Origin: Methanobacteriota archaeon
Lineage (GTDB): Archaea > Thermoplasmatota > Thermoplasmata > SG8-5 > JAGLSY01
Direction: 5' to 3'
DNA length: 64,000 nt
NCBI GenBank assembly: GCA_020696385.1
Contig: JAEHCQ010000004.1
Location: 160,001 to 224,000 of the forward strand
Position 1 is the first letter of the stretch; each line of letters begins with the position of its first letter. Below the pieces are notes generated by a model. It had not been told where the DNA came from. It saw only the letters and a program-made list of their open reading frames with translations, and did not search any database. Position numbers and translations under genes: made by a program. Positions 1 through 64,000 of the stretch are shown here, piece by piece.

Positions 1-340
1 TCTCGAACTCCATGAGCTTGCCGACATCATGGAGAATTCCTCCAGCTATGAGCCGATCATAATCGATCCCATACGGCATGTTGGCATAGTGCTTTTCTTG
101 AGCCTTTGCAAGTTGTAACGCGCCCTCGGTGACGGCCATCGTGTGCTCGATAAAATTCACGCCTTTGCAATCCGTCAAAAGTGTGAAGGGCATTTGCTTC
201 AGCTCGTCCACGCTCTGCCAGTTGCCTCTTTCGCAACCGATCACCCAGGCCTTGACAGTGCCTTCGCGGATGTTCTCGTCCTTTATCATTGACAGGTATG
301 GGCCAAACAATTCTTCGATATCGCTTTTGCTTATCATCAA
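1..340 (-). CDS. HD-domain (HDIG-type) phosphohydrolase, 3' end outside the window
   Basis: Not in the ORF track. Manual translation gives MISKSDIEELFG...FIEHTMAVT...GGILHDVGKLMEFE (H...HD motif), with GGAGG upstream of TTG340/ATG337. Confidence 0.8.
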   Translation of the reverse strand, partial: MMISKSDIEELFGPYLSMIKDENIREGTVKAWVIGCERGNWQSVDELKQMPFTLLTDCKGVNFIEHTMAVTEGALQLAKAQEKHYANMPYGIDYDRLIAGGILHDVGKLMEFE

Positions 341-448
341 CGTTCCTCCTTACTGGTTGGAATCAAGGGATAAATATGAATCGACTTAATGAATGTTGGT
401 ATTTGCTCTTGGATAATTGATTGAGACCTCAGGCTTCAAATCCTGAGA

Positions 449-1318
449 TCAATCAATTCCAAGTTCCTTTTCCAGCCTCTTCCAGATATCTTTTATATCA
501 CTGGCCAGCTGACCAACTGAGAACTCCACCACTGTCTTCTCATCCATCATGGCCCTGGTGGCTGTTTCATCATAGGCCAGTTTTCCAATGACATCGATGC
601 CCTCTGCCTTGCAGAATTCGATTATGTCGGCTGTGTTATCTTCATTGATATCGTATTTGTTTATGCAAGCCACTGTGGAAACCTGAAAATGTCTGGCAAC
701 CTCGATTATCCTCTTAGCATCATGTATGCCGGACAGAGTGGGCTCTATGACGATAAGAACAAGATCAACGCCAGTTATCGAAGCGATCACCGTACATCCA
801 GTTCCTGGCGGTCCATCAATGATAATGAGATCATTTCCTTCTTTCTCGGCTATTTTCCTAGCTTTTTCCCGGACCAGGGCGACCAGTTTGCCAGTTGCTT
901 CCTCGCCAGGATGCATATTCGCATGCACCATCTTTCCGAATCTGGTATCCGATACATAGGACTCGCCAGCCACCCTCTGGACCATCTTGATGGCTCCAAC
1001 TGGGCATACCAGTTCGCAGACAGCACACCCTTCGCACTTTTCGGGATGCAGGGTGTTATCAGGATCAAAAGAATCGTATCTGCAATTATCATAACACAGG
1101 CCACAATCCGTGCAGATATCATCATTCTTCTGTGCGACATTCAGTCCGTGGAAGATCTCACTGCTCTTCACCTGGGGATGAAGCAGTAGGTGCATGTCCG
1201 CGGCATCCACGTCAGCATCGACTGTGACATGGTTTTTCGCCAGTGCTGCGAAAGCGGCTGTAAGGGTGGTCTTTCCAGAACCACCCTTTCCGCTTATAAT
1301 AGTGATTTGTTTGACCAT
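449..1318 (-). CDS. MinD-superfamily P-loop ATPase with inserted 2x[4Fe-4S] ferredoxin domain
   Basis: SGKGGSGKTT, CTDCGLC...C and CEGCAVC...CP, DGPPGTGC. Confidence 0.9.
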   Translation of the reverse strand: MVKQITIISGKGGSGKTTLTAAFAALAKNHVTVDADVDAADMHLLLHPQVKSSEIFHGLNVAQKNDDICTDCGLCYDNCRYDSFDPDNTLHPEKCEGCAVCELVCPVGAIKMVQRVAGESYVSDTRFGKMVHANMHPGEEATGKLVALVREKARKIAEKEGNDLIIIDGPPGTGCTVIASITGVDLVLIVIEPTLSGIHDAKRIIEVARHFQVSTVACINKYDINEDNTADIIEFCKAEGIDVIGKLAYDETATRAMMDEKTVVEFSVGQLASDIKDIWKRLEKELGID

Positions 1319-1319
1319 A

Positions 1320-2168
1320 TCACTCCCCCCTCTGGATTTTGACGATATCTTTTATCTTATCATAAATTTCAATGAACACCTGTTTGTATTCCGGTATGCC
1401 CTCGACAATTGGAATTCCTTTCGAATACAGCCTGGCGATATCAAGGTCATTGGGTATGCTGGCTAAGAGTGGAATTCCATCCTCTTCACAGAATCTCTCC
1501 ACCCTGTCATCACCTATTCCAGCCCGATTTATCACGACCCCAAAGGGCGTTCCGATATTCTTGACTACATCCACAGCCAGCTTGAGATCATGCAATCCGA
1601 AAGGTGTTGGCTCAGTCACCAGAATGACAAAATCCGAGTCGCTCATGGCCTCCACAGCGGGGCACGCTGTACCTGGTGGGGAATCAAAGATCACTTCCTT
1701 GTCCGGAGACGCCATTTCCTTGACCGCCTTGATTATTGGAACTCCAAAAGGCTCTCCGATCTTAAGGAGACCGTGATACAGTTCCATGTCATCATTTCCA
1801 CCTTTTTCTATGATGCCCAGCACATGCTCTGTCTCGGATACTGCATCATTTGGGCATATGATCTTGCACCCACCACAGCCATGACAAAGCTCTTCGAAAA
1901 ATAGAAGCTTTTCTTTGATAACAGCTATTGCATTGTACTGGCAGAACTCCGCGCATTTCCCGCATCTGGTACACTTATTCATATCAAATACTGGCACTGG
2001 AATTCCAACCTCTCTGACCTTCTCCATGGGCTCCTTGAAGAATAGGTGGCAATTTGGCTCCTCCACATCACAATCAATGAGCATGGTATCACCCATGCTC
2101 AATGCGAGGTTGACTGATATGGTGGTCTTACCAGTTCCACCCTTACCACTGGCTACGGATATTTTCAT
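1320..2168 (-). CDS. MinD-superfamily P-loop ATPase with ferredoxin insert (paralogue)
   Basis: MKISVASGKGGTGKTT, CTRCGKC, CHGCGGC, DSPPGTAC, EPTPFGLHDL; start refined to ATG 2168. Confidence 0.9.
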   Translation of the reverse strand: MKISVASGKGGTGKTTISVNLALSMGDTMLIDCDVEEPNCHLFFKEPMEKVREVGIPVPVFDMNKCTRCGKCAEFCQYNAIAVIKEKLLFFEELCHGCGGCKIICPNDAVSETEHVLGIIEKGGNDDMELYHGLLKIGEPFGVPIIKAVKEMASPDKEVIFDSPPGTACPAVEAMSDSDFVILVTEPTPFGLHDLKLAVDVVKNIGTPFGVVINRAGIGDDRVERFCEEDGIPLLASIPNDLDIARLYSKGIPIVEGIPEYKQVFIEIYDKIKDIVKIQRGE

Positions 2169-2194
2169 TGTATCACACTTCAGATCCACTCAGC

Positions 2195-2611
2195 CTAATT
2201 GCCGCATCCTCCGCTGTGATCATGACCTTCTCCATCGCCATGCCCTTCGCCACGGAAGGCATGCTGGTCACAGGCCGTGTCCTTGGTGGCCTGTTCGAGC
2301 GAATTGTTTTCCCAGGAACTTATGGCATCCTTGATGGTGCCAGTAGCTCCCATGTAAACACAGATACCGGCTTCCTCGAACATCTGGATCGCTCTTTTTC
2401 CAAGACCACCGCAGAGCATGATGTCCACACCCAGTTTCGCTATGTTCTCGGCGGGATAGCCGGAGCCCCCTGTATGGGAACTATCGTTCGGCACTGCTTT
2501 AATGTCCTTGGTATCGCTATCATAAATGGTATAAATGGGTACTCGGCCAAAATGCTCGCCCACTTGCTCATCTAATCCTCTATTGCCCATTGATGGAATA
2601 CATATTTTCAT
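2195..2611 (-). CDS. NifB/NifX-family (FeMo-cofactor-binding fold) protein
   Basis: MKICIP...EHFGR...LCGGLG; His/Gly/Cys-rich tail. Confidence 0.85.
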   Translation of the reverse strand: MKICIPSMGNRGLDEQVGEHFGRVPIYTIYDSDTKDIKAVPNDSSHTGGSGYPAENIAKLGVDIMLCGGLGKRAIQMFEEAGICVYMGATGTIKDAISSWENNSLEQATKDTACDQHAFRGEGHGDGEGHDHSGGCGN

Positions 2612-2625
2612 TTTGAAATCCTCCT

Positions 2626-3000
2626 TTATCTTCTACCGCCCATGCCATTATGTGAGCCAACATTGGCCCCGGCAGCCTCCTCCAGTTCTCCATTCTTGAA
2701 TTTATGTATCATGTCCTTGATCATTCCATTGGAACCTGTGAGTATCCTTATGCCAGCAGCCTCAAGGGCCGAGTAGGCATTGGGTCCCACATTCCCCGTG
2801 ACCAGCACGTCAACATCCTTATTGGATATTGTCTGTGCTGCTTGTGGTCCAGCTCCTCCACTGGCATTCGCACTCTCATTGCTCACTGCCTCGAACTCCA
2901 TTGTGTCTGGGTCAACGATAAGGAAATACTCGCATCTTCCAAACCTGGTGTCCACTTCAGCTTCAAGGTCCTTGCCTTTTGACGTCATTGCTATTTTCAT
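2626..3000 (-). CDS. NifB/NifX-family protein (orange-protein-like)
   Basis: RFGRCEYF...GGAGPQAAQ...TGNVGPNA. Confidence 0.9.
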   Translation of the reverse strand: MKIAMTSKGKDLEAEVDTRFGRCEYFLIVDPDTMEFEAVSNESANASGGAGPQAAQTISNKDVDVLVTGNVGPNAYSALEAAGIRILTGSNGMIKDMIHKFKNGELEEAAGANVGSHNGMGGRR

Positions 3001-3004
3001 TGTA

Positions 3005-4342
3005 TCATCTCATGTTCTTTATCGCATTCTCGGATGCATTCACCAACTGGTAGGCTATTGGCGATGCTGTGACTGCTGGATGTGTTCCGATCTGGAAAGT
3101 GGCCAGATCATCAAAGGTCATCTTCTTCTGAATACATGCGCTCACGGTGTTTATCAATTCTCCAGCACTGGGGCCTCCTCGTATCTGGCCTCCAATTAAT
3201 TCACCAGTTCTTTTATTGAATGTTAATTTGACCTTCATCTTCGACATGCCGGGCATTCCACCAGGATGTCTGTTTGGAGCTTCTGCCTCTCCACATGTTA
3301 TCTCATAACCTCTTTCTTTTGCAAGACCCTCTGTCAATCCCGCCATAGCAAATACCTTGTCACCAATGGCCGTTGAGAATACTCCCACAGCTCCGTAATT
3401 GTGCCTTCTTGGGCTGAAAAGATTTGCTCCGGCTATCCTGGCTTCCATTGTCGCTATTGATGCCAGTCTTAATCCGATCTGCCTTCCAGTGAAGAAGGAT
3501 GTCTTGTTTGTACAATCCCCGCAAGCGAAGATATTGTCATCCGAGGTTCTCATATTGTTGTCCACAACTATCCCTCCCCGGTTCACATCAAGGCCAGCAT
3601 CCGCTGCTAATTTTGAATTTGGCTTTACACCAACTCCCACTATCAAAAGATCTGCCTTCAATTCCTGGCCATTTGATAATCTGACGCTGGAAATCGACTC
3701 GTTTCCATTTACCTCTTCAAGCTTGACACCTGTTATGATGTTCACGCCTCTTTCCTTCAGAACCTCTTCGGCCTCGATACACAGGTCTTCTTCGAAGGCC
3801 AGCATCAGGCAATGTGGCATAAGCTCGACAATTGTCACGTTCGCATCTCTGTTCTTCTTACATTCATCAGCGAACTCGACACCGATGAACCCACCACCCA
3901 GTATCACGATGTCCTTTGCATCGTTCACTGCATCCAGCATCTTATTGAGGTGGTTCACTTCTTTTTTCACGGTGAAGACGTTTTTCTTATCCAGTCCCGG
4001 TATAGGTAGATCAAGGGGCTCAGAGCCAACAGCCATTACAAGTTTGTCATATCCCACTTTTTCACCATTGCCAGTGCTTACTATTTTCTGTGTTTTGTCT
4101 ATGGAATTTACTTCGTCTATCAATAGCTCTATTTCATTGTTGGACAGAACACCATCAGGTATCATATTGTTGTCAGGGGAATTCACGGTCCCATAGATAT
4201 AGGGAATACCGCAGGGTATCTGGACCTGCTTCTCCTTCCTTATCAACATCACATTCTTTTCTGGATAATGTCTACGGCAAGTTATGGCCGCGGGTATTCC
4301 AGCTGCGCTCCCTCCGATAACTACTACGTCTGTTTGTTTCAT
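3005..4342 (-). CDS. FAD-dependent pyridine nucleotide-disulfide oxidoreductase (NADH oxidase/CoA-disulfide reductase family)
   Basis: VIGGSAAG, single-Cys PCGIPY, GGGFIGVE, FACGDC; start refined to ATG 4342. Confidence 0.85.
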   Translation of the reverse strand: MKQTDVVVIGGSAAGIPAAITCRRHYPEKNVMLIRKEKQVQIPCGIPYIYGTVNSPDNNMIPDGVLSNNEIELLIDEVNSIDKTQKIVSTGNGEKVGYDKLVMAVGSEPLDLPIPGLDKKNVFTVKKEVNHLNKMLDAVNDAKDIVILGGGFIGVEFADECKKNRDANVTIVELMPHCLMLAFEEDLCIEAEEVLKERGVNIITGVKLEEVNGNESISSVRLSNGQELKADLLIVGVGVKPNSKLAADAGLDVNRGGIVVDNNMRTSDDNIFACGDCTNKTSFFTGRQIGLRLASIATMEARIAGANLFSPRRHNYGAVGVFSTAIGDKVFAMAGLTEGLAKERGYEITCGEAEAPNRHPGGMPGMSKMKVKLTFNKRTGELIGGQIRGGPSAGELINTVSACIQKKMTFDDLATFQIGTHPAVTASPIAYQLVNASENAIKNMR

Positions 4343-4443
4343 CCATCTAACCTTCTTAACGATTTTTAACACTGTTATTAACAGCGTTACGTACAATGGC
4401 CGATGGCTTATAAAACCCACGGATAATGATTGTTAATTTTCAA

Positions 4444-5271
4444 TTATTTCCTCGAATCTTCAATGTTCTTGATTATATCCATAAAGGCTTTGGCAGAATC
4501 CGTGTTACCCTGAACAACTGGATTGCCCGAATCACCCATGATCACCATCTGTGGATCAATAGGGATCGCTCCCAAGAAAGTGATATTCATTTCCTTTGCC
4601 GTTCTCTCACCGCCACCCTTCTTGAACAGGTCGATAGTCTCGTCACAATGAGGACATTTGAAACCACTCATGTTCTCGATTATCCCGAGAACCGGCATCT
4701 TCAGATTATGGGCGAAGTTCACGGATTTTCTGGAATCTAATAAGGCCACATCCTGAGGTGTTGAGACGATGATCGCCTCGGCCTGTGGGATCTTCTGGGC
4801 AATACTCAGAGGCTCGTCACCGGTTCCTGGTGGAAGATCCACGACCAGATAATCCAATTCACCCCAATTAAAATCTCCCAAGAATTGGTCAATAAGCTGC
4901 ATCTTCATAGCCCCTCTCCAGATGACTGGCGCATCTTTGTCTGGAAGTAGGAAGGCCATGGACAGCACGCTGAGATTATCGGATACTTTGATGGGCTTCA
5001 GAGTTTCATCATCCAGTTCCAGCACCCTGTCTTCGATGCCCAGCATCTTTGGAACATTGGGTCCGTGAATATCAACATCCATAAGACCGACCTTATAGCC
5101 TTCGTCTGCAAGACCTGCAGCCAGGTTCACGGCCACCGTGGTCTTTCCAACCCCACCTTTGCCGCTCATTATTATCAGCTTGTTCTTGATCTTGCTGATA
5201 TTGTACATTATTCTTGCATTCAGTTCCGCTGCTTCCTTATTGGGCGCGCCCATACCACATGATTCTGCCAT
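4444..5271 (-). CDS. mrp: Mrp/NBP35 Fe-S cluster carrier ATPase
   Basis: [39 protein letters not shown]; start refined to ATG 5271 after GGAGG. Confidence 0.92.
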
Positions 5272-5373
5272 TTTCCAATCCTCCATGATACATTTGAGTA
5301 TACCTGGTATCAACCCGTCAAAGTATTTATTATTATAACCTTAACGGCATTAACAATACTAAATAATAATTTT

Positions 5374-5420
5374 TTTAAAAAAATAAAATGCGGGGTCGAC
5401 CATCATTCGGTCGATCCCAT
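5374..5420 (-). terminator. Hairpin plus T-tract after the DUF5320 gene
   Basis: On the minus strand GGGATCGACC...GGTCGACCCC is followed by ATTTTATTTTTT. Confidence 0.55.
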
Positions 5421-5618
5421 TCTGCGCAGACCTCTGCCGCGTCCTCTTCCGGTTCCACATCCAGCTCCACGACCACTGCGGTTTCCACCGCCACGGCCCA
5501 TGCCCATCCTTCCTTCTGGATTGGCACATCCTGGTGCTTCGCTTCCTGTGCAGTATCCCATACCGCGACCGGTCTTCGGCCCCTGGCCTTCTGGTCCTGT
5601 CTTGTTTCCTCTTGGTAT
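5403..5618 (-). CDS. DUF5320-like small Gly/Arg-rich protein (71 aa), apparent AUA start
   Basis: (M)PRGNKTGPEGQGPKTGRGMGYC...GRGRGRG follows GGAGGTGA; not in the ORF track; usual neighbour of DUF134/Mrp. Confidence 0.8.
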   Translation of the reverse strand: MPRGNKTGPEGQGPKTGRGMGYCTGSEAPGCANPEGRMGMGRGGGNRSGRGAGCGTGRGRGRGLRRMGSTE

Positions 5619-5638
5619 CTTCTCACCTCCTTTTTCTT

Positions 5639-6040
5639 TTATTCCTCTGCTTGGGTCGAACGCCTTCTTCCGCGTCCCCTGCGACGACCTGGGAACTGGT
5701 CATCCATTTCCTTGTCGTCCATCTCCCCCACAATGGAATAGGAGCCACCGTCTATCCTTATCGCACAGCCATTGACCAGTGCGAAGGCAATTTTCTGTCT
5801 AGCTTCCATTAGATCGTTCCAGAATGTCCTTCTGGACACGCCCATCTCCATCGAGGCTTCTTCCTGGGTAAGTCCCTCTATGTCTGTGAGTCTCAGTGCT
5901 TCGACCTCTACAACGGTCAAGATCACTATCCTCATATCATCACGAGAGACACCTGCAGGACTGAAGAAAGTGGTCTCTGGTACATTACTCACCCATCTTG
6001 GGTTTCGTCCTCTACCTCGTCCACGTCCTTTTCCAGGCAT
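5639..6040 (-). CDS. DUF134 family predicted DNA-binding protein
   Basis: EALRLTDIEGLTQEEASMEMGVSRRTF...ARQKIAFALVNG; ATG 6040 lies about 25 nt after a TTATATA box. Confidence 0.88.
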   Translation of the reverse strand: MPGKGRGRGRGRNPRWVSNVPETTFFSPAGVSRDDMRIVILTVVEVEALRLTDIEGLTQEEASMEMGVSRRTFWNDLMEARQKIAFALVNGCAIRIDGGSYSIVGEMDDKEMDDQFPGRRRGRGRRRSTQAEE

Positions 6041-6124
6041 AATATTACATATATGAGAAGAAATATATAAACTTATCGGCATATTTGAGCAATTAAGAAT
6101 CAATATTGCTAGATCGCAGACGAT

Positions 6125-9022
6125 CTATTTTTCTAGTTCATCAAGCTCTTTCTGAACTTTATCAATATTTATTTGATCGCCCATTTTTTCATATTTTTCT
6201 TTGGACATATTTAAAAATTCAATAGACTGGCTCTTATCACCTTTCTTTTTCCACAAGAGGCCGAAATTATAGTAAAGGTCGGAGAGTTGATTGTGTTCGA
6301 GCTCTTCCATGATCTCTCGAGACATCTGTAGGTTCTCTTCTGATGTGTCCAGGTCATCCTGGGCCATGTATGCTGTACCAAGATTGAGATAGCTCATCCC
6401 CATGCCATCCTTGGTCTTGATCTCCTGGGAGACTTCCAAGGCGAGCTTGGCATTTTCCAGGGCATTATCTAGCTTACCCGATTTCAAATTCAATTCGCAC
6501 AGCCCGTTATAGCAGTAAATTATGATATATTTAAAGTCATATTTCAAGCAGATGTCCTTTGCTTCGGTCGTTATCTCAATGGCACGTTCGAACTCTTCTT
6601 TTATGTAATAGGCAACATTCATATTGACAAGAGAAATGGCCGCCCCTCGCATATCTCCTATCTGCTTCTCGATGCTCACACTCTGTTCAAGATAGGGAAT
6701 TGCATTATCCGCCTCTCCTCTTCCAAGATATACCGATCCAATATTGGCCAGGGTATTTGCTTCGCCCATCTTATTTCCAAGTTTCTTGGCAACCTCAATT
6801 GCTATTTCATAATATTCAAGGGCTTCCTTGTATTCACCCTTTCTGGCATACACATTCCCAATATTGTTTACGGTTGCTGATTCTCCAGATATATCGTTTA
6901 CCTCTCTTCGATGATCCAATGCCTTCTGTAGATTATTCAATGCCCCGTCGTAGTCTCCTTGATACAGAAGGGTCGATCCTAAGATGTGGTATATCCTCCC
7001 CAGCTCCCATTTATTCTTCAGTTTGTCAGCTATATCCAGGCTCTTTTTAAGTATGGACTTTGCCTCATCATAATCTCCCTTTCTCATTTCAATATTACCA
7101 AGGGTGGTGTACAGTTTCGTTTTTTCAATGCTGATATTGTCTGGTAGTAGTGAAAGTCCGATATTGCACTCATCCTTTCCACTATCGAACTCGCTCTTCT
7201 TCTCGAACACGTCAGCGATCTTCCTGTGGACATTCGCCCTGTGGCTGACATCATCTGATGCTTCACTAACCGCTCTGTATATACCGATAGAATCATCGAA
7301 ATCCCCGGTGACAGAATAAAGGTCACCAAGTCTTTCTTGCAAATTTATACTGGGTGTGTAATTCCTCATGGTGCTAATGGCCAGTGCTTTTCTGTAGAAC
7401 TCGATGGCCTGTTCAGGAGCGAATGTGCTCTCGGCTTTCTCTCCGGCCTTTATACAATAATCCAAAGCCTTTCTATGCTCATTGCTATTCGCAAAATGTC
7501 TGGCAAGATCATACAATACATCATCAACCCTGCTCTTGTAGGCCGATTCATAATATTCCCCAATGCTTTTGTGGTATGCCATTTTCCATCGATCAGTCAT
7601 GCTATTATACGTAACATTATGAAAAATAGCATGCGTAAATTCAGCATTCTCCTTGTCTATGACTATTATGCCAGAACTTTCAAGATTGCTGAGTGCCATT
7701 CGAGGGTCAACGATGGAGGGCAGGGAGCATACGACATCGCAATTGAACTCCTTTCCCATGCAGGAAGCGTATTCCGCAAGGGTCATGGCATCCAGATCCA
7801 GGCTCTGAAGCCTCTGGTGAACCACCCCCTCGACCGAGCTGGGTATGTTAATGCTAACTCTTTCCAGAACATAAGTGCCGTTTGATTCACTTATGTCTCC
7901 CTCCTCTTCCATATGCCAGAGTATCTCTTTCACAAAGAGGGGATTGCCCTCGCACTGTGATGAAAGATCTTCATAAAATGTTGATGGGAAGGAATTTTCA
8001 GGATAGAGATCATTCATAATGGAGGTTATACCATCACTGCCCAATCTGTCAAGTGCCAGTTCAGATATGGTCCCCTCTTCCTTCATTATCTTAAGCTTCG
8101 CCTCGAATGCTTCACCCTCTGCAGGTCTGGATGTTCCCACAATGAGGATATTTTCAAGTCCCACATTCCGAGCAAGATAGTTGAGAACGAAGAGAGATGA
8201 TTCATCCGCCCAGTGCAGATCCTCCAGGATAAGAAGTAATGGTTTTTCCTGTGTTCGAGCCTGCAAGGATGCCAGCACCTCATCCGCGATCCTTATCCTT
8301 TCATCATCCAGGTTGATGTTCTCTATGTCTCGACGCACCATGAATTTCGACTCGGCCAATAGCGTGATCTCATCCTGAACCTGCTTCATCTCGCCCATGC
8401 TTCCTGACCAATCTTTAAAGATCTGGTCATCCGCCTCGACGATCTCAAGGCAGATCTTCAGGGACGTTCTCATATCATTGTGTTCCGAACCCTTGAAGAC
8501 CGCGGTGAGAAATAAATGCTCTCCATGCTCGATCAATATGGTCATGTCCCCGTATTCCAGACGGCCAAGCCCTGATCTTTTATTGCCGGCATTGACGAAT
8601 GAGTCTCTTATGAAACCCTGTACCGCGGAAAGCATGCCTGCGAAAATATCTGCATCCATATCCCCTTCACCGGAGGATGCTTGGCCAACCAATAACCCCG
8701 CACTATCTACTGCAAAGATCTCTGTGAACTTTGTATATTCCTGATCTTGAAATAGAGATGAATCATCTCCCAATGCCTTTGAGAATATCTGAAATGGTAT
8801 CAGGGAATCTTCGCTTGCTGAGCCAGAAAGTATATCCATATTTTCATTACTGGCAATGGAGATCAATTCCTCAATAAGTCGGGTCTTACCGATCCCAGCT
8901 TCCCCCGATATCAGGATAGTGCTCCCAGAGCCTGCAGTCATATCATCCAAGCACTGCTGGAGCTGACCCATTTCGATTTCTCTTCCAAACAGCCCTCGAT
9001 CTAATGTTGGGTGATCTAACAT
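6125..9022 (-). CDS. STAND-type AAA ATPase with inserted longin/roadblock-like domain and C-terminal TPRs
   Basis: GEAGIGKT, LILEDLHWAD, EGNPLFVKE, many TPR repeats. Confidence 0.85.
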   Translation of the reverse strand: MLDHPTLDRGLFGREIEMGQLQQCLDDMTAGSGSTILISGEAGIGKTRLIEELISIASNENMDILSGSASEDSLIPFQIFSKALGDDSSLFQDQEYTKFTEIFAVDSAGLLVGQASSGEGDMDADIFAGMLSAVQGFIRDSFVNAGNKRSGLGRLEYGDMTILIEHGEHLFLTAVFKGSEHNDMRTSLKICLEIVEADDQIFKDWSGSMGEMKQVQDEITLLAESKFMVRRDIENINLDDERIRIADEVLASLQARTQEKPLLLILEDLHWADESSLFVLNYLARNVGLENILIVGTSRPAEGEAFEAKLKIMKEEGTISELALDRLGSDGITSIMNDLYPENSFPSTFYEDLSSQCEGNPLFVKEILWHMEEEGDISESNGTYVLERVSINIPSSVEGVVHQRLQSLDLDAMTLAEYASCMGKEFNCDVVCSLPSIVDPRMALSNLESSGIIVIDKENAEFTHAIFHNVTYNSMTDRWKMAYHKSIGEYYESAYKSRVDDVLYDLARHFANSNEHRKALDYCIKAGEKAESTFAPEQAIEFYRKALAISTMRNYTPSINLQERLGDLYSVTGDFDDSIGIYRAVSEASDDVSHRANVHRKIADVFEKKSEFDSGKDECNIGLSLLPDNISIEKTKLYTTLGNIEMRKGDYDEAKSILKKSLDIADKLKNKWELGRIYHILGSTLLYQGDYDGALNNLQKALDHRREVNDISGESATVNNIGNVYARKGEYKEALEYYEIAIEVAKKLGNKMGEANTLANIGSVYLGRGEADNAIPYLEQSVSIEKQIGDMRGAAISLVNMNVAYYIKEEFERAIEITTEAKDICLKYDFKYIIIYCYNGLCELNLKSGKLDNALENAKLALEVSQEIKTKDGMGMSYLNLGTAYMAQDDLDTSEENLQMSREIMEELEHNQLSDLYYNFGLLWKKKGDKSQSIEFLNMSKEKYEKMGDQINIDKVQKELDELEK

Positions 9023-9079
9023 AGATTAACGTAATTGAAATTATACTTCATTAACGTTTGTACATTTCAACCATTGTGA

Positions 9080-12000
9080 TTATTTTTCCTCGTCAACGTC
9101 TGTTTCCTCGTTTGATGGTTCCTCAGAGTCTTCCTCTTCTTCAAGGTCTTCCTCGTCCTCTGGCTCTTCATCTTCTAGATCTTCTTCATCCTCATCAGAC
9201 TCTTCAGGATCTTCCTCTTCGGATGGCTCCTCAGAAACTTCCTCTTCATCATCATCATCCTTCTTGCGTCCAAGGATAAGGATCAATACAAGAACTACAA
9301 CGATTATGAGGAATATCCACCAATAATCGAGAATGCTGCCTTCGTCTTCGGCATCATCATCATCATCATCGTCACCAGTCGGTGTGTCATCGTCCACATC
9401 TGGAATGCCATCACCGTCATCATCAGTATCCTCATTGTCTCCAGTACCATCATCATCTGTGTCCGTATCCTCAGTTGCGTCATTCGGGAAGGCATCTGCA
9501 TTGTCGCCAGTTCCGTCTCCGTCCGTGTCTGTGTCTTCAGTTGCGTCATTCGGGAAGGCATCATCAACATCTGGCACACCATCTCCATCAGTGTCTATGG
9601 CAGTTGTATTGTCTGTTGGATCTGGTACACCGCTTCCCACTGTGATATTGAAGAATAAGCTGGCAATACCTCCATTTCCATCATCGACCTCCAGATGGAC
9701 CATGCTGGTAGAATTCATCGTTGGGGTCCCATTAACTATAAATGATGAAGTAAATGCGTTCGTTCCTATTGACAATGCGGAGTCCGGTGTCGTAATTGTT
9801 ACAGACATTATCAGTGTATCATTGTCCACATCGGTCACACCGATCACAAGATCATATTCCACACCAATAGTTCCTGCCGGGGCGGTGAAATCCTCGATAA
9901 CTGGAACATCATTGACATTTGTGACCGTCACGGTCACAATCGCATTCACAAGTAGCCCGCTGCCGTCTCCTATGGTGTAAGTGAATGTATCAATACCAAA
10001 GAAATCCGGATCTGGCACATATGTCACATTGAGCCCGGAATCGATTATCGCGACCGCGCCATTGGTTGGCTGGGTCACTGCAGATATGGTCAATGTGTCC
10101 CCATCTGGGTCACTGTCATTGTCCAGTACTTCTATCGTGGTTGCATCAGAGTCTTCGAGTACGGTTGCGGTATCATTGACCGCAACCGGTGCTTGATTGG
10201 TTGCAGTAACTGCCACAACGGTGACATTGACAGTCGCGGTATCCGAGCCACCGTTCCCATCGATGATCGTGTATGTGAAGGTGTCATTTCCACTAAAGTC
10301 AGCATCTGGTTCATATGACACATTGCCAGTTTCGAGCATCACTGTTCCGTCAGTTCCCTGGGTTATGGCATCAATGGTGAGGCTGTCGAGATCTATATCT
10401 CCATCATTTGCCAGAACGTCGATGTATATTATTCCACCATTTTCGTCCGCTGTGGCCGTGTCATCCACTGCCACAGGTGCATCATTCGTATTTGTGACTG
10501 TGACTGTCACTGTGGCCGTATCGGTAGCTCCATAAGCGTCTGTGATGGTGTACGTGAAGGTATTTATGCCATTGAAGTCCGCATCTGGTTCATATGCTAG
10601 GTCATCTGTTGTGAAGGTCACAGTACCATTGAGTGGTTGTGTCACACCAGTTATATTCAAAGGACCATCATCAATGTCATTTGCCAGCACATCAATGGTG
10701 TTCGCACCACTATCTTCAAGAACACTTGGCGCATCATTGACTGCCACTGGTGCTTGATTGGTAGATGTAAGCTCATAACCATCATTAGGATAAAGCCCCT
10801 CATCATATGTTGTGGCATTGACATTGACAGTACAGTTCATGATACCATTTGCCTGCACGGTCACATTTATCTCCCAGAATACTACCTGGCCCGGTGTCAT
10901 ATTGCCGATCTCCCATGATATATTACCCAGCCCCCAGAAGATCGTGGTTTGATTGGTAGACATATGCAATACCTCGGTAGGAAGATGAATGGTTGCATTG
11001 ACATCAATGGCATTGATCGTTCCATGATTGGTCACCGTGACATAGTAATGCAATGTATCGCTGACCATGACTGGATCGGCGGAATCCACTATCGTGATCT
11101 CCAGATCTGCTGAAGGTGGTGGTGTCAGGTATGCGTATGCCTGTAGGAATGGGTAAGTGTAGTTCTCGTGAATTCCCCAAATGCTTGTGAAGTCCCAGTT
11201 CGTGAATGTAGCTTGCATCATCATCTCAGTTGTGTTATAGGGAGTGATATCGGGAGCAGGTCCTCCTCCAATTACTCCAATTTCGATATCTGTGCCAGAT
11301 GTTTGATTGTCAAAATAACAGTCATTGATACCTCCATTTCCACGATATCCGATGAACCCACCGACTTCTGGAAGAGTTCCCGAGGCATTACCTGTGGAGT
11401 AAGATGTAAAAACACCATTATAGTTCTGGCCTATAAGACCACCAACATTCTGTAGGCCGATCACATCACCTTGTGCATAGCAATCTGTCACAGAGCTACC
11501 CCATTTGTTGCCTACCAGACCTCCAGCATTATCGCCTGTGGCAGTTACATCTCCAAGAGCGAATGATTGTGATATCTCAATATCTGAATAGCCACATAAG
11601 CCACCCACATCATCAACTCCATAGACATTCCCGGTAGCGTAAGACAAGGTGACGGTTCCGATCGTGTAGCCGATAAGACCTCCATGGCCGATTCCTCCGG
11701 ATGAGCCCACATCGCCAGTAGCATGGGACATGTTCACACCTCCTGTATTGTATCCTAAGAGTCCGCCCACATCGTCATTGCTTCCATTGACCATTCCATG
11801 GGCTGAGCATCCATAAATATCTGCATCATTATTCGCAATGAGCCCGGCTACTCCAGTGGTTCCATTTACATCTCCATAGGCTGTGCTATTATTGATTGTG
11901 ATGGTATTTGTCGTTGTCTCTCCTATGAGTCCGCCCACATCTGTTGTGCCTGTAGTGTATCCATATGTGGTGCAGCTTTCAACCAGCCCATCGGTCATCC

Positions 12001-13018
12001 AACCGATAAGACCTCCTACATTTCCACCAGAGCCAGTAGTGGTTCCTGAGGTCGTGCAGTTAATTATGCCACTGTTGGATGCTCCGATAATCCCTCCCAA
12101 ATATCCCAGGCCACTTAATTGAATATCTGATGTTGTGTTAAGAATGTTAGTATTGGCAAAGGACTGTCCAACAGCCCCGCCAGCATATGATGTTGTGCTT
12201 GAGAAGGTGCCACTTACCTGGCAGTTCTCCAAAAGGGCTCCATTGTTCATGAACCCTATCAGGCCGCCTGCATTGCTTCCAGTTGCGCTGGCATAAACAT
12301 CTGCGCTTGACATTTTTACCGTACCGCCAGTTCGTCCAATTATACCGCCCAGGAATTGATTTCCTGTTAAATTGAGCCTGGTCTGGCAGTTAATTATGTC
12401 AAGGACCGGATCAGCATATCCTCCAATGCCGCCTAAGTAATCTATACCTGTGATATCTCCGTAAACAACACAGTTCTCGATGATATCTGCCAGGCAGTAT
12501 CCTCCTATACCTGCGGTGTAGTTCTTGCCTGTGATATCAACACCATAAAGGGTCAGGTTCTTGACTATCGAGCCGACAGCCATCCCTCCGAATAGAGCCT
12601 GATAACTGCTGGTTCTGTTCATGAACAATCCATATATATCAAATCCCATGCCATCCAGAGAGCCAGAGAATAGAGGTCCTTCATGTGTTATCTCTGTTGA
12701 ATTGACCGTGTCATATGCGATAGGAACGAACCCCTCGTACGCTCCGGAGGTCCCATTAAGGTTCCATCCGGTCGTTTCCGTAGCGATGATATCATTTCCC
12801 AGTGCATAATGCGCTGTGAGATCATCACTCATATTTTGGAGCTCCCATACATTCTCGATAATGTATGGATCTCCAATAGAACCAGTACCTCCAGCAAAAG
12901 GACTTTCCTCATGTCCAGTTTCCCCAGAAGTTCCTGGCATCAAAACTACGCTCAAAGATACTGTGCTCATCAATATTGCTAATGCAATCGCTGTAATTTT
13001 TCCTCTCATATCAAACAC
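9080..13018 (-). CDS. Large cell-surface protein (GLUG repeats, DUF11-like, Ig/cadherin-like repeats, TSP3-like Ca-binding repeats, C-terminal TM and acidic tail)
   Basis: Signal peptide; many VGGLIG repeats; NxAPVAVND repeats; DTDGDG..D..DAFPND; WWIFLIIVVVLVLILIL followed by RKK and a D/E tail. Confidence 0.88.
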   Translation of the reverse strand: MFDMRGKITAIALAILMSTVSLSVVLMPGTSGETGHEESPFAGGTGSIGDPYIIENVWELQNMSDDLTAHYALGNDIIATETTGWNLNGTSGAYEGFVPIAYDTVNSTEITHEGPLFSGSLDGMGFDIYGLFMNRTSSYQALFGGMAVGSIVKNLTLYGVDITGKNYTAGIGGYCLADIIENCVVYGDITGIDYLGGIGGYADPVLDIINCQTRLNLTGNQFLGGIIGRTGGTVKMSSADVYASATGSNAGGLIGFMNNGALLENCQVSGTFSSTTSYAGGAVGQSFANTNILNTTSDIQLSGLGYLGGIIGASNSGIINCTTSGTTTGSGGNVGGLIGWMTDGLVESCTTYGYTTGTTDVGGLIGETTTNTITINNSTAYGDVNGTTGVAGLIANNDADIYGCSAHGMVNGSNDDVGGLLGYNTGGVNMSHATGDVGSSGGIGHGGLIGYTIGTVTLSYATGNVYGVDDVGGLCGYSDIEISQSFALGDVTATGDNAGGLVGNKWGSSVTDCYAQGDVIGLQNVGGLIGQNYNGVFTSYSTGNASGTLPEVGGFIGYRGNGGINDCYFDNQTSGTDIEIGVIGGGPAPDITPYNTTEMMMQATFTNWDFTSIWGIHENYTYPFLQAYAYLTPPPSADLEITIVDSADPVMVSDTLHYYVTVTNHGTINAIDVNATIHLPTEVLHMSTNQTTIFWGLGNISWEIGNMTPGQVVFWEINVTVQANGIMNCTVNVNATTYDEGLYPNDGYELTSTNQAPVAVNDAPSVLEDSGANTIDVLANDIDDGPLNITGVTQPLNGTVTFTTDDLAYEPDADFNGINTFTYTITDAYGATDTATVTVTVTNTNDAPVAVDDTATADENGGIIYIDVLANDGDIDLDSLTIDAITQGTDGTVMLETGNVSYEPDADFSGNDTFTYTIIDGNGGSDTATVNVTVVAVTATNQAPVAVNDTATVLEDSDATTIEVLDNDSDPDGDTLTISAVTQPTNGAVAIIDSGLNVTYVPDPDFFGIDTFTYTIGDGSGLLVNAIVTVTVTNVNDVPVIEDFTAPAGTIGVEYDLVIGVTDVDNDTLIMSVTITTPDSALSIGTNAFTSSFIVNGTPTMNSTSMVHLEVDDGNGGIASLFFNITVGSGVPDPTDNTTAIDTDGDGVPDVDDAFPNDATEDTDTDGDGTGDNADAFPNDATEDTDTDDDGTGDNEDTDDDGDGIPDVDDDTPTGDDDDDDDAEDEGSILDYWWIFLIIVVVLVLILILGRKKDDDDEEEVSEEPSEEEDPEESDEDEEDLEDEEPEDEEDLEEEEDSEEPSNEETDVDEEK
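9471..9562. repeat. Coding direct repeat (26 nt x2, 66-nt period) encoding DAFPNDATE
   Basis: TCAGTTGCGTCATTCGGGAAGGCATC at 9471 and 9537. Confidence 0.9.
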
Positions 13019-13168
13019 ACCCTCGCTTGTGTTACCTATTAATTAGATAAAGTAGAGGATATTTCTCATATGTGATAAAGGTTATCTAAACAATGTTATA
13101 GCTTTTAGATCTAAATTTTGCCCTAAAGTTTATGAAATGCAAATCATTGTCCGGGCTTGGAGATATAC

Positions 13169-14815
13169 ATGACCGAGTACAAGGCCCCGAGAGGAAATGA
13201 CATCACCTGCGAGAACTGGCGCATCGAAGCCATACTGAGAACACTCCATAATAATCTGGAGAATGCGGAGAGACCGGATGACCTCATCATCTATGGTGGG
13301 ACAGGAAAAGCCGCCCGCAACCACGAATCACTGGCTGCCATAATCCGCTCTCTCAGAGGCTTGAAATCTGATGAGACCCTTCTTATCCAATCAGGCAAGC
13401 CAGTCGGCATATTCCGAACCTTCGAGAATTCCCCTCGTGTACTCATCGCCAACTCCAATCTGGTTGGTAATTGGTCCAATTGGGAGCATTTCAATGAGCT
13501 GGAAGCAAAGGGTCTGATGATGTATGGCCAGATGACTGCCGGCTCCTGGTGTTATATCGGGACTCAGGGCATTATACAGGGTACTTATGAGACATTTGCC
13601 GCCCTCGCGGACAAGCATTATGGTGGTTCCTTCGAAGGCAAGTTCTGCCTAACTGGCGGTATGGGCGGTATGGGAGGAGCTCAACCTCTGTCCATCAAGA
13701 TGGCTGGCGGTGTCGGCCTGGTCGTGGAAGTGGATGAATCCCGCATTCAAAGACGATTGAACGCGGGCTTTTGCGACGTCATGGTGAAGGATCTGAACGA
13801 GGCACTGGCTCTTGTAGATCTGGCAAGGAAAGAAGGCAAAGCCACATCCATCGGTCTGCTGGGCAATGCAGCTGATATATTCCCCGAGATGGTCAAGCGG
13901 GGCATAGTGCCGGATGTCGTAACGGATCAGACATCTGCTCATGACGAATTGAACGGTTATGTGCCAAAGGGTTACTGGGGAGCCACCCTTGAAAAAGCCG
14001 ATGAACTGAGAAAGAACAATCCGGAGCAATACAAATCTGAATCAATGCAGTCGATGAAAGAGCACTGCAAGGCGATGGTGGACTTCCAGAAGATGGGGTC
14101 AGTTGTCTTCGATTATGGAAATAATCTGAGAGGCCAGGCAAAGAAAGCTGGACTCCAGGACGCATTCGCTTATCCGGGCTTCGTGCTGGCATATGTGCGC
14201 CCGCTGTTCTGCGAAGGAAGAGGGCCATTCAGGTGGATCGCACTAACTGGCAATGCGGAGGACATTCTCAAGACCGACAGGGCGATAAAAGCCACTTTCC
14301 CTGACAATAAACTTTTGATGAACTGGATCGACCTGGCAGAGGAACACCTGCCATGGGAAGGCCTGCCCGCGAGAGTATGCTGGCTTGGCTACGGGGAAAG
14401 AATGAAATTCGCGCTTATCATGAATAAAATGGTCCGAGACAAGGAGATCGGGCCGATAGCTATCACGAGGGATCATCTGGACTCCGGTTCGGTAGCATCT
14501 CCGAACCGTGAAACTGAAGGCATGAAGGACGGGACCGATGCGGTGGCAGACTGGCCGCTGCTAAGCGCTCTAATAAACGCCTCCGCGGGAGCGGACATGG
14601 TCGCACTGCACAATGGCGGAGGAGTAGGAATTGGACTCAGCCAGCACAGCGGGATGATAGTTGTTTGCGATGGCACAGAAGACACGGACGAGCGCATAAA
14701 ACGAGTATTCACGACAGATCCCGGCATGGGAGTCATAAGACACGCGGATGCGGGGTACGAGATCGCGATAAGAACGGCCAAGGAAAAAGGTGTTAGAATT
14801 CCGATGCTGGAATAA
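13169..14815 (+). CDS. hutU: Urocanate hydratase
   Basis: IYGGTGKAARN, MYGQMTAGSW, GMGGMGGAQP, TDQTSAHD, RDHLDSGSVASPNRETE. Confidence 0.97.
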   Translation: MTEYKAPRGNDITCENWRIEAILRTLHNNLENAERPDDLIIYGGTGKAARNHESLAAIIRSLRGLKSDETLLIQSGKPVGIFRTFENSPRVLIANSNLVGNWSNWEHFNELEAKGLMMYGQMTAGSWCYIGTQGIIQGTYETFAALADKHYGGSFEGKFCLTGGMGGMGGAQPLSIKMAGGVGLVVEVDESRIQRRLNAGFCDVMVKDLNEALALVDLARKEGKATSIGLLGNAADIFPEMVKRGIVPDVVTDQTSAHDELNGYVPKGYWGATLEKADELRKNNPEQYKSESMQSMKEHCKAMVDFQKMGSVVFDYGNNLRGQAKKAGLQDAFAYPGFVLAYVRPLFCEGRGPFRWIALTGNAEDILKTDRAIKATFPDNKLLMNWIDLAEEHLPWEGLPARVCWLGYGERMKFALIMNKMVRDKEIGPIAITRDHLDSGSVASPNRETEGMKDGTDAVADWPLLSALINASAGADMVALHNGGGVGIGLSQHSGMIVVCDGTEDTDERIKRVFTTDPGMGVIRHADAGYEIAIRTAKEKGVRIPMLE

Positions 14816-14865
14816 GTATATTCTATGCATTATAATTCCAGCAGTATGTCAGTATTTTCCCAACG

Positions 14866-15096
14866 GCATGCCCCGTCTGGATGATTCATAGATAATTCAT
14901 TAGGGCGGGGTACTATATTCAATGAGGATTCAAGTGACAGTCACAGAGTGCTCTGATATTCGGAACCCCGTCAGGAGTTCAACGATGGGCGGGGGGGTCA
15001 CTCTTTCTGAAGCCCCAAAACACGCCACCATCCGCCCCCGCCCTCACTGGGACATTGAATTCACCCACCCACGTTTGAGAGGATTGGAAGAATTGA
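14866..15096 (+). repeat. Structured intergenic repeat, family A copy 1 (downstream of hutU)
   Basis: GCATGCCCC...GGGGTACTATATTC-N12-AGTGACAGT is shared with 19159-19222. Confidence 0.6.
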
Positions 15097-15113
15097 AGAA
15101 ATTATAACTACAC

Positions 15114-16031
15114 CTATTCCTCAGAATACCCGATCTTGAACTCAGAAAAATCCTCTGCCACAACCACATTTTCAAAGGTCGTTTTCGCATCAGCCAGAAC
15201 TATATCTCCACCATCGTATCTTGGGCTGATGTGAGTTAAGATAAGCATCTTTACTCCGGCATCCCTGGCGATCTCCGCCGCCTGTTTCGCGGTCGAATGG
15301 CCATATTCATTGGCCTTCTGTTCAAGGGTTGTATCGGCTGTCGCCTCGTGTATCAGGACATCCGCATCCTTCGCAAGCTCCTGGATGATATTGCTGGGGC
15401 CAGTATCTCCCGAATAAACGATCTTCAAACCTTTTCTGGGCGGGCCGAGGACCATGTCCGGTGTGAAGGTCTTGCCGTCATGCTCCACTGTCTTGCCCTG
15501 CTGGAGCTGGCTGAATAATTTTCCCTCTGGAATGCCAAGCTTCAGAGCCTTTGGTTTATCGAATTTCCCAGGCCGTGGATGCTCTTCCAAGGAGTAGGCC
15601 AGTGCGGGAATCGAGTGGTTCGCCTCGGCCACTCTGATCAAGTACCCGTCATCCTCGAAATCCAGTTCATCACCAGGATCGACATCGTGGAGTTTGATCG
15701 CGTATTTTGATTCGAAATACCCCTGCTCAAGAAGTACCCGGACAGTTTCAATCGTCCCCTCTGGTCCGTAGACTTCGAGTGGAGCCTCACGGTTGTTCAA
15801 TGACATGGACTGGATCAATCCCGGCAGTCCGAGAAAATGATCTCCATGGAAATGAGTGATGAATATGCGCTTTATCTGCATGAATGACACCGACGAGATC
15901 ATGAGCTGGCGCTGGGTCCCCTCTCCGCAATCAAAGAGAATGATCTCCTTACCTCTCTTGACAGCCAGTGCTGAAACATTACGATCTGGTGACGGCCAAC
16001 TTCCTCCGGTTCCGAGAAATACTATCTGCAT
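15114..16031 (-). CDS. rnz: Ribonuclease Z
   Basis: FLGTGG, FDCGEGTQRQ, THFHGDH, GIPEG exosite, SGDT, HEAT, HST; start refined to ATG 16031. Confidence 0.96.
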   Translation of the reverse strand: MQIVFLGTGGSWPSPDRNVSALAVKRGKEIILFDCGEGTQRQLMISSVSFMQIKRIFITHFHGDHFLGLPGLIQSMSLNNREAPLEVYGPEGTIETVRVLLEQGYFESKYAIKLHDVDPGDELDFEDDGYLIRVAEANHSIPALAYSLEEHPRPGKFDKPKALKLGIPEGKLFSQLQQGKTVEHDGKTFTPDMVLGPPRKGLKIVYSGDTGPSNIIQELAKDADVLIHEATADTTLEQKANEYGHSTAKQAAEIARDAGVKMLILTHISPRYDGGDIVLADAKTTFENVVVAEDFSEFKIGYSEE

Positions 16032-16173
16032 GCTGGTTTGAAAGATAAGGCAAGTTATAAGTTTTATGCAGGATGTCACTCCTGGTTTCGTCCTAAACTC
16101 CCACCCTTGCGCCCCTGCATTGCTGAGTGGATACCATATTATAGACTACTTGTCTTATCACTCTTGTGGGATT

Positions 16174-16962
16174 ATGATGGAAGAGGAAACTAAATTTATC
16201 AAACTGAAAAAGTTCAACATGTTCATGGGAATACTGCATTTGATCCAGGGTGCATTGATGCTGGTCTTGAGCAATGATTTTACATTGCCAGTGACAAGAA
16301 GTTATCTTAAAGCTGCAGCAGGCTCCGGCATTGGAGGTGGAATGCCTCAACTGATCCAGGCAAATGTTGTGCTATTTGATGTCTGGATAGGACCCTTAGT
16401 GGCATCATTCCTATTTATATCTGGAATTGCACATTTGCTGATCTCTACAGTCCTCTTTGATAAATACAAGGTAGGCTTGATCAGGGGTCAGAACCGCTTC
16501 AGATGGTATGAGTATGCGGTAAGTTCCTCGGTCATGATTGTTGTGATCAGTATGCTCGTTGGAATAACGGATATCGGTACGCTGATGCTGGCATTCTTCC
16601 TGAACATGATGATGATCTTATTCGGGCTCATCATGGAAGTGGTGAACGAGAAACGGGGGAAACTTTACTGGGCACCCTTCTGGTTTGGCTGTATTGCCGG
16701 AGCAATTCCATGGGTGGTGATCTTCATTTGGCTTTTTGGAGCTGGTGGTGATGGCGGTGGTCCTCCAACATTTGTTTATTACATATTTCTGAGCATGGGC
16801 GTATTCTTCAATACCTTTGCATTAAACATGTGGCTTCAGTATGCTAAAAAGGGTAAATGGGCCGATTATTTGTACGGTGAGAGGATGTATATTATTCTCA
16901 GCTTGGTAGCAAAATCATTGTTGGCATGGCAAGTATTTGCAGGAACCCTGAGACCGGCTTAA
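16174..16962 (+). CDS. heR: Heliorhodopsin
   Basis: LHLIQG, NRFRWYEYAVSSS, GERMYIILSLVAKSLLAWQVF (retinal-binding Lys); 7 TM. Confidence 0.95.
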   Translation: MMEEETKFIKLKKFNMFMGILHLIQGALMLVLSNDFTLPVTRSYLKAAAGSGIGGGMPQLIQANVVLFDVWIGPLVASFLFISGIAHLLISTVLFDKYKVGLIRGQNRFRWYEYAVSSSVMIVVISMLVGITDIGTLMLAFFLNMMMILFGLIMEVVNEKRGKLYWAPFWFGCIAGAIPWVVIFIWLFGAGGDGGGPPTFVYYIFLSMGVFFNTFALNMWLQYAKKGKWADYLYGERMYIILSLVAKSLLAWQVFAGTLRPA

Positions 16963-17477
16963 TCCAGAATCTCAATTCCAACCTCGTTTCGACGCATAAA
17001 GCCAGGTGCAAATGGTGAGTTGTAGCGCATGAGGAATATATCGTTCTTGGTCCTGATATTATTGTCAGCCAGTATTCCTATCAGCTCGGTTCCTTTTTGT
17101 TCAATCAGATTGGGATTCGTCCGACCACGGAACTTCAGTACCGCAAATTTCCTGGCTGGCTGGATATGGATCTTTATACGACCATCTTTAGGTTTTGGAA
17201 TTGTTTCCAGTGAATAATTATCTGGCATTACAAAGGTGAAAAATCGATCATTGGAAATAACTGGCGCTGTCATTTTGATCTTTTCAGAATTGACAACCGG
17301 TGCTGTCATGGAAATCTTCTGCTGGCTTGAATTGTAGCCTGATATGTAATTGAAAAGTATGCCGAAGGATGAATCATCCTGAACTCCGATCACTGTAGCC
17401 AGCAAGATATCTGGATACTGGCGTATCTCAACCTTTTCAATTTTATTTATAATTTTATAATCTGTCTGTTCAACCAT
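16959..17477 (-). CDS. SOUL/heme-binding protein
   Basis: VEIRQY, FGILFNYISGYN, KISMTAPV, YNSPF...RRNEV. Confidence 0.92.
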   Translation of the reverse strand: MVEQTDYKIINKIEKVEIRQYPDILLATVIGVQDDSSFGILFNYISGYNSSQQKISMTAPVVNSEKIKMTAPVISNDRFFTFVMPDNYSLETIPKPKDGRIKIHIQPARKFAVLKFRGRTNPNLIEQKGTELIGILADNNIRTKNDIFLMRYNSPFAPGFMRRNEVGIEILD

Positions 17478-17584
17478 TACTTCACCATATGATTGAATTC
17501 ATGATTAAAGGTTATCCCAAATGATTCCCCTATCAAAGGCTTACTTTTATATTCGGTTTTCGTATTCTCGGAAACCATGAGAGG

Positions 17585-19117
17585 GTGAGTGAAATGACTT
17601 TGATAATTACTGGAAATGACCTTAAGATCGAAGATGTCGTGAATGTGGCCAGACATGGCGAGAAGGTGGAGATAGATCCCCTCGCGGTGGAGCGCATTAA
17701 CAAGTGCCGCGCGATGCTGGAGAGGAAGATCGAGGCCAATGAGATCATGTATGGTGTGAACACTGGTATCGGTGAATTCTCCGAGGTTGTTCTCAATGAT
17801 GACCAGGTCAAGGATTTTCAGAAATATCTTGTCTACAACCACGCCGCTGGAATAGGGGATCCAGCGCCCATCGAGTACGTGAGAGGAGCCATGCTGGGCA
17901 GGATTAATGTCCACTCACACGGAAACTCCGGTTGCCGTCTAGATATCACTCAGACCCTTGTCGATATGCTTAACAAGGGCGTGACCCCGTTTGTCTGCCA
18001 GAAGGGTTCTGTCGGTGCAAGTGGCGATCTCGCCCCAATGTCCCAGATAGCTCTACTTTTGATGGGCGAGGGACAGGCCTATTTCGAGGGCGAACTTCTC
18101 GATGGAAAAGAAGCCATGGACAAGGCCGGCATTCCAATACCTGGCTTGCAGGCTCGCGACGGACTGGCGACAATCAATGGTTCCAATGTTCTAACCGCGA
18201 TGAGCGCGATATTCCTTTACGATGCCATGAGGTGGCTGAAACAAGCGGAAATAGCCGCCGCGATGTCCTTGGAAGCACTCAAGGCGAACATGAAGCCATA
18301 CACTTCCAGGCTTCATGAAGTACGCGGATTCCAGGGCGCGGTCAGATCTGCCAATGCGATCAATATGCTTATTGCCGACGGCGACCTCAAAGAACAGCGC
18401 ATCAAAGTGAAAGTCCAGGACGCTTATAGTATGAGATCCAGCCCCCAGGTCATCGGAGCCGCACATGACGCTCTCCGATGGGCCAGAAGTCAGGTCGAAA
18501 TCGAGCTCAATGGCGTGGGCGACAATCCAATTTTCTTCCCGGATGAGAACATGGCACTTTCAGGAGCTAATTTCCAGGGCTCGCCAGTATCTCTGCCGAT
18601 GGACATGGCCGGCATAGCGATCACCATGGTCAGCGTGCTTTCAGAAAGGCGGATGAACCGTCTTAATAATCCGGCTTTATCAGAGGGTTTGCCACCATTC
18701 CTGACAAAAGGCGCAGGAATGTTCTCCGGACTTATGTTAAGTCAGTACACGGCGGATATGCAGATCGTGGAGCAGCGAATTCTATCTGCTCCAGCAAGCA
18801 TCCAGTCAATTCCAGCAGCAGCCGATCAGGAGGATTTCGTATCAATGGGTATGAACACCGCCATTAAAAATTTCCAGATCTTGGACAATGCCTACGGCAT
18901 CCTGGGTATCGAGCTGATGGCCGCCGCTCAGGCATTGGATCTCAGAGATTTCAAATTCGGAATCGGGACCACGAAGGCGAAAGAAGTCATTCGTCGCCAT
19001 GTGGACTATCTGGAGATCGACAGGCCACTGTACACCGACCACACGAACATGAAGGAACTGGTCCGATCTGGCGAGATACTGGATGAAGTGGAGAAGGTTG
19101 TTGGAAGCTTGGGATGA
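17585..19117 (+). CDS. hutH: Histidine ammonia-lyase (MIO family)
   Basis: YGVNTGIG, GSVGASGDLAP (ASG MIO triad), QDAYSMR, DNP, QEDFVSM; hutU nearby. Confidence 0.88.
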   Translation: MSEMTLIITGNDLKIEDVVNVARHGEKVEIDPLAVERINKCRAMLERKIEANEIMYGVNTGIGEFSEVVLNDDQVKDFQKYLVYNHAAGIGDPAPIEYVRGAMLGRINVHSHGNSGCRLDITQTLVDMLNKGVTPFVCQKGSVGASGDLAPMSQIALLLMGEGQAYFEGELLDGKEAMDKAGIPIPGLQARDGLATINGSNVLTAMSAIFLYDAMRWLKQAEIAAAMSLEALKANMKPYTSRLHEVRGFQGAVRSANAINMLIADGDLKEQRIKVKVQDAYSMRSSPQVIGAAHDALRWARSQVEIELNGVGDNPIFFPDENMALSGANFQGSPVSLPMDMAGIAITMVSVLSERRMNRLNNPALSEGLPPFLTKGAGMFSGLMLSQYTADMQIVEQRILSAPASIQSIPAAADQEDFVSMGMNTAIKNFQILDNAYGILGIELMAAAQALDLRDFKFGIGTTKAKEVIRRHVDYLEIDRPLYTDHTNMKELVRSGEILDEVEKVVGSLG

Positions 19118-19158
19118 AAAACCTGATTGCAATAATATGCAAGGCGATAATTATTCGA

Positions 19159-19375
19159 GCATGCCCCAGGGCGAGAGACGCAGACCTGGGGTACTATATT
19201 CTATATCTCAGTGAGTGACAGTTGCGATGTGCCAGTAAAAAGATAACCTCCTCGCTCAAGACAAGTTTAGGAGTGTATTGTTAGCCTTGTTCAGAATGCG
19301 AGGAGTCAAATTAAGCCCCGCTCCGAGTGACGCAGGGGCGGGGTCCTTATCCACACCCAGCATAAGAAATTGAAA
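19159..19375 (+). repeat. Structured intergenic repeat, family A copy 2 (downstream of hutH)
   Basis: Same motifs and N12 spacing as the 14866 copy; two GC-rich hairpins with GAG(A/T)GACGCAG. Confidence 0.6.
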
Positions 19376-19415
19376 CTCTAAACACTCATAAGTATGAGGC
19401 TAAACCTCTGAGATT

Positions 19416-19607
19416 CCCACCCCATCAATTGGCAATTCCCCCCACCCGACCACAGAATCATCTGGCTACTCCGTATCCAGAAGATTAATTGAATCGCTAT
19501 GCAATTCAATTCGCTGGCTGTATTTCGGATCGCACAGCATCCCGAAATACTCTTTCGTGTAATTGACACGAAAGACAACCCGACCCCCTTTTGTCTGCTC
19601 GGAGTTA
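19416..19607 (-). repeat. Modular palindromic repeat, family B
   Basis: 19520-19577 is a 53/58 inverted match to 23593-23650; the ends match 46723-46800. Confidence 0.8.
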
Positions 19608-19674
19608 TTTCCTATATATTTGTCATATCGATACATTTAATAATCAAAATCAAATTCAAAGGTCTGGTTAAAAC

Positions 19675-20628
19675 ATGAGATACATCGTTACCGGGGGCGC
19701 AGGATTCATAGGCAGCCACATCGTCGACAGGCTGCTTGCGGACGGGCATGAGGTCACTGTAATTGACAATATGACCACTGGTTTTCCAGAGTATGTCAAC
19801 CAGCATAATGCCAATCCCAATTTTGAACTTCTTAATTTCGACCTCAAGGACCTTGCCAGGACCAAGGAGGCTTTCAAGGATCAGGATGCTATATTCCACC
19901 TGGCTGCCAATGCCGATGTCCGCGGAGGTCTGGAGGATAATTTCCGAGACCTGGAAAGGAATGTCCTGGTCACCCACAATGTGCTGGAAGCCATGAGGGC
20001 GAATGATATTTCCAAGATCCTTTTTTCATCAACAGCCGCTGTTTATGGCGAGCCAGATATCTTTCCCACTCCCGAGACCTACCACCCGAAACAAACTTCA
20101 TTTTATGGCGCATCCAAGCTTTCTTGTGAGGGTTTTATCGAATCCTTCTGCGAGGCCTATGGATTCCAGGCCTGGATGTTCAGATTTGTCTCCATCCAGG
20201 GTGAGCGACATCCCCACGGAGTTACTTATGATTTCGTGAAGAAGCTGAAGGCCGATCCCAGCCAGATGGAGATATTGGGCGATGGAACCTCCAAGAAATC
20301 ATACTGCCACGTGGATGATTGTGTTGACGGCTTCATGATGGCTTTTGAGAAAGCCGATGACAAGGTGAACTTATTCAATATCGGAAACACCGAGAATGTG
20401 GATGTCACAAGTCTGGCTGGGTATGTGACCAGTGAGATGGGATTAGATAATGTTCAATTCAATTACACTGGTGGAATGCGCGGATGGATAGGCGACTCGC
20501 CACTTGTTCAACTTGACATCGACAAGCTTCGCGCACTTGGCTGGGAGCCGAAGAATAATATTGAACAGACAGTGCGCAGGACTGTGCGCTGGCTCATGGG
20601 CAATCCTTATGTTTACGGAGAAAGATGA
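19675..20628 (+). CDS. NAD-dependent nucleotide-sugar epimerase/dehydratase
   Basis: [24 protein letters not shown]. Confidence 0.92.
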
Positions 20629-20651
20629 AGAGATCAATGTGGGTGTGAAAA

Positions 20652-21368
20652 ATGACCGGGGGAAAAGTGGAGCAGGCAGTGGTCCTATGCGGGGGACTTG
20701 GAACCAGGCTTCAGTCGGTTTCCAAGGACATTCCAAAATCCATGATGCCCATTGACGACCGCCCATTTCTCGAGATACTGGTGTCACAGTTCAAGAACCA
20801 TGGCATCACGCGTTTTCTTTTCCTCACAAGTCATCTTCACGAGATCATTGAGGAACACTTTGGGGACGGTTCCTCCTTCGATGTCACTATCGAATATTCC
20901 ACCGAGCCAGAGCCCATGGGAACAGGTGGTGCATTGGAACTTGCCAAGGACAAGTTGGATGCTGTGTTCTTCCTGGTCAATGGAGACACCATCTTGCCAA
21001 TCGATCCCACCATGCTCATTGCCGGATTTTATAGACAGAAATGCCTCGGATTCGTCACAGTATATGACAATAATGAGAAAATTGCAGATAAGAATATCAT
21101 AATAGACAATAAGGGCCAGATACTGCTCTACACCAAGCTGACATCCCTTCCTGAAATGACAGGAGTGGAAGCTGGCATGTCTGTTCTGGATAAGAAGGTG
21201 CTTAATATCTGCAAGAAGGAGAGTTATTCTCTGGAAATGGAAGTTTTCCCGAAATTAATAAATAATGGCCGTCTCTTTGGTTTATTAACGAGCCAGCGTT
21301 TCTACGACATTGGAACACCTGAAAGGCTGGAACTTGCAAGGAGTGTATTGAATGACCTTGGTTGGTAG
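20652..21368 (+). CDS. hddC: Heptose-1-phosphate guanylyltransferase-like nucleotidyltransferase
   Basis: LCGGLGTRL, PKSM, EPMGTGGAL, VNGDT, FYDIGTPE; operon context. Confidence 0.78.
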   Translation: MTGGKVEQAVVLCGGLGTRLQSVSKDIPKSMMPIDDRPFLEILVSQFKNHGITRFLFLTSHLHEIIEEHFGDGSSFDVTIEYSTEPEPMGTGGALELAKDKLDAVFFLVNGDTILPIDPTMLIAGFYRQKCLGFVTVYDNNEKIADKNIIIDNKGQILLYTKLTSLPEMTGVEAGMSVLDKKVLNICKKESYSLEMEVFPKLINNGRLFGLLTSQRFYDIGTPERLELARSVLNDLGW

Positions 21369-22359
21369 AGCACCGGTTAGAATAAGTTTCGGGGGCGGAG
21401 GAACGGACCTGGCTTCTTATTACAAGAAGCACGGCGGAGTCGTGGTCAGCGCGGCCATAAACAAGTATTTTTACACAATTCTGGAACTCAGGCAGGATGA
21501 GCGTATCCAGATAATCTCTTCAGACTTGCAGCTCAATCACACAGTGGAGGATTGCTACAGCCTGAAGTATGGTGAAGGACTGGACATTCCGGTCGGTGTA
21601 CTGAAGCACATGCATGTCCGCAGAGGCATGAACCTTCTTATGGCATCCGAGATACCGCCAGGCACTGGCCTTGGATCCTCGGGAGCAGTTACGGTCAATA
21701 TAATCAATACGATCAACCATCTTGAACATCTGAAGATGACCAAGAAAGAGCTAGCGGAGATGGCATACCACATAGAATACAATGAACTGGGTCTGCCCAT
21801 CGGCAAGCAGGATGAATATGCATCTGCTTTTGGAGGACTTAATTTCATCACATTTGACAGGTCTGGTGACACCACGGTCGAGCCTCTCAGTGTTCCAAAG
21901 GAAGTGCGCATGAGGATGGAGGATGACATCATGCTCTTCTTCACTGGCAGAACACGCCAATCATCCAAGATATTGAAGAGCCAGGATTCTTCAACCAAAG
22001 ATGATACTGGTGAAGTTGTCGAACGACTTCACGAGATCAAGGATATCGCTTTTAAAGTCAAAAAAGCGATAGAGGTAGGCGACCTGACTGAGATGGGTCA
22101 CCTTCTTGATATGAGCTGGCAGAATAAGAAGAAGCTGGCAAAAGGCATCAGCAATCCACGCATAAACAAGATATACGATATCGCGAAGAAAGAAGGAGCC
22201 GTGGGTGGTAAGCTGACCGGAGCCGGAGGCGGAGGATACATGATGCTCTTCTGCCACAAGAAACACCAACCAGCAGTTAAAAAAGCAATGGTGAAGGAAG
22301 GACTTTCATTGCTTGATTTCAAGTTCGACCACAAGGGTGCGAAGACCATGTTGGGATAA
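21352..22359 (+). CDS. hddA: D-glycero-alpha-D-manno-heptose-7-phosphate kinase (GHMP family)
   Basis: APVRISFGGGGTD, PPGTGLGSSG, GKQDEY, GKLTGAGGGG. Confidence 0.9.
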   Translation: MTLVGRAPVRISFGGGGTDLASYYKKHGGVVVSAAINKYFYTILELRQDERIQIISSDLQLNHTVEDCYSLKYGEGLDIPVGVLKHMHVRRGMNLLMASEIPPGTGLGSSGAVTVNIINTINHLEHLKMTKKELAEMAYHIEYNELGLPIGKQDEYASAFGGLNFITFDRSGDTTVEPLSVPKEVRMRMEDDIMLFFTGRTRQSSKILKSQDSSTKDDTGEVVERLHEIKDIAFKVKKAIEVGDLTEMGHLLDMSWQNKKKLAKGISNPRINKIYDIAKKEGAVGGKLTGAGGGGYMMLFCHKKHQPAVKKAMVKEGLSLLDFKFDHKGAKTMLG

Positions 22360-22451
22360 ATTATCTATATCGGGATAATCAATCCATGACGGGGTAATCT
22401 ATAACTATCACATTGAGAATAATAGTAGGGTGAAACAGGGGACATGATGAC

Positions 22452-23042
22452 ATGGACGAATTCAGAAAGAATTTCATTGATGGATATTTGAAAGACGTGA
22501 TAGACTGCCTGGAGGATTACAGGAAGAACCCGGAGTTCTTCGACGAACTGGCGACCATATTCCTAGATGCCAGGAAGCGAGGCAATATTGTATATTTCAT
22601 GGGGAATGGCGGAAGCGCGGCAACAGCCAATCATTTTGTATGCGACCTTGGCAAGGGCACGATCGTGGAAGGATATCCAAGGTTCAAAGTTTTATCATTA
22701 TCGGATAATATACCGATGATGCTGGCATGGGGAAATGATGCTTGTTATGAGGATATATTTGTCGAGCAGTTGAAGAACTTGATGAATCCCGGGGATGTCA
22801 TAGTCGGTATAAGTGGCAGCGGAAACTCTGGCAATGTTCTCAGAGCCATTGATTGGGCGAATGAGAATGGTGGAATAACCGTCGGCCTCACAGGTTTTTC
22901 AGGTGGTAAATTGAAGGACATGGCCAAGCACGTGTTGGTCGTTCCAATTCACTACATGCAGAAGATCGAAGATATCCACATGCTGGTCGATCACCTGGTC
23001 ACATCCCTTATCCGTGAAGAGGAGATGGCCAACCTTGAGTAA
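22452..23042 (+). CDS. gmhA: Phosphoheptose isomerase (SIS domain)
   Basis: GNGGSAA, GND, ISGSGNS, EDIH. Confidence 0.9.
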   Translation: MDEFRKNFIDGYLKDVIDCLEDYRKNPEFFDELATIFLDARKRGNIVYFMGNGGSAATANHFVCDLGKGTIVEGYPRFKVLSLSDNIPMMLAWGNDACYEDIFVEQLKNLMNPGDVIVGISGSGNSGNVLRAIDWANENGGITVGLTGFSGGKLKDMAKHVLVVPIHYMQKIEDIHMLVDHLVTSLIREEEMANLE

Positions 23043-23532
23043 GAACAGGGCGGTATTCCTGGATCGTGACGGAGTCATCAATCGCCTGCACATGGGCAAG
23101 TACGTGACCAAGTGGGAAGAATTTGAATTCCTGGAAGGTGCATTGGATGCGGTGACCGCACTGGCAGCCAGTGATTTTAAAATAATTGTAATTACGAATC
23201 AATCCGCGATCAACCGCGGATTCATAACCGAGTATGAGCTGGAAGTGATCCACGAGCACATGACCGACAGCATTGAGAAGGCTGGCGGCCGAATTGATTC
23301 CATATACCACTGCCCGCACGCCCCGCATGAGGAATGTACCTGCCGAAAGCCGGAGCCTGGGATGTTCGAAAAGGCGATAGGGAATCATGATATCGATGTG
23401 ACCGGATCATGGTTCATCGGAGACTTCCAGAGTGATGAGGAAGCCGCCGCGAGAGTTGGCCTGAAATTCAAGCTGGCTGAGGGTGATGGCGGACTGAGAA
23501 GGGCGGTTGATGAGATATTGAATTCTAAATAA
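23035..23532 (+). CDS. gmhB: Heptose-1,7-bisphosphate phosphatase (HAD)
   Basis: FLDRDGVIN, TNQS, CPH...CTCRKP, IGD; start refined to TTG 23035. Confidence 0.9.
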   Translation: MSKNRAVFLDRDGVINRLHMGKYVTKWEEFEFLEGALDAVTALAASDFKIIVITNQSAINRGFITEYELEVIHEHMTDSIEKAGGRIDSIYHCPHAPHEECTCRKPEPGMFEKAIGNHDIDVTGSWFIGDFQSDEEAAARVGLKFKLAEGDGGLRRAVDEILNSK

Positions 23533-23690
23533 CCCCGAGCGAGCAGGTTTACCCGAGTTTTCTTATTTGTCCGTCTTTTTCTTTTGTGAGGGTGTCTTTC
23601 GTGTCAAATGCACGAAAGAGTATTTCGGGATGCAATGCGAACCGAAATACGAGCTAGCACAGCGAGGGCTAAAAGAAAAAGTGGGATGAG
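23530..23690 (+). repeat. Modular palindromic repeat, family B
   Basis: GAGCGAGCAG; closing stem TCTTTTTCTTTT/AAAAGAAAAAG enclosing two hairpins; related to 19520-19577 and 56366-56520. Confidence 0.8.
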
Positions 23691-23800
23691 ATTTTGGCTG
23701 AATCCTAATCGTTCTCCCGCCAGGCTCCGCCCCCTCCACGAATATTAAATGAATGTACCCACCCACTGGATACTTGCTTTTTGCCTTATATCGACCACGA

Positions 23801-23812
23801 GTTTATATATCA
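23801..23812 (+). promoter_or_regulatory. Probable TATA box for the tRNA-like-gatE-gatD unit
   Basis: TTTATATAT at 23802-23810. Confidence 0.45.
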
Positions 23813-23950
23813 TAATCATTTTGTGGATTTGACTCAAATAGTCAGTATATCACAATAGCCCTAAGGTGTGAAGACGGAGCCCAATAACGAAACAAATGGA
23901 AAAGCTCCTTACTTTACACCACAAGGCGCTGATGAATCAATAAACAGAAT

Positions 23951-24024
23951 AGCCTCGTGGTGTAATGGCAGCACAGGAGGTCTTGCACCTCCAGGCATCA
24001 GTTCGACTCTGATCGAGGCAACCA
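23951..24024 (+). tRNA. Non-canonical tRNA-Gln(UUG)-like gene with encoded CCA
   Basis: Cloverleaf: acceptor AGCCTCG/CGAGGCA, D stem GTGT/GCAC, anticodon stem GGAGG/CCTCC with loop TCTTGCA, T arm ATCAG-TTCGACT-CTGAT, then A-CCA. Confidence 0.88.
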
Positions 24025-24048
24025 AACTAACCAGTAAAAAGTGAGGAA

Positions 24049-25872
24049 ATGATAGACCCCAAGAACATCGACTACAGGAAACTGGGCTTCAAAGCGGGCC
24101 TCGAGATACACCATCAGCTCAAGTCTTCTCGAAAGTTATTCTGCCACTGTCCAGCCGAGTTATCGGCCGATCTGCAGAAGAACCCGGACTTCACTTTTCA
24201 CAGACGCTTCCGAGCCGTGATGGGCGAGATGGGGGACTTCGACCCAGGTATGCTGGTCGAAGTTGAAAAGGGCTATCTGGTCATCTACCATGCGAATGAT
24301 GCCCATGTGTGCACTTACGAGATGGACGATACACCGCCATTCTGGCTGGACATGGAATCTGTGGATACGGGCTATAAGCTTGCCAGTCTTTTCAATTGCG
24401 AGTCGCCAGCCGAGGAAGTTGTCATAAATCGTAAGCAGTACTTGGATGGTTCGATAACCACTGGTTTCCAGCGCACGATGATAATCGCCAGGGACGGCCA
24501 TGTGCAATTGGCCAGTGGCAGGAAGATCACTATCACCAATATCCTTATCGAAGAAGATTCGGCCAGGAAGATCAAGGTCGAGGATCGCGGTCGAACCGTT
24601 TATTACAATCTGGATCGGCTGGGTGTTCCACTTACAGAGATAATAACAGATCACAATGAGATTGACACGCCGGAGCTTCTGATCGAGGCCATAAAGATGA
24701 TCGCCCTCAATTTGAGATTGACTGGTCTGGGTCGTCGCGGTATCGGTGTCGGCAGGCAGGATGTGAATATCTCGATCGATGGTGGTGACAGGGCGGAATT
24801 AAAGGGAGTTCAGGATCTTTCCTTAATGACAAAGTTCTGCGCCCACGAGGTATGCAGGCAACATACGCTTATCGATATTCAATCTCAACTTGCCAGCTCG
24901 AACCTGAAGAAGGAAGAGTTCGAGCATAATTACATCGATATTACACACTTATTCAATGATCTGGGTGAAGGAGAATCAGCCTTCGCGGTTAGGCTACCCG
25001 GTTTTGAGGAAATTCTCAAAACCGAGGTTCAGCCAGGCAAGGACTTTGGATATGAGATCTTCGAGAAATGCAATTTGATCACAGGTGTCCAGTACGACGA
25101 AATGTTCCATTCGGGCGAGATGAGCCCGGGATCCATTCGCATGATGAACAGGTCGGATGATCTTTTCATCAATAAGGGACAGGATGGCGAAATTCGTGCT
25201 ATTCTGAAACTGGAAGATGGAGATGGATACGTAGCTGCCAGGGGTAGTGAGAAACCAGTTCTCCACACTCTGAAAAAGACAGTAGAAAGATGCAAGCAGG
25301 CCTTCGATGGCGTGCCCCAGGAGACCAGGCGAGTACTACCAAATGGCAATAACGAGTTCCTGCGTGTGATCCATGGAAAAGGCCGGCTTTATCCGGACAC
25401 GGACACGCCACCAGCTCCCTACCCGATGGAGAAATTCCAGGCGATAAAGGAAAAGGGCTGGACAAGACCATTGGACCTTCTCGAAAAGTACCAGGAGAAG
25501 GGATTGAAATTGCCCATGCTGGAACTTCTTATCCGTGATGAGAAGATACCAATGTTCCAAAAGTTGGTGGATGAGGTCAAGGTCCCAACCTCTCTGGCTA
25601 TCCGATTGACTGTGGAAATTCCCCGGTGGCTGAGGAGGAAAGGATATGATCCAGAGATTATCAGCCAATTTTCGATCATCAGCATTGCTGGCAATATCAT
25701 GTCAGGCAAGCTCCAGGCAAAGCATCTTCGCCCAATGATGAAGGAGATATGCATTGCCCCCAAGGAGAACCAGAGTTCGATAGTTACCAAGTGGGTGGAT
25801 CAGAACAATAAAAAGGATGAACCGGGCGATGTAAAGGACCAATGGCCAGATGATGGGAGGTGTTGTAAGTGA
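24049..25872 (+). CDS. gatE: Glu-tRNA(Gln) amidotransferase subunit E (divergent)
   Basis: GLEIHHQL...KLFCHCP, DGSITTGFQRT, EEDSARK, LDRLGVPL, RQDVNISI, GVPQETR, LYPDTD. Confidence 0.9.
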   Translation: MIDPKNIDYRKLGFKAGLEIHHQLKSSRKLFCHCPAELSADLQKNPDFTFHRRFRAVMGEMGDFDPGMLVEVEKGYLVIYHANDAHVCTYEMDDTPPFWLDMESVDTGYKLASLFNCESPAEEVVINRKQYLDGSITTGFQRTMIIARDGHVQLASGRKITITNILIEEDSARKIKVEDRGRTVYYNLDRLGVPLTEIITDHNEIDTPELLIEAIKMIALNLRLTGLGRRGIGVGRQDVNISIDGGDRAELKGVQDLSLMTKFCAHEVCRQHTLIDIQSQLASSNLKKEEFEHNYIDITHLFNDLGEGESAFAVRLPGFEEILKTEVQPGKDFGYEIFEKCNLITGVQYDEMFHSGEMSPGSIRMMNRSDDLFINKGQDGEIRAILKLEDGDGYVAARGSEKPVLHTLKKTVERCKQAFDGVPQETRRVLPNGNNEFLRVIHGKGRLYPDTDTPPAPYPMEKFQAIKEKGWTRPLDLLEKYQEKGLKLPMLELLIRDEKIPMFQKLVDEVKVPTSLAIRLTVEIPRWLRRKGYDPEIISQFSIISIAGNIMSGKLQAKHLRPMMKEICIAPKENQSSIVTKWVDQNNKKDEPGDVKDQWPDDGRCCK

Positions 25873-27272
25873 GCGAAGAATACCAGCCACCAGATGGTTA
25901 CAGAGGCCCGCTCCTCCAACGCCTGGTAGAAGCCAAGATACGCACATGGTCAGTCATCCAGGTGAATAAAACGGACGGATCACATTACGAAGGTGTGCTT
26001 CTGCCACGTTCCATCCACACATCTGATGATTATCTTTCTATAAAGGTGGATACTGGCTACAATATCGGTATCCAGCTTCCCGACGATGCCACGATAAAAG
26101 AGGTCGGGTACAATGCGGGCTCTTATCAAATTCCAGAGAAGATCGTGGAGAAAACACCCGGGCTTCCGAATGTCACGCTCCTGGGCACAGGTGGGACAGT
26201 GGCCAGTCGTCTTGATTATAGAACCGGAGCCGTACTACCGGCATTCACTCCATCCGAGCTTTTCTCCGCAGTCCCAGAGCTTATCGACATCTGCAATTTA
26301 ACTCCAAAGACCCTTTACCAGATCCTTTCCGAGAACTTCTGCCCCGAATACTGGATAAAAACAGCCGAAGCGGTCGCCAAGGAGATCGAGGGCGGAGCGG
26401 ATGGTGTGATAATCGGTCATGGCACCGACACAATGAGCTATTCTGGCTCGGCACTTTCATACATGTTCCAGGACCTTCCAGTTCCAGTGGTCATCGTGGG
26501 CTCTCAGAGAAGCAGTGATCGACCATCCAGTGACGGACCCATCAATATGATGAACGCCACCACATTGGCCGCCTATGGCGACTTGGCAGAAGTGGTCGTC
26601 GTCATGCACGGAACCACGAGCGACAATTACGATCTTATCCACCGTGCCACCAGGGTGCGCAAGATGCACAGTGCGCGGAGAGATACTTTCCGCACTGTGA
26701 GTGATACTCCATTGGGTCAGATCAAGGATAAGGAGATCAAATACTTCAAGGATGATATCAGACGCCGCAGTCCAAAAGAGGACTTCCATCTGAATACCAA
26801 GATGGACGAGCGCGTCACAATGCTCTACTTCTACCCAGGCATGGAGCCAGATGTCATGCACGCGGTTCTGGACAAGGGCTATCATGGCATTGTCATGATC
26901 GGTACTGGCCTTGGGCATGTTGGCAAGCCCATGTATGAAGCATTGGACAGAGCGCAGGAAGAAGAAATTCCCGTGGTCATCGTCGTCCAGCCAATGTTTG
27001 GATTCTCACATCTCAGAGTTTACGAAACAGGTCGTGACATGCTGGCCAGAGGCGTGATAGAGGGCAAGAACATGCTTCCCGAGGCAGCACTTCCAAAACT
27101 CATGTGGGCACTTGGCCAGACACAGGATGTGAAAGAAGTGGAAAAGATCATGCACACCAATCTGGCCGGCGAGATCACCAATCGGGAACCATACTCCGGC
27201 TTCCCGATATTCCAGGGTGGTGTTCCGAACTTCTATGATAATTATAAGAATATCGATAGGCTGAAAAAGTAA
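25869..27272 (+). CDS. gatD: Glu-tRNA(Gln) amidotransferase subunit D (asparaginase-like)
   Basis: GYNIGI N-terminal domain, GTGGTVASRLDYRTG, HGTDT, SQRSSDRPSSD, RKMHS, GTGLGH. Confidence 0.95.
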   Translation: MSEEYQPPDGYRGPLLQRLVEAKIRTWSVIQVNKTDGSHYEGVLLPRSIHTSDDYLSIKVDTGYNIGIQLPDDATIKEVGYNAGSYQIPEKIVEKTPGLPNVTLLGTGGTVASRLDYRTGAVLPAFTPSELFSAVPELIDICNLTPKTLYQILSENFCPEYWIKTAEAVAKEIEGGADGVIIGHGTDTMSYSGSALSYMFQDLPVPVVIVGSQRSSDRPSSDGPINMMNATTLAAYGDLAEVVVVMHGTTSDNYDLIHRATRVRKMHSARRDTFRTVSDTPLGQIKDKEIKYFKDDIRRRSPKEDFHLNTKMDERVTMLYFYPGMEPDVMHAVLDKGYHGIVMIGTGLGHVGKPMYEALDRAQEEEIPVVIVVQPMFGFSHLRVYETGRDMLARGVIEGKNMLPEAALPKLMWALGQTQDVKEVEKIMHTNLAGEITNREPYSGFPIFQGGVPNFYDNYKNIDRLKK

Positions 27273-27584
27273 GGCTATTCATTCAAGAAACTCATTTGTT
27301 ATATCGAATTAATTTGTTAGTCTGGTTATTTGTTAGTCTAGTTAGTCAGATACGATTTTAATAAGGCCTGATACCGATTGAAAATTTCAATTTATCATAT
27401 ATAATCATATACCCTAAATAGCTATAATAAAAGCAAACCTTGATAAAGGAGGTCTCATATCGGGAAGCGCGCATACCCGTGCGCATGATAGTCGCATAGG
27501 AATGTGTACAATTCGCGCATTGGCGCGCCTAATAGGTGCATATCTACGCGTCCATTACACAATAGAGAGAGAGGAGGATCATAA

Positions 27585-28655
27585 ATGATGGATCTCTATG
27601 AGCTCGTTGAAAGTATCGTCGTCATGTTAATTGGCTGGATCGACCAGTGGGTCCCAGATCAATTAGCCTTTCTGATATCACCCACCAGCATACATGCTTA
27701 CGTGGTATTGGGAATGGCCGCCGTGATACTGGTTATATGTCTTTTGAATGTCGTCGTAATGATATGGATAGAACGAAAGTTCATCGCCAGGCTGATGGAT
27801 CGCCGAGGTCCGACAGAAGTTGGTTTCATGGGTTTTCTTCAGAATGTGGCTGATGGTCTGAAGCTCTTTCTCAAAGAGGTCATCACGCCCCAGGGTGTCG
27901 ATCGCTGGGTCTATGTCATGGCCCTCGTGCTGTACATCGGTTCCTCCATCACCGTTTTGGCCCTTGTCCCAATGAGTGACAGGTTCTTCATGGCAAATGT
28001 CGAAGGCGGACTTTTCATGATCTTCGCCATATTCACTCTGGCTCCCTTTTTCATATTCATTGCTGGCTGGTCGCAGAATAACAAATACTCCCTGATCGGA
28101 GGAATGCGTTCAGCTGCCCAGATGATCAGCTACGAAATACCACTTATGCTATCCGTTATAGGTGTGATATTGATGGCTGGCTCCCTGAGCATATCCGAGA
28201 TAGTCAATGCCCAGAGCAGTATCTGGTTCATCATTCCTTCATTCATCGGATTCTTTGTCTTCATAATCGGTGTGTTGGCTGAAGTCGAAAGAATTCCTTT
28301 TGATCTTCCAGAGGCCGAGGCCGAGCTTGTAGAAGGCTGGACCACAGAATATGGTAGTATCAGATTCGGTCTGATTATGTTCGTCGCCTATCTTCGTGGC
28401 TATGTCGGTTGTGCACTGGCGGTCTTCCTCTTTTTCGGAGGTTGGCTCGGTGGTCCTTTCAGCGCCTACATGCCACCAGAGGCCTGGTTCTTGATCAAGG
28501 TGTACATCCTCTTCATGATCCTCGTCTGGCTTAGAGCATCAGCACCAAGGATAAGGATCGATCAGTTGATCCAGATCGGCTGGAAGAGGTTATTACCTTT
28601 GGCCATGCTCAATATAATGATCGCAGTATTCCTTTCAGCAATGGGGTGGATCTAA
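27585..28655 (+). CDS. nuoH: Complex I-like subunit H
   Basis: ERKFIAR...RGP, ADGLKLFLKE, NNKYSLIGGMRS, RIPFDLPEAEAELVEG. Confidence 0.95.
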   Translation: MMDLYELVESIVVMLIGWIDQWVPDQLAFLISPTSIHAYVVLGMAAVILVICLLNVVVMIWIERKFIARLMDRRGPTEVGFMGFLQNVADGLKLFLKEVITPQGVDRWVYVMALVLYIGSSITVLALVPMSDRFFMANVEGGLFMIFAIFTLAPFFIFIAGWSQNNKYSLIGGMRSAAQMISYEIPLMLSVIGVILMAGSLSISEIVNAQSSIWFIIPSFIGFFVFIIGVLAEVERIPFDLPEAEAELVEGWTTEYGSIRFGLIMFVAYLRGYVGCALAVFLFFGGWLGGPFSAYMPPEAWFLIKVYILFMILVWLRASAPRIRIDQLIQIGWKRLLPLAMLNIMIAVFLSAMGWI

Positions 28656-29413
28656 TGACACAGGTAAGAATAAGAACATCATCTGACAGACCCGACACCA
28701 GGGATCCCGGATTTACCACTGGTGTATCTGGATTGATCAAGCTTGTTGTGAAACCAATGGGAGTTTCTATGAAGCAATTCTTGAAAAGCTTCAAGCGCCC
28801 AACCACCCTGATGTATCCGAAGGAAAAGCCAGATGCTCAGGTGGAACTGAAACCTGAGCACAGATTCGGTGTCGAGGGGTGCTGGGAATTCTTCAGAGGC
28901 TGTCATGGCCTGGATGAAGACCTGTGTGTGAGCTGCGGGCTCTGTGAAAGGATATGCCCCAATAATTGTATCACACTGGTCGAGTACGAGGGAAGGAAGC
29001 TTCCACAGGTGGATCAGAGCCGTTGTATGTTCTGCACCCTGTGTGTGGAGATCTGTCCGAAGGACGCACTCGGAATGACCCATGAATTTGATATTTCAGG
29101 ATTCACAAGGGAAGAGCTTCTATCAACCACTGCGGACCTAATCGCCAGGAAGGGCACAATGGCTAGACCGATCCTACCTGCGAAGATCATCGCATTTCCG
29201 GCCATAGACTTGGAAGGATGTATCGGTTGCGCGAAGTGCGCGAAGGAATGTCCACCAGGAGCCTTGGAGATGTATGAACCCGAGGGCCAGGTAGTGGCAG
29301 AGGGCAAGAAACCAAAGAAGAAACCAAGGCTCAACATAGCGATATGCGTTTCATGTGGTATTTGTGAATCGCAATGTCCAAAAGACGTTATAGAGATGAA
29401 GGAGGGAAATTGA
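28655..29413 (+). CDS. nuoI: Complex I-like subunit I with an extra C-terminal 2x[4Fe-4S] domain
   Basis: Four CxxCxxCxxxCP motifs; TLMYP...FRG N-terminal part. Confidence 0.85.
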   Translation: MTQVRIRTSSDRPDTRDPGFTTGVSGLIKLVVKPMGVSMKQFLKSFKRPTTLMYPKEKPDAQVELKPEHRFGVEGCWEFFRGCHGLDEDLCVSCGLCERICPNNCITLVEYEGRKLPQVDQSRCMFCTLCVEICPKDALGMTHEFDISGFTREELLSTTADLIARKGTMARPILPAKIIAFPAIDLEGCIGCAKCAKECPPGALEMYEPEGQVVAEGKKPKKKPRLNIAICVSCGICESQCPKDVIEMKEGN

Positions 29414-29685
29414 TGATAGACTTCGAACAATTGGCATTCTTTTCGATAGCGGCCATGATCCTGGTCTCCGCGATCCAGGTTCTGAGATGTAATGAAATAA
29501 TACACAGTGTTATGTGGCTCGGACTGTCCTTCATAGGTATAGCGGGCATATTCATTCTTTTGAATGCTGAATATCTGGCAATAGTCCAGATACTCGTATA
29601 TGCCGGAGCTATAACAATTCTGATACTGTTTGCGGTCATGCTTACAAGGCGTGAGATCATGGAACAGAAGGGGGGAGGCAAATGA
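29413..29685 (+). CDS. nuoJ: Complex I-like subunit J, N-terminal part
   Basis: LLNAEYLAIVQILVYAGAITILILFAVML. Confidence 0.9.
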   Translation: MIDFEQLAFFSIAAMILVSAIQVLRCNEIIHSVMWLGLSFIGIAGIFILLNAEYLAIVQILVYAGAITILILFAVMLTRREIMEQKGGGK

Positions 29686-29912
29686 GCTTCTCCAAATTTA
29701 TGAAGCCGACAGTGGCCATTCTGCTGATCCTCTTCATGCTGTTCATAATCTCCCAAGCTGACTTTGAAGATGATTCTGTTCAGGAATCCGGAATGAACGA
29801 TCTGGGCACTAGTCTGTTCGAGGACAATTACCTACCATTCGTACTTTTATCATTGGTATTGTTCGCGGCCATGATGGGCTCTGTTTTCATAGCAAAGGAG
29901 AGAGACGAATGA
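29682..29912 (+). CDS. Complex I-like subunit J, C-terminal part (split J)
   Basis: LGTSLFEDNYLPFVLLSLVLFAAMMGSVFIA. Confidence 0.85.
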   Translation: MSFSKFMKPTVAILLILFMLFIISQADFEDDSVQESGMNDLGTSLFEDNYLPFVLLSLVLFAAMMGSVFIAKERDE

Positions 29913-30211
29913 TACCTCTTAATTATTATCTGGTACTTTCCGCAATGCTCTTTTGCATTGGGATCTACGGCGTATTGACAAAGAAGAATGCGATCTACGT
30001 GCTGATGTCCATCGAGATCATGTTGAATTCGGTGAATATCAATTTCGTCGCTTTCTCCGCGTACTCTGGAGATGTCACCGGGCAAGTATTCGCCCTATTC
30101 TCCATCGCTCTGGCAGCAGCCGAAGTGGCCATTGGATTGGCCATATTCCTGTTGCTCTACAAGAGGTATGGAACCGTGGAACTGAACAATATTAAATTAC
30201 TGAGGTGGTAA
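29909..30211 (+). CDS. nuoK: Complex I-like subunit K
   Basis: LMSIEIMLN, AAAEVAIGLAI. Confidence 0.95.
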   Translation: MIPLNYYLVLSAMLFCIGIYGVLTKKNAIYVLMSIEIMLNSVNINFVAFSAYSGDVTGQVFALFSIALAAAEVAIGLAIFLLLYKRYGTVELNNIKLLRW

Positions 30212-30212
30212 A

Positions 30213-32165
30213 ATGACATGGGTAGAATTTTCTTACTTGATACCGATCATACCTTTCATCGCCTTCCTAATAGTGGCCTTCTTCGGAAATAAGATGAAGG
30301 AAGGTGGAGCACCGGTAACAATAGCGGCAGTGGCATCCACTTTCGTGCTATCTGTTCTGGTATTATTCGATGTATATCAGAATGGTTCTTATGAGACATC
30401 CATGAACTGGATAGGAGGAACTGGTCTGGAGGTTGGCATATTCATCGACAACCTAACAGCTCTAATGCTCATCGTGGTCACCTTTGTTTCCCTGATGGTA
30501 TCCATATACTCTCTGGGATACATGCATGATGACCCATGCAAGAGGCGTTATTATGCCGAGATAGCTCTTTTCGTGGGCTCCATGCTCGGTCTGATACTGG
30601 CTAACAATTTCCTGTTGATGTTCATCTTCTGGGAACTTGTGGGAGTTTGTTCATATCTCCTTATCGGATTCTGGTATCAGAAGCCGGCAGCGGCGAGTGC
30701 TGCCAAGAAAGCTTTCCTCGTTACCAGGATCGGAGATGTACTTTTCCTAACTGGCATAGCGATGTTGTATGTGAAGTTCGGAACATTGAACTTTGTTGAA
30801 TTGGAACATCTAATGGGGCACGATGTCCAGGGACTTCTGCTTCCAGCACTTCTGCTCTTTGCCGGAGCTGTTGGAAAGAGTGCGCAATTCCCATTGCATG
30901 TTTGGTTACCAAATGCGATGGAGGGTCCGACCACGGTCAGTGCCCTTATACATGCGGCCACGATGGTCAAGGCAGGAATTTATCTGGTTGCTAGATCGTA
31001 TTTCATCCTGGAGCATGTTCCTGATGCTTTCCTCATTATAGCTATAATCGGAGGTATAACAGCTCTCATGGCAGCGACAATGGCGCTTGTCCAGTACGAT
31101 ATTAAAGGCGTGCTGGCGTATTCGACCATAAGCCAGCTGGGTTACATGATGCTGGCTCTTGGAGCTGGAGCTCATGCCTTTGGTTATACCGCTGGTATGT
31201 TCCATCTGATGAACCATGCCTTCTTCAAGGCACTTCTCTTCTTGGCAGCTGGCAGTGTGATACACGCGGTCGGTTCCAATGATATGCGGAAAATGGGTGG
31301 CCTGCATAAGCACATGAAGATCACTTCGATAACCATGCTGATAGGCTCGCTTTCTATAGCGGGATTCCCATTTATGAGTGGTTTCTTCAGCAAGGACGAG
31401 GTACTTTCATCGGTCTGGCACGCGGCAGCTGATAACAATATCTACTATGTACTGTACGCGATGGGAGTGATAACAGCCTTCCTCACAGCCTTCTACATGT
31501 TCAGGCTCTGGTATATGACATTCTCTGGAGAGCAAAGGGACAAGAGCTATCACCCTCACGAGTCACCAAAGACAATGACGATACCATTGATGCTTCTGGC
31601 CATATTGGCCGCAGGAGCAGGTTTCTCCTTCTTCTTTGGATTCCAGGACTTCATTTACTTCGGGCACGCACCGCATGTCACTATCGTTCATATGTTCGAA
31701 ATGTGGCAGACCTGGCTATCAATTGCCGCTGGTCTGGGCGGTATCGGTCTCGCGACCTTGGTTTACTACAAGGGCTCGATATCACCAAGTGTCTTCACCG
31801 CAGGACCTGGCAGAAGAGCCGTACGTCACATGCTGGAAATGAAATATTGGATGGACGAGGTCTACATGGCCATAGCGGAGAAAGGTGTTTATGGCTTTTC
31901 TCTACTGATGGACAAGTTCGACAGAAAGGTCGTGGACGGTGCTATCAATGGTATATCCAGTGGTGGTATTGGTCTGGGTCACGCATCCAATGAATTTGAC
32001 AAAGGTGTTATCGATGGCACTGTCAATGGACTCAGCAAGGCCTCTTTCAAAGGCGGAAAACTACTTTGGAACCTCCAGAGTGGTAGGGTCCAGGATTATG
32101 CATCCGTGATGATATTGGGTGTTTGTGGCTTGATTGTCCTTATGATGTTGACGGGGGTGATCTAG
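30213..32165 (+). CDS. nuoL: Complex I-like antiporter subunit L with lengthened lateral helix
   Basis: WELVGVCSYLLIGFW, KSAQFPLHVWLPNAMEGPT, GFFSKD. Confidence 0.95.
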   Translation: MTWVEFSYLIPIIPFIAFLIVAFFGNKMKEGGAPVTIAAVASTFVLSVLVLFDVYQNGSYETSMNWIGGTGLEVGIFIDNLTALMLIVVTFVSLMVSIYSLGYMHDDPCKRRYYAEIALFVGSMLGLILANNFLLMFIFWELVGVCSYLLIGFWYQKPAAASAAKKAFLVTRIGDVLFLTGIAMLYVKFGTLNFVELEHLMGHDVQGLLLPALLLFAGAVGKSAQFPLHVWLPNAMEGPTTVSALIHAATMVKAGIYLVARSYFILEHVPDAFLIIAIIGGITALMAATMALVQYDIKGVLAYSTISQLGYMMLALGAGAHAFGYTAGMFHLMNHAFFKALLFLAAGSVIHAVGSNDMRKMGGLHKHMKITSITMLIGSLSIAGFPFMSGFFSKDEVLSSVWHAAADNNIYYVLYAMGVITAFLTAFYMFRLWYMTFSGEQRDKSYHPHESPKTMTIPLMLLAILAAGAGFSFFFGFQDFIYFGHAPHVTIVHMFEMWQTWLSIAAGLGGIGLATLVYYKGSISPSVFTAGPGRRAVRHMLEMKYWMDEVYMAIAEKGVYGFSLLMDKFDRKVVDGAINGISSGGIGLGHASNEFDKGVIDGTVNGLSKASFKGGKLLWNLQSGRVQDYASVMILGVCGLIVLMMLTGVI

Positions 32166-33646
32166 TGGCTATCGCAGATCTACCTTTGCTGACCATCACA
32201 CTTCTGATACCAGTTATCGGAACTCTGTTTGTCTTCTTCATGAAGAATGAGGATAATGCCAAGAAGCTGGCTCTCATATTCTCATTGATACCACTTGGAA
32301 TGTCCATCCTAATATGGTCATTGTTCGAGATCGGTGGTGGATACCAGTTTATGGAATCCCATACCTGGATCGAATCCATCGGGATATCATACACCGTGGC
32401 CATCGATGGGCTGAGCTTACCAATGCTCTTCCTCACAACCCTGCTTATACCTCTTTCTATCGTGTTCGCATGGGATACCAAGAAGAGACAGAAAGAGTTC
32501 TTCGGGCTTCTTCTCATGATCGAGGTCGGATTAATAGGTGTTTTCGTATCACTGGACTTCTTCCTGTTCTACATATTCTGGGAACTTGTTCTGATCCCGA
32601 TGTATTTCTTCATCGGCATCTGGGGAGGCCCAAGAAAGCATTATGCAGCCATCAAATTCTTCATATTCACCCATGTTGGCAGTGTGATAATGCTTCTGGC
32701 AATATTCGCACTTTACTTCGAATCTGCCGACATGCTGGGATATGCGACCTTCAATATGATGGATATCGCCACTGTGAGCCCTAATTTCAGCGTGGCTTTC
32801 CAGGGCGCGGCTTTCCTCGCATTGCTCTTTGGCTTTGCAGTGAAGATGCCCGCAGTCCCAGTCCACACTTGGCTTCCCGATGCTCACGTAGAAGCACCAA
32901 CCGCCGGCTCTGTCATTCTAGCCGGTGTGATGCTTAAGATGGGCGGATACGGTCTGTTCAGAGTGGGCATAACCATGCTTCCAGATGGAGCATTGGAGTA
33001 TTACTGGGTAATGGCCGCCCTTGGAGTGGTGGGCATGATCTACGGCGCTCTCATATGTCTCGCGCAGGTTGACCTGAAGAAAATGATCGCTTATTCCAGT
33101 ATCAGTCACATGGGATTCGTCCTGCTGGGCGCATCCACTCTCAATCTGATAGGCGTGGCTGGTGGAATTTACCAGATGTTCAGTCATGGTATTGTAACTG
33201 CTGTTCTTTTCATGATGTGCGGTGTCATCCATCACAAGACTGGAACAAGGGATATTCCAAAGCTGCAAGGCTTGATAACCAAAATGCCTCAAGCATCCTT
33301 CATCCTTATTGTGGGATTCCTTGCATCACTTGGTCTCCCGGGTCTGAATGGTTTCGTCAGCGAGCTCATGGTCTTCGTTGGAGCCTATGAAGCATATTCC
33401 ATCCTCATAGTCGTGCCTTTGATAACACTGGCCATAGGAGCCGCTTACTATATCTGGACAATGCAGAGAATACTCATGGGCGACTTCAATAAAAAGTTGG
33501 GAAATGTCACAGACCTTGAGAAATATGAATTGATACCATTGGCAATACTGGTGGTGTTCATCGTGTTCCTCGGTTTCTATCCAAACCCACTGCTTGATGT
33601 GATCTATCCTGCAGCCGAGGCAGTTCTGGGAGGTGTTGTAATATGA
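32165..33646 (+). CDS. nuoM: Complex I-like antiporter subunit M (copy 1)
   Basis: FWELVLIPMYF, HTWLPDAHVEAPT, AYSSISHMG; GTG start at 32165. Confidence 0.93.
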   Translation: MAIADLPLLTITLLIPVIGTLFVFFMKNEDNAKKLALIFSLIPLGMSILIWSLFEIGGGYQFMESHTWIESIGISYTVAIDGLSLPMLFLTTLLIPLSIVFAWDTKKRQKEFFGLLLMIEVGLIGVFVSLDFFLFYIFWELVLIPMYFFIGIWGGPRKHYAAIKFFIFTHVGSVIMLLAIFALYFESADMLGYATFNMMDIATVSPNFSVAFQGAAFLALLFGFAVKMPAVPVHTWLPDAHVEAPTAGSVILAGVMLKMGGYGLFRVGITMLPDGALEYYWVMAALGVVGMIYGALICLAQVDLKKMIAYSSISHMGFVLLGASTLNLIGVAGGIYQMFSHGIVTAVLFMMCGVIHHKTGTRDIPKLQGLITKMPQASFILIVGFLASLGLPGLNGFVSELMVFVGAYEAYSILIVVPLITLAIGAAYYIWTMQRILMGDFNKKLGNVTDLEKYELIPLAILVVFIVFLGFYPNPLLDVIYPAAEAVLGGVVI

Positions 33647-35088
33647 TACCATATCTATCTTTGATATTACTGATAACACTGTTGGGATCCGTCCTGACAT
33701 ATCTATTGGGCAAGAATGACAAAACTGCCAAGCTGGTAGCCATAATCTTCTCCATCATACCACTGGTCATATCCATCGTGATGTGGGCGACAATGGATTT
33801 CAATCTATTGGACTTCCAGTTCGTGGAGGATATCCCATGGATAAGCCAATTGGGAATATCATACACACTTGGTGTGGATGGATTGAGCTTCCCAATGGTC
33901 CTATTAGCAACAATACTGGTACCACTGGCTCTCATATTCTCTTGGGATGTCAAACACAAGGTGAGGGAGTTCTTCGCTCTGATGCTTATGCTGGAAGTTG
34001 CCATGATCGGTGTGTTCGTATCACTGGACATGTTCCTCTTCTTCATATTCTGGGAAGTTGGGCTTGTTCCAATGTACTTCCTCATATCAGTATGGGGAGG
34101 CCCAAGGAAGAAATACGCTTCTGTCAAGTTCTTCCTTTTCACCCAGGCAGCGAGTATACTTGTTCTGATGGGCATAGTGGCCATATACTTCGAGATCGGC
34201 TCTTTCAGCCTTATCGACGCTCTGGCAAATGCAGGCTCCATGGCAAGGGCGGTTCAGATACCGATATTCCTCGGCTTCCTGATCGGTTTCGGTGCCAAGA
34301 TGCCTATTGTACCATTACACACTTGGCTTCCAGATGCGCATGTTGAAGCTCCAACTGGAGGCAGCGTCATACTGGCGGGTGTCCTTCTGAAGATGGGAGG
34401 ATATGGTTTGATAAGGTTTGGTATTCAACTGATGCCCGAGGCAAGGGAATATTTCATGCCTCTAATGGCCGCCATCGGTGTCATAAGTATGATCTACGGA
34501 GCCATGCTCTGTCTGGCACAAACCGATTTCAAGCGTCTGATAGCGTATTCCAGTGTGAGCCACATGGGTCTTGTTCTTCTTGGTATCGCGACCATGACGA
34601 TGAATGGACTTAGCGGTGCTATCTTCCAGATGTTCGCACATGGTTTGGTATCCGGTGGTCTATTCATGATGGCCGGTGTCCTGCTTCACAAGACAGGTAC
34701 CAGGGATATCAGGGTCCTCCGTGGTCTTGCACCAAAGATACCTCTTACGGCAGTTGCTCTGATCACCCTTTCAATGGCATCACTTGGACTTCCAGGTCTT
34801 GTTAGCTTCATAACAGAGGTTTTCATATTCGTGGGAACCTACGAGGCCTTCGGCCTCTGGGTATTCGTTCCACTGATAGCCGCTGTGCTTACAGCCGCCT
34901 ATTATCTGTGGATGCTCCAGAAGGTTGTTTTCGGACCATACAATAAGAAGTTGGGCGATCATCTACATGACCTGTACAGCTATGAGCTCATACCTTTGGC
35001 AGTATTGATCTTCTTAATAGTGCTATTCGGAATATATCCAGCAGCGGTGATTAACATGATAACAGCCTTTTCAGGAGGGATAGTATGA
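33643..35088 (+). CDS. nuoM: Complex I-like antiporter subunit M (copy 2)
   Basis: FWEVGLVPMYF, HTWLPDAHVEAPT, AYSSVSHMG. Confidence 0.93.
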   Translation: MIPYLSLILLITLLGSVLTYLLGKNDKTAKLVAIIFSIIPLVISIVMWATMDFNLLDFQFVEDIPWISQLGISYTLGVDGLSFPMVLLATILVPLALIFSWDVKHKVREFFALMLMLEVAMIGVFVSLDMFLFFIFWEVGLVPMYFLISVWGGPRKKYASVKFFLFTQAASILVLMGIVAIYFEIGSFSLIDALANAGSMARAVQIPIFLGFLIGFGAKMPIVPLHTWLPDAHVEAPTGGSVILAGVLLKMGGYGLIRFGIQLMPEAREYFMPLMAAIGVISMIYGAMLCLAQTDFKRLIAYSSVSHMGLVLLGIATMTMNGLSGAIFQMFAHGLVSGGLFMMAGVLLHKTGTRDIRVLRGLAPKIPLTAVALITLSMASLGLPGLVSFITEVFIFVGTYEAFGLWVFVPLIAAVLTAAYYLWMLQKVVFGPYNKKLGDHLHDLYSYELIPLAVLIFLIVLFGIYPAAVINMITAFSGGIV

Positions 35089-36554
35089 ATTATCTGATAT
35101 TACTTCCACAGATGATACTCGTGGCTATAGCCATGCTGATACCGGCCATTGACCTTTACGGCAAGGACAAAGCACGTATCTTGCCTTACCTGGCCTCAGG
35201 TGCTTTGGGAATTTCCCTACTGTTCCTGGCAATATTCACAGGCATCATTCCGCTTGAGATATTCGATATCACCATACCCACATCATTGTTCGGTGGAATG
35301 CTGGTCATAGACAGGTTCGCGCTATTCCTTCAATTACTGTTCGGAACGGTCACTCTTTTCGTAGTGATGGCATCATCCACCTACATCAAGAAGAACGAGC
35401 GCAACCAGGGCGAGTATTATTCCCTGCTTCTGATCGCGACAGTCGGTATGATGGTCGTGGCAATGGCCAATGATCTGATAACATTGTTCATCGGTCTTGA
35501 GATCGCCAGTATATCATCATACGCACTTGCGGGCTTCAGAAAGAACGACAAAAAGAGTGCGGAAGCCGCGATGAAATACTTCATCATCGGTGCTCTGTCC
35601 TCGTCTATCGTTCTGTATGGAATATCATTGTTCTATGGATTGACTGGAACAACAGATCTTGCTCAGTTCGGAACTGCATTGTCAAACCTGAACTCAGGCC
35701 AGGATGGTCTGCTTGCAATGGCCACGATATTCCTCATCGCGGGATTCAGCTTCAAGGTCGCAGCAGCTCCATTCCATATGTGGGCTCCAGATGTCTACCA
35801 GGGTGCGCCAACAACCATAACCACCTTCCTGGCCGCAGGGTCGAAGAAGATGGGATTCGCAGCCTTGTTCAAGGTCTTCCTTTTTGGTCTTATCTCATTC
35901 AAGGCCGATTGGGCAATTGCTTTTGGAGTGATGGCAGCTCTTACCATGACAATTGGTAATCTCGCGGCATTGAAGCAACAGGACCTGAAGAGGATGCTCG
36001 CTTACTCGAGTATCGCACAGGCGGGTTACATAATGATGGCTCTGGCAGTTGCCACCCAGTATGCATTGGGCGGCGCATTGTTCCACATACTCACACACGC
36101 CTTCATGAAAACAGGTGCTTTCATAATCGTGGCAATGTTATCCGTCATGCTCATTGGCTCCAGGGTGGAGGATCTACGCGGTCTGAGGATCAAATCTCCG
36201 ATCACGGCTTTCTGTATGGCGATAATGATGTTGTCATTGGCCGGAATTCCGCCTCTGGCAGGTTTCGCCTCCAAGTTCGTGCTGTTCTCCAGTGCGATCG
36301 ATGCTGGCGGCTGGCTTATCTGGCTTGCTGTGATAGCTGTCATAAACAGCGCTATCTCCCTGTACTACTATGCGAGGGTCCTGAAGGAGATGTACGTCCT
36401 GCCAACTGGAAAGAACAAGCCGATAAGGATGAAGGAACCACTGGCGATGTTGATACCTATTGTATTGGCAACGGCAGCCGTGATAATAATCGGTCTGTAC
36501 CCCGCGCCTTTCGTGGATGCGGCAATGGACGCGGCAAGAGCTTTGATTCCATGA
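35085..36554 (+). CDS. nuoN: Complex I-like antiporter subunit N
   Basis: EAAMKYF, FKVAAAPFHMWAPDVYQGAP, KRMLAYSSIA. Confidence 0.95.
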   Translation: MNYLILLPQMILVAIAMLIPAIDLYGKDKARILPYLASGALGISLLFLAIFTGIIPLEIFDITIPTSLFGGMLVIDRFALFLQLLFGTVTLFVVMASSTYIKKNERNQGEYYSLLLIATVGMMVVAMANDLITLFIGLEIASISSYALAGFRKNDKKSAEAAMKYFIIGALSSSIVLYGISLFYGLTGTTDLAQFGTALSNLNSGQDGLLAMATIFLIAGFSFKVAAAPFHMWAPDVYQGAPTTITTFLAAGSKKMGFAALFKVFLFGLISFKADWAIAFGVMAALTMTIGNLAALKQQDLKRMLAYSSIAQAGYIMMALAVATQYALGGALFHILTHAFMKTGAFIIVAMLSVMLIGSRVEDLRGLRIKSPITAFCMAIMMLSLAGIPPLAGFASKFVLFSSAIDAGGWLIWLAVIAVINSAISLYYYARVLKEMYVLPTGKNKPIRMKEPLAMLIPIVLATAAVIIIGLYPAPFVDAAMDAARALIP

Positions 36555-36612
36555 TGATATGGAATCCCTGATGCCATAAAAGAAAACGAGATGAAGCAGG
36601 AAAGCAGTGAAA

Positions 36613-36655
36613 GGGGCATGGTTGAACATGCCCCACTTTTCCCTTTTTAGTTTTT
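36613..36655 (+). terminator. Hairpin and T-rich tract ending the nuo operon
   Basis: GGGGCATG-gttgaa-CATGCCCC followed by ACTTTTCCCTTTTT. Confidence 0.7.
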
Positions 36656-36980
36656 AGATATGGTTATGTTATACATCACTCTCCCACCACCTTGCGGTTC
36701 TCCCATCTCGAATATTATTGAATGAATCACCCCCTATCTTGATTGTGTAAAATTGTGCTCAATTTATTGATAATAATTATCATTATTTTTACAAATTAAT
36801 CATTCATTTATTAACTAATGCTCAATAAAGTTTATATCTCAAAGTTTCTTTACCGCCCTTTATAGCTATACAATATATATTATACAAAAGAATGAAATGA
36901 ATTATATATCGTATATGGCCCAAGTTTGGAATCGCCGTACGTATGAATATCAAACTTGGGATACGGGAGGCACGATATCG

Positions 36981-37535
36981 ATGACAGTTACTGATAAGAA
37001 CAATGTCAAAAGTGATGAGATCATTACCGCGGATCAGCTCGATCTAAATTTCAAGTACGAGGTGGCCGAGGAGATAGGTGGCGAAGGAATTCTACAATGT
37101 TTTCAATGCGGCACCTGCACGGCCACATGTCCAGTTCGTAAATTCGATCCAGACTTCAATGTGAGGAGAGTTATTCGTCTCACATTGCTCGGAGCCAAAG
37201 AGAAGGTCCTTACCAGTGACTTTGTCTGGATGTGTTCCACCTGTTATTCATGTTACGAGCTGTGCCCACAGAATGTCAAGATAACTGATGTCATGACAGC
37301 TCTGAAGAACCTGGCCGTTAAGAATGGCCATGCTCATCCGAATGTCAAGGTCCACATTCCGATCCTGGAAGAGTTCGGTCACCTTGGTGAGATAACTGAA
37401 TTCGAGAACACTATCAGGGAGAAGCACGGTCTCCACGAGATCGTCCAGAACCCAGATAAGGTCAAACTTATCTTCGAGAAGCGCAAGTTGAAGCTCTTCA
37501 TGGAAGGCAAGCTCAAAGATGAAGGAGGTGTGTGA
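36981..37535 (+). CDS. hdrC: Heterodisulfide reductase subunit C
   Basis: CFQCGTCTATCP, WMCSTCYSCYELCP; start refined to ATG 36981 after GGAGG. Confidence 0.92.
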   Translation: MTVTDKNNVKSDEIITADQLDLNFKYEVAEEIGGEGILQCFQCGTCTATCPVRKFDPDFNVRRVIRLTLLGAKEKVLTSDFVWMCSTCYSCYELCPQNVKITDVMTALKNLAVKNGHAHPNVKVHIPILEEFGHLGEITEFENTIREKHGLHEIVQNPDKVKLIFEKRKLKLFMEGKLKDEGGV

Positions 37536-38414
37536 ATGGATTACCTACTCTACACCGGATGTACTGTTCCTTTGAGGGCGGTTGGATATGAAGTGGCTGC
37601 GATCAAGGTCGGAAAGGCATTGGGAGTCAACCTACTCCCAATGGAGGAATTCACCTGCTGCGGCTACCCGATAACATTCCTTGACAATGACAGTTCCATG
37701 GCTCTGGCAGTTCTGAATATCTGCCTTGCTGAGGAGAAGGGATTGAACATCGCGACATTATGCAATTCATGCACCGGTAATTTGACAAAGGCGAATTACC
37801 GGATGAAGACCGAGGAGAAGTTCAGAAACAGGATCAATGAGCTCATCAGCCCGACTGGCCACCAATGGAAAGGAACTATCGAGATCAAACATTTCGCCAG
37901 GATCCTTTACGAGGATGTCGGAGAGGAAAAGATGAAAGCCAGAGTGACAAAAAGCCTGGCCGGCAGCAATATCGCTCCCATGTATGGCTGCCATTATCTG
38001 AAACCTTCCAAGATCTATGATGGCTTTGATCATCCAGATCATCCAAAGTCCATGGAAACACTTATTGAGGCAACAGGCGCGAAACCAGTTGAATATGTTG
38101 AGAAGACCCTTTGTTGCGGAGGTCCAATATTGGCACTTGGAGAGGAGATGCCAATGAACATGTCCCAGCGCATACTGGACGGTATGAAGAGAGAGAAGGC
38201 GGATGTCGCCGTCGTGGTGTGTCCCTTCTGCAATGTGATGATGGGTGAGTATCAATCCACCATCGGTGATAAGGCCGGGACAGAGTATGGAATACCCACT
38301 TTCTACATGCCACAGATAATCGGTCTGGCATTTGGTTTCACACCAAAGGAACTTGGCCTGAAAAAGAAACAGGTCAAGAAAGCATTTGGCGATATTTTAG
38401 AGGAGGTTGAATAA
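37536..38414 (+). CDS. hdrB: Heterodisulfide reductase subunit B (two CCG domains)
   Basis: YTGC, TCCG, LCNSC, YGCH, CCGG, VCPFC. Confidence 0.93.
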   Translation: MDYLLYTGCTVPLRAVGYEVAAIKVGKALGVNLLPMEEFTCCGYPITFLDNDSSMALAVLNICLAEEKGLNIATLCNSCTGNLTKANYRMKTEEKFRNRINELISPTGHQWKGTIEIKHFARILYEDVGEEKMKARVTKSLAGSNIAPMYGCHYLKPSKIYDGFDHPDHPKSMETLIEATGAKPVEYVEKTLCCGGPILALGEEMPMNMSQRILDGMKREKADVAVVVCPFCNVMMGEYQSTIGDKAGTEYGIPTFYMPQIIGLAFGFTPKELGLKKKQVKKAFGDILEEVE

Positions 38415-41400
38415 TGACGGCTGACAAGAAAGGAGTTATGGTCATAGGAGGAGGTATTGGAGGTATTCAATCAGCTCTTGACCTGGCAGATTCTGGAGTG
38501 AATGTTTATCTGGTCGAGAAAGGCCCATCAGTTGGTGGCCGAATGGCCCAGCTGGACAAGACCTTCCCGACAAATGATTGTTCCATGTGTATCCTGTCGC
38601 CAAAGTTGGTCGCAGCATCCAGACACCCGAAGATCAATTTGTTGACAATGTCCGAAGTGAAGAAACTGGAAGGCGATCCAGGAAACTTCAAGGCTACAAT
38701 TATCACCCATCCGAGATACATCGACATTAGCAAGTGTGTTGGTTGTGGTGACTGCGCGGAGGTTTGCCCCATCGAAATGTCAAATGAGTTCGATGCTGGA
38801 ACCGCCACGAGGGGAGCGACATACATTCCGTTCCCACAGGCCACTCCACTCAAATATTCAATTACAAGACACGGTACTCCACCTTGTGAGGCCGAGTGCC
38901 CAGCTGGAGTTCACGTTCAGGGTTATGTCGCACTTATTGCCAAGGGCAAGTACATGGAAGCTCTAGAGCTTCATAGGGAGTTCAACCCACTACCGATAAT
39001 CTGCGGCAGGGTTTGTCCACATACCTGTGAGAGCGTGTGTAACCGTGCGGAAGTGGATGAGCCGATCGCGATCGCTCATCTAAAGAGATTCATGGCAGCT
39101 TATGAGATGGATAATAGGGACGGACCTGTCGAGCCTTTCGACCAGACTGATGGCAAGACCATTGCCATCATTGGTTCAGGTCCTGCTGGATTGACAGCCG
39201 CTTATTACCTGGCCAGACACGGCCATAAGCCAACCATTTACGAAGCACTGCCAGTTGCTGGCGGTATGCTGAGAGTTGGTATCCCCGAGTACAGATTACC
39301 AAGAGACTTACTCCAGGCTGAGATAGATTACATCAAGGCCAAGGGAGTGGACATCCAGCTTAATAAGAGGCTTGGAACTGACATAATGCTGGATAATCTC
39401 AAAAGAGATTATGATGCAGTGTTCCTGGCTATAGGCTCTCATGTCTCAAAATCCATGAGAGTGACAGCGGAGGACACGCCAGGTGTAATTCCTGGTGTGG
39501 ATTTCCTGCGTGATGTCAATCTGGGCAAGGAAGTTCAGCTTGGAAACAAGGTCGCCGTCGTTGGTGGCGGAGATGTCGCTATCGATGCTGTAAGGGTCGC
39601 TCACCGTCTGGGAAAAGAAGCCTTCATGATCTACAGAAGGACCAGGAACGAGATGCCCGCTCACGAAACTGAGATCGTCGATACCGAGGAAGAGGGTATC
39701 GAGATCAAATTCCTCACACAGCCTGTGAGAGTTGTCGAGACAGGCGGGAAGGTATCTGGTATCGAGTGCGTTCGTATGGAATTGGGAGAGCCAGATGACA
39801 GCGGAAGGCGCAGACCAGTTCCGGTCGAAGGTTCTGAATTCATCATCGAAGTTGATAATATTATCCCAGCTATTGGCCAGGATTCCGATGTCGAGTACCT
39901 CAAACAGGCAGGTATCAGTACGACGGATTGGAAGACCATCGTCGCATGTGAAGAAACCTACATGACCAGTGATGAAGGTGTGTTTGCTGCCGGAGATGCA
40001 GTATCTGGCCCATGGACAGTTGTAGGTGCGGTTGGCGGAGCGAAGAAAGCCGCCGATGCTATCAATTCTTACCTCATTGGCGAGGATTTCCCGATGGAGT
40101 GCAAGCTCCAGGATGTCATCACTTTCGAGGATCTGATGCTGGAGAAAAAGCTGGAATCAGCCCCAAGAGCATGTGTTGACACTTTAGATGTCAAACAGAG
40201 GGAATGCAATTTCAAGGAAGTTGTAGGCCAGCTTACGGAAGCACAGGCAGTTGCCGAGGCAGAGCGATGCTTAGCCTGTGGTGGTTGCTCGGGTTGCTGG
40301 CAATGTATCGGGGCTTGTGAAGCAGATGCTATAGATTTCTCACAGGAAGAGATCGAGCAGGAAGTGGATATCGGCTCTATCGTCGTTGCCACGGGATTCG
40401 ATCTAATCGATGCTGGCTTTAGGCCAGAGTACAATTATGAGAACTTTGACAATGTGATAACAGGTATCGAGTTTGAGAGATACCTGAGTGCATCCGGACC
40501 TACCAGCGGTCATCTTATCAGACCAAAGGATCACAAGCCTCCCAAGAAGATTGCCTTCATCCAGTGCGTGGGATCTAGGGATGAGCATTATGGATGCGCG
40601 TACTGTTCCAGAGTTTGCTGTATGTACGCGATCAAGGAAGCCATGCTGATCCGGGGCCATGACAAGGATGTTGAAGACATTACAATTTTCTTCATGGACA
40701 TAAGGGCCTTTGGAAAAGGCTTTGAGCAATATTATGAGCGTGCGAAGGATGAGAACATAAACTTCTCAAGATCCAGGCCATCTCATTTCATAGAAGATCC
40801 CGAGACTGGGGATGTATTGATCCAGACCGAAGATACAGAAACTGGTGAGATCAGCGAGTACCGAGCTGACCTCGTAGTTCTATCCTCAGCCATGGTGCCA
40901 TCCAAAGGAACTGATGAACTGGCTGAGAAGCTGGGTGTGGAATTGAACGAGTCCGGTTTCTTCAAGGAAGGCGAGACTGACAATATCCCATTAGAAACGA
41001 CCAGGCCAGGAATTTATTCCTGCGGTTGCTCGTCAGGGCCTAAGGATATTCCAGATACTGTATCTCAAGCATCTGGAGCCGCCGCCAAAGCTGGCGAATG
41101 GGTGAAGGATTATAGGGCCGCGCCCGAGAAGAAGGATATCCCTCAAGTTGATGCATATGGCAAGCCCAGGATCGGTGTGTTCATCTGTCACTGTGGTCTG
41201 AACATCGGAGGAACTATCGATGTGGTGGATGTTGCCAAGTATGCGAAAGAACTTCCATATGTCGAGTACACTGATGCAAATGTTTACACTTGCTCGGAGA
41301 ACACTCAGGGCGAGATCCAGGATCTCATACACAGTGAGAAACTGAACAGAGTGGTAATTGCTTCTTGCAGTCCACGAACCCACGAGCCTATTTTCAGACA

Positions 41401-42859
41401 GATGTGTGCTGAAGCAGGACTGAATCCATATCTATTCGAGATGGTGAACATACGTGACCAGGGGTCATGGGTTCATTTGAATGAGCCCGAGGCAGCGACC
41501 GCGAAGGCAAAGTCCTTGGTCGCGGCCGCAGTTGCCAAGTCCAGATTCCTGAAGCCATTGGTGGCTAGCGAACTGGAAGTGAACCATGACGCGCTCGTCA
41601 TCGGTGGTGGAGTATCTGGACTCACAGCAGCCATAAGCCTGGCATCTTTAGGATTCGAGGTTAGCCTTGTGGAGAAGACCGACAAGCTCGGTGGAGCCTT
41701 GCTGGACAAAGGTATGCTCATACCCTCTAATGTTGAAGCTGTCGACATGGTGGCCGATCTGATAAAGAAGGCCGAGGACAAGGGAGTGAAGTTCTTCAAA
41801 GAGACCGAACTCACGGACTTGGAAGGCTTTGTTGGAAACTTCAGGGTCAAAGCCATGCAGAAGGGAACTGAGGAACTTGATTTCGAGATCGGAGCCATTA
41901 TACTGGCTATAGGTGCGAAGCTCTATGAGCCTACGAAGGGCGAGTTCGGTTACGGCCTGCATCCAAATGTAATAACCAATCAGGACCTGGAAGAACTCAT
42001 GATGAAGCACCAGGGCGACAAGCTCATGCTCAATGGAAAAGAGCTGAAGCGCGTTGCCATGATACACTGTGTTGGCTCTCGTGACAAGGAAGGTTTCAAG
42101 GACTGCTCCAGATACTGCTGCCAAGTGACGCTCAAGCAGATAGACGAATTGAGGGCTCTGGGTATCGATACCGTGGATTACAACCGGGACATACGTGCTT
42201 TCAGCAAGGGAGCGGAAGAATTGTATAGGAAGACCAGAGAGGATGGTACAATGTACATGCGCTACACTCCTGAAGAACTTCCGGAGATCATTCCGGATGG
42301 CGATGGTGTGAAGATCAGAGCTTACGACACTCTGGTCGGAGCGACTGTCGAGTTGCCATTTGACGCCGTTGTCCTGTCAGTGGGAATGAGAGCTCATGAG
42401 CTTGATGTTAAACATTTGAGAAGCCTGATGAAAGTTCCAATGGGCGCGGATGGTTTCTTCTTAGAAAGCCATCCGAAGCTGGGACCTGTTGAGACCAATA
42501 CCGCTGGTATCTATCTTTGTGGAACCGCTCAGTTCCCCAAGGACGTGGTCGATACCATCGCTCAGTCATATGGAGCAGCCGCCAAGGCAGCCACAGTTCT
42601 GTCCAAGGACAAGCTCCTGGGTGTTGCCCAGATATCCAGTGTCGATCCAGAATTATGCATAGGTTGTGAGACCTGTATCGATATCTGTCCTTACAATGCC
42701 ATCGAGAAGGAGAAGGGCAAGGCCAAGGTATTGGAAGCCGTTTGTAAGGGTTGCGGATCATGCGCGGCGGCTTGCAGGAACGGTGCGATACAGCAGGCTG
42801 GCTTCAGGGATGAGTACATCGTTACTATGATCGACAATGCTCTAGAGGAGGTGGAATAG
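38414..42859 (+). CDS. hdrA: Large HdrA (HdrL-type: two HdrA modules plus a GltD-like NAD(P)H/FAD module)
   Basis: LDKTFPTNDCSMC, CEAECP...CGRVCPHTCE, GSGPAG, QCVGSR...CSRVCC, FICHCG, SCSPRTHE, HCVGSR...CSRYCC. Confidence 0.92.
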   Translation: MTADKKGVMVIGGGIGGIQSALDLADSGVNVYLVEKGPSVGGRMAQLDKTFPTNDCSMCILSPKLVAASRHPKINLLTMSEVKKLEGDPGNFKATIITHPRYIDISKCVGCGDCAEVCPIEMSNEFDAGTATRGATYIPFPQATPLKYSITRHGTPPCEAECPAGVHVQGYVALIAKGKYMEALELHREFNPLPIICGRVCPHTCESVCNRAEVDEPIAIAHLKRFMAAYEMDNRDGPVEPFDQTDGKTIAIIGSGPAGLTAAYYLARHGHKPTIYEALPVAGGMLRVGIPEYRLPRDLLQAEIDYIKAKGVDIQLNKRLGTDIMLDNLKRDYDAVFLAIGSHVSKSMRVTAEDTPGVIPGVDFLRDVNLGKEVQLGNKVAVVGGGDVAIDAVRVAHRLGKEAFMIYRRTRNEMPAHETEIVDTEEEGIEIKFLTQPVRVVETGGKVSGIECVRMELGEPDDSGRRRPVPVEGSEFIIEVDNIIPAIGQDSDVEYLKQAGISTTDWKTIVACEETYMTSDEGVFAAGDAVSGPWTVVGAVGGAKKAADAINSYLIGEDFPMECKLQDVITFEDLMLEKKLESAPRACVDTLDVKQRECNFKEVVGQLTEAQAVAEAERCLACGGCSGCWQCIGACEADAIDFSQEEIEQEVDIGSIVVATGFDLIDAGFRPEYNYENFDNVITGIEFERYLSASGPTSGHLIRPKDHKPPKKIAFIQCVGSRDEHYGCAYCSRVCCMYAIKEAMLIRGHDKDVEDITIFFMDIRAFGKGFEQYYERAKDENINFSRSRPSHFIEDPETGDVLIQTEDTETGEISEYRADLVVLSSAMVPSKGTDELAEKLGVELNESGFFKEGETDNIPLETTRPGIYSCGCSSGPKDIPDTVSQASGAAAKAGEWVKDYRAAPEKKDIPQVDAYGKPRIGVFICHCGLNIGGTIDVVDVAKYAKELPYVEYTDANVYTCSENTQGEIQDLIHSEKLNRVVIASCSPRTHEPIFRQMCAEAGLNPYLFEMVNIRDQGSWVHLNEPEAATAKAKSLVAAAVAKSRFLKPLVASELEVNHDALVIGGGVSGLTAAISLASLGFEVSLVEKTDKLGGALLDKGMLIPSNVEAVDMVADLIKKAEDKGVKFFKETELTDLEGFVGNFRVKAMQKGTEELDFEIGAIILAIGAKLYEPTKGEFGYGLHPNVITNQDLEELMMKHQGDKLMLNGKELKRVAMIHCVGSRDKEGFKDCSRYCCQVTLKQIDELRALGIDTVDYNRDIRAFSKGAEELYRKTREDGTMYMRYTPEELPEIIPDGDGVKIRAYDTLVGATVELPFDAVVLSVGMRAHELDVKHLRSLMKVPMGADGFFLESHPKLGPVETNTAGIYLCGTAQFPKDVVDTIAQSYGAAAKAATVLSKDKLLGVAQISSVDPELCIGCETCIDICPYNAIEKEKGKAKVLEAVCKGCGSCAAACRNGAIQQAGFRDEYIVTMIDNALEEVE

Positions 42860-43306
42860 ATGACTGACAATAATGAGAACAATGAGAATTTCGAACCAAA
42901 GATAATCGCCTTCCTCTGTACTTGGTGTTCATACGCAGGTGCGGATCTGGCAGGCTCGGCAAGGATACAGTACCCGACCAATGTGAAGATAATCAAGGTC
43001 ATGTGCTCGAGCAGGATCAATCCACTCTTTGTACTGAGAGCTTTCAGGAAGGGAGCGGACGGTGTTCTTGTTTCAGGATGCCATCCTGGAGATTGCCACT
43101 ATCTGACTGGTAATTACTTCACCAGGCGTAGACTTATCTTATTCAAGAAACAGCTGGAATGGGTAGGAATTGACCCTCGCAGATTTCACATGAGCTGGGT
43201 GTCCGCATCCGAAGGCCAGGGCTGGGCCGATGTGGTGAATAAAGTTATAGACGATGTCAAGGAGCTTGGTCCTCAGGATGAGATGAAAAGGAAGGTGGTT
43301 GAATGA
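42860..43306 (+). CDS. mvhD: MvhD/FlxD [2Fe-2S] subunit
   Basis: FLCTWCSYAGADLAG, MCSSR, GCHPGDCHY, WVSASEG. Confidence 0.95.
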   Translation: MTDNNENNENFEPKIIAFLCTWCSYAGADLAGSARIQYPTNVKIIKVMCSSRINPLFVLRAFRKGADGVLVSGCHPGDCHYLTGNYFTRRRLILFKKQLEWVGIDPRRFHMSWVSASEGQGWADVVNKVIDDVKELGPQDEMKRKVVE

Positions 43307-43365
43307 ATTCGTTATCACTCATCATTCAACTCGACACCTCCAAATTTATGGAGGTGTTGTCATGA
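43303..43365 (+). other. 20-aa bridging mini-ORF over an SD-occluding hairpin
   Basis: ATGA overlap at both ends; stem ACACCTCCA/TGGAGGTGT. Confidence 0.5.
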
Positions 43366-44402
43366 GCAATGACCAACTGAGAAAAATAGCCAGCACCCTT
43401 CTCGCCGAAGGCAAGGTCAAATATTTCCTGGGTAATGTTAGAGGAGCTGATGGCTTTTCCTCAAAACCCACAACTGCCCGAACACCAGAAGAGGCAAATG
43501 AGTTCGTTTGGGATCCATCATGTGTCAATAATATGGCATCCTACCTACATGAGGATAAAAAGAGAATTCTCAAGAGAGGCGAAGAGCCAGACACAAGACC
43601 CATTGGCATATTTGTCAAGGGCTGTGACAGCCGCTCTGTCGCCCTGAATATTCAGGAACACATCTTCGAGAGGGAGCAAATTTACATCGTTGGAGCGACA
43701 TGCGAAGGCGTGGTTGATGTTCCAAAGTTGAAGAAGGCCTGGATGAAGAGAGGACTTCCAGTGGCCGCGACCAACACCCTCCAACTTTCCATCGTGGGCA
43801 ATGAGGTGATTGCCAGCTTTGATGGGAAACAGGAAAAGTTCGCAAAGGACGATGTCATCATGCAGAGGTGCAAGGTGTGCAGATACCCGAATCCGGTCAT
43901 CCACGATGAGCTCATTGGTGAGCAGGTGGAACCAAAGCCCGATGCTTATCCAGACTTGGAGGAGATGGAAGCCATGTCCCCGGCGGAGAGATGGGCCTTC
44001 TGGACCGATCAATTCAGCAATTGTGTCAGATGCCTGGCATGCCGAAATGTATGCCCCGCTTGTTATTGTAGAGAATGCTCTGTACAAAGAAGCAATCCGG
44101 CTTTTGGACCAAGAACAACGCCGACCGAGAAGATGGCCAAGGCACAGTTCTCGAACAAGACACCGACAAAGGAGGACAATTTCAACTTCCACATGTCCAG
44201 GATGTACCACATGACTGGTAGATGTACCAATTGTGGTGAATGCAACCGTGTTTGTCCAGTCGGGATACCACTCAGGCTTCTGACCAGGAAAATGGACAAG
44301 GATGTCAGAGAGACATATGACCATGAATCTGGCCTGGATACCGAGCCAAAGAATCTCCTTGCGGAGTATCGTGATGATGATCCAGAGGGGGGTTTCCTAT
44401 GA
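43362..44402 (+). CDS. flxC: FlxC-like Fe-S protein
   Basis: KGCDSRS, CKVC, CVRCLACRNVCPACYC, CTNCGECNRVCP; start refined to ATG 43362. Confidence 0.82.
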   Translation: MSNDQLRKIASTLLAEGKVKYFLGNVRGADGFSSKPTTARTPEEANEFVWDPSCVNNMASYLHEDKKRILKRGEEPDTRPIGIFVKGCDSRSVALNIQEHIFEREQIYIVGATCEGVVDVPKLKKAWMKRGLPVAATNTLQLSIVGNEVIASFDGKQEKFAKDDVIMQRCKVCRYPNPVIHDELIGEQVEPKPDAYPDLEEMEAMSPAERWAFWTDQFSNCVRCLACRNVCPACYCRECSVQRSNPAFGPRTTPTEKMAKAQFSNKTPTKEDNFNFHMSRMYHMTGRCTNCGECNRVCPVGIPLRLLTRKMDKDVRETYDHESGLDTEPKNLLAEYRDDDPEGGFL

Positions 44403-45436
44403 CGACCTACAAGATATCCAAGGATAAGATGAATGAATTGCTTAGCAGTATCAAGGGCTATGACGTTTATGTCCCTACTGAATTGGGAGACAAGTTCCAA
44501 TTCAAGGTCATGAAGGATGCTGGAGATGCCAAACTGGGATATTCCCAATCTGCCAAGCCTCCAAAGGATGTGATCTTCCCACAGAATGAAGTTCTCATGA
44601 ATTACAAGATCCAGCCCAATGGCTTCGATGTTGATCAGGTGATAGACTCGATCGGTAAGTTCGTGATATTCGGAATTCGGAATTGTGATTCACGCGCTCT
44701 GAAGTATCTGGACACTCAAATGCTCAATGGCAAGTATGTCGATCCTTACTATGCGAAGAGGCGTGAGAACACAACGGTTGTAGGACTGGCGTGCAACACC
44801 CCGCTTTACAACTGCTTCTGCAAATCCGTAGGAGCTGGCCCTCATCATAAAGAGGGGCACGATGTCCACCTCACGGAGCTGGATGATGGCTACCTTGTCG
44901 AGATAATCACCGACAAGGGAAAGGAGTTGCTCGCCAATTCCATGTCTTTATTGGCTGGATCATCCGATGCCGATGCCTCAAAACAGGCCGAGCTCAAACA
45001 GGCCTGTGAAGCGAAGTTTGTCAGAAAGCTCGATATCAAAGGCAATGACAAGAGAATGCTTGATATCTTCGAATCCGACTACTGGCGTGATGTTTCAGAC
45101 GGTTGTATCGGCTGTGGAATATGCACATTATTGTGCCCGACATGTTTCTGCTTCGATATCCAGGATATCGGAAGCCGAAAAGAAGGCCAGAGGGTTCGAG
45201 TATGGGACTCGTGCCAATATCCAGAGTATACCATGCACGCTTCCAGCCACAATCCAAGACCGGGCAAGAAGGAGAGGCAGAGGCAGAGATTCTTCCACAA
45301 GTACGTTTACAGCTACAAGAACAATCAGATGTTAGGCTGTGTGGGCTGTGGAAGGTGCATCAACCAGTGCCCGACCCAGATTGATATAATTGATGTAATT
45401 GAAGGAGTTAAGAATGTGAAGGAGGTGGATCAATGA
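44399..45436 (+). CDS. flxB: FlxB/AsrA-like Fe-S protein
   Basis: GIRNCD, CFC, CIGCGICTLLCPTCFCF, RVWDSC, CVGCGRCINQCP. Confidence 0.85.
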   Translation: MTTYKISKDKMNELLSSIKGYDVYVPTELGDKFQFKVMKDAGDAKLGYSQSAKPPKDVIFPQNEVLMNYKIQPNGFDVDQVIDSIGKFVIFGIRNCDSRALKYLDTQMLNGKYVDPYYAKRRENTTVVGLACNTPLYNCFCKSVGAGPHHKEGHDVHLTELDDGYLVEIITDKGKELLANSMSLLAGSSDADASKQAELKQACEAKFVRKLDIKGNDKRMLDIFESDYWRDVSDGCIGCGICTLLCPTCFCFDIQDIGSRKEGQRVRVWDSCQYPEYTMHASSHNPRPGKKERQRQRFFHKYVYSYKNNQMLGCVGCGRCINQCPTQIDIIDVIEGVKNVKEVDQ

Positions 45437-45492
45437 GCGACTGTAAGAAGCGCATTGATAACTCCGACTTGAAAAGGAGGAGTTCACAATGA
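45431..45492 (+). repeat. Junction element (short form) with a 19-aa bridging ORF
   Basis: CAATGAGCGACTGTAAGAAGCGCATTG...GAAAAGGAGG; 25/27 identical to the 48907-48933 copy. Confidence 0.75.
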
Positions 45493-46418
45493 GTGATAAT
45501 CCATACGAACCAATGCCAGCAAGGGTGATCGGCGTATCCATGGAAGCCGGAGGAATCAGGCCGGTGAAGAAGATACAGGTGGCTTTCGTAAACGAAGAGG
45601 ATAAGAACAATTTCAAGAACGTGCCAGGCAACTGCGCGATCCTTTCCATGATCGGCCAGGGTGAGAGCATGATATCCATCACCTCACCGCCAACGGAGAA
45701 GGACTTCCTCGAGTTCGCTATCATGAAGGTCGGAGTCGTTACAACCGCACTCCATGAACTTGAAGTGGGCGATATCGTGGGTGTACGCGGACCATACGGC
45801 AACGCCTTCCCCATAGACGATTGGAAGGGCAAGGATATAGTCATAATAGGAGCCGGAATTGGAATGGCTCCTATCAGGTCGATATACAATTACATCCTGC
45901 ACCCGGACAATCGCAAGGACTTCGGAAAGGTGACATTGATGTACGGAGCCAGAACACCGAATGATCTTTCTTTCAAGAAGGAATTGTTTGAGTATGAGGA
46001 TCAAGCAGATCCAGATGTGTTCCTCTGCATCGACTGGAAATTCGGACCCAATGGCATGATGGACGAGGACGCACAGGAAGGATGGCCCAGGATCAATATG
46101 AAAGATGCTGGCGCGACCGTGATCCCGCCAGGTCAGACACGATTCACATGCTTCGTGCCACAGTTGGTGGAGATGATCAAACCAAGCCCGGAAAATACCA
46201 TCGCCATCACTTGCGGACCACCAATTGCGATAAAGTTCATAACTCAGAACTTGTCCAAGCTCGGATTCGATGATGAGCAGATATTCACCACCATGGAGAA
46301 CAGGATGAAATGCGGTATCGGCAAATGTGGCCGATGCAATATCGGTGACGTGTTCGTTTGCGTTGATGGGCCAGTGTTCAACTACAAGCAGGTGAAAGAA
46401 CTACTGCCGGAATATTAG
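45489..46418 (+). CDS. flxA: FlxA/AsrB-like FAD/NAD(P)H-binding [2Fe-2S] subunit
   Basis: VRGPYGN, GAGIGMAP, YGAR, CGPP, MKCGIGKCGRC...VCVDGPVF. Confidence 0.9.
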   Translation: MSDNPYEPMPARVIGVSMEAGGIRPVKKIQVAFVNEEDKNNFKNVPGNCAILSMIGQGESMISITSPPTEKDFLEFAIMKVGVVTTALHELEVGDIVGVRGPYGNAFPIDDWKGKDIVIIGAGIGMAPIRSIYNYILHPDNRKDFGKVTLMYGARTPNDLSFKKELFEYEDQADPDVFLCIDWKFGPNGMMDEDAQEGWPRINMKDAGATVIPPGQTRFTCFVPQLVEMIKPSPENTIAITCGPPIAIKFITQNLSKLGFDDEQIFTTMENRMKCGIGKCGRCNIGDVFVCVDGPVFNYKQVKELLPEY

Positions 46419-46464
46419 AACGACCAGGTCTCTTACCTGGAAGTTCTAAAACTGGGGTGGGACT

Positions 46465-46671
46465 CTATTGTAAACCTGAAGAAGAAGAACCTGCTGTAAA
46501 GCTGAAAAGTGCTCCAACAGTCATCAAAGTAATTCCTATTATGAACAATAGCTCCCCAGTGTGCAATAGAAGTTTTTCATATTTCTGACTCCGTCGAGAT
46601 CTATAAATCATTAGTAGACCAGCTATCAGAAATATCGGCGAATAGTAAAAATAAATCATATGATCTTCCAT
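46465..46671 (-). CDS. Small 2-TM hypothetical protein
   Basis: Two hydrophobic segments; GAGG SD and TATATATT upstream. Confidence 0.55.
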   Translation of the reverse strand: MEDHMIYFYYSPIFLIAGLLMIYRSRRSQKYEKLLLHTGELLFIIGITLMTVGALFSFTAGSSSSGLQ

Positions 46672-46722
46672 GTGAACCTCTCTGCTTGCCTAAGTCTCCT
46701 AAATGCTGCACAAATATATATA

Positions 46723-46807
46723 CCCACCCCATTCAATCGATATGCCCCCCACCCAGCTCCTCTCTGGCTCGCCCCTTCCCCCGCTCACCTGCTCGGAGCT
46801 GTCGCTA
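46723..46807 (-). repeat. Family B repeat, short form
   Basis: CCCACCCCAT..CAAT..CCCCCCACCC...CTGCTCGGAG matches the ends of 19416-19604. Confidence 0.7.
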
Positions 46808-46839
46808 CTTATTGAAACTATGAAGAATGGATAGTTTAA

Positions 46840-47283
46840 TCAATACTTCGAAGGACACCCTATCTGCATACTCCAAGACTCGATAGTGTACACACCATCA
46901 ACTTCCTTGAAATCGCCTTTCAGAACAACAATGGCATTATTGGTGAATCCATCTGGGAAGGCTGTTGTATGATTGGCATGAATGAAAGTAATATTATCGC
47001 CTTCGTCCACCAGTGTGAACTCATCAGATGAGACATTCCAATCCCTCACAATGCCCTTGATACTTATCTCCTTGTCAAGGTATTTGGCTGTGTCATCAGC
47101 CACCTGGTGCACCTCGTATATCTCTTCTGGCACCATGCCCCAGAGTAGGATGCCGACGACGACAACGACGACGACGATGAAAACACCGAGCTTGATCTGC
47201 TTCTCGGTGATCTTCTTCTTCGGCTTCGCTTCTGTCTTCACTTCAGGATCAATTACCTTCTCCTGAATCTCGGTTTCGTCCAT
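46840..47283 (-). CDS. ccmE: Heme chaperone CcmE (CxxxY type)
   Basis: N-terminal TM, OB-fold-like body, C-terminal GCPSKY. Confidence 0.88.
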   Translation of the reverse strand: MDETEIQEKVIDPEVKTEAKPKKKITEKQIKLGVFIVVVVVVVGILLWGMVPEEIYEVHQVADDTAKYLDKEISIKGIVRDWNVSSDEFTLVDEGDNITFIHANHTTAFPDGFTNNAIVVLKGDFKEVDGVYTIESWSMQIGCPSKY

Positions 47284-47413
47284 CCATAACCTCCTTCAGC
47301 ATTTTCATTTCCCTTCCTAATTTTCTCTGGTCAAGCATTAATTTGACCAGATAAGCGAAGGTCAGTCCCCAAATTATCGAGTATCCAATGTACATGTAAG
47401 TTATATCATCCAT
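47249..47413 (-). CDS. ccmD: CcmD-like small membrane protein (54 aa)
   Basis: MDDITYMYIGYSIIWGLTFAYLVKLMLDQRKLGREMKMLKE..., lying between ccmC and ccmE; below the ORF-track cutoff. Confidence 0.75.
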   Translation of the reverse strand: MDDITYMYIGYSIIWGLTFAYLVKLMLDQRKLGREMKMLKEVMDGRNRDSGEGN

Positions 47414-48098
47414 CCAAGTCACCTATCTCTTGCTTTATTTCTTCTAATTCTTCTTTTGTAATTTCAAGATCGGTCTTCATCATCAAGATCCCCAGGTAAA
47501 GGAATGTGAAGGCGAATACCGCTGTTACCAGTGTCTGCACCATCGTCGTCTGCAAGCTCCCGCCTTCGGAAGCGATCACCGTGGGATGGAACTGCGTCCA
47601 TATCCTATTGGCTGCGAAGCTCAGGGGGATGCATAGGAAGCCGATTATCCCGAAAACAGCGCTGATCCTGGCCCTTGCCTTACCGGGATCGCTGTTGGAC
47701 CTTAGAGCGAGGTAAGCGATGAATACGAGCCATAGGACCATGGTCATGAATAATTTCATATCATCCCATATCCAGAAGACGCCCCAAACACCCTTGGCCC
47801 ATAATGCGCCAGTGATGATGGCCGCGGTACAGAAGACCACGCCGATCTCGGCTGACGAGTAAGCCAATATATCGTATTTCATATTGTTTGTTTTCAGATA
47901 CAACAGACTGCCAAGTAGAGTGATGCCAAATGCGAGGTATGAGACCCAGGCCGATGCGACATGGAAATAGAATATTCGCTGAACATCGCCCATTGTATCA
48001 TGGGTCGGAGCCCAAAGGAAGGCCATGTACAATCCTGTGAATGTCAGGGCCGCGGAGGCCAGTAACATAATAATTGTTAAAATATTCTTCTTTGTCAT
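47406..48098 (-). CDS. ccmC: Heme exporter CcmC
   Basis: QRIFYFHV, TGALWAKGVWGVFWIWD, HP. Confidence 0.93.
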   Translation of the reverse strand: MTKKNILTIIMLLASAALTFTGLYMAFLWAPTHDTMGDVQRIFYFHVASAWVSYLAFGITLLGSLLYLKTNNMKYDILAYSSAEIGVVFCTAAIITGALWAKGVWGVFWIWDDMKLFMTMVLWLVFIAYLALRSNSDPGKARARISAVFGIIGFLCIPLSFAANRIWTQFHPTVIASEGGSLQTTMVQTLVTAVFAFTFLYLGILMMKTDLEITKEELEEIKQEIGDLDG

Positions 48099-48099
48099 G

Positions 48100-48771
48100 T
48101 CATTCCTCAATTATGTAATCTATCATCAGGTAACCGCTGGCTACAAAGATTATATCGAATGCCAATATAAGCTTTATCCCATTGGAAAGATCTGCTAAGA
48201 CCGCTCCATCGAATATCTGGAAGGTGGCTTCCACAGATGTCATGATGACCGTGAAGAGCAGGATGGGTATGAGCAGGACTGGGAGCATGACCTGGCTCTG
48301 CGACAAGTTTGCCGATATGGCCGAGATCAGATTTCCCAGGGCTGTGAAGCCGATGGTTCCCAGTACGATGATGCCCAACAACAATACCATGTCTGGCATT
48401 GGTTGGGCGAAGAAGGCGAAGAATACCACTGTTGAAAAGAGATTCAATCCCAATATTATAATGAAGGTCGCCAGGAACTTGCCGAAGTAGATGGAAGAAG
48501 CGGATATCGGAGCCAGCATCAATCCTTCCTTCGTTCCCTGCTCCACCTCTCTCTGGTAAATAGGAGCCAGTGCGAACATCCCGCTGAAGAAGAAAGTGAT
48601 CCACAAGATCGGAGACGCCAGTTCGGTCTCCGAGAAATCTATGAACTTAAATATGAACCTGAAGGAAGCCAGTATCATCAATGAAAGAATGAGCATGGAA
48701 TTGATCATCTGCTTGTTCCTGAATTCTATCCTCAGCTCTTTCAGGAATATCGCACGGGTGGCACTAATCAG
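48100..48771 (-). CDS. ccmB: Heme exporter CcmB (probable CTG start; TTG 48819 is an alternative)
   Basis: KELRIEFR, REVEQGTKEGL, IYFGK, MLPVLLIP; GGAGG just upstream of CTG 48771. Confidence 0.88.
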   Translation of the reverse strand: MISATRAIFLKELRIEFRNKQMINSMLILSLMILASFRFIFKFIDFSETELASPILWITFFFSGMFALAPIYQREVEQGTKEGLMLAPISASSIYFGKFLATFIIILGLNLFSTVVFFAFFAQPMPDMVLLLGIIVLGTIGFTALGNLISAISANLSQSQVMLPVLLIPILLFTVIMTSVEATFQIFDGAVLADLSNGIKLILAFDIIFVASGYLMIDYIIEE

Positions 48772-48933
48772 AATCCCTCCTTTTCGAACCTCTCGATTCC
48801 CTCGAGCTTTTGAATACAATCACTTCGTTCTCGCATTCAAAGTCGGGCTTTCGTATGTGGGGGCTCTGCCCACACATATGAAACTTCGAATACTGTTCGA
48901 AGTTCCCAATGCGCTCCTTGCAGTCGCTCATTG
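48764..48933 (-). repeat. Junction element (long form) with a 55-aa bridging ORF and four internal hairpins
   Basis: Same ends as 45431-45492; ORF MSDCKERI...KRRDSD. Confidence 0.75.
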
Positions 48934-49656
48934 ATTCTCACCTCCCAGTATCTCCTTGTATTTGGATAGGAATTCCCCTGTATCTGTATTATCATCAGCT
49001 ATGATCTTTCCTTTGGATAGGATGCCTCTTCGCGTGGCTATCTCCATTCCTTTTTCAAGGTCATGAGTGATCATGAAGAATGTCACACCTTCTTGATTCA
49101 TTTTCTTGATGACCTTGTTCAGCATGGCCTGGGCATTCAGATCAAGACCGGAATACGGCTCATCCAGGAAAACAAGATCCGGCGAGTGGAGAAGGGTTCT
49201 GGCCAATGCCAGCCTCTGCTTCATCCCCCTGGAGAAGGAGCCCACCTTGTCGAATGATCTATGATAGAGTTCCACCATCTTCAGCATCTCTTCAATCCTT
49301 TTCTCCTTGTTAGGTATGGAATAAAGGTCTGCGAAGAAATCTAAATTCTCGCTGGCCGTGAGATCCCTGTAAAGATATGGCTCGTGGGACATGAACCCTA
49401 TTTTTCTTCGAATATCTCTGAGGTCATCATCACTGTTCATGCCAAAGTGAGTGATTTCTCCTTTGTCCGAGTGTATGAGGGTGGCCAGTATCTTGACCAG
49501 GGTGGTCTTGCCGACACCATTGGAACCAAAGAGGACATAAATATCTCCCTTGTGAAGATCCAGATCCAGGCCATTGAGCACGTTCTTCTTTCCGAAGCTT
49601 CTTCGAATGCCCTTGGCCTTGAGAATTACATCTGCCATTGATATGATGGAATTCAT
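48928..49656 (-). CDS. ccmA: Heme ABC exporter ATPase CcmA
   Basis: GSNGVGKT, FSRGMKQR, LDEPYSGLD; adjacent to ccmB. Confidence 0.9.
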   Translation of the reverse strand: MNSIISMADVILKAKGIRRSFGKKNVLNGLDLDLHKGDIYVLFGSNGVGKTTLVKILATLIHSDKGEITHFGMNSDDDLRDIRRKIGFMSHEPYLYRDLTASENLDFFADLYSIPNKEKRIEEMLKMVELYHRSFDKVGSFSRGMKQRLALARTLLHSPDLVFLDEPYSGLDLNAQAMLNKVIKKMNQEGVTFFMITHDLEKGMEIATRRGILSKGKIIADDNTDTGEFLSKYKEILGGENQ

Positions 49657-49684
49657 TGTTATTATTAAAACCTTCTAAAAAGAA

Positions 49685-50389
49685 TCATCTTCTGGGATCT
49701 TCCCCGAACATATCGATGTCCTTGAGTTCGTCAGGGTGATGGTGTTTCATCTGTTTACGGGTCATCTTTCCCGTGAGCCAGGTCATCTGCATTGGATCAT
49801 CTGGTAGGAAATGCACATTGTAAAAGTGAGATATTATAACGACCAGTGTGGCGACGAAGGCCTCGTAGAAATGCATAACTCCGGCTAGATTCACCCAGCC
49901 AAAGGGAATGAATTCCAATGCTTGGAATGGGAACCATAGGATGAAACCAGTTATTCCCATGACCAATATACCCCAGACAACACCCCAGTATTCCAATTTC
50001 TCCTTCCAGATATATCTATCCCAGGATGGCATTTCGCCAAAACCAAAGAGGGCTTTGAAGTATTGGATCAATTCTCTAACATCTCTTTTGCTGATCATCA
50101 TCTTGTGCTTCATGAGGGATTTTATGTTTTTGTGATTGATCAAAAGATTGAATACGTGGTAAACCCCAAGAAGAACCATCAAAAGACCGGACCAATGGTG
50201 TATTTGTGTTCTCCACCACCATCCGCCCATGAGCTCCACGAGGAGTTTCGCCCACCAGGTTTCTGGGAAGCTTAGAGGGAAACCTGTGACTATCTGGGCT
50301 ACGAACGTACCTAGCAGTACGATATGCTGGATACGGGTGTTCTTACCCCATCGCAGGTATTCTTTTTGATCATTCTCTTCGCTTTCCAT
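49685..50389 (-). CDS. Di-heme cytochrome b (FdnI-like)
   Basis: RIQH...TGF, IHH, EKLEYW, MHFYEA, SHFYNVH, HHP. Confidence 0.85.
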   Translation of the reverse strand: MESEENDQKEYLRWGKNTRIQHIVLLGTFVAQIVTGFPLSFPETWWAKLLVELMGGWWWRTQIHHWSGLLMVLLGVYHVFNLLINHKNIKSLMKHKMMISKRDVRELIQYFKALFGFGEMPSWDRYIWKEKLEYWGVVWGILVMGITGFILWFPFQALEFIPFGWVNLAGVMHFYEAFVATLVVIISHFYNVHFLPDDPMQMTWLTGKMTRKQMKHHHPDELKDIDMFGEDPRR

Positions 50390-51595
50390 TTATTCACCTC
50401 CCTCTTCAGTTTCACTTTCTTCTTTCTTTGCTTTCCACTTGTTCACTGTTCTTCCAACTATTTTTCCCCAGCCATAGTTCTCAAGGAACATGAGTCCGAT
50501 CAGTCCGCCCATCATGCCAAGGATCGCTAATTTGTATATCATTGGAATAAGTTCTATGAGGTTGAGGCCAAAGATGTAGTAAACCTCTTCCCTCTCTCCC
50601 ATTGATCCCTCATAATGTACATGTCCCTGCGCAACCAATTCCAGGTCCAGCTCGTTACCGTGGCATTCCTTACTGCTGGATCCTCCTGAACATGTATCCG
50701 CAATATTACTTGAGTGGACAATTGAATCTGGATCTGAAACTGGTTTGATGCCATGCACACCGTGGCAGTCTGGACAGGATGCCACGATCTCTCCACCAAA
50801 CACCACATAAGCCCCATGATATGAATCCTGGAAGCTGTAAAATTTGGATGAGTGGCAATTGCCGCATGTGTCCGGGCTGTTCAATGTGTAAACTGGTGAT
50901 TCTGGATTATTATGCTTTTCAATATGATGGATACCATGACAATCCGTGCAGGTATTGGCCACAATGGTCTCTCCATCTTCATTCAAGATATATCCATTAT
51001 GGATACTGGTCTTGAACTCTGCAGATTCGTTTGCATGGCATCCTCCACATATTTTCAGGATATCCTCTCTTTCTGGTAATCCAATGAAATTACCGCTCAT
51101 TGCATCCACATCATTGTTTGGATCACCACCATGGCAATCCGCACAGGTAGTTCCGGCTTCCTTGTGGGTGCTGGAGAACCAGTCATTACCTGCCATTGTG
51201 TAGTTAATGCCCGCATGGCAGTCCGCACAGGTGATATCAACTGGAATATGACTCACATTCCAGTCATCATTAAAAGTAGCTGCCATTTTATCAGGATGGC
51301 AATCTGAACAATACATTTCATAATCCATGTGGCTGGGCCACCATTCATCACTGTGTATTGTGATGTCAGCACCTTCTATGTCACTGTGACATTCCAGACA
51401 GCTTAGGCCTGCAACTGGTGTAACATCCTCATATGTGAATTCTAGATCGGGCTCATGATATTCCAGCATGTCTTTATTGACATTTTGGATATCTATGTAA
51501 ATGTAAAGCAGGAGTGAAATAACACAGACCAAATACAATATCCATGCATAATTTCTAATGAACCCCTTGATGCCGGATCGTGTAGCCATCCTCAT
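50390..51595 (-). CDS. Membrane-anchored multiheme cytochrome c (8 CxxCH plus one CX8CH)
   Basis: CLECH, CSDCH, CADCH x2, CGGCH, CTDCH, CGNCH, CPDCH, CSGGSSSKECH; N- and C-terminal TM. Confidence 0.92.
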   Translation of the reverse strand: MRMATRSGIKGFIRNYAWILYLVCVISLLLYIYIDIQNVNKDMLEYHEPDLEFTYEDVTPVAGLSCLECHSDIEGADITIHSDEWWPSHMDYEMYCSDCHPDKMAATFNDDWNVSHIPVDITCADCHAGINYTMAGNDWFSSTHKEAGTTCADCHGGDPNNDVDAMSGNFIGLPEREDILKICGGCHANESAEFKTSIHNGYILNEDGETIVANTCTDCHGIHHIEKHNNPESPVYTLNSPDTCGNCHSSKFYSFQDSYHGAYVVFGGEIVASCPDCHGVHGIKPVSDPDSIVHSSNIADTCSGGSSSKECHGNELDLELVAQGHVHYEGSMGEREEVYYIFGLNLIELIPMIYKLAILGMMGGLIGLMFLENYGWGKIVGRTVNKWKAKKEESETEEGGE

Positions 51596-52410
51596 TTACC
51601 TCCCGATCTTGATGTGAATCTAATAGCAATGGCGACCATTGAGATCAAAGCCAGGATCGTCAAGAACCCAGGGGCTGGCAATAGCTTATCATGCTCTTCA
51701 TATACATCTTCTTCCAGATCATATATGCCCAGATCCTCTAGTAGGTCTTTAGGTGGCTCATCCACGAAGATAAAAGTGGAGCCCGTTGCTGTGCCTTCAG
51801 AATATTCTGCCTCTATGATGGCCTTATGAGTTCCTGCCACAGGAGCGACCTCGAATATCACATATCGCATTTCTTCCTTCAGAATAGTGATACTCTTTAG
51901 GGTCTGTAGGACCTCACCGTCTATAATGAGTGATACATTGACATCTCTCGCATTGCCATTTCCTGTATTGTTCACATAAGCGTAAACGAACATCTTCTGC
52001 CCCTCATAGGTGTCCTTGGCAGATCTGTTAACATTAGTTATGATCAGGTGAGCTATGCGAGGAGATGGTATGGATGTGGCATCCCCTGGGTTTGAAGCAT
52101 TCTCTATCTCATTCCTATTAGGGTAACCATCATCATCCGAATCAAGGTGACCAATGGCGCTGATCGCACCAGCGGCATCGGATACATGATCGGTCTCGGC
52201 TTCGAAATCCACACCATATGGATTAAGCCCTGCAAAATCTCCTGGTGGATGGCATACATCACAATCCCCCTTGAGATCGCCTTCGATATAAGACCCGTAA
52301 GAACTATAGCCAGATGAGATAAAACAGGTAACTAGTAGAAGAGTTATGAATACCGGGATGAGCAGGGCTATCTTGATCGATCTCGCCCTCCATCTCCTTG
52401 GTCCTTCCAT
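51592..52410 (-). CDS. Secreted monoheme protein with CARDB-like domain and PGF-CTERM
   Basis: CDVCH...LNPYG, LDSDDDG, VNNTG, C-terminal APGF followed by TM and basic tail. Confidence 0.78.
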   Translation of the reverse strand: MEGPRRWRARSIKIALLIPVFITLLLVTCFISSGYSSYGSYIEGDLKGDCDVCHPPGDFAGLNPYGVDFEAETDHVSDAAGAISAIGHLDSDDDGYPNRNEIENASNPGDATSIPSPRIAHLIITNVNRSAKDTYEGQKMFVYAYVNNTGNGNARDVNVSLIIDGEVLQTLKSITILKEEMRYVIFEVAPVAGTHKAIIEAEYSEGTATGSTFIFVDEPPKDLLEDLGIYDLEEDVYEEHDKLLPAPGFLTILALISMVAIAIRFTSRSGGK

Positions 52411-52503
52411 GGTATTCACGCTCTGTTTATTTCTTGATTTTATTTCCTGACTATATGATGTAATATTTATACATGTTCTAAACAATAGTTAACACTTATT
52501 TGC

Positions 52504-54042
52504 TTAGTGCTGCTCCTTACCAGCATGCTTCTTTTTGTATTCTTTCGCCCGTTCCTTAAAGGCCTTGTCTTCGGGCATGATCATTTTTACCGCAGCCATT
52601 GCCCCCATTCCAATATCCATCGCTATTTTTGGGATCGGAATACCCTGTTTTGTTATTCCTTCAATGGACTTTCCTGGATTCATTATATCATGAGGATCCA
52701 GAACTGTTTTGATATCGAACATGAGCTCGGCGGCTTCTCCTCTTATCTTTGGCAAATTGCCTGCAAATAATAATCCGAGACCAAGAGGACGACCCCCATG
52801 TTCGAAGCCGATATCTCCCAGCTTCTTCGGGAATGCCAGGCTCGTTGTGCCTTTGATGAGTTTCTTATCATCGAATATGAAATATGGTAGGAATGCGACT
52901 GTGTTTCTGTCCGTCACCATTCCAATAATGGACGCTTCCATTCCCATATTGTCAACAAGCTCATATGTGTCCCTGACCACATGGGGGAATTTATTGAGTG
53001 GGGCGACTATCTCACCAAGTGCCGCGCTCAGGCCGACCTCTCTTGGTCTGAACTCATAGGCTCTCTCATTCCATTCATGCTCTGCTATGGAATCACTCAT
53101 TTTTTTGCCCTCGAATTGGGCATTGAGATCATCCAGAACATCTTCCTCAACCTTCACGGATTCTACTGTTCCTTCAAGTGCGATGTTTATCAAAGCCCCC
53201 TTCCCGGGAGTGTGCTTACCCATCATGTCAAGGAATTGAACATGGATCTCATCGACAAAGGAAATGTTCAGTGGCCTGATCTTGCTTCTGGTCACGGCTC
53301 TGATAAATGGAAATGCCTTTGCCAGTGTGTCAAATTGGTAAGATGTTGGTCTTAGGATCTCAGGAGCTGGCTCGGCCATCAAAGTTACTTTGGTTATTAT
53401 CCCCAAGGTTCCCTCACTTCCAACGAAAAGCCCATTGAGATTGTATCCCGCACTGTGGTCAGAAACTCCACTGAAGCCAGTCTCTATAATTCGGCCATCT
53501 GGCAGAACGACCTCCATGCTCCTTATATTGTGGCCTACTGATCCATATTTGTAACATCCTATGCCCACACCACCGGTATTGATCCATCCGCCCACTGTGG
53601 CCGCGTACATACTTGAAGGATAGGAAACTACGAACAATCCTCTTTTCAAGGCAATGTCATAGACTTTCTTCCAAACAGCTCCAGCTTCGACAACGATCTC
53701 GAGGTTCTCCTGATCTACATTGATGACCCTGTCCATTGAAGAGATGTCAATTACTATTCCACCCTGGCTTGGTATCGCTCCTCCAAATCCCCAGGTCGCC
53801 GCTCCTCGTGGTATTACAGGAATGTCGTGTTTTATGGCCACTTTCACGATCTGGGACACTTCCTCCGCACTCTTTGGTCTGATAACAGCATCCGGCATGG
53901 TATTGAATGCCAGACCTACCTCTTTTGGCAATGGTGCCAGATCATGACTGTACAGTATCTTTTCGGTCTCCGTGATCTTCACCCTATTTGGGCCAACTAT
54001 CTTTACAAGGCTCTCGAATATCTCAACATTGTCCCTTGTCAT
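52504..54042 (-). CDS. FAD-linked oxidoreductase (GlcD/D-lactate dehydrogenase family)
   Basis: IPRGAAT..GGAIP, ATVGG, KYG, GSEGTLGIIT, DPHDIMNPGK. Confidence 0.88.
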   Translation of the reverse strand: MTRDNVEIFESLVKIVGPNRVKITETEKILYSHDLAPLPKEVGLAFNTMPDAVIRPKSAEEVSQIVKVAIKHDIPVIPRGAATWGFGGAIPSQGGIVIDISSMDRVINVDQENLEIVVEAGAVWKKVYDIALKRGLFVVSYPSSMYAATVGGWINTGGVGIGCYKYGSVGHNIRSMEVVLPDGRIIETGFSGVSDHSAGYNLNGLFVGSEGTLGIITKVTLMAEPAPEILRPTSYQFDTLAKAFPFIRAVTRSKIRPLNISFVDEIHVQFLDMMGKHTPGKGALINIALEGTVESVKVEEDVLDDLNAQFEGKKMSDSIAEHEWNERAYEFRPREVGLSAALGEIVAPLNKFPHVVRDTYELVDNMGMEASIIGMVTDRNTVAFLPYFIFDDKKLIKGTTSLAFPKKLGDIGFEHGGRPLGLGLLFAGNLPKIRGEAAELMFDIKTVLDPHDIMNPGKSIEGITKQGIPIPKIAMDIGMGAMAAVKMIMPEDKAFKERAKEYKKKHAGKEQH

Positions 54043-54806
54043 GCTACAACCTCATTTGTAATTTCATTATCTTGTTTTTGTTCCACGGCCACGGTGGTTT
54101 CTTCGACCGCTTCAACTTCTTCTATTTCAACTGGCGGATCTTGATAAAGACGTCCAGTCAATTCCCTGTACCACAGATAATGGTATTTTCTAACATACCA
54201 TTCCGGTAGTGTTCCAGTGACAAAATATGCTCTGAACTTGACCTTGTCTCTCTTTCTTAAGTGAAGGGAACCTCTGTAGAAAACGAACCATATCAGGAAT
54301 ATTCCCATGATGATATGGATCAAAAATCCATACTCATGCAGGAATGATATCTGCATTATTCCTGCCGTGATGCCCAGAACACCCACCTTGAAGATGAAAG
54401 CGATGTAAGAAAGTCTTTGATGGCCTTGATATTTCCCATGGCTTCCCATTTCTTCTCTTGGGGCCAGGAACATGAGGAAAAGGAAGGTGTGAATGACACC
54501 CTTGATCTCTTTTGCAGGGTTCTTGGGTAGGATCTCAACTTCTTTACGCCCTATATTCAATATAACATGTAGAAGACCAACACCCAGAAGGCCAATGGCA
54601 GAATACATGTGGATATCTATCATCCATGAGAAGTGCGGGATCTCATTCAGTATTCCGCCGTATATATCTAATTCATGGAACAGGAATTCCTTGAACAATA
54701 TACCTCCCGAAATGACAACTCCAGCAAGGAGAACTAACACTAGCCAGTTGATGGCGACCGCATCCTTCCCGAAGATCTTGATCTCCTCTTTTTTCTCTCT
54801 CATCAT
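54039..54806 (-). CDS. Cytochrome b-like membrane protein (divergent)
   Basis: 4 TM, IHMY, LHV, GKYQGHQR, IH, TG...KYH. Confidence 0.7.
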   Translation of the reverse strand: MMREKKEEIKIFGKDAVAINWLVLVLLAGVVISGGILFKEFLFHELDIYGGILNEIPHFSWMIDIHMYSAIGLLGVGLLHVILNIGRKEVEILPKNPAKEIKGVIHTFLFLMFLAPREEMGSHGKYQGHQRLSYIAFIFKVGVLGITAGIMQISFLHEYGFLIHIIMGIFLIWFVFYRGSLHLRKRDKVKFRAYFVTGTLPEWYVRKYHYLWYRELTGRLYQDPPVEIEEVEAVEETTVAVEQKQDNEITNEVVA

Positions 54807-54814
54807 CTACCTCT

Positions 54815-56164
54815 CTATGGCTCAGTGTGTATCATGGTCAGGTCTGAATGACATCCACATCCATCTGTTGTCTCATCATGGAATGGTGGTATGCCGATGT
54901 GGCATCCATTACACCTGTCCCAATCCACGCTTATGGTGCCATGTTCTCCATGGCAGTTAATACAATCCTGGGCCAGGTGGTATCCCTCGCCCAGCTGCTC
55001 TATTTCGTCCGAATGGCATTCGGAACAGAATGAATTGTAGATCATGAATGATGTCTCAAATGGAATATTCTGTGGGTCGTGGGCACCAGTGACATGACAG
55101 GTCATGCAATCATCATACGGTGCAGTTGCTTGATGTGGGATATTATCACTGTCATGGCAATCACTGCATTCTGGACTGTATTTGTGATCCGTGTGACATT
55201 CTGGACATCCATCCTCCCATCCGTGGGCCGAATCCGAACTTATTAGTTTATCATAGGTCTCATAATGACAATCCGAGCAGAAGGATGAGTTTACCTTGAA
55301 GATCCCATGCTCTTGAACTATCTCATAAGGAACACGAGCATCTTCTGGATGCAGCCTATCATGGCAGAACATACAGTTATCCATGACCGTTCTGTGGCCG
55401 ATAAACTCTGGCTGCGTGTGGCAATCTCCCATTCCACATGTTCTATCCCTGTGGAGGTCGATCTCCTCCGAGCTAAGGTCATGACAGGTTGGGCATGCGA
55501 ATCTTGTGAATCCGATACCATTCATCCTCTGGTCATGGCAATCTACACATGTTTCCTGCGATTCCAACTCGGAGAAATCATCGCCATTCTCAGTTAGTGG
55601 ATGCCAGATCAATTGAGTTGGCCAGATGGTCGTGCCATCTTGATCTGTGATATGTGTCTCACCCCTGGGTACTGGAGCCAATATTTTCCAATCCAGATCA
55701 TCATGACAGCCTTTCAGACAATTCTCAGCAGGCACGAATCCATGAAGATTATCAGGATCATAATTATCCAATATCAAATAGACAAGATCCTTGGTCCCAT
55801 CAATGGTAACGGCCTCTACCTGGCCAATAATTCCTTCTCCGGTATGACAATCAACACATAGAACTTCTTTCTCCAGATGAGATATCATGATCGAATTGTT
55901 CTGAGGGTTCAGGTAACTATCATAGTATGGAACCATTGGATGACAGGTAAGTCCGCAAAATTCTGGCTCTTTGTGATAATCAATGAGTATCCACGAGCCC
56001 AATATTATAGCACCCAGTATTATTAGAAGAGAGAAGACATAAGCGATTCCCTTGATATTGATCTTATTACCCCGAAATCTTTTCAGCATATACATTATGG
56101 CGAATGACCATGCTCCAGTTATCACGAAGAACAGTATGAATCCGATCAAGACTTCCTTCAGCAC
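54815..56164 (-). CDS. NapC/NirT-like anchored multiheme cytochrome c (11 CxxCH plus 4 atypical motifs)
   Basis: Two N-terminal TM, PEFCGLTCH.M, many CxxCH; also CLKGCH, CGMGDCH, CGCH. Confidence 0.92.
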   Translation of the reverse strand: MLKEVLIGFILFFVITGAWSFAIMYMLKRFRGNKINIKGIAYVFSLLIILGAIILGSWILIDYHKEPEFCGLTCHPMVPYYDSYLNPQNNSIMISHLEKEVLCVDCHTGEGIIGQVEAVTIDGTKDLVYLILDNYDPDNLHGFVPAENCLKGCHDDLDWKILAPVPRGETHITDQDGTTIWPTQLIWHPLTENGDDFSELESQETCVDCHDQRMNGIGFTRFACPTCHDLSSEEIDLHRDRTCGMGDCHTQPEFIGHRTVMDNCMFCHDRLHPEDARVPYEIVQEHGIFKVNSSFCSDCHYETYDKLISSDSAHGWEDGCPECHTDHKYSPECSDCHDSDNIPHQATAPYDDCMTCHVTGAHDPQNIPFETSFMIYNSFCSECHSDEIEQLGEGYHLAQDCINCHGEHGTISVDWDRCNGCHIGIPPFHDETTDGCGCHSDLTMIHTEP

Positions 56165-56365
56165 TTATCTCACCTATCTCTCACTTGCCAAGTAGGCATT
56201 CGAGGTCATACTTTAACAATATATATGGTTTATGTATAGTTTTACCATAATAATTTGCTAATCTTGCTCATATTCTTATGGTTTGCTTAGTGCGGACATC
56301 AAAGCGCAGAGTCATAATCACAAAAAAGGCTTGCCAATCTTTATCCACACCCAGTACAACGAATA

Positions 56366-56520
56366 CAATGAGCGAGCAGACCTGGCGAGTTTTTCTTGTT
56401 CACCCCTCTTTTTCTTTTTTAGATGCGCGGTTTTGCGCATCTATTTTATCAAACACATAGAATGGGTTTGATTCAGGAGCCAGGCCAGTACAGCGAGGTG
56501 TAAAAAGAAAAAAATTGGGA
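56366..56520 (+). repeat. Modular palindromic repeat, family B
   Basis: CAATGAGCGAGCAG, TCTTTTTCTTTT/AAAAAGAAAAA, ACAGCGAGG and TGGGA as at 23537-23686. Confidence 0.7.
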
Positions 56521-56619
56521 AGAAAAGGCTTACTGAATTTGTACCACGCCCCAATGTCGCAACCTTTGGTTTGCGGATAAGGGGCGATATATCAAGATTA
56601 TGACAATGGTACAAATTAT

Positions 56620-56696
56620 GTAAGGGCTCAATCTTCTTGCTGTTAAATCAAAAAACAGCAAGAAATGTCCCACCCTTTAGGGTTGGGAGCCCTCAC
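56620..56696 (+). mobile_element. Putative non-autonomous IS200/IS605-like mini-element
   Basis: GTAAGGGCTC...hairpin...TCCCACCCTTTAGGGTTGGGA-GCCCTCAC resembles an IS605-type right-end hairpin ending in TCAC. Confidence 0.45.
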
Positions 56697-56749
56697 TTGG
56701 GAATAATTTTATATCCCAACCCTGGATTGACCACTCTGGAGCCTGATCG

Positions 56750-58453
56750 ATGAACTCGCCATCCATTACCAAAAATAGAACCATTCTGACCATCGTTACA
56801 GTCTCACTTCTATTTTCATTATTATTTCCCATGGTTACCTCCGCACAGGATTATGCTTGTCCTGTTGCCGAGCCAGGTTTGGGTATGATATCTTACCACG
56901 AGCTCATGTTCTTCCAGGGTGATGATCCCAATACGCAAGAGCTGGAGCCAGTTTCTCTTATAAAGGTAAATGACAAGACAAGGTGGATAGTTCCATGGAA
57001 TGCGACCTATGTTTATGTCTCAATTCCAGAAGGCTCGTCCAATGTGGATATCACAAATATCGAATATGATGGCATGGCGTTTGTTCCTGGTAGATATAAC
57101 CTTCCTGATGGCACCATGCCTCCACAATATTCCCTGGTCACTGAAGGAGGCTCAGCTGGCTCCTACAAATGGTATCTTTCGGATGAAGCATCTCGCCACA
57201 CCACGGTTGCAGCGCTCTACAATTCTTCAGGACTCACTGAGATATCGGATAATGGAACTGGAATGACAAATATTGATGAATGGGACTTCTCTCAGGATTC
57301 GATGAAGTTGGCTGGTGGTATCTCTTCAGCCAACTACACTTCTAAGGTGGAGCATCTCGGTCACGATATCGTCTCCGTTAATGTAAGCCTGAACACGACA
57401 TCCAACCAGGACAATATCACTTTTCTCATATCAGAGAATGATGGTGAAAACTGGACCGAGGTGGAGCTTGGAACCCGATTAGATCTACCTGCAATAGCCA
57501 GTGATATGAGGTTCATGATCCAGATGTCCCAGGATATCGGCCTGAACAATACTCCGGAGATCAATGACTTTTCGATGGTCATTGAATATGTTCCGGATAA
57601 TATCGACCTCTGGCTGGAAACAAAATATGATATTGATGTTCCGGCAGATGGCATTGAATTCTCCATACATCTCACTTACGATATGCCAGATATGCCCATC
57701 TATTATGTCGGATACTTTGATGAGGACATTCAATTTGGATTCAGTGGCTTTGAAGCCACTCAAACGACCTTCGAATCCCTGCCTGGCAAGGTGGTTTACA
57801 TGACCATGGGAGAGGAACATGGTGATCATCTATCCTTTTCCGTTCGAATGCCCGCCTCTGGTGAGCTATCCATGTCAGCCTCGGTGATCATAGTTATTCT
57901 ATTCGTGGTATTGACAATGGGTATTGTGGGCTTCTACCTGCGTAAATATACATCATCTGGCAGCCAGGATAAGATCGAGAAGGATGATAAGTCTTCAATA
58001 AGCGAGGATGATGATGAGGCATCTGGATCTTCAGCAAAGGATATCACTGAAGAAAAGCCAGATATCACGGACATCATCCGCAGGAAAAAGATCCTGGAGC
58101 AAACCATCGCCAGGCTGGACAATGAGGTCAGCTCCGGCTTGATCGGAACCAGTGCGGCAGAACGCATGAAAGCATCTTATCATGAAGAACTGGATGAGAT
58201 AAACAGCCAGTTGGAAGAAAATGATGATGACGATGCTTCATCTGCTGATAAATCTGCTGATAATATTCCTGAAGCCGTATCTGCTGAGCTTGAGGATCTC
58301 TCATCCCAGAAATCCGAGGCCATAAATAAACTGAAAGACCTGGATCAGAGGCTGGAGAATGGAGAGGTATCGGATGAAGAGCATGCGATCCTGAAGGCCA
58401 GTTACAAGAAGCAGGCCATTGATATCATGAAGAAAATGGATTCAATTGAATAA
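56750..58453 (+). CDS. Uncharacterised secreted, membrane-anchored protein with acidic cytoplasmic tail; possible Ccm accessory
   Basis: Signal peptide, one TM, two LD...G helical repeats; directly upstream of ccmF. Confidence 0.75.
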   Translation: MNSPSITKNRTILTIVTVSLLFSLLFPMVTSAQDYACPVAEPGLGMISYHELMFFQGDDPNTQELEPVSLIKVNDKTRWIVPWNATYVYVSIPEGSSNVDITNIEYDGMAFVPGRYNLPDGTMPPQYSLVTEGGSAGSYKWYLSDEASRHTTVAALYNSSGLTEISDNGTGMTNIDEWDFSQDSMKLAGGISSANYTSKVEHLGHDIVSVNVSLNTTSNQDNITFLISENDGENWTEVELGTRLDLPAIASDMRFMIQMSQDIGLNNTPEINDFSMVIEYVPDNIDLWLETKYDIDVPADGIEFSIHLTYDMPDMPIYYVGYFDEDIQFGFSGFEATQTTFESLPGKVVYMTMGEEHGDHLSFSVRMPASGELSMSASVIIVILFVVLTMGIVGFYLRKYTSSGSQDKIEKDDKSSISEDDDEASGSSAKDITEEKPDITDIIRRKKILEQTIARLDNEVSSGLIGTSAAERMKASYHEELDEINSQLEENDDDDASSADKSADNIPEAVSAELEDLSSQKSEAINKLKDLDQRLENGEVSDEEHAILKASYKKQAIDIMKKMDSIE

Positions 58454-58559
58454 TTGGATAAATTGTTTATAAATAATTTGATCAGATTATGGACGAATAC
58501 ACCCATAATCTGATTTTTCATGTGAAAATTATATATATTCGGCCAAACTGCCCATATCA

Positions 58560-60668
58560 ATGGAATTCGGTAATGCCTTGGTGAACATCAGTCTTGTTCT
58601 TTCTATTATTGGTATAATTCTATCAATACTCAGAATAAAGACCAAGCAGGACAATCTCGAGCAATATGCCCGGATGGTGTCATTATTCCTTTTTATCACC
58701 ATATCCGCCACCCTGCTTTATCTGTATATCCTATTCATCACTTCAGACCTTTCCGTATTGTATGTATGGACCTACACAGATAGTTCATATTCACTCGTCT
58801 ACAAGCTCTCTGGTGTTCTGGCAGGTATGGACGGCTCACTCCTGTTCTGGATATGGCTGGTCATCCTCCCATGGTTCTATGAGGAGATGAAAGCCATAAA
58901 AAAGCCAAAGGATACCGATCTTATGGATTGGACAAGGGTATTTCTCTTTGGTGTTCTGGCAGTTCTTTTATTGATCCTGTCCGCCCACGAGATATTCTCC
59001 CTTACGCCACCGGAATACCTGAGCTTCAGACCCGATGGAAATGGTCTGAATCCGATCCTTCAGACCTTCCTCATGGCCATTCATCCGCCAATTGTCTTCG
59101 TTGCCTATGGCTTTTTCGCCATGCCCTTTGCAGCTGGTCTGGCCTTCCTCGTTACAGGCAATACTAAATGGACCGACCTTTGCATAAACTGGAGCAGAAT
59201 AGGCTGGTTCTTCCTGACACTGGGAATTGGCATTGGGGCCTTATGGGCGTATGTCGTTCTTGGCTGGGGGGGCTATTGGGGATGGGATCCGGTCGAAACA
59301 TCTTCGTTATTGCCATGGATAATGCTCACTGGCTTCTTGCACGTGCAGTTGATGTACAGGCGTAAAAAAGACTATCCGATATTGGCTCCAGTTCTCGGAG
59401 TTTTCAGCTTCATACTGGTGATATTCGCCACCTTCGCCACCAGGGCTGGTGGCCTATGGGTGTCTGTTCATACCTTTGGACAGGCTGATGTCAGTATCGA
59501 TGCTTTTACAAGGTTCAAGAATATCATGGCAGAAAGTGATACCGTACCCTATTATTTCGCCATGATGGTCGGTATGCTGATCTTGGTCGCGATACTGGTG
59601 ATCTACAGGCAGAGAAAGATGAAGCCCAGCCAACCTGAAGAAGAGAAGTCTTACAGTTTATCCGAATTGATAAATGATGATATCCTAATGTTGGGAACAT
59701 CCTTCTTGCTTATTCTTTTAACAGCAGTCACAATGCTCATCCTTGTCAGGGGCATAAATGGCCTGGCTCCTGAGAATTTTGATGGCCCTGTGGGTATTTT
59801 GACATTGGTCCTGATACTCATCATGGTCCTCTGTGTCAGTTGGAGGGTACTTGGAAAGAAACTCATCACCCAGCTTTTACTTGCAACGATCATGATATCT
59901 GCCATTGTCATGGCCATCTATCCCGATAACCTGATCGCGGCTGGAGCCTTCCCGATCCTAATCACGGCTCTCGTGGTGATATCTTATTCAATTATCAAGA
60001 AATTCAACCCAAAGAATCCATGGCGATCGATGAAATCGATCTCCGCTCACCTCATTCATCTGGCAGTGATCCTTCTTGTGATCGGTTATGTGGGCAGTAG
60101 CTTCATGGACTCTGAGCAAAGTGTGACGATCCATATCGGAGAAGAAGTGGAAGCCATGGGATACTCCTTCGAGGTGGTAGGAACCGAGCCAGCAGATGAT
60201 TACATATATGTGAACATGAACATCTACAAGGATGGTAATTTCATTGGTAAAGCGAGGCCTGGAATATCCATAATAGATGATACCAGTAGATCCGAAATAT
60301 ATGTGGAGGACACCTTGCTGGAAGATATCTATCTCATCTATGATTTCAATGCAGATTCGTACGAACATGGAGCTGTAGATATCGTGGTGAAGATACTGCC
60401 TCTGATGAAATTCCTGTGGGGTGGAATGTGGCTGATGTCCATTGGCATCATATTGCGTGTCACATTGGAGATATTCTTGCCAGGAAAGCGGAAAACATCA
60501 GGCGAAAGATCCGACAAGGATGATGAGGTTGATGAAGAGTCAGATGATCGACTCTATGATAAGGAACCAACCGAGACCAAGGATGAAGCCGGGTCATCTG
60601 ATATCAAAGACGATGATTACTACGAGGCCATGCTGGAGGCCGAGTTGGATGGAACAGACCGTGAATGA
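58560..60668 (+). CDS. ccmF: Cytochrome c heme lyase CcmF
   Basis: GSLLFW, GNGLNPILQ, IHPP, WAYVVLGWGGYWGWDPVE, SVH. Confidence 0.95.
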   Translation: MEFGNALVNISLVLSIIGIILSILRIKTKQDNLEQYARMVSLFLFITISATLLYLYILFITSDLSVLYVWTYTDSSYSLVYKLSGVLAGMDGSLLFWIWLVILPWFYEEMKAIKKPKDTDLMDWTRVFLFGVLAVLLLILSAHEIFSLTPPEYLSFRPDGNGLNPILQTFLMAIHPPIVFVAYGFFAMPFAAGLAFLVTGNTKWTDLCINWSRIGWFFLTLGIGIGALWAYVVLGWGGYWGWDPVETSSLLPWIMLTGFLHVQLMYRRKKDYPILAPVLGVFSFILVIFATFATRAGGLWVSVHTFGQADVSIDAFTRFKNIMAESDTVPYYFAMMVGMLILVAILVIYRQRKMKPSQPEEEKSYSLSELINDDILMLGTSFLLILLTAVTMLILVRGINGLAPENFDGPVGILTLVLILIMVLCVSWRVLGKKLITQLLLATIMISAIVMAIYPDNLIAAGAFPILITALVVISYSIIKKFNPKNPWRSMKSISAHLIHLAVILLVIGYVGSSFMDSEQSVTIHIGEEVEAMGYSFEVVGTEPADDYIYVNMNIYKDGNFIGKARPGISIIDDTSRSEIYVEDTLLEDIYLIYDFNADSYEHGAVDIVVKILPLMKFLWGGMWLMSIGIILRVTLEIFLPGKRKTSGERSDKDDEVDEESDDRLYDKEPTETKDEAGSSDIKDDDYYEAMLEAELDGTDRE

Positions 60669-60722
60669 TCTATCGATTTCTTAACCCTCTCTGAACTCTC
60701 TGAAATATGAATGATCCAGCTA

Positions 60723-60762
60723 TATCTATTCTATCATATTCTATCTATTCTATCTATTCTAT
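60723..60762. repeat. Short tandem repeat TATCTATTC (about 4 copies)
   Basis: TATCTATTC TATCATATTC TATCTATTC TATCTATTC TAT. Confidence 0.8.
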
Positions 60763-60892
60763 GATATATCATACATATGATCATAATTCCATGATCAATA
60801 ACAATATCTATTCTAATCGATATTCCTTAATATAAGATTGATAATGTGGGCTGATAGTGATCAAATAATCATCCGGCATATGAGTTGATACT

Positions 60893-62191
60893 ATGGGAAA
60901 GGATAAAAAACCCGAGACAAAGAAACCCAAATCAAAGGTACCCGATCTGGTCAAGAACAAGGCACCTTATCTTGATGACCTGACCGCCTGCATGCAGTGT
61001 GGTTACTGTCAATCTGTTTGCCCGGTCTATGAAGAGGGTAAGTGGGAATCCCTTTCACCCAGAGGCAAATTATTCCTGATGAAGGACCTCACAAGCAAGA
61101 ACAGTGCACTTCAGAGATTATTTGGAAAGAAGATCACTAACAAGATCACTGGCTCTGTTGAAATAGATCATGAAGAGTTCATGAATGCCATTTATAGATG
61201 CACACTCTGTAGTCGATGTGAAACAGTCTGTCATGTTGAAATCGAATTCCACGAATACTGGGATCACCTCCGTGAATGGATGGTGAAGAATGGAATCAAG
61301 CCTCCGGAAAACACTATCAACATGTACAATGACATTGCCAATACTGATTTTAATAATCCCTTCAAAGAGACAAAGGACAAGAGGGATGAGTGGTACAGGG
61401 ATGATTATCCTGACCTGCCAGCTACTGCGGAAGTGGTATACTATATTGGATGTATGACCTCATTTTACGAGTATCAGGTTCTGCTGAACACCATGAAGAT
61501 CTTCACGAAGGCCGGAGTGAACTTCACCACCCTTGGACAGGAAGAGGTTTGCTGTAGTGCGATAAATGTCATGACTGGCCAGACCGAAAATTTCAAGGAT
61601 ATTGCCAAGCGCAATGTCGACGCTATCAAGAAGAGAGGGGCAAAGAGAGTTGTGACTGGATGTCCAGGATGCTTCCGCGCCCTCAGAAAATATAAGAAAT
61701 TCGTTGATTATGATTTCGAGATCATTCACACGATCGATCTGTTACACGAGGTCGTCACCCAGGGCAAACTGGAGTGGAAGAAGGATTTCAAATCAAAGCA
61801 ATTGCCAGTCATCTACCACGACCCTTGCGAACTGGGTCGGATACTGGAGTTCGAGGACAAACCCCGATACGATCAGCCAAGAGAGATATTATTGGCTGTT
61901 CCAGGTATCGACGAGGTTCTGGAGTTCCCCACCAATAAGCTGGATAGCGCGTGCTGTGGTGGAGGCGGGGGTCTTAAAGCCACAGATTATGACCTGAGCT
62001 CCCAGATAGCTCTGAAGAAGGTGGAGGCCGCCATCGAGATCGGAGCCAAGACCATTGTGTCCACATGCCCCAACTGTAAGAATCAGATAGGGATTGCGGT
62101 TGAATTGAAGAAGGCCGAGCTGAAGAAGCAGGGCGAGAAGTTCAAGATGAACGTGATGGATGTTACTGACGTAGTTTCCAAATCCATTTGA
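60893..62191 (+). CDS. GlcF/HdrD-like Fe-S oxidoreductase (2x[4Fe-4S] plus CCG-type domains)
   Basis: CMQCGYCQSVCP, SPRG, CTLCSRC, YIGC, VCCS, GCPGC, YHDPCELGR, CCGGGGG, TCPNC. Confidence 0.9.
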   Translation: MGKDKKPETKKPKSKVPDLVKNKAPYLDDLTACMQCGYCQSVCPVYEEGKWESLSPRGKLFLMKDLTSKNSALQRLFGKKITNKITGSVEIDHEEFMNAIYRCTLCSRCETVCHVEIEFHEYWDHLREWMVKNGIKPPENTINMYNDIANTDFNNPFKETKDKRDEWYRDDYPDLPATAEVVYYIGCMTSFYEYQVLLNTMKIFTKAGVNFTTLGQEEVCCSAINVMTGQTENFKDIAKRNVDAIKKRGAKRVVTGCPGCFRALRKYKKFVDYDFEIIHTIDLLHEVVTQGKLEWKKDFKSKQLPVIYHDPCELGRILEFEDKPRYDQPREILLAVPGIDEVLEFPTNKLDSACCGGGGGLKATDYDLSSQIALKKVEAAIEIGAKTIVSTCPNCKNQIGIAVELKKAELKKQGEKFKMNVMDVTDVVSKSI

Positions 62192-62205
62192 TCGGTGGTC
62201 CGATA

Positions 62206-63201
62206 ATGGTTAAACTGTTCCGCCTTGGAGATATTTTTTGGGAAGATACTCAATTGATATACCATGCACTGGCTAATCTCAATATCGAGGCACTGGTCCT
62301 TGATTCTCCAAAAGAGGAGTATGTTTGCCTTGGCTTTCATCAGAACCCGGATGATGAGCTGGATCTGGAGTATTGTAAGCAGAATGATATTGGAATATTC
62401 CGAAGGGAGATCGGCGGTGGCTCGGTCTGGCTGGACAATCGCCAAGTATTCTACAATATCATATTGAGAAAGGATAACCCGATTGTACCAAGGCTGACAC
62501 AGAACTATTTCTCCAAATTCCTCCAGCCAGTTGTTTCCGTATGCAGGAATCTGGGCATGGAAGCTGAGTTCATGCCCATCTGCGATATTCTGGCCAGTGG
62601 CAGGAAGTTCTCCGGGAATGGAGGAGGGGAAATCGGCGAATGCAAGGTGATCGCCGGCGGTCTTCTTCTGGATTTTGAATTTGATAAGATGGTCAATATC
62701 ATGAACCTCAATTCCTCAATGAAGAGTCATTTCAGGGAGAGCATGGATAATAATCTGACAACTATACGGAATGAGATCGGCCAGATCCCACCAAAAGATG
62801 AGATATTTGATGGTCTCATCAGGGAATTCGAGGATATTCTGGGCCCCTTCGAAATATCGTCCATCACCCCGGAGATCCGTGCGGAGATGGATCGTTTGAG
62901 ATCCCATTACTTTTCAGATAAATGGATGCTCCAGAGAGGGGTGAACAATCTTGGCAGGGAGATCAAGGTCAGGGAAGGATATTACATCCTGGGTGTGGAT
63001 GTGAACTTCAAGGGCGATGATCACCATCTTGCCATATTCTCGGAAGATGGCCAGGTCAGTGAATTGAAGATAACTGGCGATGAAGTTCCGGCTCGAATTG
63101 ATGATCAAATAGAACTAGAAAATAGATTGTCCAATATTATCAAAATGGACTATGATCAAAGAAAAATAATAAATGCGATTAATGACATGATATACCTGTA
63201 A
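62206..63201 (+). CDS. lplA: Lipoate-protein ligase family protein
   Basis: LGFHQ...ELDLEYC, RREIGGGSV, DI...GRKFSGNG. Confidence 0.88.
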   Translation: MVKLFRLGDIFWEDTQLIYHALANLNIEALVLDSPKEEYVCLGFHQNPDDELDLEYCKQNDIGIFRREIGGGSVWLDNRQVFYNIILRKDNPIVPRLTQNYFSKFLQPVVSVCRNLGMEAEFMPICDILASGRKFSGNGGGEIGECKVIAGGLLLDFEFDKMVNIMNLNSSMKSHFRESMDNNLTTIRNEIGQIPPKDEIFDGLIREFEDILGPFEISSITPEIRAEMDRLRSHYFSDKWMLQRGVNNLGREIKVREGYYILGVDVNFKGDDHHLAIFSEDGQVSELKITGDEVPARIDDQIELENRLSNIIKMDYDQRKIINAINDMIYL

Positions 63202-63272
63202 CAGTCCAAATTTGACATTCGGTATATACGGTGATCTGGAATGTCAAATCTGGTTCGTAGGGAGGCTGAAAC

Positions 63273-63704
63273 ATGCTGGTTATAAATGACATGAAATTCC
63301 CACTTGACAGGAAATATTACACGAAGAATGGAGCCCATATGTGGCTCACTGAAGATAATGGCCAGATAAAGCTGGGTCTGGATGCTTTCGCCTCGGAGAT
63401 GGCAGGCTTCCTCACATTCTTTGCAGTGACCTCGGAAGAACCAGATGCTGGAGAGGCCATTGGCAGTTTTGAATCCGCCAAGTTCGTCAGCCGTTTTTAC
63501 TCCCCGATTAGTGGAAAGATCGTGGAGGTCAATAAGGCCGCGATGGCCAATCCCAAGCTGATCAATGACGATCCCTATTCCGCATGGATAGTGTCCATCG
63601 AGCCACGTGATATCTCCGAACTGGATTCCGAGTTCATCATAGAGGGCGAGGAAAAGGTCAGCCAATGGATACACGAGGAACTGAGAAAGATAGAGGAGGA
63701 ATGA
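63273..63704 (+). CDS. GcvH-like lipoyl carrier protein
   Basis: HMW, LG, FESAK (lipoyl Lys), SPISGKIVEVN, INDDPY..W. Confidence 0.9.
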   Translation: MLVINDMKFPLDRKYYTKNGAHMWLTEDNGQIKLGLDAFASEMAGFLTFFAVTSEEPDAGEAIGSFESAKFVSRFYSPISGKIVEVNKAAMANPKLINDDPYSAWIVSIEPRDISELDSEFIIEGEEKVSQWIHEELRKIEEE

Positions 63705-64000
63705 CATTCATGGAAAGTCCCGGATTCGTTAGGATAAGTACTGCAGCCGCCATGACCCTGAAGCTTGTTCCTGGCAAGTTCAATAGAGGCGAAAAGTTAG
63801 GATGCCTTAATCTTCTTATTCATTATGATGAAGGATGTAGGGCGAATTGCAGTTATTGTGGTCTTTCCGATACAAGGGATGCGGTGACCGAGGATCCATC
63901 TTCAGATACCTTTATCAGAGTGGACTGGCCGCTTGTGGAAATTGATGATATAATCCGCAGGGCGAATGAACACGCACCTCATCTTCAAAGGGTGTGTGTT
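63701..64000 (+). CDS. Radical SAM, LipS1-type lipoyl synthase subunit (partial)
   Basis: Manual translation: MESPGFVRISTAAAMTL...NLLIHYDEGCRANCSYCGL...FIRVDWP; runs off the window. Confidence 0.8.
   Translation, partial: MTFMESPGFVRISTAAAMTLKLVPGKFNRGEKLGCLNLLIHYDEGCRANCSYCGLSDTRDAVTEDPSSDTFIRVDWPLVEIDDIIRRANEHAPHLQRVCV

Follow-up and report, generated by a model that had tools for sequence, protein, structure and literature searches.

Transfer RNAs for glutamine can be charged directly by GlnRS, whose major determinants are U35 and G36 (according to passages of PMC9976931), or by an indirect pathway, as in the archaea Methanothermobacter thermautotrophicus and Pyrococcus abyssi, where an ND-GluRS, tRNA-Gln and the amidotransferase GatDE work together. 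In the relevant passages of PMC9499178, PMC2943598 and PMC2811023, GatDE identifies its tRNA by the first base pair and the D-loop, and the anticodon is unread. Parts of PMC2811023 further describe the enzyme as specific for Glu-tRNA-Gln.

The locus studied here has the same enzyme family and, likewise, a tRNA with a Gln anticodon, A1 and A73. In contrast to the described pathway, position 72 is A and not U, so that the published A1-U72 determinant is broken, and the host possesses GlnRS and canonical tRNA-Gln genes as well. The genes are arranged tRNA-gatE-gatD, whereas the canonical loci of the class read gatD-gatE and have no tRNA, and GatE of this subclade is without its distal tail. In the literature searched we found no description of such a tRNA beside gatED. 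The features, in the window of 64 kb that was analysed as a whole, are:

23802..23809, + strand, TTTATATA box, candidate archaeal TATA element of the tRNA-gatED transcript in the genus (from sequence)
23857..23931, + strand, degenerate leader element resembling the tRNA (sequence and folds)
23951..24024, + strand, the gatED-linked tRNA-Gln gene, below the linked tRNA (ARAGORN, Rfam RF00005, structure, family covariation, covariance model R1)
24025..24048, + strand, spacer without an oligo-T terminator (sequence)
24049..25872, + strand, gatE, 607 aa, of an Asgard-related lineage, distal half of the YqeY-like tail domain missing (TIGR00134, Pfam, PDB)
25869..27272, + strand, gatD, 467 aa, with a GTG start, overlapping the gatE stop by 4 nt (NF003217, TIGR02153, Pfam)

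The linked tRNA, called tRNA-Gln(ttg) by ARAGORN at 23951-24024 on the + strand, is the only tRNA of the window. The Rfam tRNA model RF00005 spans 23951-24021 end to end with 47.2 bits (gathering score 29; E 9.4e-9), and the sole non-standard pair in that alignment is the outermost. Read directly, the acceptor strands AGCCUCG and CGAGGCA oppose A1 to A72 and then form six standard pairs; A73 comes next, and CCA is encoded at 24022-24024. GGAGG/CCUCC forms the anticodon stem, which closes the loop UCUUGCA, that is U32 C33 U34 U35 G36 C37 A38. Here U32 and A38 are able to pair, and the minimum-energy fold from ViennaRNA has a 6-bp anticodon stem and a 5-nt loop. The RNA also has G18 G19 and the T-loop UUCGACU. 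gatE starts with an ATG at 24049, 24 nt past the CCA and 27 nt past A73. ARAGORN, Rfam and direct reading thus bear out what the sequence-only reading of this DNA had described, a cloverleaf with encoded CCA 24 nt ahead of gatE, and direct reading also confirms its TC-TTG-CA loop with C33 and C37 and its A-A at 1-72.

Among the 35 ARAGORN tRNAs of the assembly, U33 and a purine at 37 are found in 34, the linked tRNA being the exception. It is also the only one with an unpaired outermost acceptor position, in a tabulation whose register starts at -1 for nine rows. As the lone exception among 35, its oddity is more than chance.

Nine distinct, mutually related sequences make up the family alignment. 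All 20 cloverleaf pairs are paired in 100% of cells, while slid registers give just 27-47% pairing. Compensatory changes are seen in ten of these pairs, or in 11 if 32-38 is counted too. None of 500 shuffles reached the observed covariation, a control that overstates the significance because the nine sequences are related. Invariant are U8, A14, G18, G19, T54, T55, C56 and A58, as well as U35 and G36 of an anticodon that is UUG or CUG in every member, and A·A at 1-72 is found in nine of nine. The 32-38 pair is always Watson-Crick, in four types (UA 4, CG 2, GC 2, AU 1). The sequence-only reading stressed C33 and C37 and asked whether they recur; they do not define the family: C33 occurs in four of nine and C37 in five of nine, and what is invariant is A1·A72 and the Watson-Crick 32-38. 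U33 and A37 are found in four members (L004, L005, L065 and L007), and the loops of L004 and L007 are close to normal. CCA is encoded in two members. Four assemblies, which belong to two families, retain the UCUUGCA loop, and the GatD tree suggests that C37 has persisted across L040, L041 and the window, where GatE is only 64% identical. Judged by this conservation, the linked tRNA is a real structured RNA under selection.

The expectation that homologous gatE loci carry the same RNA, with covarying stems, was borne out at 9 of the 11 distinct loci of the GatE clade, where it precedes gatE in the same orientation; at L051 and L067 none was seen in the flanks examined, even with filters off. 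Within the order, matches to R1 of at least 86 bits occur in 7 of 22 genomes, exactly the seven with this GatE clade, and 15 genomes have neither. In the order the RNA thus co-occurs perfectly with this clade. The window copy scores 94.1 bits, and no canonical tRNA-Gln gene of its genome exceeds 62 bits; the best R1 matches of the other genomes (73-75 bits) are canonical A1-U72 tRNA-Gln(CUG) genes beside GlnRS. Two of the contigs involved (G017 and G018, about 5.8 and 4.4 kb) are short and could be mis-binned. Across the class the GatE clade is present in 7 of 401 sampled genomes. The only protein genes common to all loci are gatE and gatD, and no candidate for a consumer enzyme matches the distribution of the module.

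GatE passes TIGR00134 (351.4 bits, cut-off 319.55) but not NF003107 (417.1 bits, cut-off 456). GatB_N of Pfam is found with 138.5 bits, GatB_Yqey with just 11.9 bits over profile positions 2-81 of 148, and the C-terminal alignment shows the distal tail missing in the window's subclade. Residues 6-575 match PDB 1zq1_C (E 1.1e-87), and 2d6f_C is matched with E 2.9e-74. GatD passes the NCBIfam equivalog cut-offs (NF003217, 510.3 bits against 310; TIGR02153, 504.2 bits), has the Pfam domains GatD_N, Asparaginase and Asparaginase_C, and contains the motifs GTGGTVAS and HGTDTM. Reading frames are intact at all clade loci, and dN/dS against L002 is 0.09 for gatE and 0.03 for gatD; by this measure GatDE is under strong purifying selection and not decaying. 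In the GatD tree the clade has short branches, and its sister group (SH-aLRT 99) is one of the two GatDE pairs that Loki-type Asgard genomes carry. The description of the gatE-gatD pair as divergent needs a qualification: the pair is a lineage of its own and well conserved, rather than a second copy in decay. The sequence-only reading had suggested looking for a second gatDE; tblastn finds no other GatDE, canonical or not, in the assembly, so there is no housekeeping pair to which this one could be an accessory.

The assembly holding the window (G000, Thermoplasmata) has GlnRS (698 bits, cut-off 425.8), as do G001 and G002 and in total 19 of 41 relatives. It has one GluRS, and GatB was not found in it. 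The linked tRNA is not its only tRNA-Gln(UUG), in line with the sequence-only reading: canonical tRNA-Gln(UUG) and tRNA-Gln(CUG) genes with A1-U72, U33 and G37 lie elsewhere. Such a canonical pair (A1-U72, loop CU-YUG-GA) co-exists with the linked tRNA in G000, G001, G002 and G018. In four of the seven genomes with the module, all four being 70-83% complete, the search for GlnRS found nothing. Seven of the eight g5 genomes have GlnRS and no GatE, so that their single GluRS would have to reject canonical tRNA-Gln.

Upstream of the tRNA, the window and the loci of G002 (L036) and G001 (L037) share CCACGA(G/C)TTTATATATC around the TATA-like TTTATATA box, a putative promoter of the tRNA-gatED transcript, and six loci have an AAC-N-(G/A)TTAAATA box. 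The leader element begins AGCCC, as the linked tRNA does, and forms a long hairpin in which about 23865-23880 pairs with 23904-23920. In the same place L003 has the first 13 nt of the tRNA fused to its last 8 nt, and L002 a hairpin framed by AGCCCCG...CAGGGCU; seen only in three close relatives, the conservation of this element says little. Downstream, no T run of four or more lies within 30 nt of the window tRNA, and such a run follows 28 of the 34 other tRNA genes of the assembly. The spacer has a Shine-Dalgarno-like GUGAGG at 24041-24046 and shares AAAAAGUGAG(G/A)AA with L002 and L003. Seven of the nine copies have no such T run and lie 27-52 nt from the gatE start. In the other two, L040 and L041, a T5 run follows the tRNA, and the distance grows to 97 and 1765 nt; the 97 nt in L040 hold a TATA-like stretch, and in L041/L066 a whole opposite-strand glnA gene sits in between. 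The spacers of L005 and L065 share a hairpin with a compensatory change. glnA adjoins the module in L041, L066 and L067.

A spare glutamine tRNA joined to gatED suggests a private tRNA-enzyme pair. Our preferred reading, in which we place about as much belief as doubt, is that the RNA acts in trans as a tRNA reserved for this GatDE, in most cases transcribed together with it and probably a poor fit for EF1A and the ribosome. The host would make its ordinary Gln-tRNA directly, with GlnRS and the two canonical tRNA-Gln genes, and the linked tRNA would be a third, specialised and processed tRNA-Gln, the private substrate of the adjacent GatE-GatD. From the observed layout, a TATA-type promoter would drive one transcript through the tRNA and, because an oligo-T terminator is absent, on into gatE-gatD. 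RNase P and RNase Z would free the tRNA and leave a gatED mRNA with a short leader. The single GluRS would glutamylate the tRNA via the invariant U35 and G36, and GatDE would amidate the Glu-tRNA to Gln-tRNA, reading the acceptor end and the elbow and not the anticodon. The invariant A1·A72 would set its acceptor identity apart from that of the canonical A1-U72 tRNA-Gln, and the pairing of 32 with 38, together with the C33 or C37 that many members have, would be a departure from what a decoding tRNA needs. With this odd acceptor identity and atypical loop, the pair looks insulated from the route through GlnRS, EF1A and the ribosome. The product might serve as a reserve of Gln-tRNA for times when free glutamine runs low, or it might have a non-ribosomal use.

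Of the dedication to GatDE put forward in the sequence-only reading, a part is thus supported: GlnRS in the genome makes a GatDE with a private tRNA plausible, although there is no second GatDE. The RNA may be excluded from the ribosome and used outside translation. Published work, however, has A1-U72 as the GatDE determinant; A72 could thus reduce recognition by GatDE rather than enable it, and the window GatE is without the distal tail block that contacts the D-loop in homologues, which could weaken tRNA binding. Further, with their nearly normal loops, L004 and L007 may decode.

Decoding is central to a rather unlikely alternative, an ordinary extra isoacceptor that is charged via GluRS and GatDE or by GlnRS, is carried by EF1A and reads CAA/CAG. 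Linkage to gatED would merely secure matched expression, and the odd loop and first pair would be tolerated because two canonical genes carry the load. The Gln anticodon in all nine members, the intact cloverleaf and elbow, the tRNA calls of ARAGORN and Rfam and the four members with U33/A37 fit this, as does the Watson-Crick C32-G38 of an ordinary tRNA-Pro(GGG) of the same genome. Between G000 and G002 the linked tRNA has 7 differences in 71 nt, the canonical pair 0 and 1, and this faster evolution fits relaxed constraint. Relaxed constraint, however, leaves the A·A of nine of nine unexplained. Four independent double changes at 32-38 have each kept Watson-Crick pairing, C37 seems to have persisted across lineages, the other 34 tRNAs of the genome obey the U33/purine-37 rule, and perfect co-distribution with one GatDE clade is unexpected of a merely spare gene. 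Another alternative, a decaying relic left when the arrival of GlnRS made the indirect pathway and one tRNA-Gln redundant, with C33, C37, A72 and the truncated GatE tail as damage, is disfavoured and the least probable of all. It draws on the loop that breaks tRNA rules, the tail truncated in the window's subclade and the g5 genomes, seven of which have GlnRS and no GatDE found. Against it are the low dN/dS (0.03-0.09) and intact frames, the compensatory changes in 10 stem pairs, with the fixed A·A as the only broken pair, and the same UCUUGCA loop in four assemblies of two families.

Two other alternatives give the RNA no role as amino-acid carrier. It could be a cis-acting, tRNA-shaped leader of the gatED mRNA, autoregulating by substrate mimicry, where RNase P/Z processing or binding of GatDE or GluRS sets operon stability or translation. 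The seven copies without terminator close to gatE, the Shine-Dalgarno-like box directly after the tRNA and the L005/L065 spacer hairpin agree with this, and in a longer sequence context the leader can fold instead onto the 5' part of the tRNA and the Shine-Dalgarno region, but weakly (z -1.93) and not significantly. The leader mimic that the sequence-only reading had allowed for is weakened by the two lineages of nine where the RNA ends in its own T5 run, apart from gatE, and is still fully conserved. U35 and G36 are invariant even though passages of PMC9499178, PMC2943598 and PMC2811023 have GatDE ignore the anticodon, which points to a synthetase that reads the RNA as substrate. We consider the leader improbable, and slightly more improbable still a non-charged regulator or chaperone of GatDE, GluRS or GlnRS, comparable to mascRNA, a processed cloverleaf that binds GlnRS, has no normal anticodon loop and is not aminoacylated (in the account of part of PMC9976931). 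The non-canonical loop and acceptor end would suit such a regulator, and glnA beside three of the modules hints at a tie to nitrogen status. Unlike mascRNA, the linked tRNA keeps a full YUG anticodon, A73 and a 7-position acceptor helix, and CCA is encoded in two members.

A dedicated tRNA-enzyme pair has partial parallels elsewhere. Certain sequence features of tRNA-Gly isoacceptors in Staphylococcus aureus are believed to steer them away from the ribosome, towards an enzyme dedicated to them. In bacterial initiator tRNA, C1·A72 affects EF-Tu; it is likewise a conserved 1-72 mismatch and there a functional identity mark, whereas the domain, the nucleotides (A·A) and the anticodon differ here. 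The S. aureus isoacceptors, non-proteinogenic and feeding FemXAB (PMC12256121), are likewise extra and anticodon-redundant, but their partner is a consumer, while the partner here is an amidotransferase that forms the aminoacyl moiety. The GluRS2/tRNA-Gln pair of Helicobacter pylori and the GluRS pairs of Acidithiobacillus are likewise dedicated and dependent on the first base pair (parts of PMC9976931); there the synthetase is duplicated, here the tRNA, with a single GluRS. Deinococcus, Thermus and Bdellovibrio likewise have the direct Gln pathway beside a tRNA-dependent amidotransferase (parts of PMC4206432), but their GatCAB serves Asn-tRNA formation, and the tRNA linked here has a Gln anticodon. 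With mascRNA and other tRNA-like structures the linked tRNA has in common a cloverleaf processed by tRNA enzymes, as proposed here, an atypical anticodon loop and, possibly, a relation to GlnRS (described in parts of PMC9976931); its true Gln anticodon, A73 and, in two members, encoded CCA set it apart, and it appears built for charging.

The only tRNA that ARAGORN finds in the 64-kb window is a tRNA-Gln(ttg) at 23951-24024 on the forward strand, here called tRNA-Gln* or tRNA*, together with its counterparts in relatives. The Rfam tRNA model RF00005 matches 23951-24021 from end to end (model positions 1-71 of 71) at 47.2 bits, for a gathering score of 29, and the outermost pair is the sole non-standard pair flagged. 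The gene is followed by gatE and gatD, whose identities are backed by sequence matches in NCBIfam, Pfam and PDB; tRNA* and the adjacent pair are referred to as the module.

Features of the module in the window, with the parts of tRNA* as read from the sequence
23857-23931: degenerate element resembling tRNA*, with a long hairpin; it follows the TATA-like box and precedes tRNA*
23951-24024 (+): tRNA*, composed of the six parts that follow
acceptor arm (+): AGCCUCG / CGAGGCA
D arm (+): GUGU-AAUGGCA-GCAC
anticodon arm (+): GGAGG-UCUUGCA-CCUCC
variable region (+): 4 nt
T arm (+): AUCAG-UUCGACU-CUGAU
3' end (+): A73, then encoded CCA
24049-25872 (+): gatE, with its ATG 24 nt past the CCA of tRNA* and GUGAGG ahead of it at 24041-24046
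25869-27272 (+): gatD, overlapping gatE by 4 nt

The sequence-only reading had described an A·A at 1-72, C33, the anticodon UUG and C37, and all are confirmed when the window sequence is read. Within its genome (G000) tRNA* stands out at each of these unusual positions. ARAGORN lists 35 tRNAs including tRNA* when run without its intron option, and 30 genes, tRNA* absent, when run with it. Among the 35, U33 is found in 34 and a purine at 37 in 34, the exception in both cases being tRNA*, and only tRNA* has an unpaired outermost acceptor position. To our knowledge U33 and a purine at 37 are near-universal also beyond this genome. Elongator tRNAs normally also have an open anticodon loop of 7 nt, in which 32 is a pyrimidine and does not, as a rule, form a Watson-Crick pair with 38. 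Position 32 is a pyrimidine in 35 of 35, and 32-38 is U-A in ten and C-G in one. In the minimum-energy fold of the window tRNA* (ViennaRNA) this sixth pair is formed, leaving a loop of 5 nt. The 32-38 pair is known to tune ribosome affinity, and in the E. coli GlnRS complex the anticodon stem is extended with bases 34-36 splayed. Two tRNA-Phe(GAA) genes of the same genome are unusually long (87-88 nt; G000:C50:1231-1318 and 1710-1796, both on the reverse strand) and have no downstream T run.

The RNA is not confined to the window. Homologous gatE loci were checked for it, since their lacking it would have spoken against the sequence-only reading: a tRNA-Gln lies upstream of gatE on the same strand at 9 of the 11 distinct loci of the GatE lineage to which the window belongs, here the GatE clade. 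None is found by ARAGORN at the 23 canonical or Asgard loci of one scan or at the additional loci of another. The two clade loci in which it is missing (L051 and L067) have no tRNA* in their available flanks, also when a covariance model built from the nine distinct tRNA* is run with filters off; the best yield from the L051 genome is a tRNA-Pro at 36 bits.

In the alignment of these nine the cloverleaf is clearly maintained: the 20 pairs that follow the first one are standard throughout, and ten pairs show compensatory double changes. The stem covariation that the earlier reading proposed to look for is thus present. It is matched in 0 of 500 shuffles, a figure that is not a probability as the nine sequences are related, and slid registers pair only 27-47%. 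G18, G19, T54, T55 and C56 are invariant, as is the U8-A14 core. So are U35 and G36, with the anticodon being UUG in seven and CUG in two. A·A at 1-72 and A73 are found in 9/9, and the D-loop is 7-9 nt long, compared with 8 in the canonical tRNA-Gln of G000.

Anticodon loops (positions 32-38) of tRNA*
UCUUGCA: window, L002, L003, L041
CUUUGCG: L040
CUCUGAG: L004
GUUUGAC: L005, L065
AUCUGAU: L007

The loops show that C33 and C37, whose recurrence the earlier reading had proposed to test, do recur in part: C33 is present in four of the nine and C37 in five, while four members have U33 and A37. We therefore rejected C33/C37 as the hallmark of the family and replaced it by A1·A72 together with the 32-38 pair. 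The latter is Watson-Crick in all nine (UA in four, CG in two, GC in two, AU in one), with a purine at 32 in three, and its changes map to at least four separate branches of the GatD tree. A repair of A1·A72 by pairing of U(-1) with A73 was rejected as a special feature: position -1 is T in six and C in three, and T(-1) is found in many canonical tRNAs of G000.

The distribution of tRNA* follows that of the GatE clade. A GatE search in 41 relatives singles out seven genomes (G000-G004, G017 and G018) whose GatE form a tight clade at 64-93% identity, all other GatE of the class being only about 31-41% identical, and among 401 genomes sampled from the class the clade is limited to the same seven. 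Scans of public genomes and metagenomes add the loci L040, L051, L065, L066 and L067. The covariance model scores tRNA* at 81-94 bits and canonical tRNA-Gln at 50-75 bits. Matches of at least 86 bits occur in 7 of the 22 genomes of the order, exactly the carriers of the GatE clade, and in none of the other 15; the best matches elsewhere in the order (73-75 bits, in G005, G006 and G008) are canonical A1-U72 tRNA-Gln(CUG) genes adjoining GlnRS. Except for gatE and gatD, no protein gene is common to all loci. The module contigs of G017 and G018 are short.

Does the host need tRNA* to decode glutamine codons? The G000 assembly (2.28 Mb in 50 contigs, 94% complete) has a canonical tRNA-Gln(UUG) on contig C22 and a tRNA-Gln(CUG) on C33, both with A1-U72, A73, a CU-YUG-GA loop and no encoded CCA. 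The possibility that tRNA* is the sole tRNA-Gln(UUG), named earlier as one that would undo the proposal, is hence disproved for this genome. Both canonical genes are also found alongside tRNA* in G001, G002 and G018, and one of them in G003; G004 (83% complete) and G017 (70% complete) yielded neither.

The enzymes tell a similar story. A GlnRS is encoded at G000:C33:75019-76596 (reverse strand; 698 bits, the curated cut-off being 425.8). This gene and the canonical tRNA-Gln(CUG) are about 540 nt apart, and therefore the direct pathway, too, has a linked tRNA gene. There is one GluRS, and no duplication of it in any of the 22 genomes of the order, each having one copy. The second gatDE for which the earlier reading had left room is not there: G000 has a single gatE and a single gatD, tblastn with both proteins finds the window copy only, and GatB was not found, so an accessory pair beside a housekeeping gatDE was rejected. 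Two glutamine synthetase genes, with GlnA matches over the cut-off, likewise led us to reject glutamine auxotrophy with tRNA-dependent synthesis as the sole route. Given this inventory, G000 has a complete direct pathway and, in addition, a GatDE fronted by a third, odd tRNA-Gln.

Of 41 related Thermoplasmata genomes, 19 have a GlnRS over the cut-off; it was not found in four incomplete genomes that carry the module. In the passages concerned, reviews from 2022 describe GlnRS as lacking, or almost always lacking, in archaea, with Gln-tRNA made only via GatDE (PMC9499178, PMC8762117). The neighbourhood of tRNA-Gln(CUG) and GlnRS (G000:C33:76816-77207) has a tRNA-Thr in between in G000 and G002, and a tRNA-Gln/GlnRS neighbourhood is likewise seen in G005, G006 and G008 (L113-L115). 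A 716-bp contig, G000:C16:1-716, holds a GlnRS-like fragment in two frames (frameshift), whose protein is 56-67% identical to the GlnRS on C33; it may stem from contamination or a strain variant, or be a second copy.

Both proteins of the module look maintained by selection, and GatE deviates at its C-terminal end. GatD scores 510.3 bits with NF003217 (cut-off 310) and 504.2 bits with TIGR02153 (324), matches PF18195, PF00710 and PF17763, and contains the catalytic threonine motifs GTGGT and HGTDT in its translation. GatE passes TIGR00134 (351.4 bits, cut-off 319.55) and does not pass NF003107 (417.1 bits, cut-off 456). Its catalytic cradle is matched by PF02934 at 138.5 bits, and within the clade the motif AGLEIHHQ is invariant, along with many other columns. 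With dN/dS of 0.03 for gatD and 0.09 for gatE (window against L002), both genes are by this measure under strong purifying selection.

PF02938, the AspRS-like GAD domain, finds no match in the window GatE at E up to 1, compared with 5.3e-7 and 1.6e-7 in canonical relatives; the region still aligns to P. abyssi GatE. The YqeY-like tail (PF02637) reaches only 11.9 bits over profile positions 2-81 of 148, compared with 32.1 bits in L040, a clade member with a full tail, and 41.7 and 63.3 bits in canonical GatEs. Of 22 aligned rows, seven lack the C-terminal PLMG..MK..RGK.DGK block, namely those of the window, L002-L005, L065 and L006, the last with an end made uncertain by a masked stretch. Judged from these profiles and alignments, the window GatE has kept its cradle and lost the distal half of the tail. 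According to published work, the D-loop is recognised by the tail and the first base pair by the cradle (PMC2811023, PMC2943598, PMC9499178), and A1-U72 is given as the determinant that makes tRNA-Gln a GatDE substrate (PMC9499178, PMC2943598, PMC2811023).

The gene order also differs: in the module gatE precedes gatD, while at the canonical loci of the class gatD comes before gatE. In a quick GatD tree (35 rows, midpoint root, duplicates L036-L039, L041, L044 and L066 left out) the 11 Thermoplasmata module rows group with an SH-aLRT of 99. They are sister (99) to one of the two head-to-head gatE-gatD pairs in two Loki-type Asgard records, and apart from 14 other Thermoplasmata GatD rows. These Asgard records (L042 and L043, about 1-8650) hold a third asparaginase-like ORF besides the two pairs. 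GlnRS was not found in the Asgard genomes checked, including those of L042 and L043. A tRNA* in the Asgard genomes with the sister GatDE was rejected: the tRNA-Gln of the Loki-type genome has A1-U72, and the covariance model has no match in the Asgard loci with filters off. At three other loci (L014, L015 and L023) the frames around gatD and gatE stay open for 1025-1063 aa, a hint that some Thermoplasmata families have fused GatD-GatE proteins.

How tRNA* is transcribed bears on what it may do. A run of four or more T is the usual archaeal stop signal, and such a run lies within 30 nt downstream of 28 of the 34 other tRNA genes of G000 and not of tRNA*. Seven of the nine tRNA* have none, and from their A73 to the gatE start it is 27-52 nt; those of L040 and L041 are followed by a T5 run and are 97 nt and 1765 nt away from gatE. 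A common AAC-N-(G/A)TTAAATA box is found about 32-58 nt upstream of tRNA* in L004, L005, L007, L040, L041 and L065, and the window's genus has a conserved TTTATATA box still further upstream, followed by the degenerate tRNA*-like hairpin. These boxes therefore represent a putative promoter of its own for tRNA*. We infer that tRNA* is usually co-transcribed with gatED and is an independent gene in two lineages. That it is kept there as such speaks for a trans-acting product.

Several details of these loci are worth recording. The element at 23857-23931 looks like the remnant of a tandem duplication; in the same place L003 has the first 13 nt of tRNA* fused to the final 8 nt, which gives a minihelix carrying the same A·A, and in L002 the hairpin seen in the window is enclosed by an acceptor-like frame. 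The 44-nt spacer between tRNA* and gatE in L005 and L065 forms a common hairpin with a compensatory change and no T run after it. A glnA on the reverse strand is found directly upstream of gatE in L041/L066 (804-2343) and L067 (635-2074), in L041/L066 between tRNA* and gatE, and a link to nitrogen metabolism is possible. In the window, heptose-pathway genes are found upstream (21352-23532; an HddA-like kinase, a GmhA-like isomerase and a GmhB-like phosphatase) and a nuoH-type gene starts downstream at 27585, neighbours common only to the closest relatives. The 5-Mb bin that holds L040 also contains L104 (G041:C79, about 30.4-33.6 kb), where at least eight tRNA genes form an array. Each of them encodes its CCA, unlike host-type genes, and the contig may be foreign or belong to a mobile element.

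No enzyme that would consume an aminoacylated tRNA* was found to track the module. Proteins with DUF2156 (PF09924) are encoded by 19 of the order's 22 genomes, and FemAB-like matches turn up in three, neither co-distributed with the module, and CDPS and Lant_dehydr_C were not found in G000, the Lant_dehydr_C control matching nowhere either. G000 encodes two stand-alone DUF2156 / LPG_synthase_C proteins with an aminoacyl-tRNA transferase fold (G000:C11:364260-365066 and G000:C48:34967-35758, both on the reverse strand); one type is found in 19 of the 22 genomes and the other, at 108-113 bits, only in G000, G001 and G002.

That tRNA* is a dedicated substrate of this GatDE is, in our judgement, an even bet. 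After processing it would be glutamylated by the single GluRS, as expected from the invariance of U35 and G36, which the source, as far as consulted, lists among the positions read by synthetases of this family (PMC9976931). GatDE would then amidate the Glu-tRNA* without reading the anticodon. Seven of the eight genomes of one group in the sister family have GlnRS and no GatE, and therefore their GluRS would have to reject canonical tRNA-Gln; if the same holds in G000, tRNA* is the only substrate that gives this GatDE work. Its deviations, a 1-72 mismatch, a closed 32-38 pair and C33/C37, are of the kind expected to weaken use by elongation factor and ribosome; EF-Tu, for instance, rejects the 1·72 mismatch of bacterial initiator tRNA. 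Speaking against a dedicated substrate are A72, which as read from the genes breaks the published GatDE determinant, the four members with U33 and A37, the two clade loci with no tRNA* in their available flanks, the four incomplete module genomes in which GlnRS was not found, the short contigs of G017 and G018, and the lack of a consumer enzyme that tracks the module. That such a substrate would have a truly non-translational role we consider quite unlikely.

Of the other explanations, an ordinary isoacceptor, charged and used in translation, is unlikely and still deserves to be taken seriously, as four members have U33 and A37. A ribosome-excluded aminoacyl carrier, in which an Asgard-derived GatDE and a private mismatched tRNA form a self-contained non-decoding module, is a tentative and rather unlikely reading. 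No less tentatively, such a module might make glutamine, or hold activated glutamate, on tRNA after translation moved to GlnRS; the carrier could serve as aminoacyl donor for a transferase, or could sense or buffer amide nitrogen in connection with glutamine synthetase. A cis-acting leader of the gatED mRNA would fit the seven copies close to gatE, but two of the nine lie outside a leader, with a T5 run and gatE 97 or 1765 nt away, in one case beyond the opposite-strand glnA. We regard such a leader as improbable. An uncharged regulator seems highly improbable for an RNA that retains the YUG anticodon and A73, and a mere relic, with stems that covary, far-fetched.

Our literature search yielded neither an account of a tRNA gene placed before gatE nor one of an A1·A72 tRNA-Gln, although the supplements of the cited papers may contain such genes. 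The lineage holds both routes to Gln-tRNA, the older one tied to its own rule-breaking tRNA and under clear selection. This makes it a natural, testable case in which one cell holds two tRNA-Gln systems that may be orthogonal. The case has a bearing on the passage from the indirect to the direct pathway, on the roles of the first base pair, of 32-38, 33 and 37 for synthetases, amidotransferases, EF1A and the ribosome, and on whether archaea have dedicated tRNAs outside translation. Should tRNA* indeed be such a ribosome-excluded carrier, no archaeal non-proteinogenic tRNA would precede it, nor any such tRNA with an amidotransferase of its own. A tRNA/amidotransferase pair that is orthogonal by nature would be of interest to genetic-code engineers, too.

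We rate tRNA* as a putative specialised isoacceptor paired with a tRNA-dependent amidotransferase. It resembles the tRNA-Gly type of S. aureus, being an extra isoacceptor with a redundant anticodon and alterations at 1-72, 32-38, 33 and 37; the non-proteinogenic tRNA-Gly of S. aureus has translation-related features of its own. Like the archaeal tRNA-Gln that serves as GatDE substrate, tRNA* has a YUG anticodon, A73 and a D-loop that is not enlarged. It also keeps A1, but U72 is replaced by A72 in all nine.
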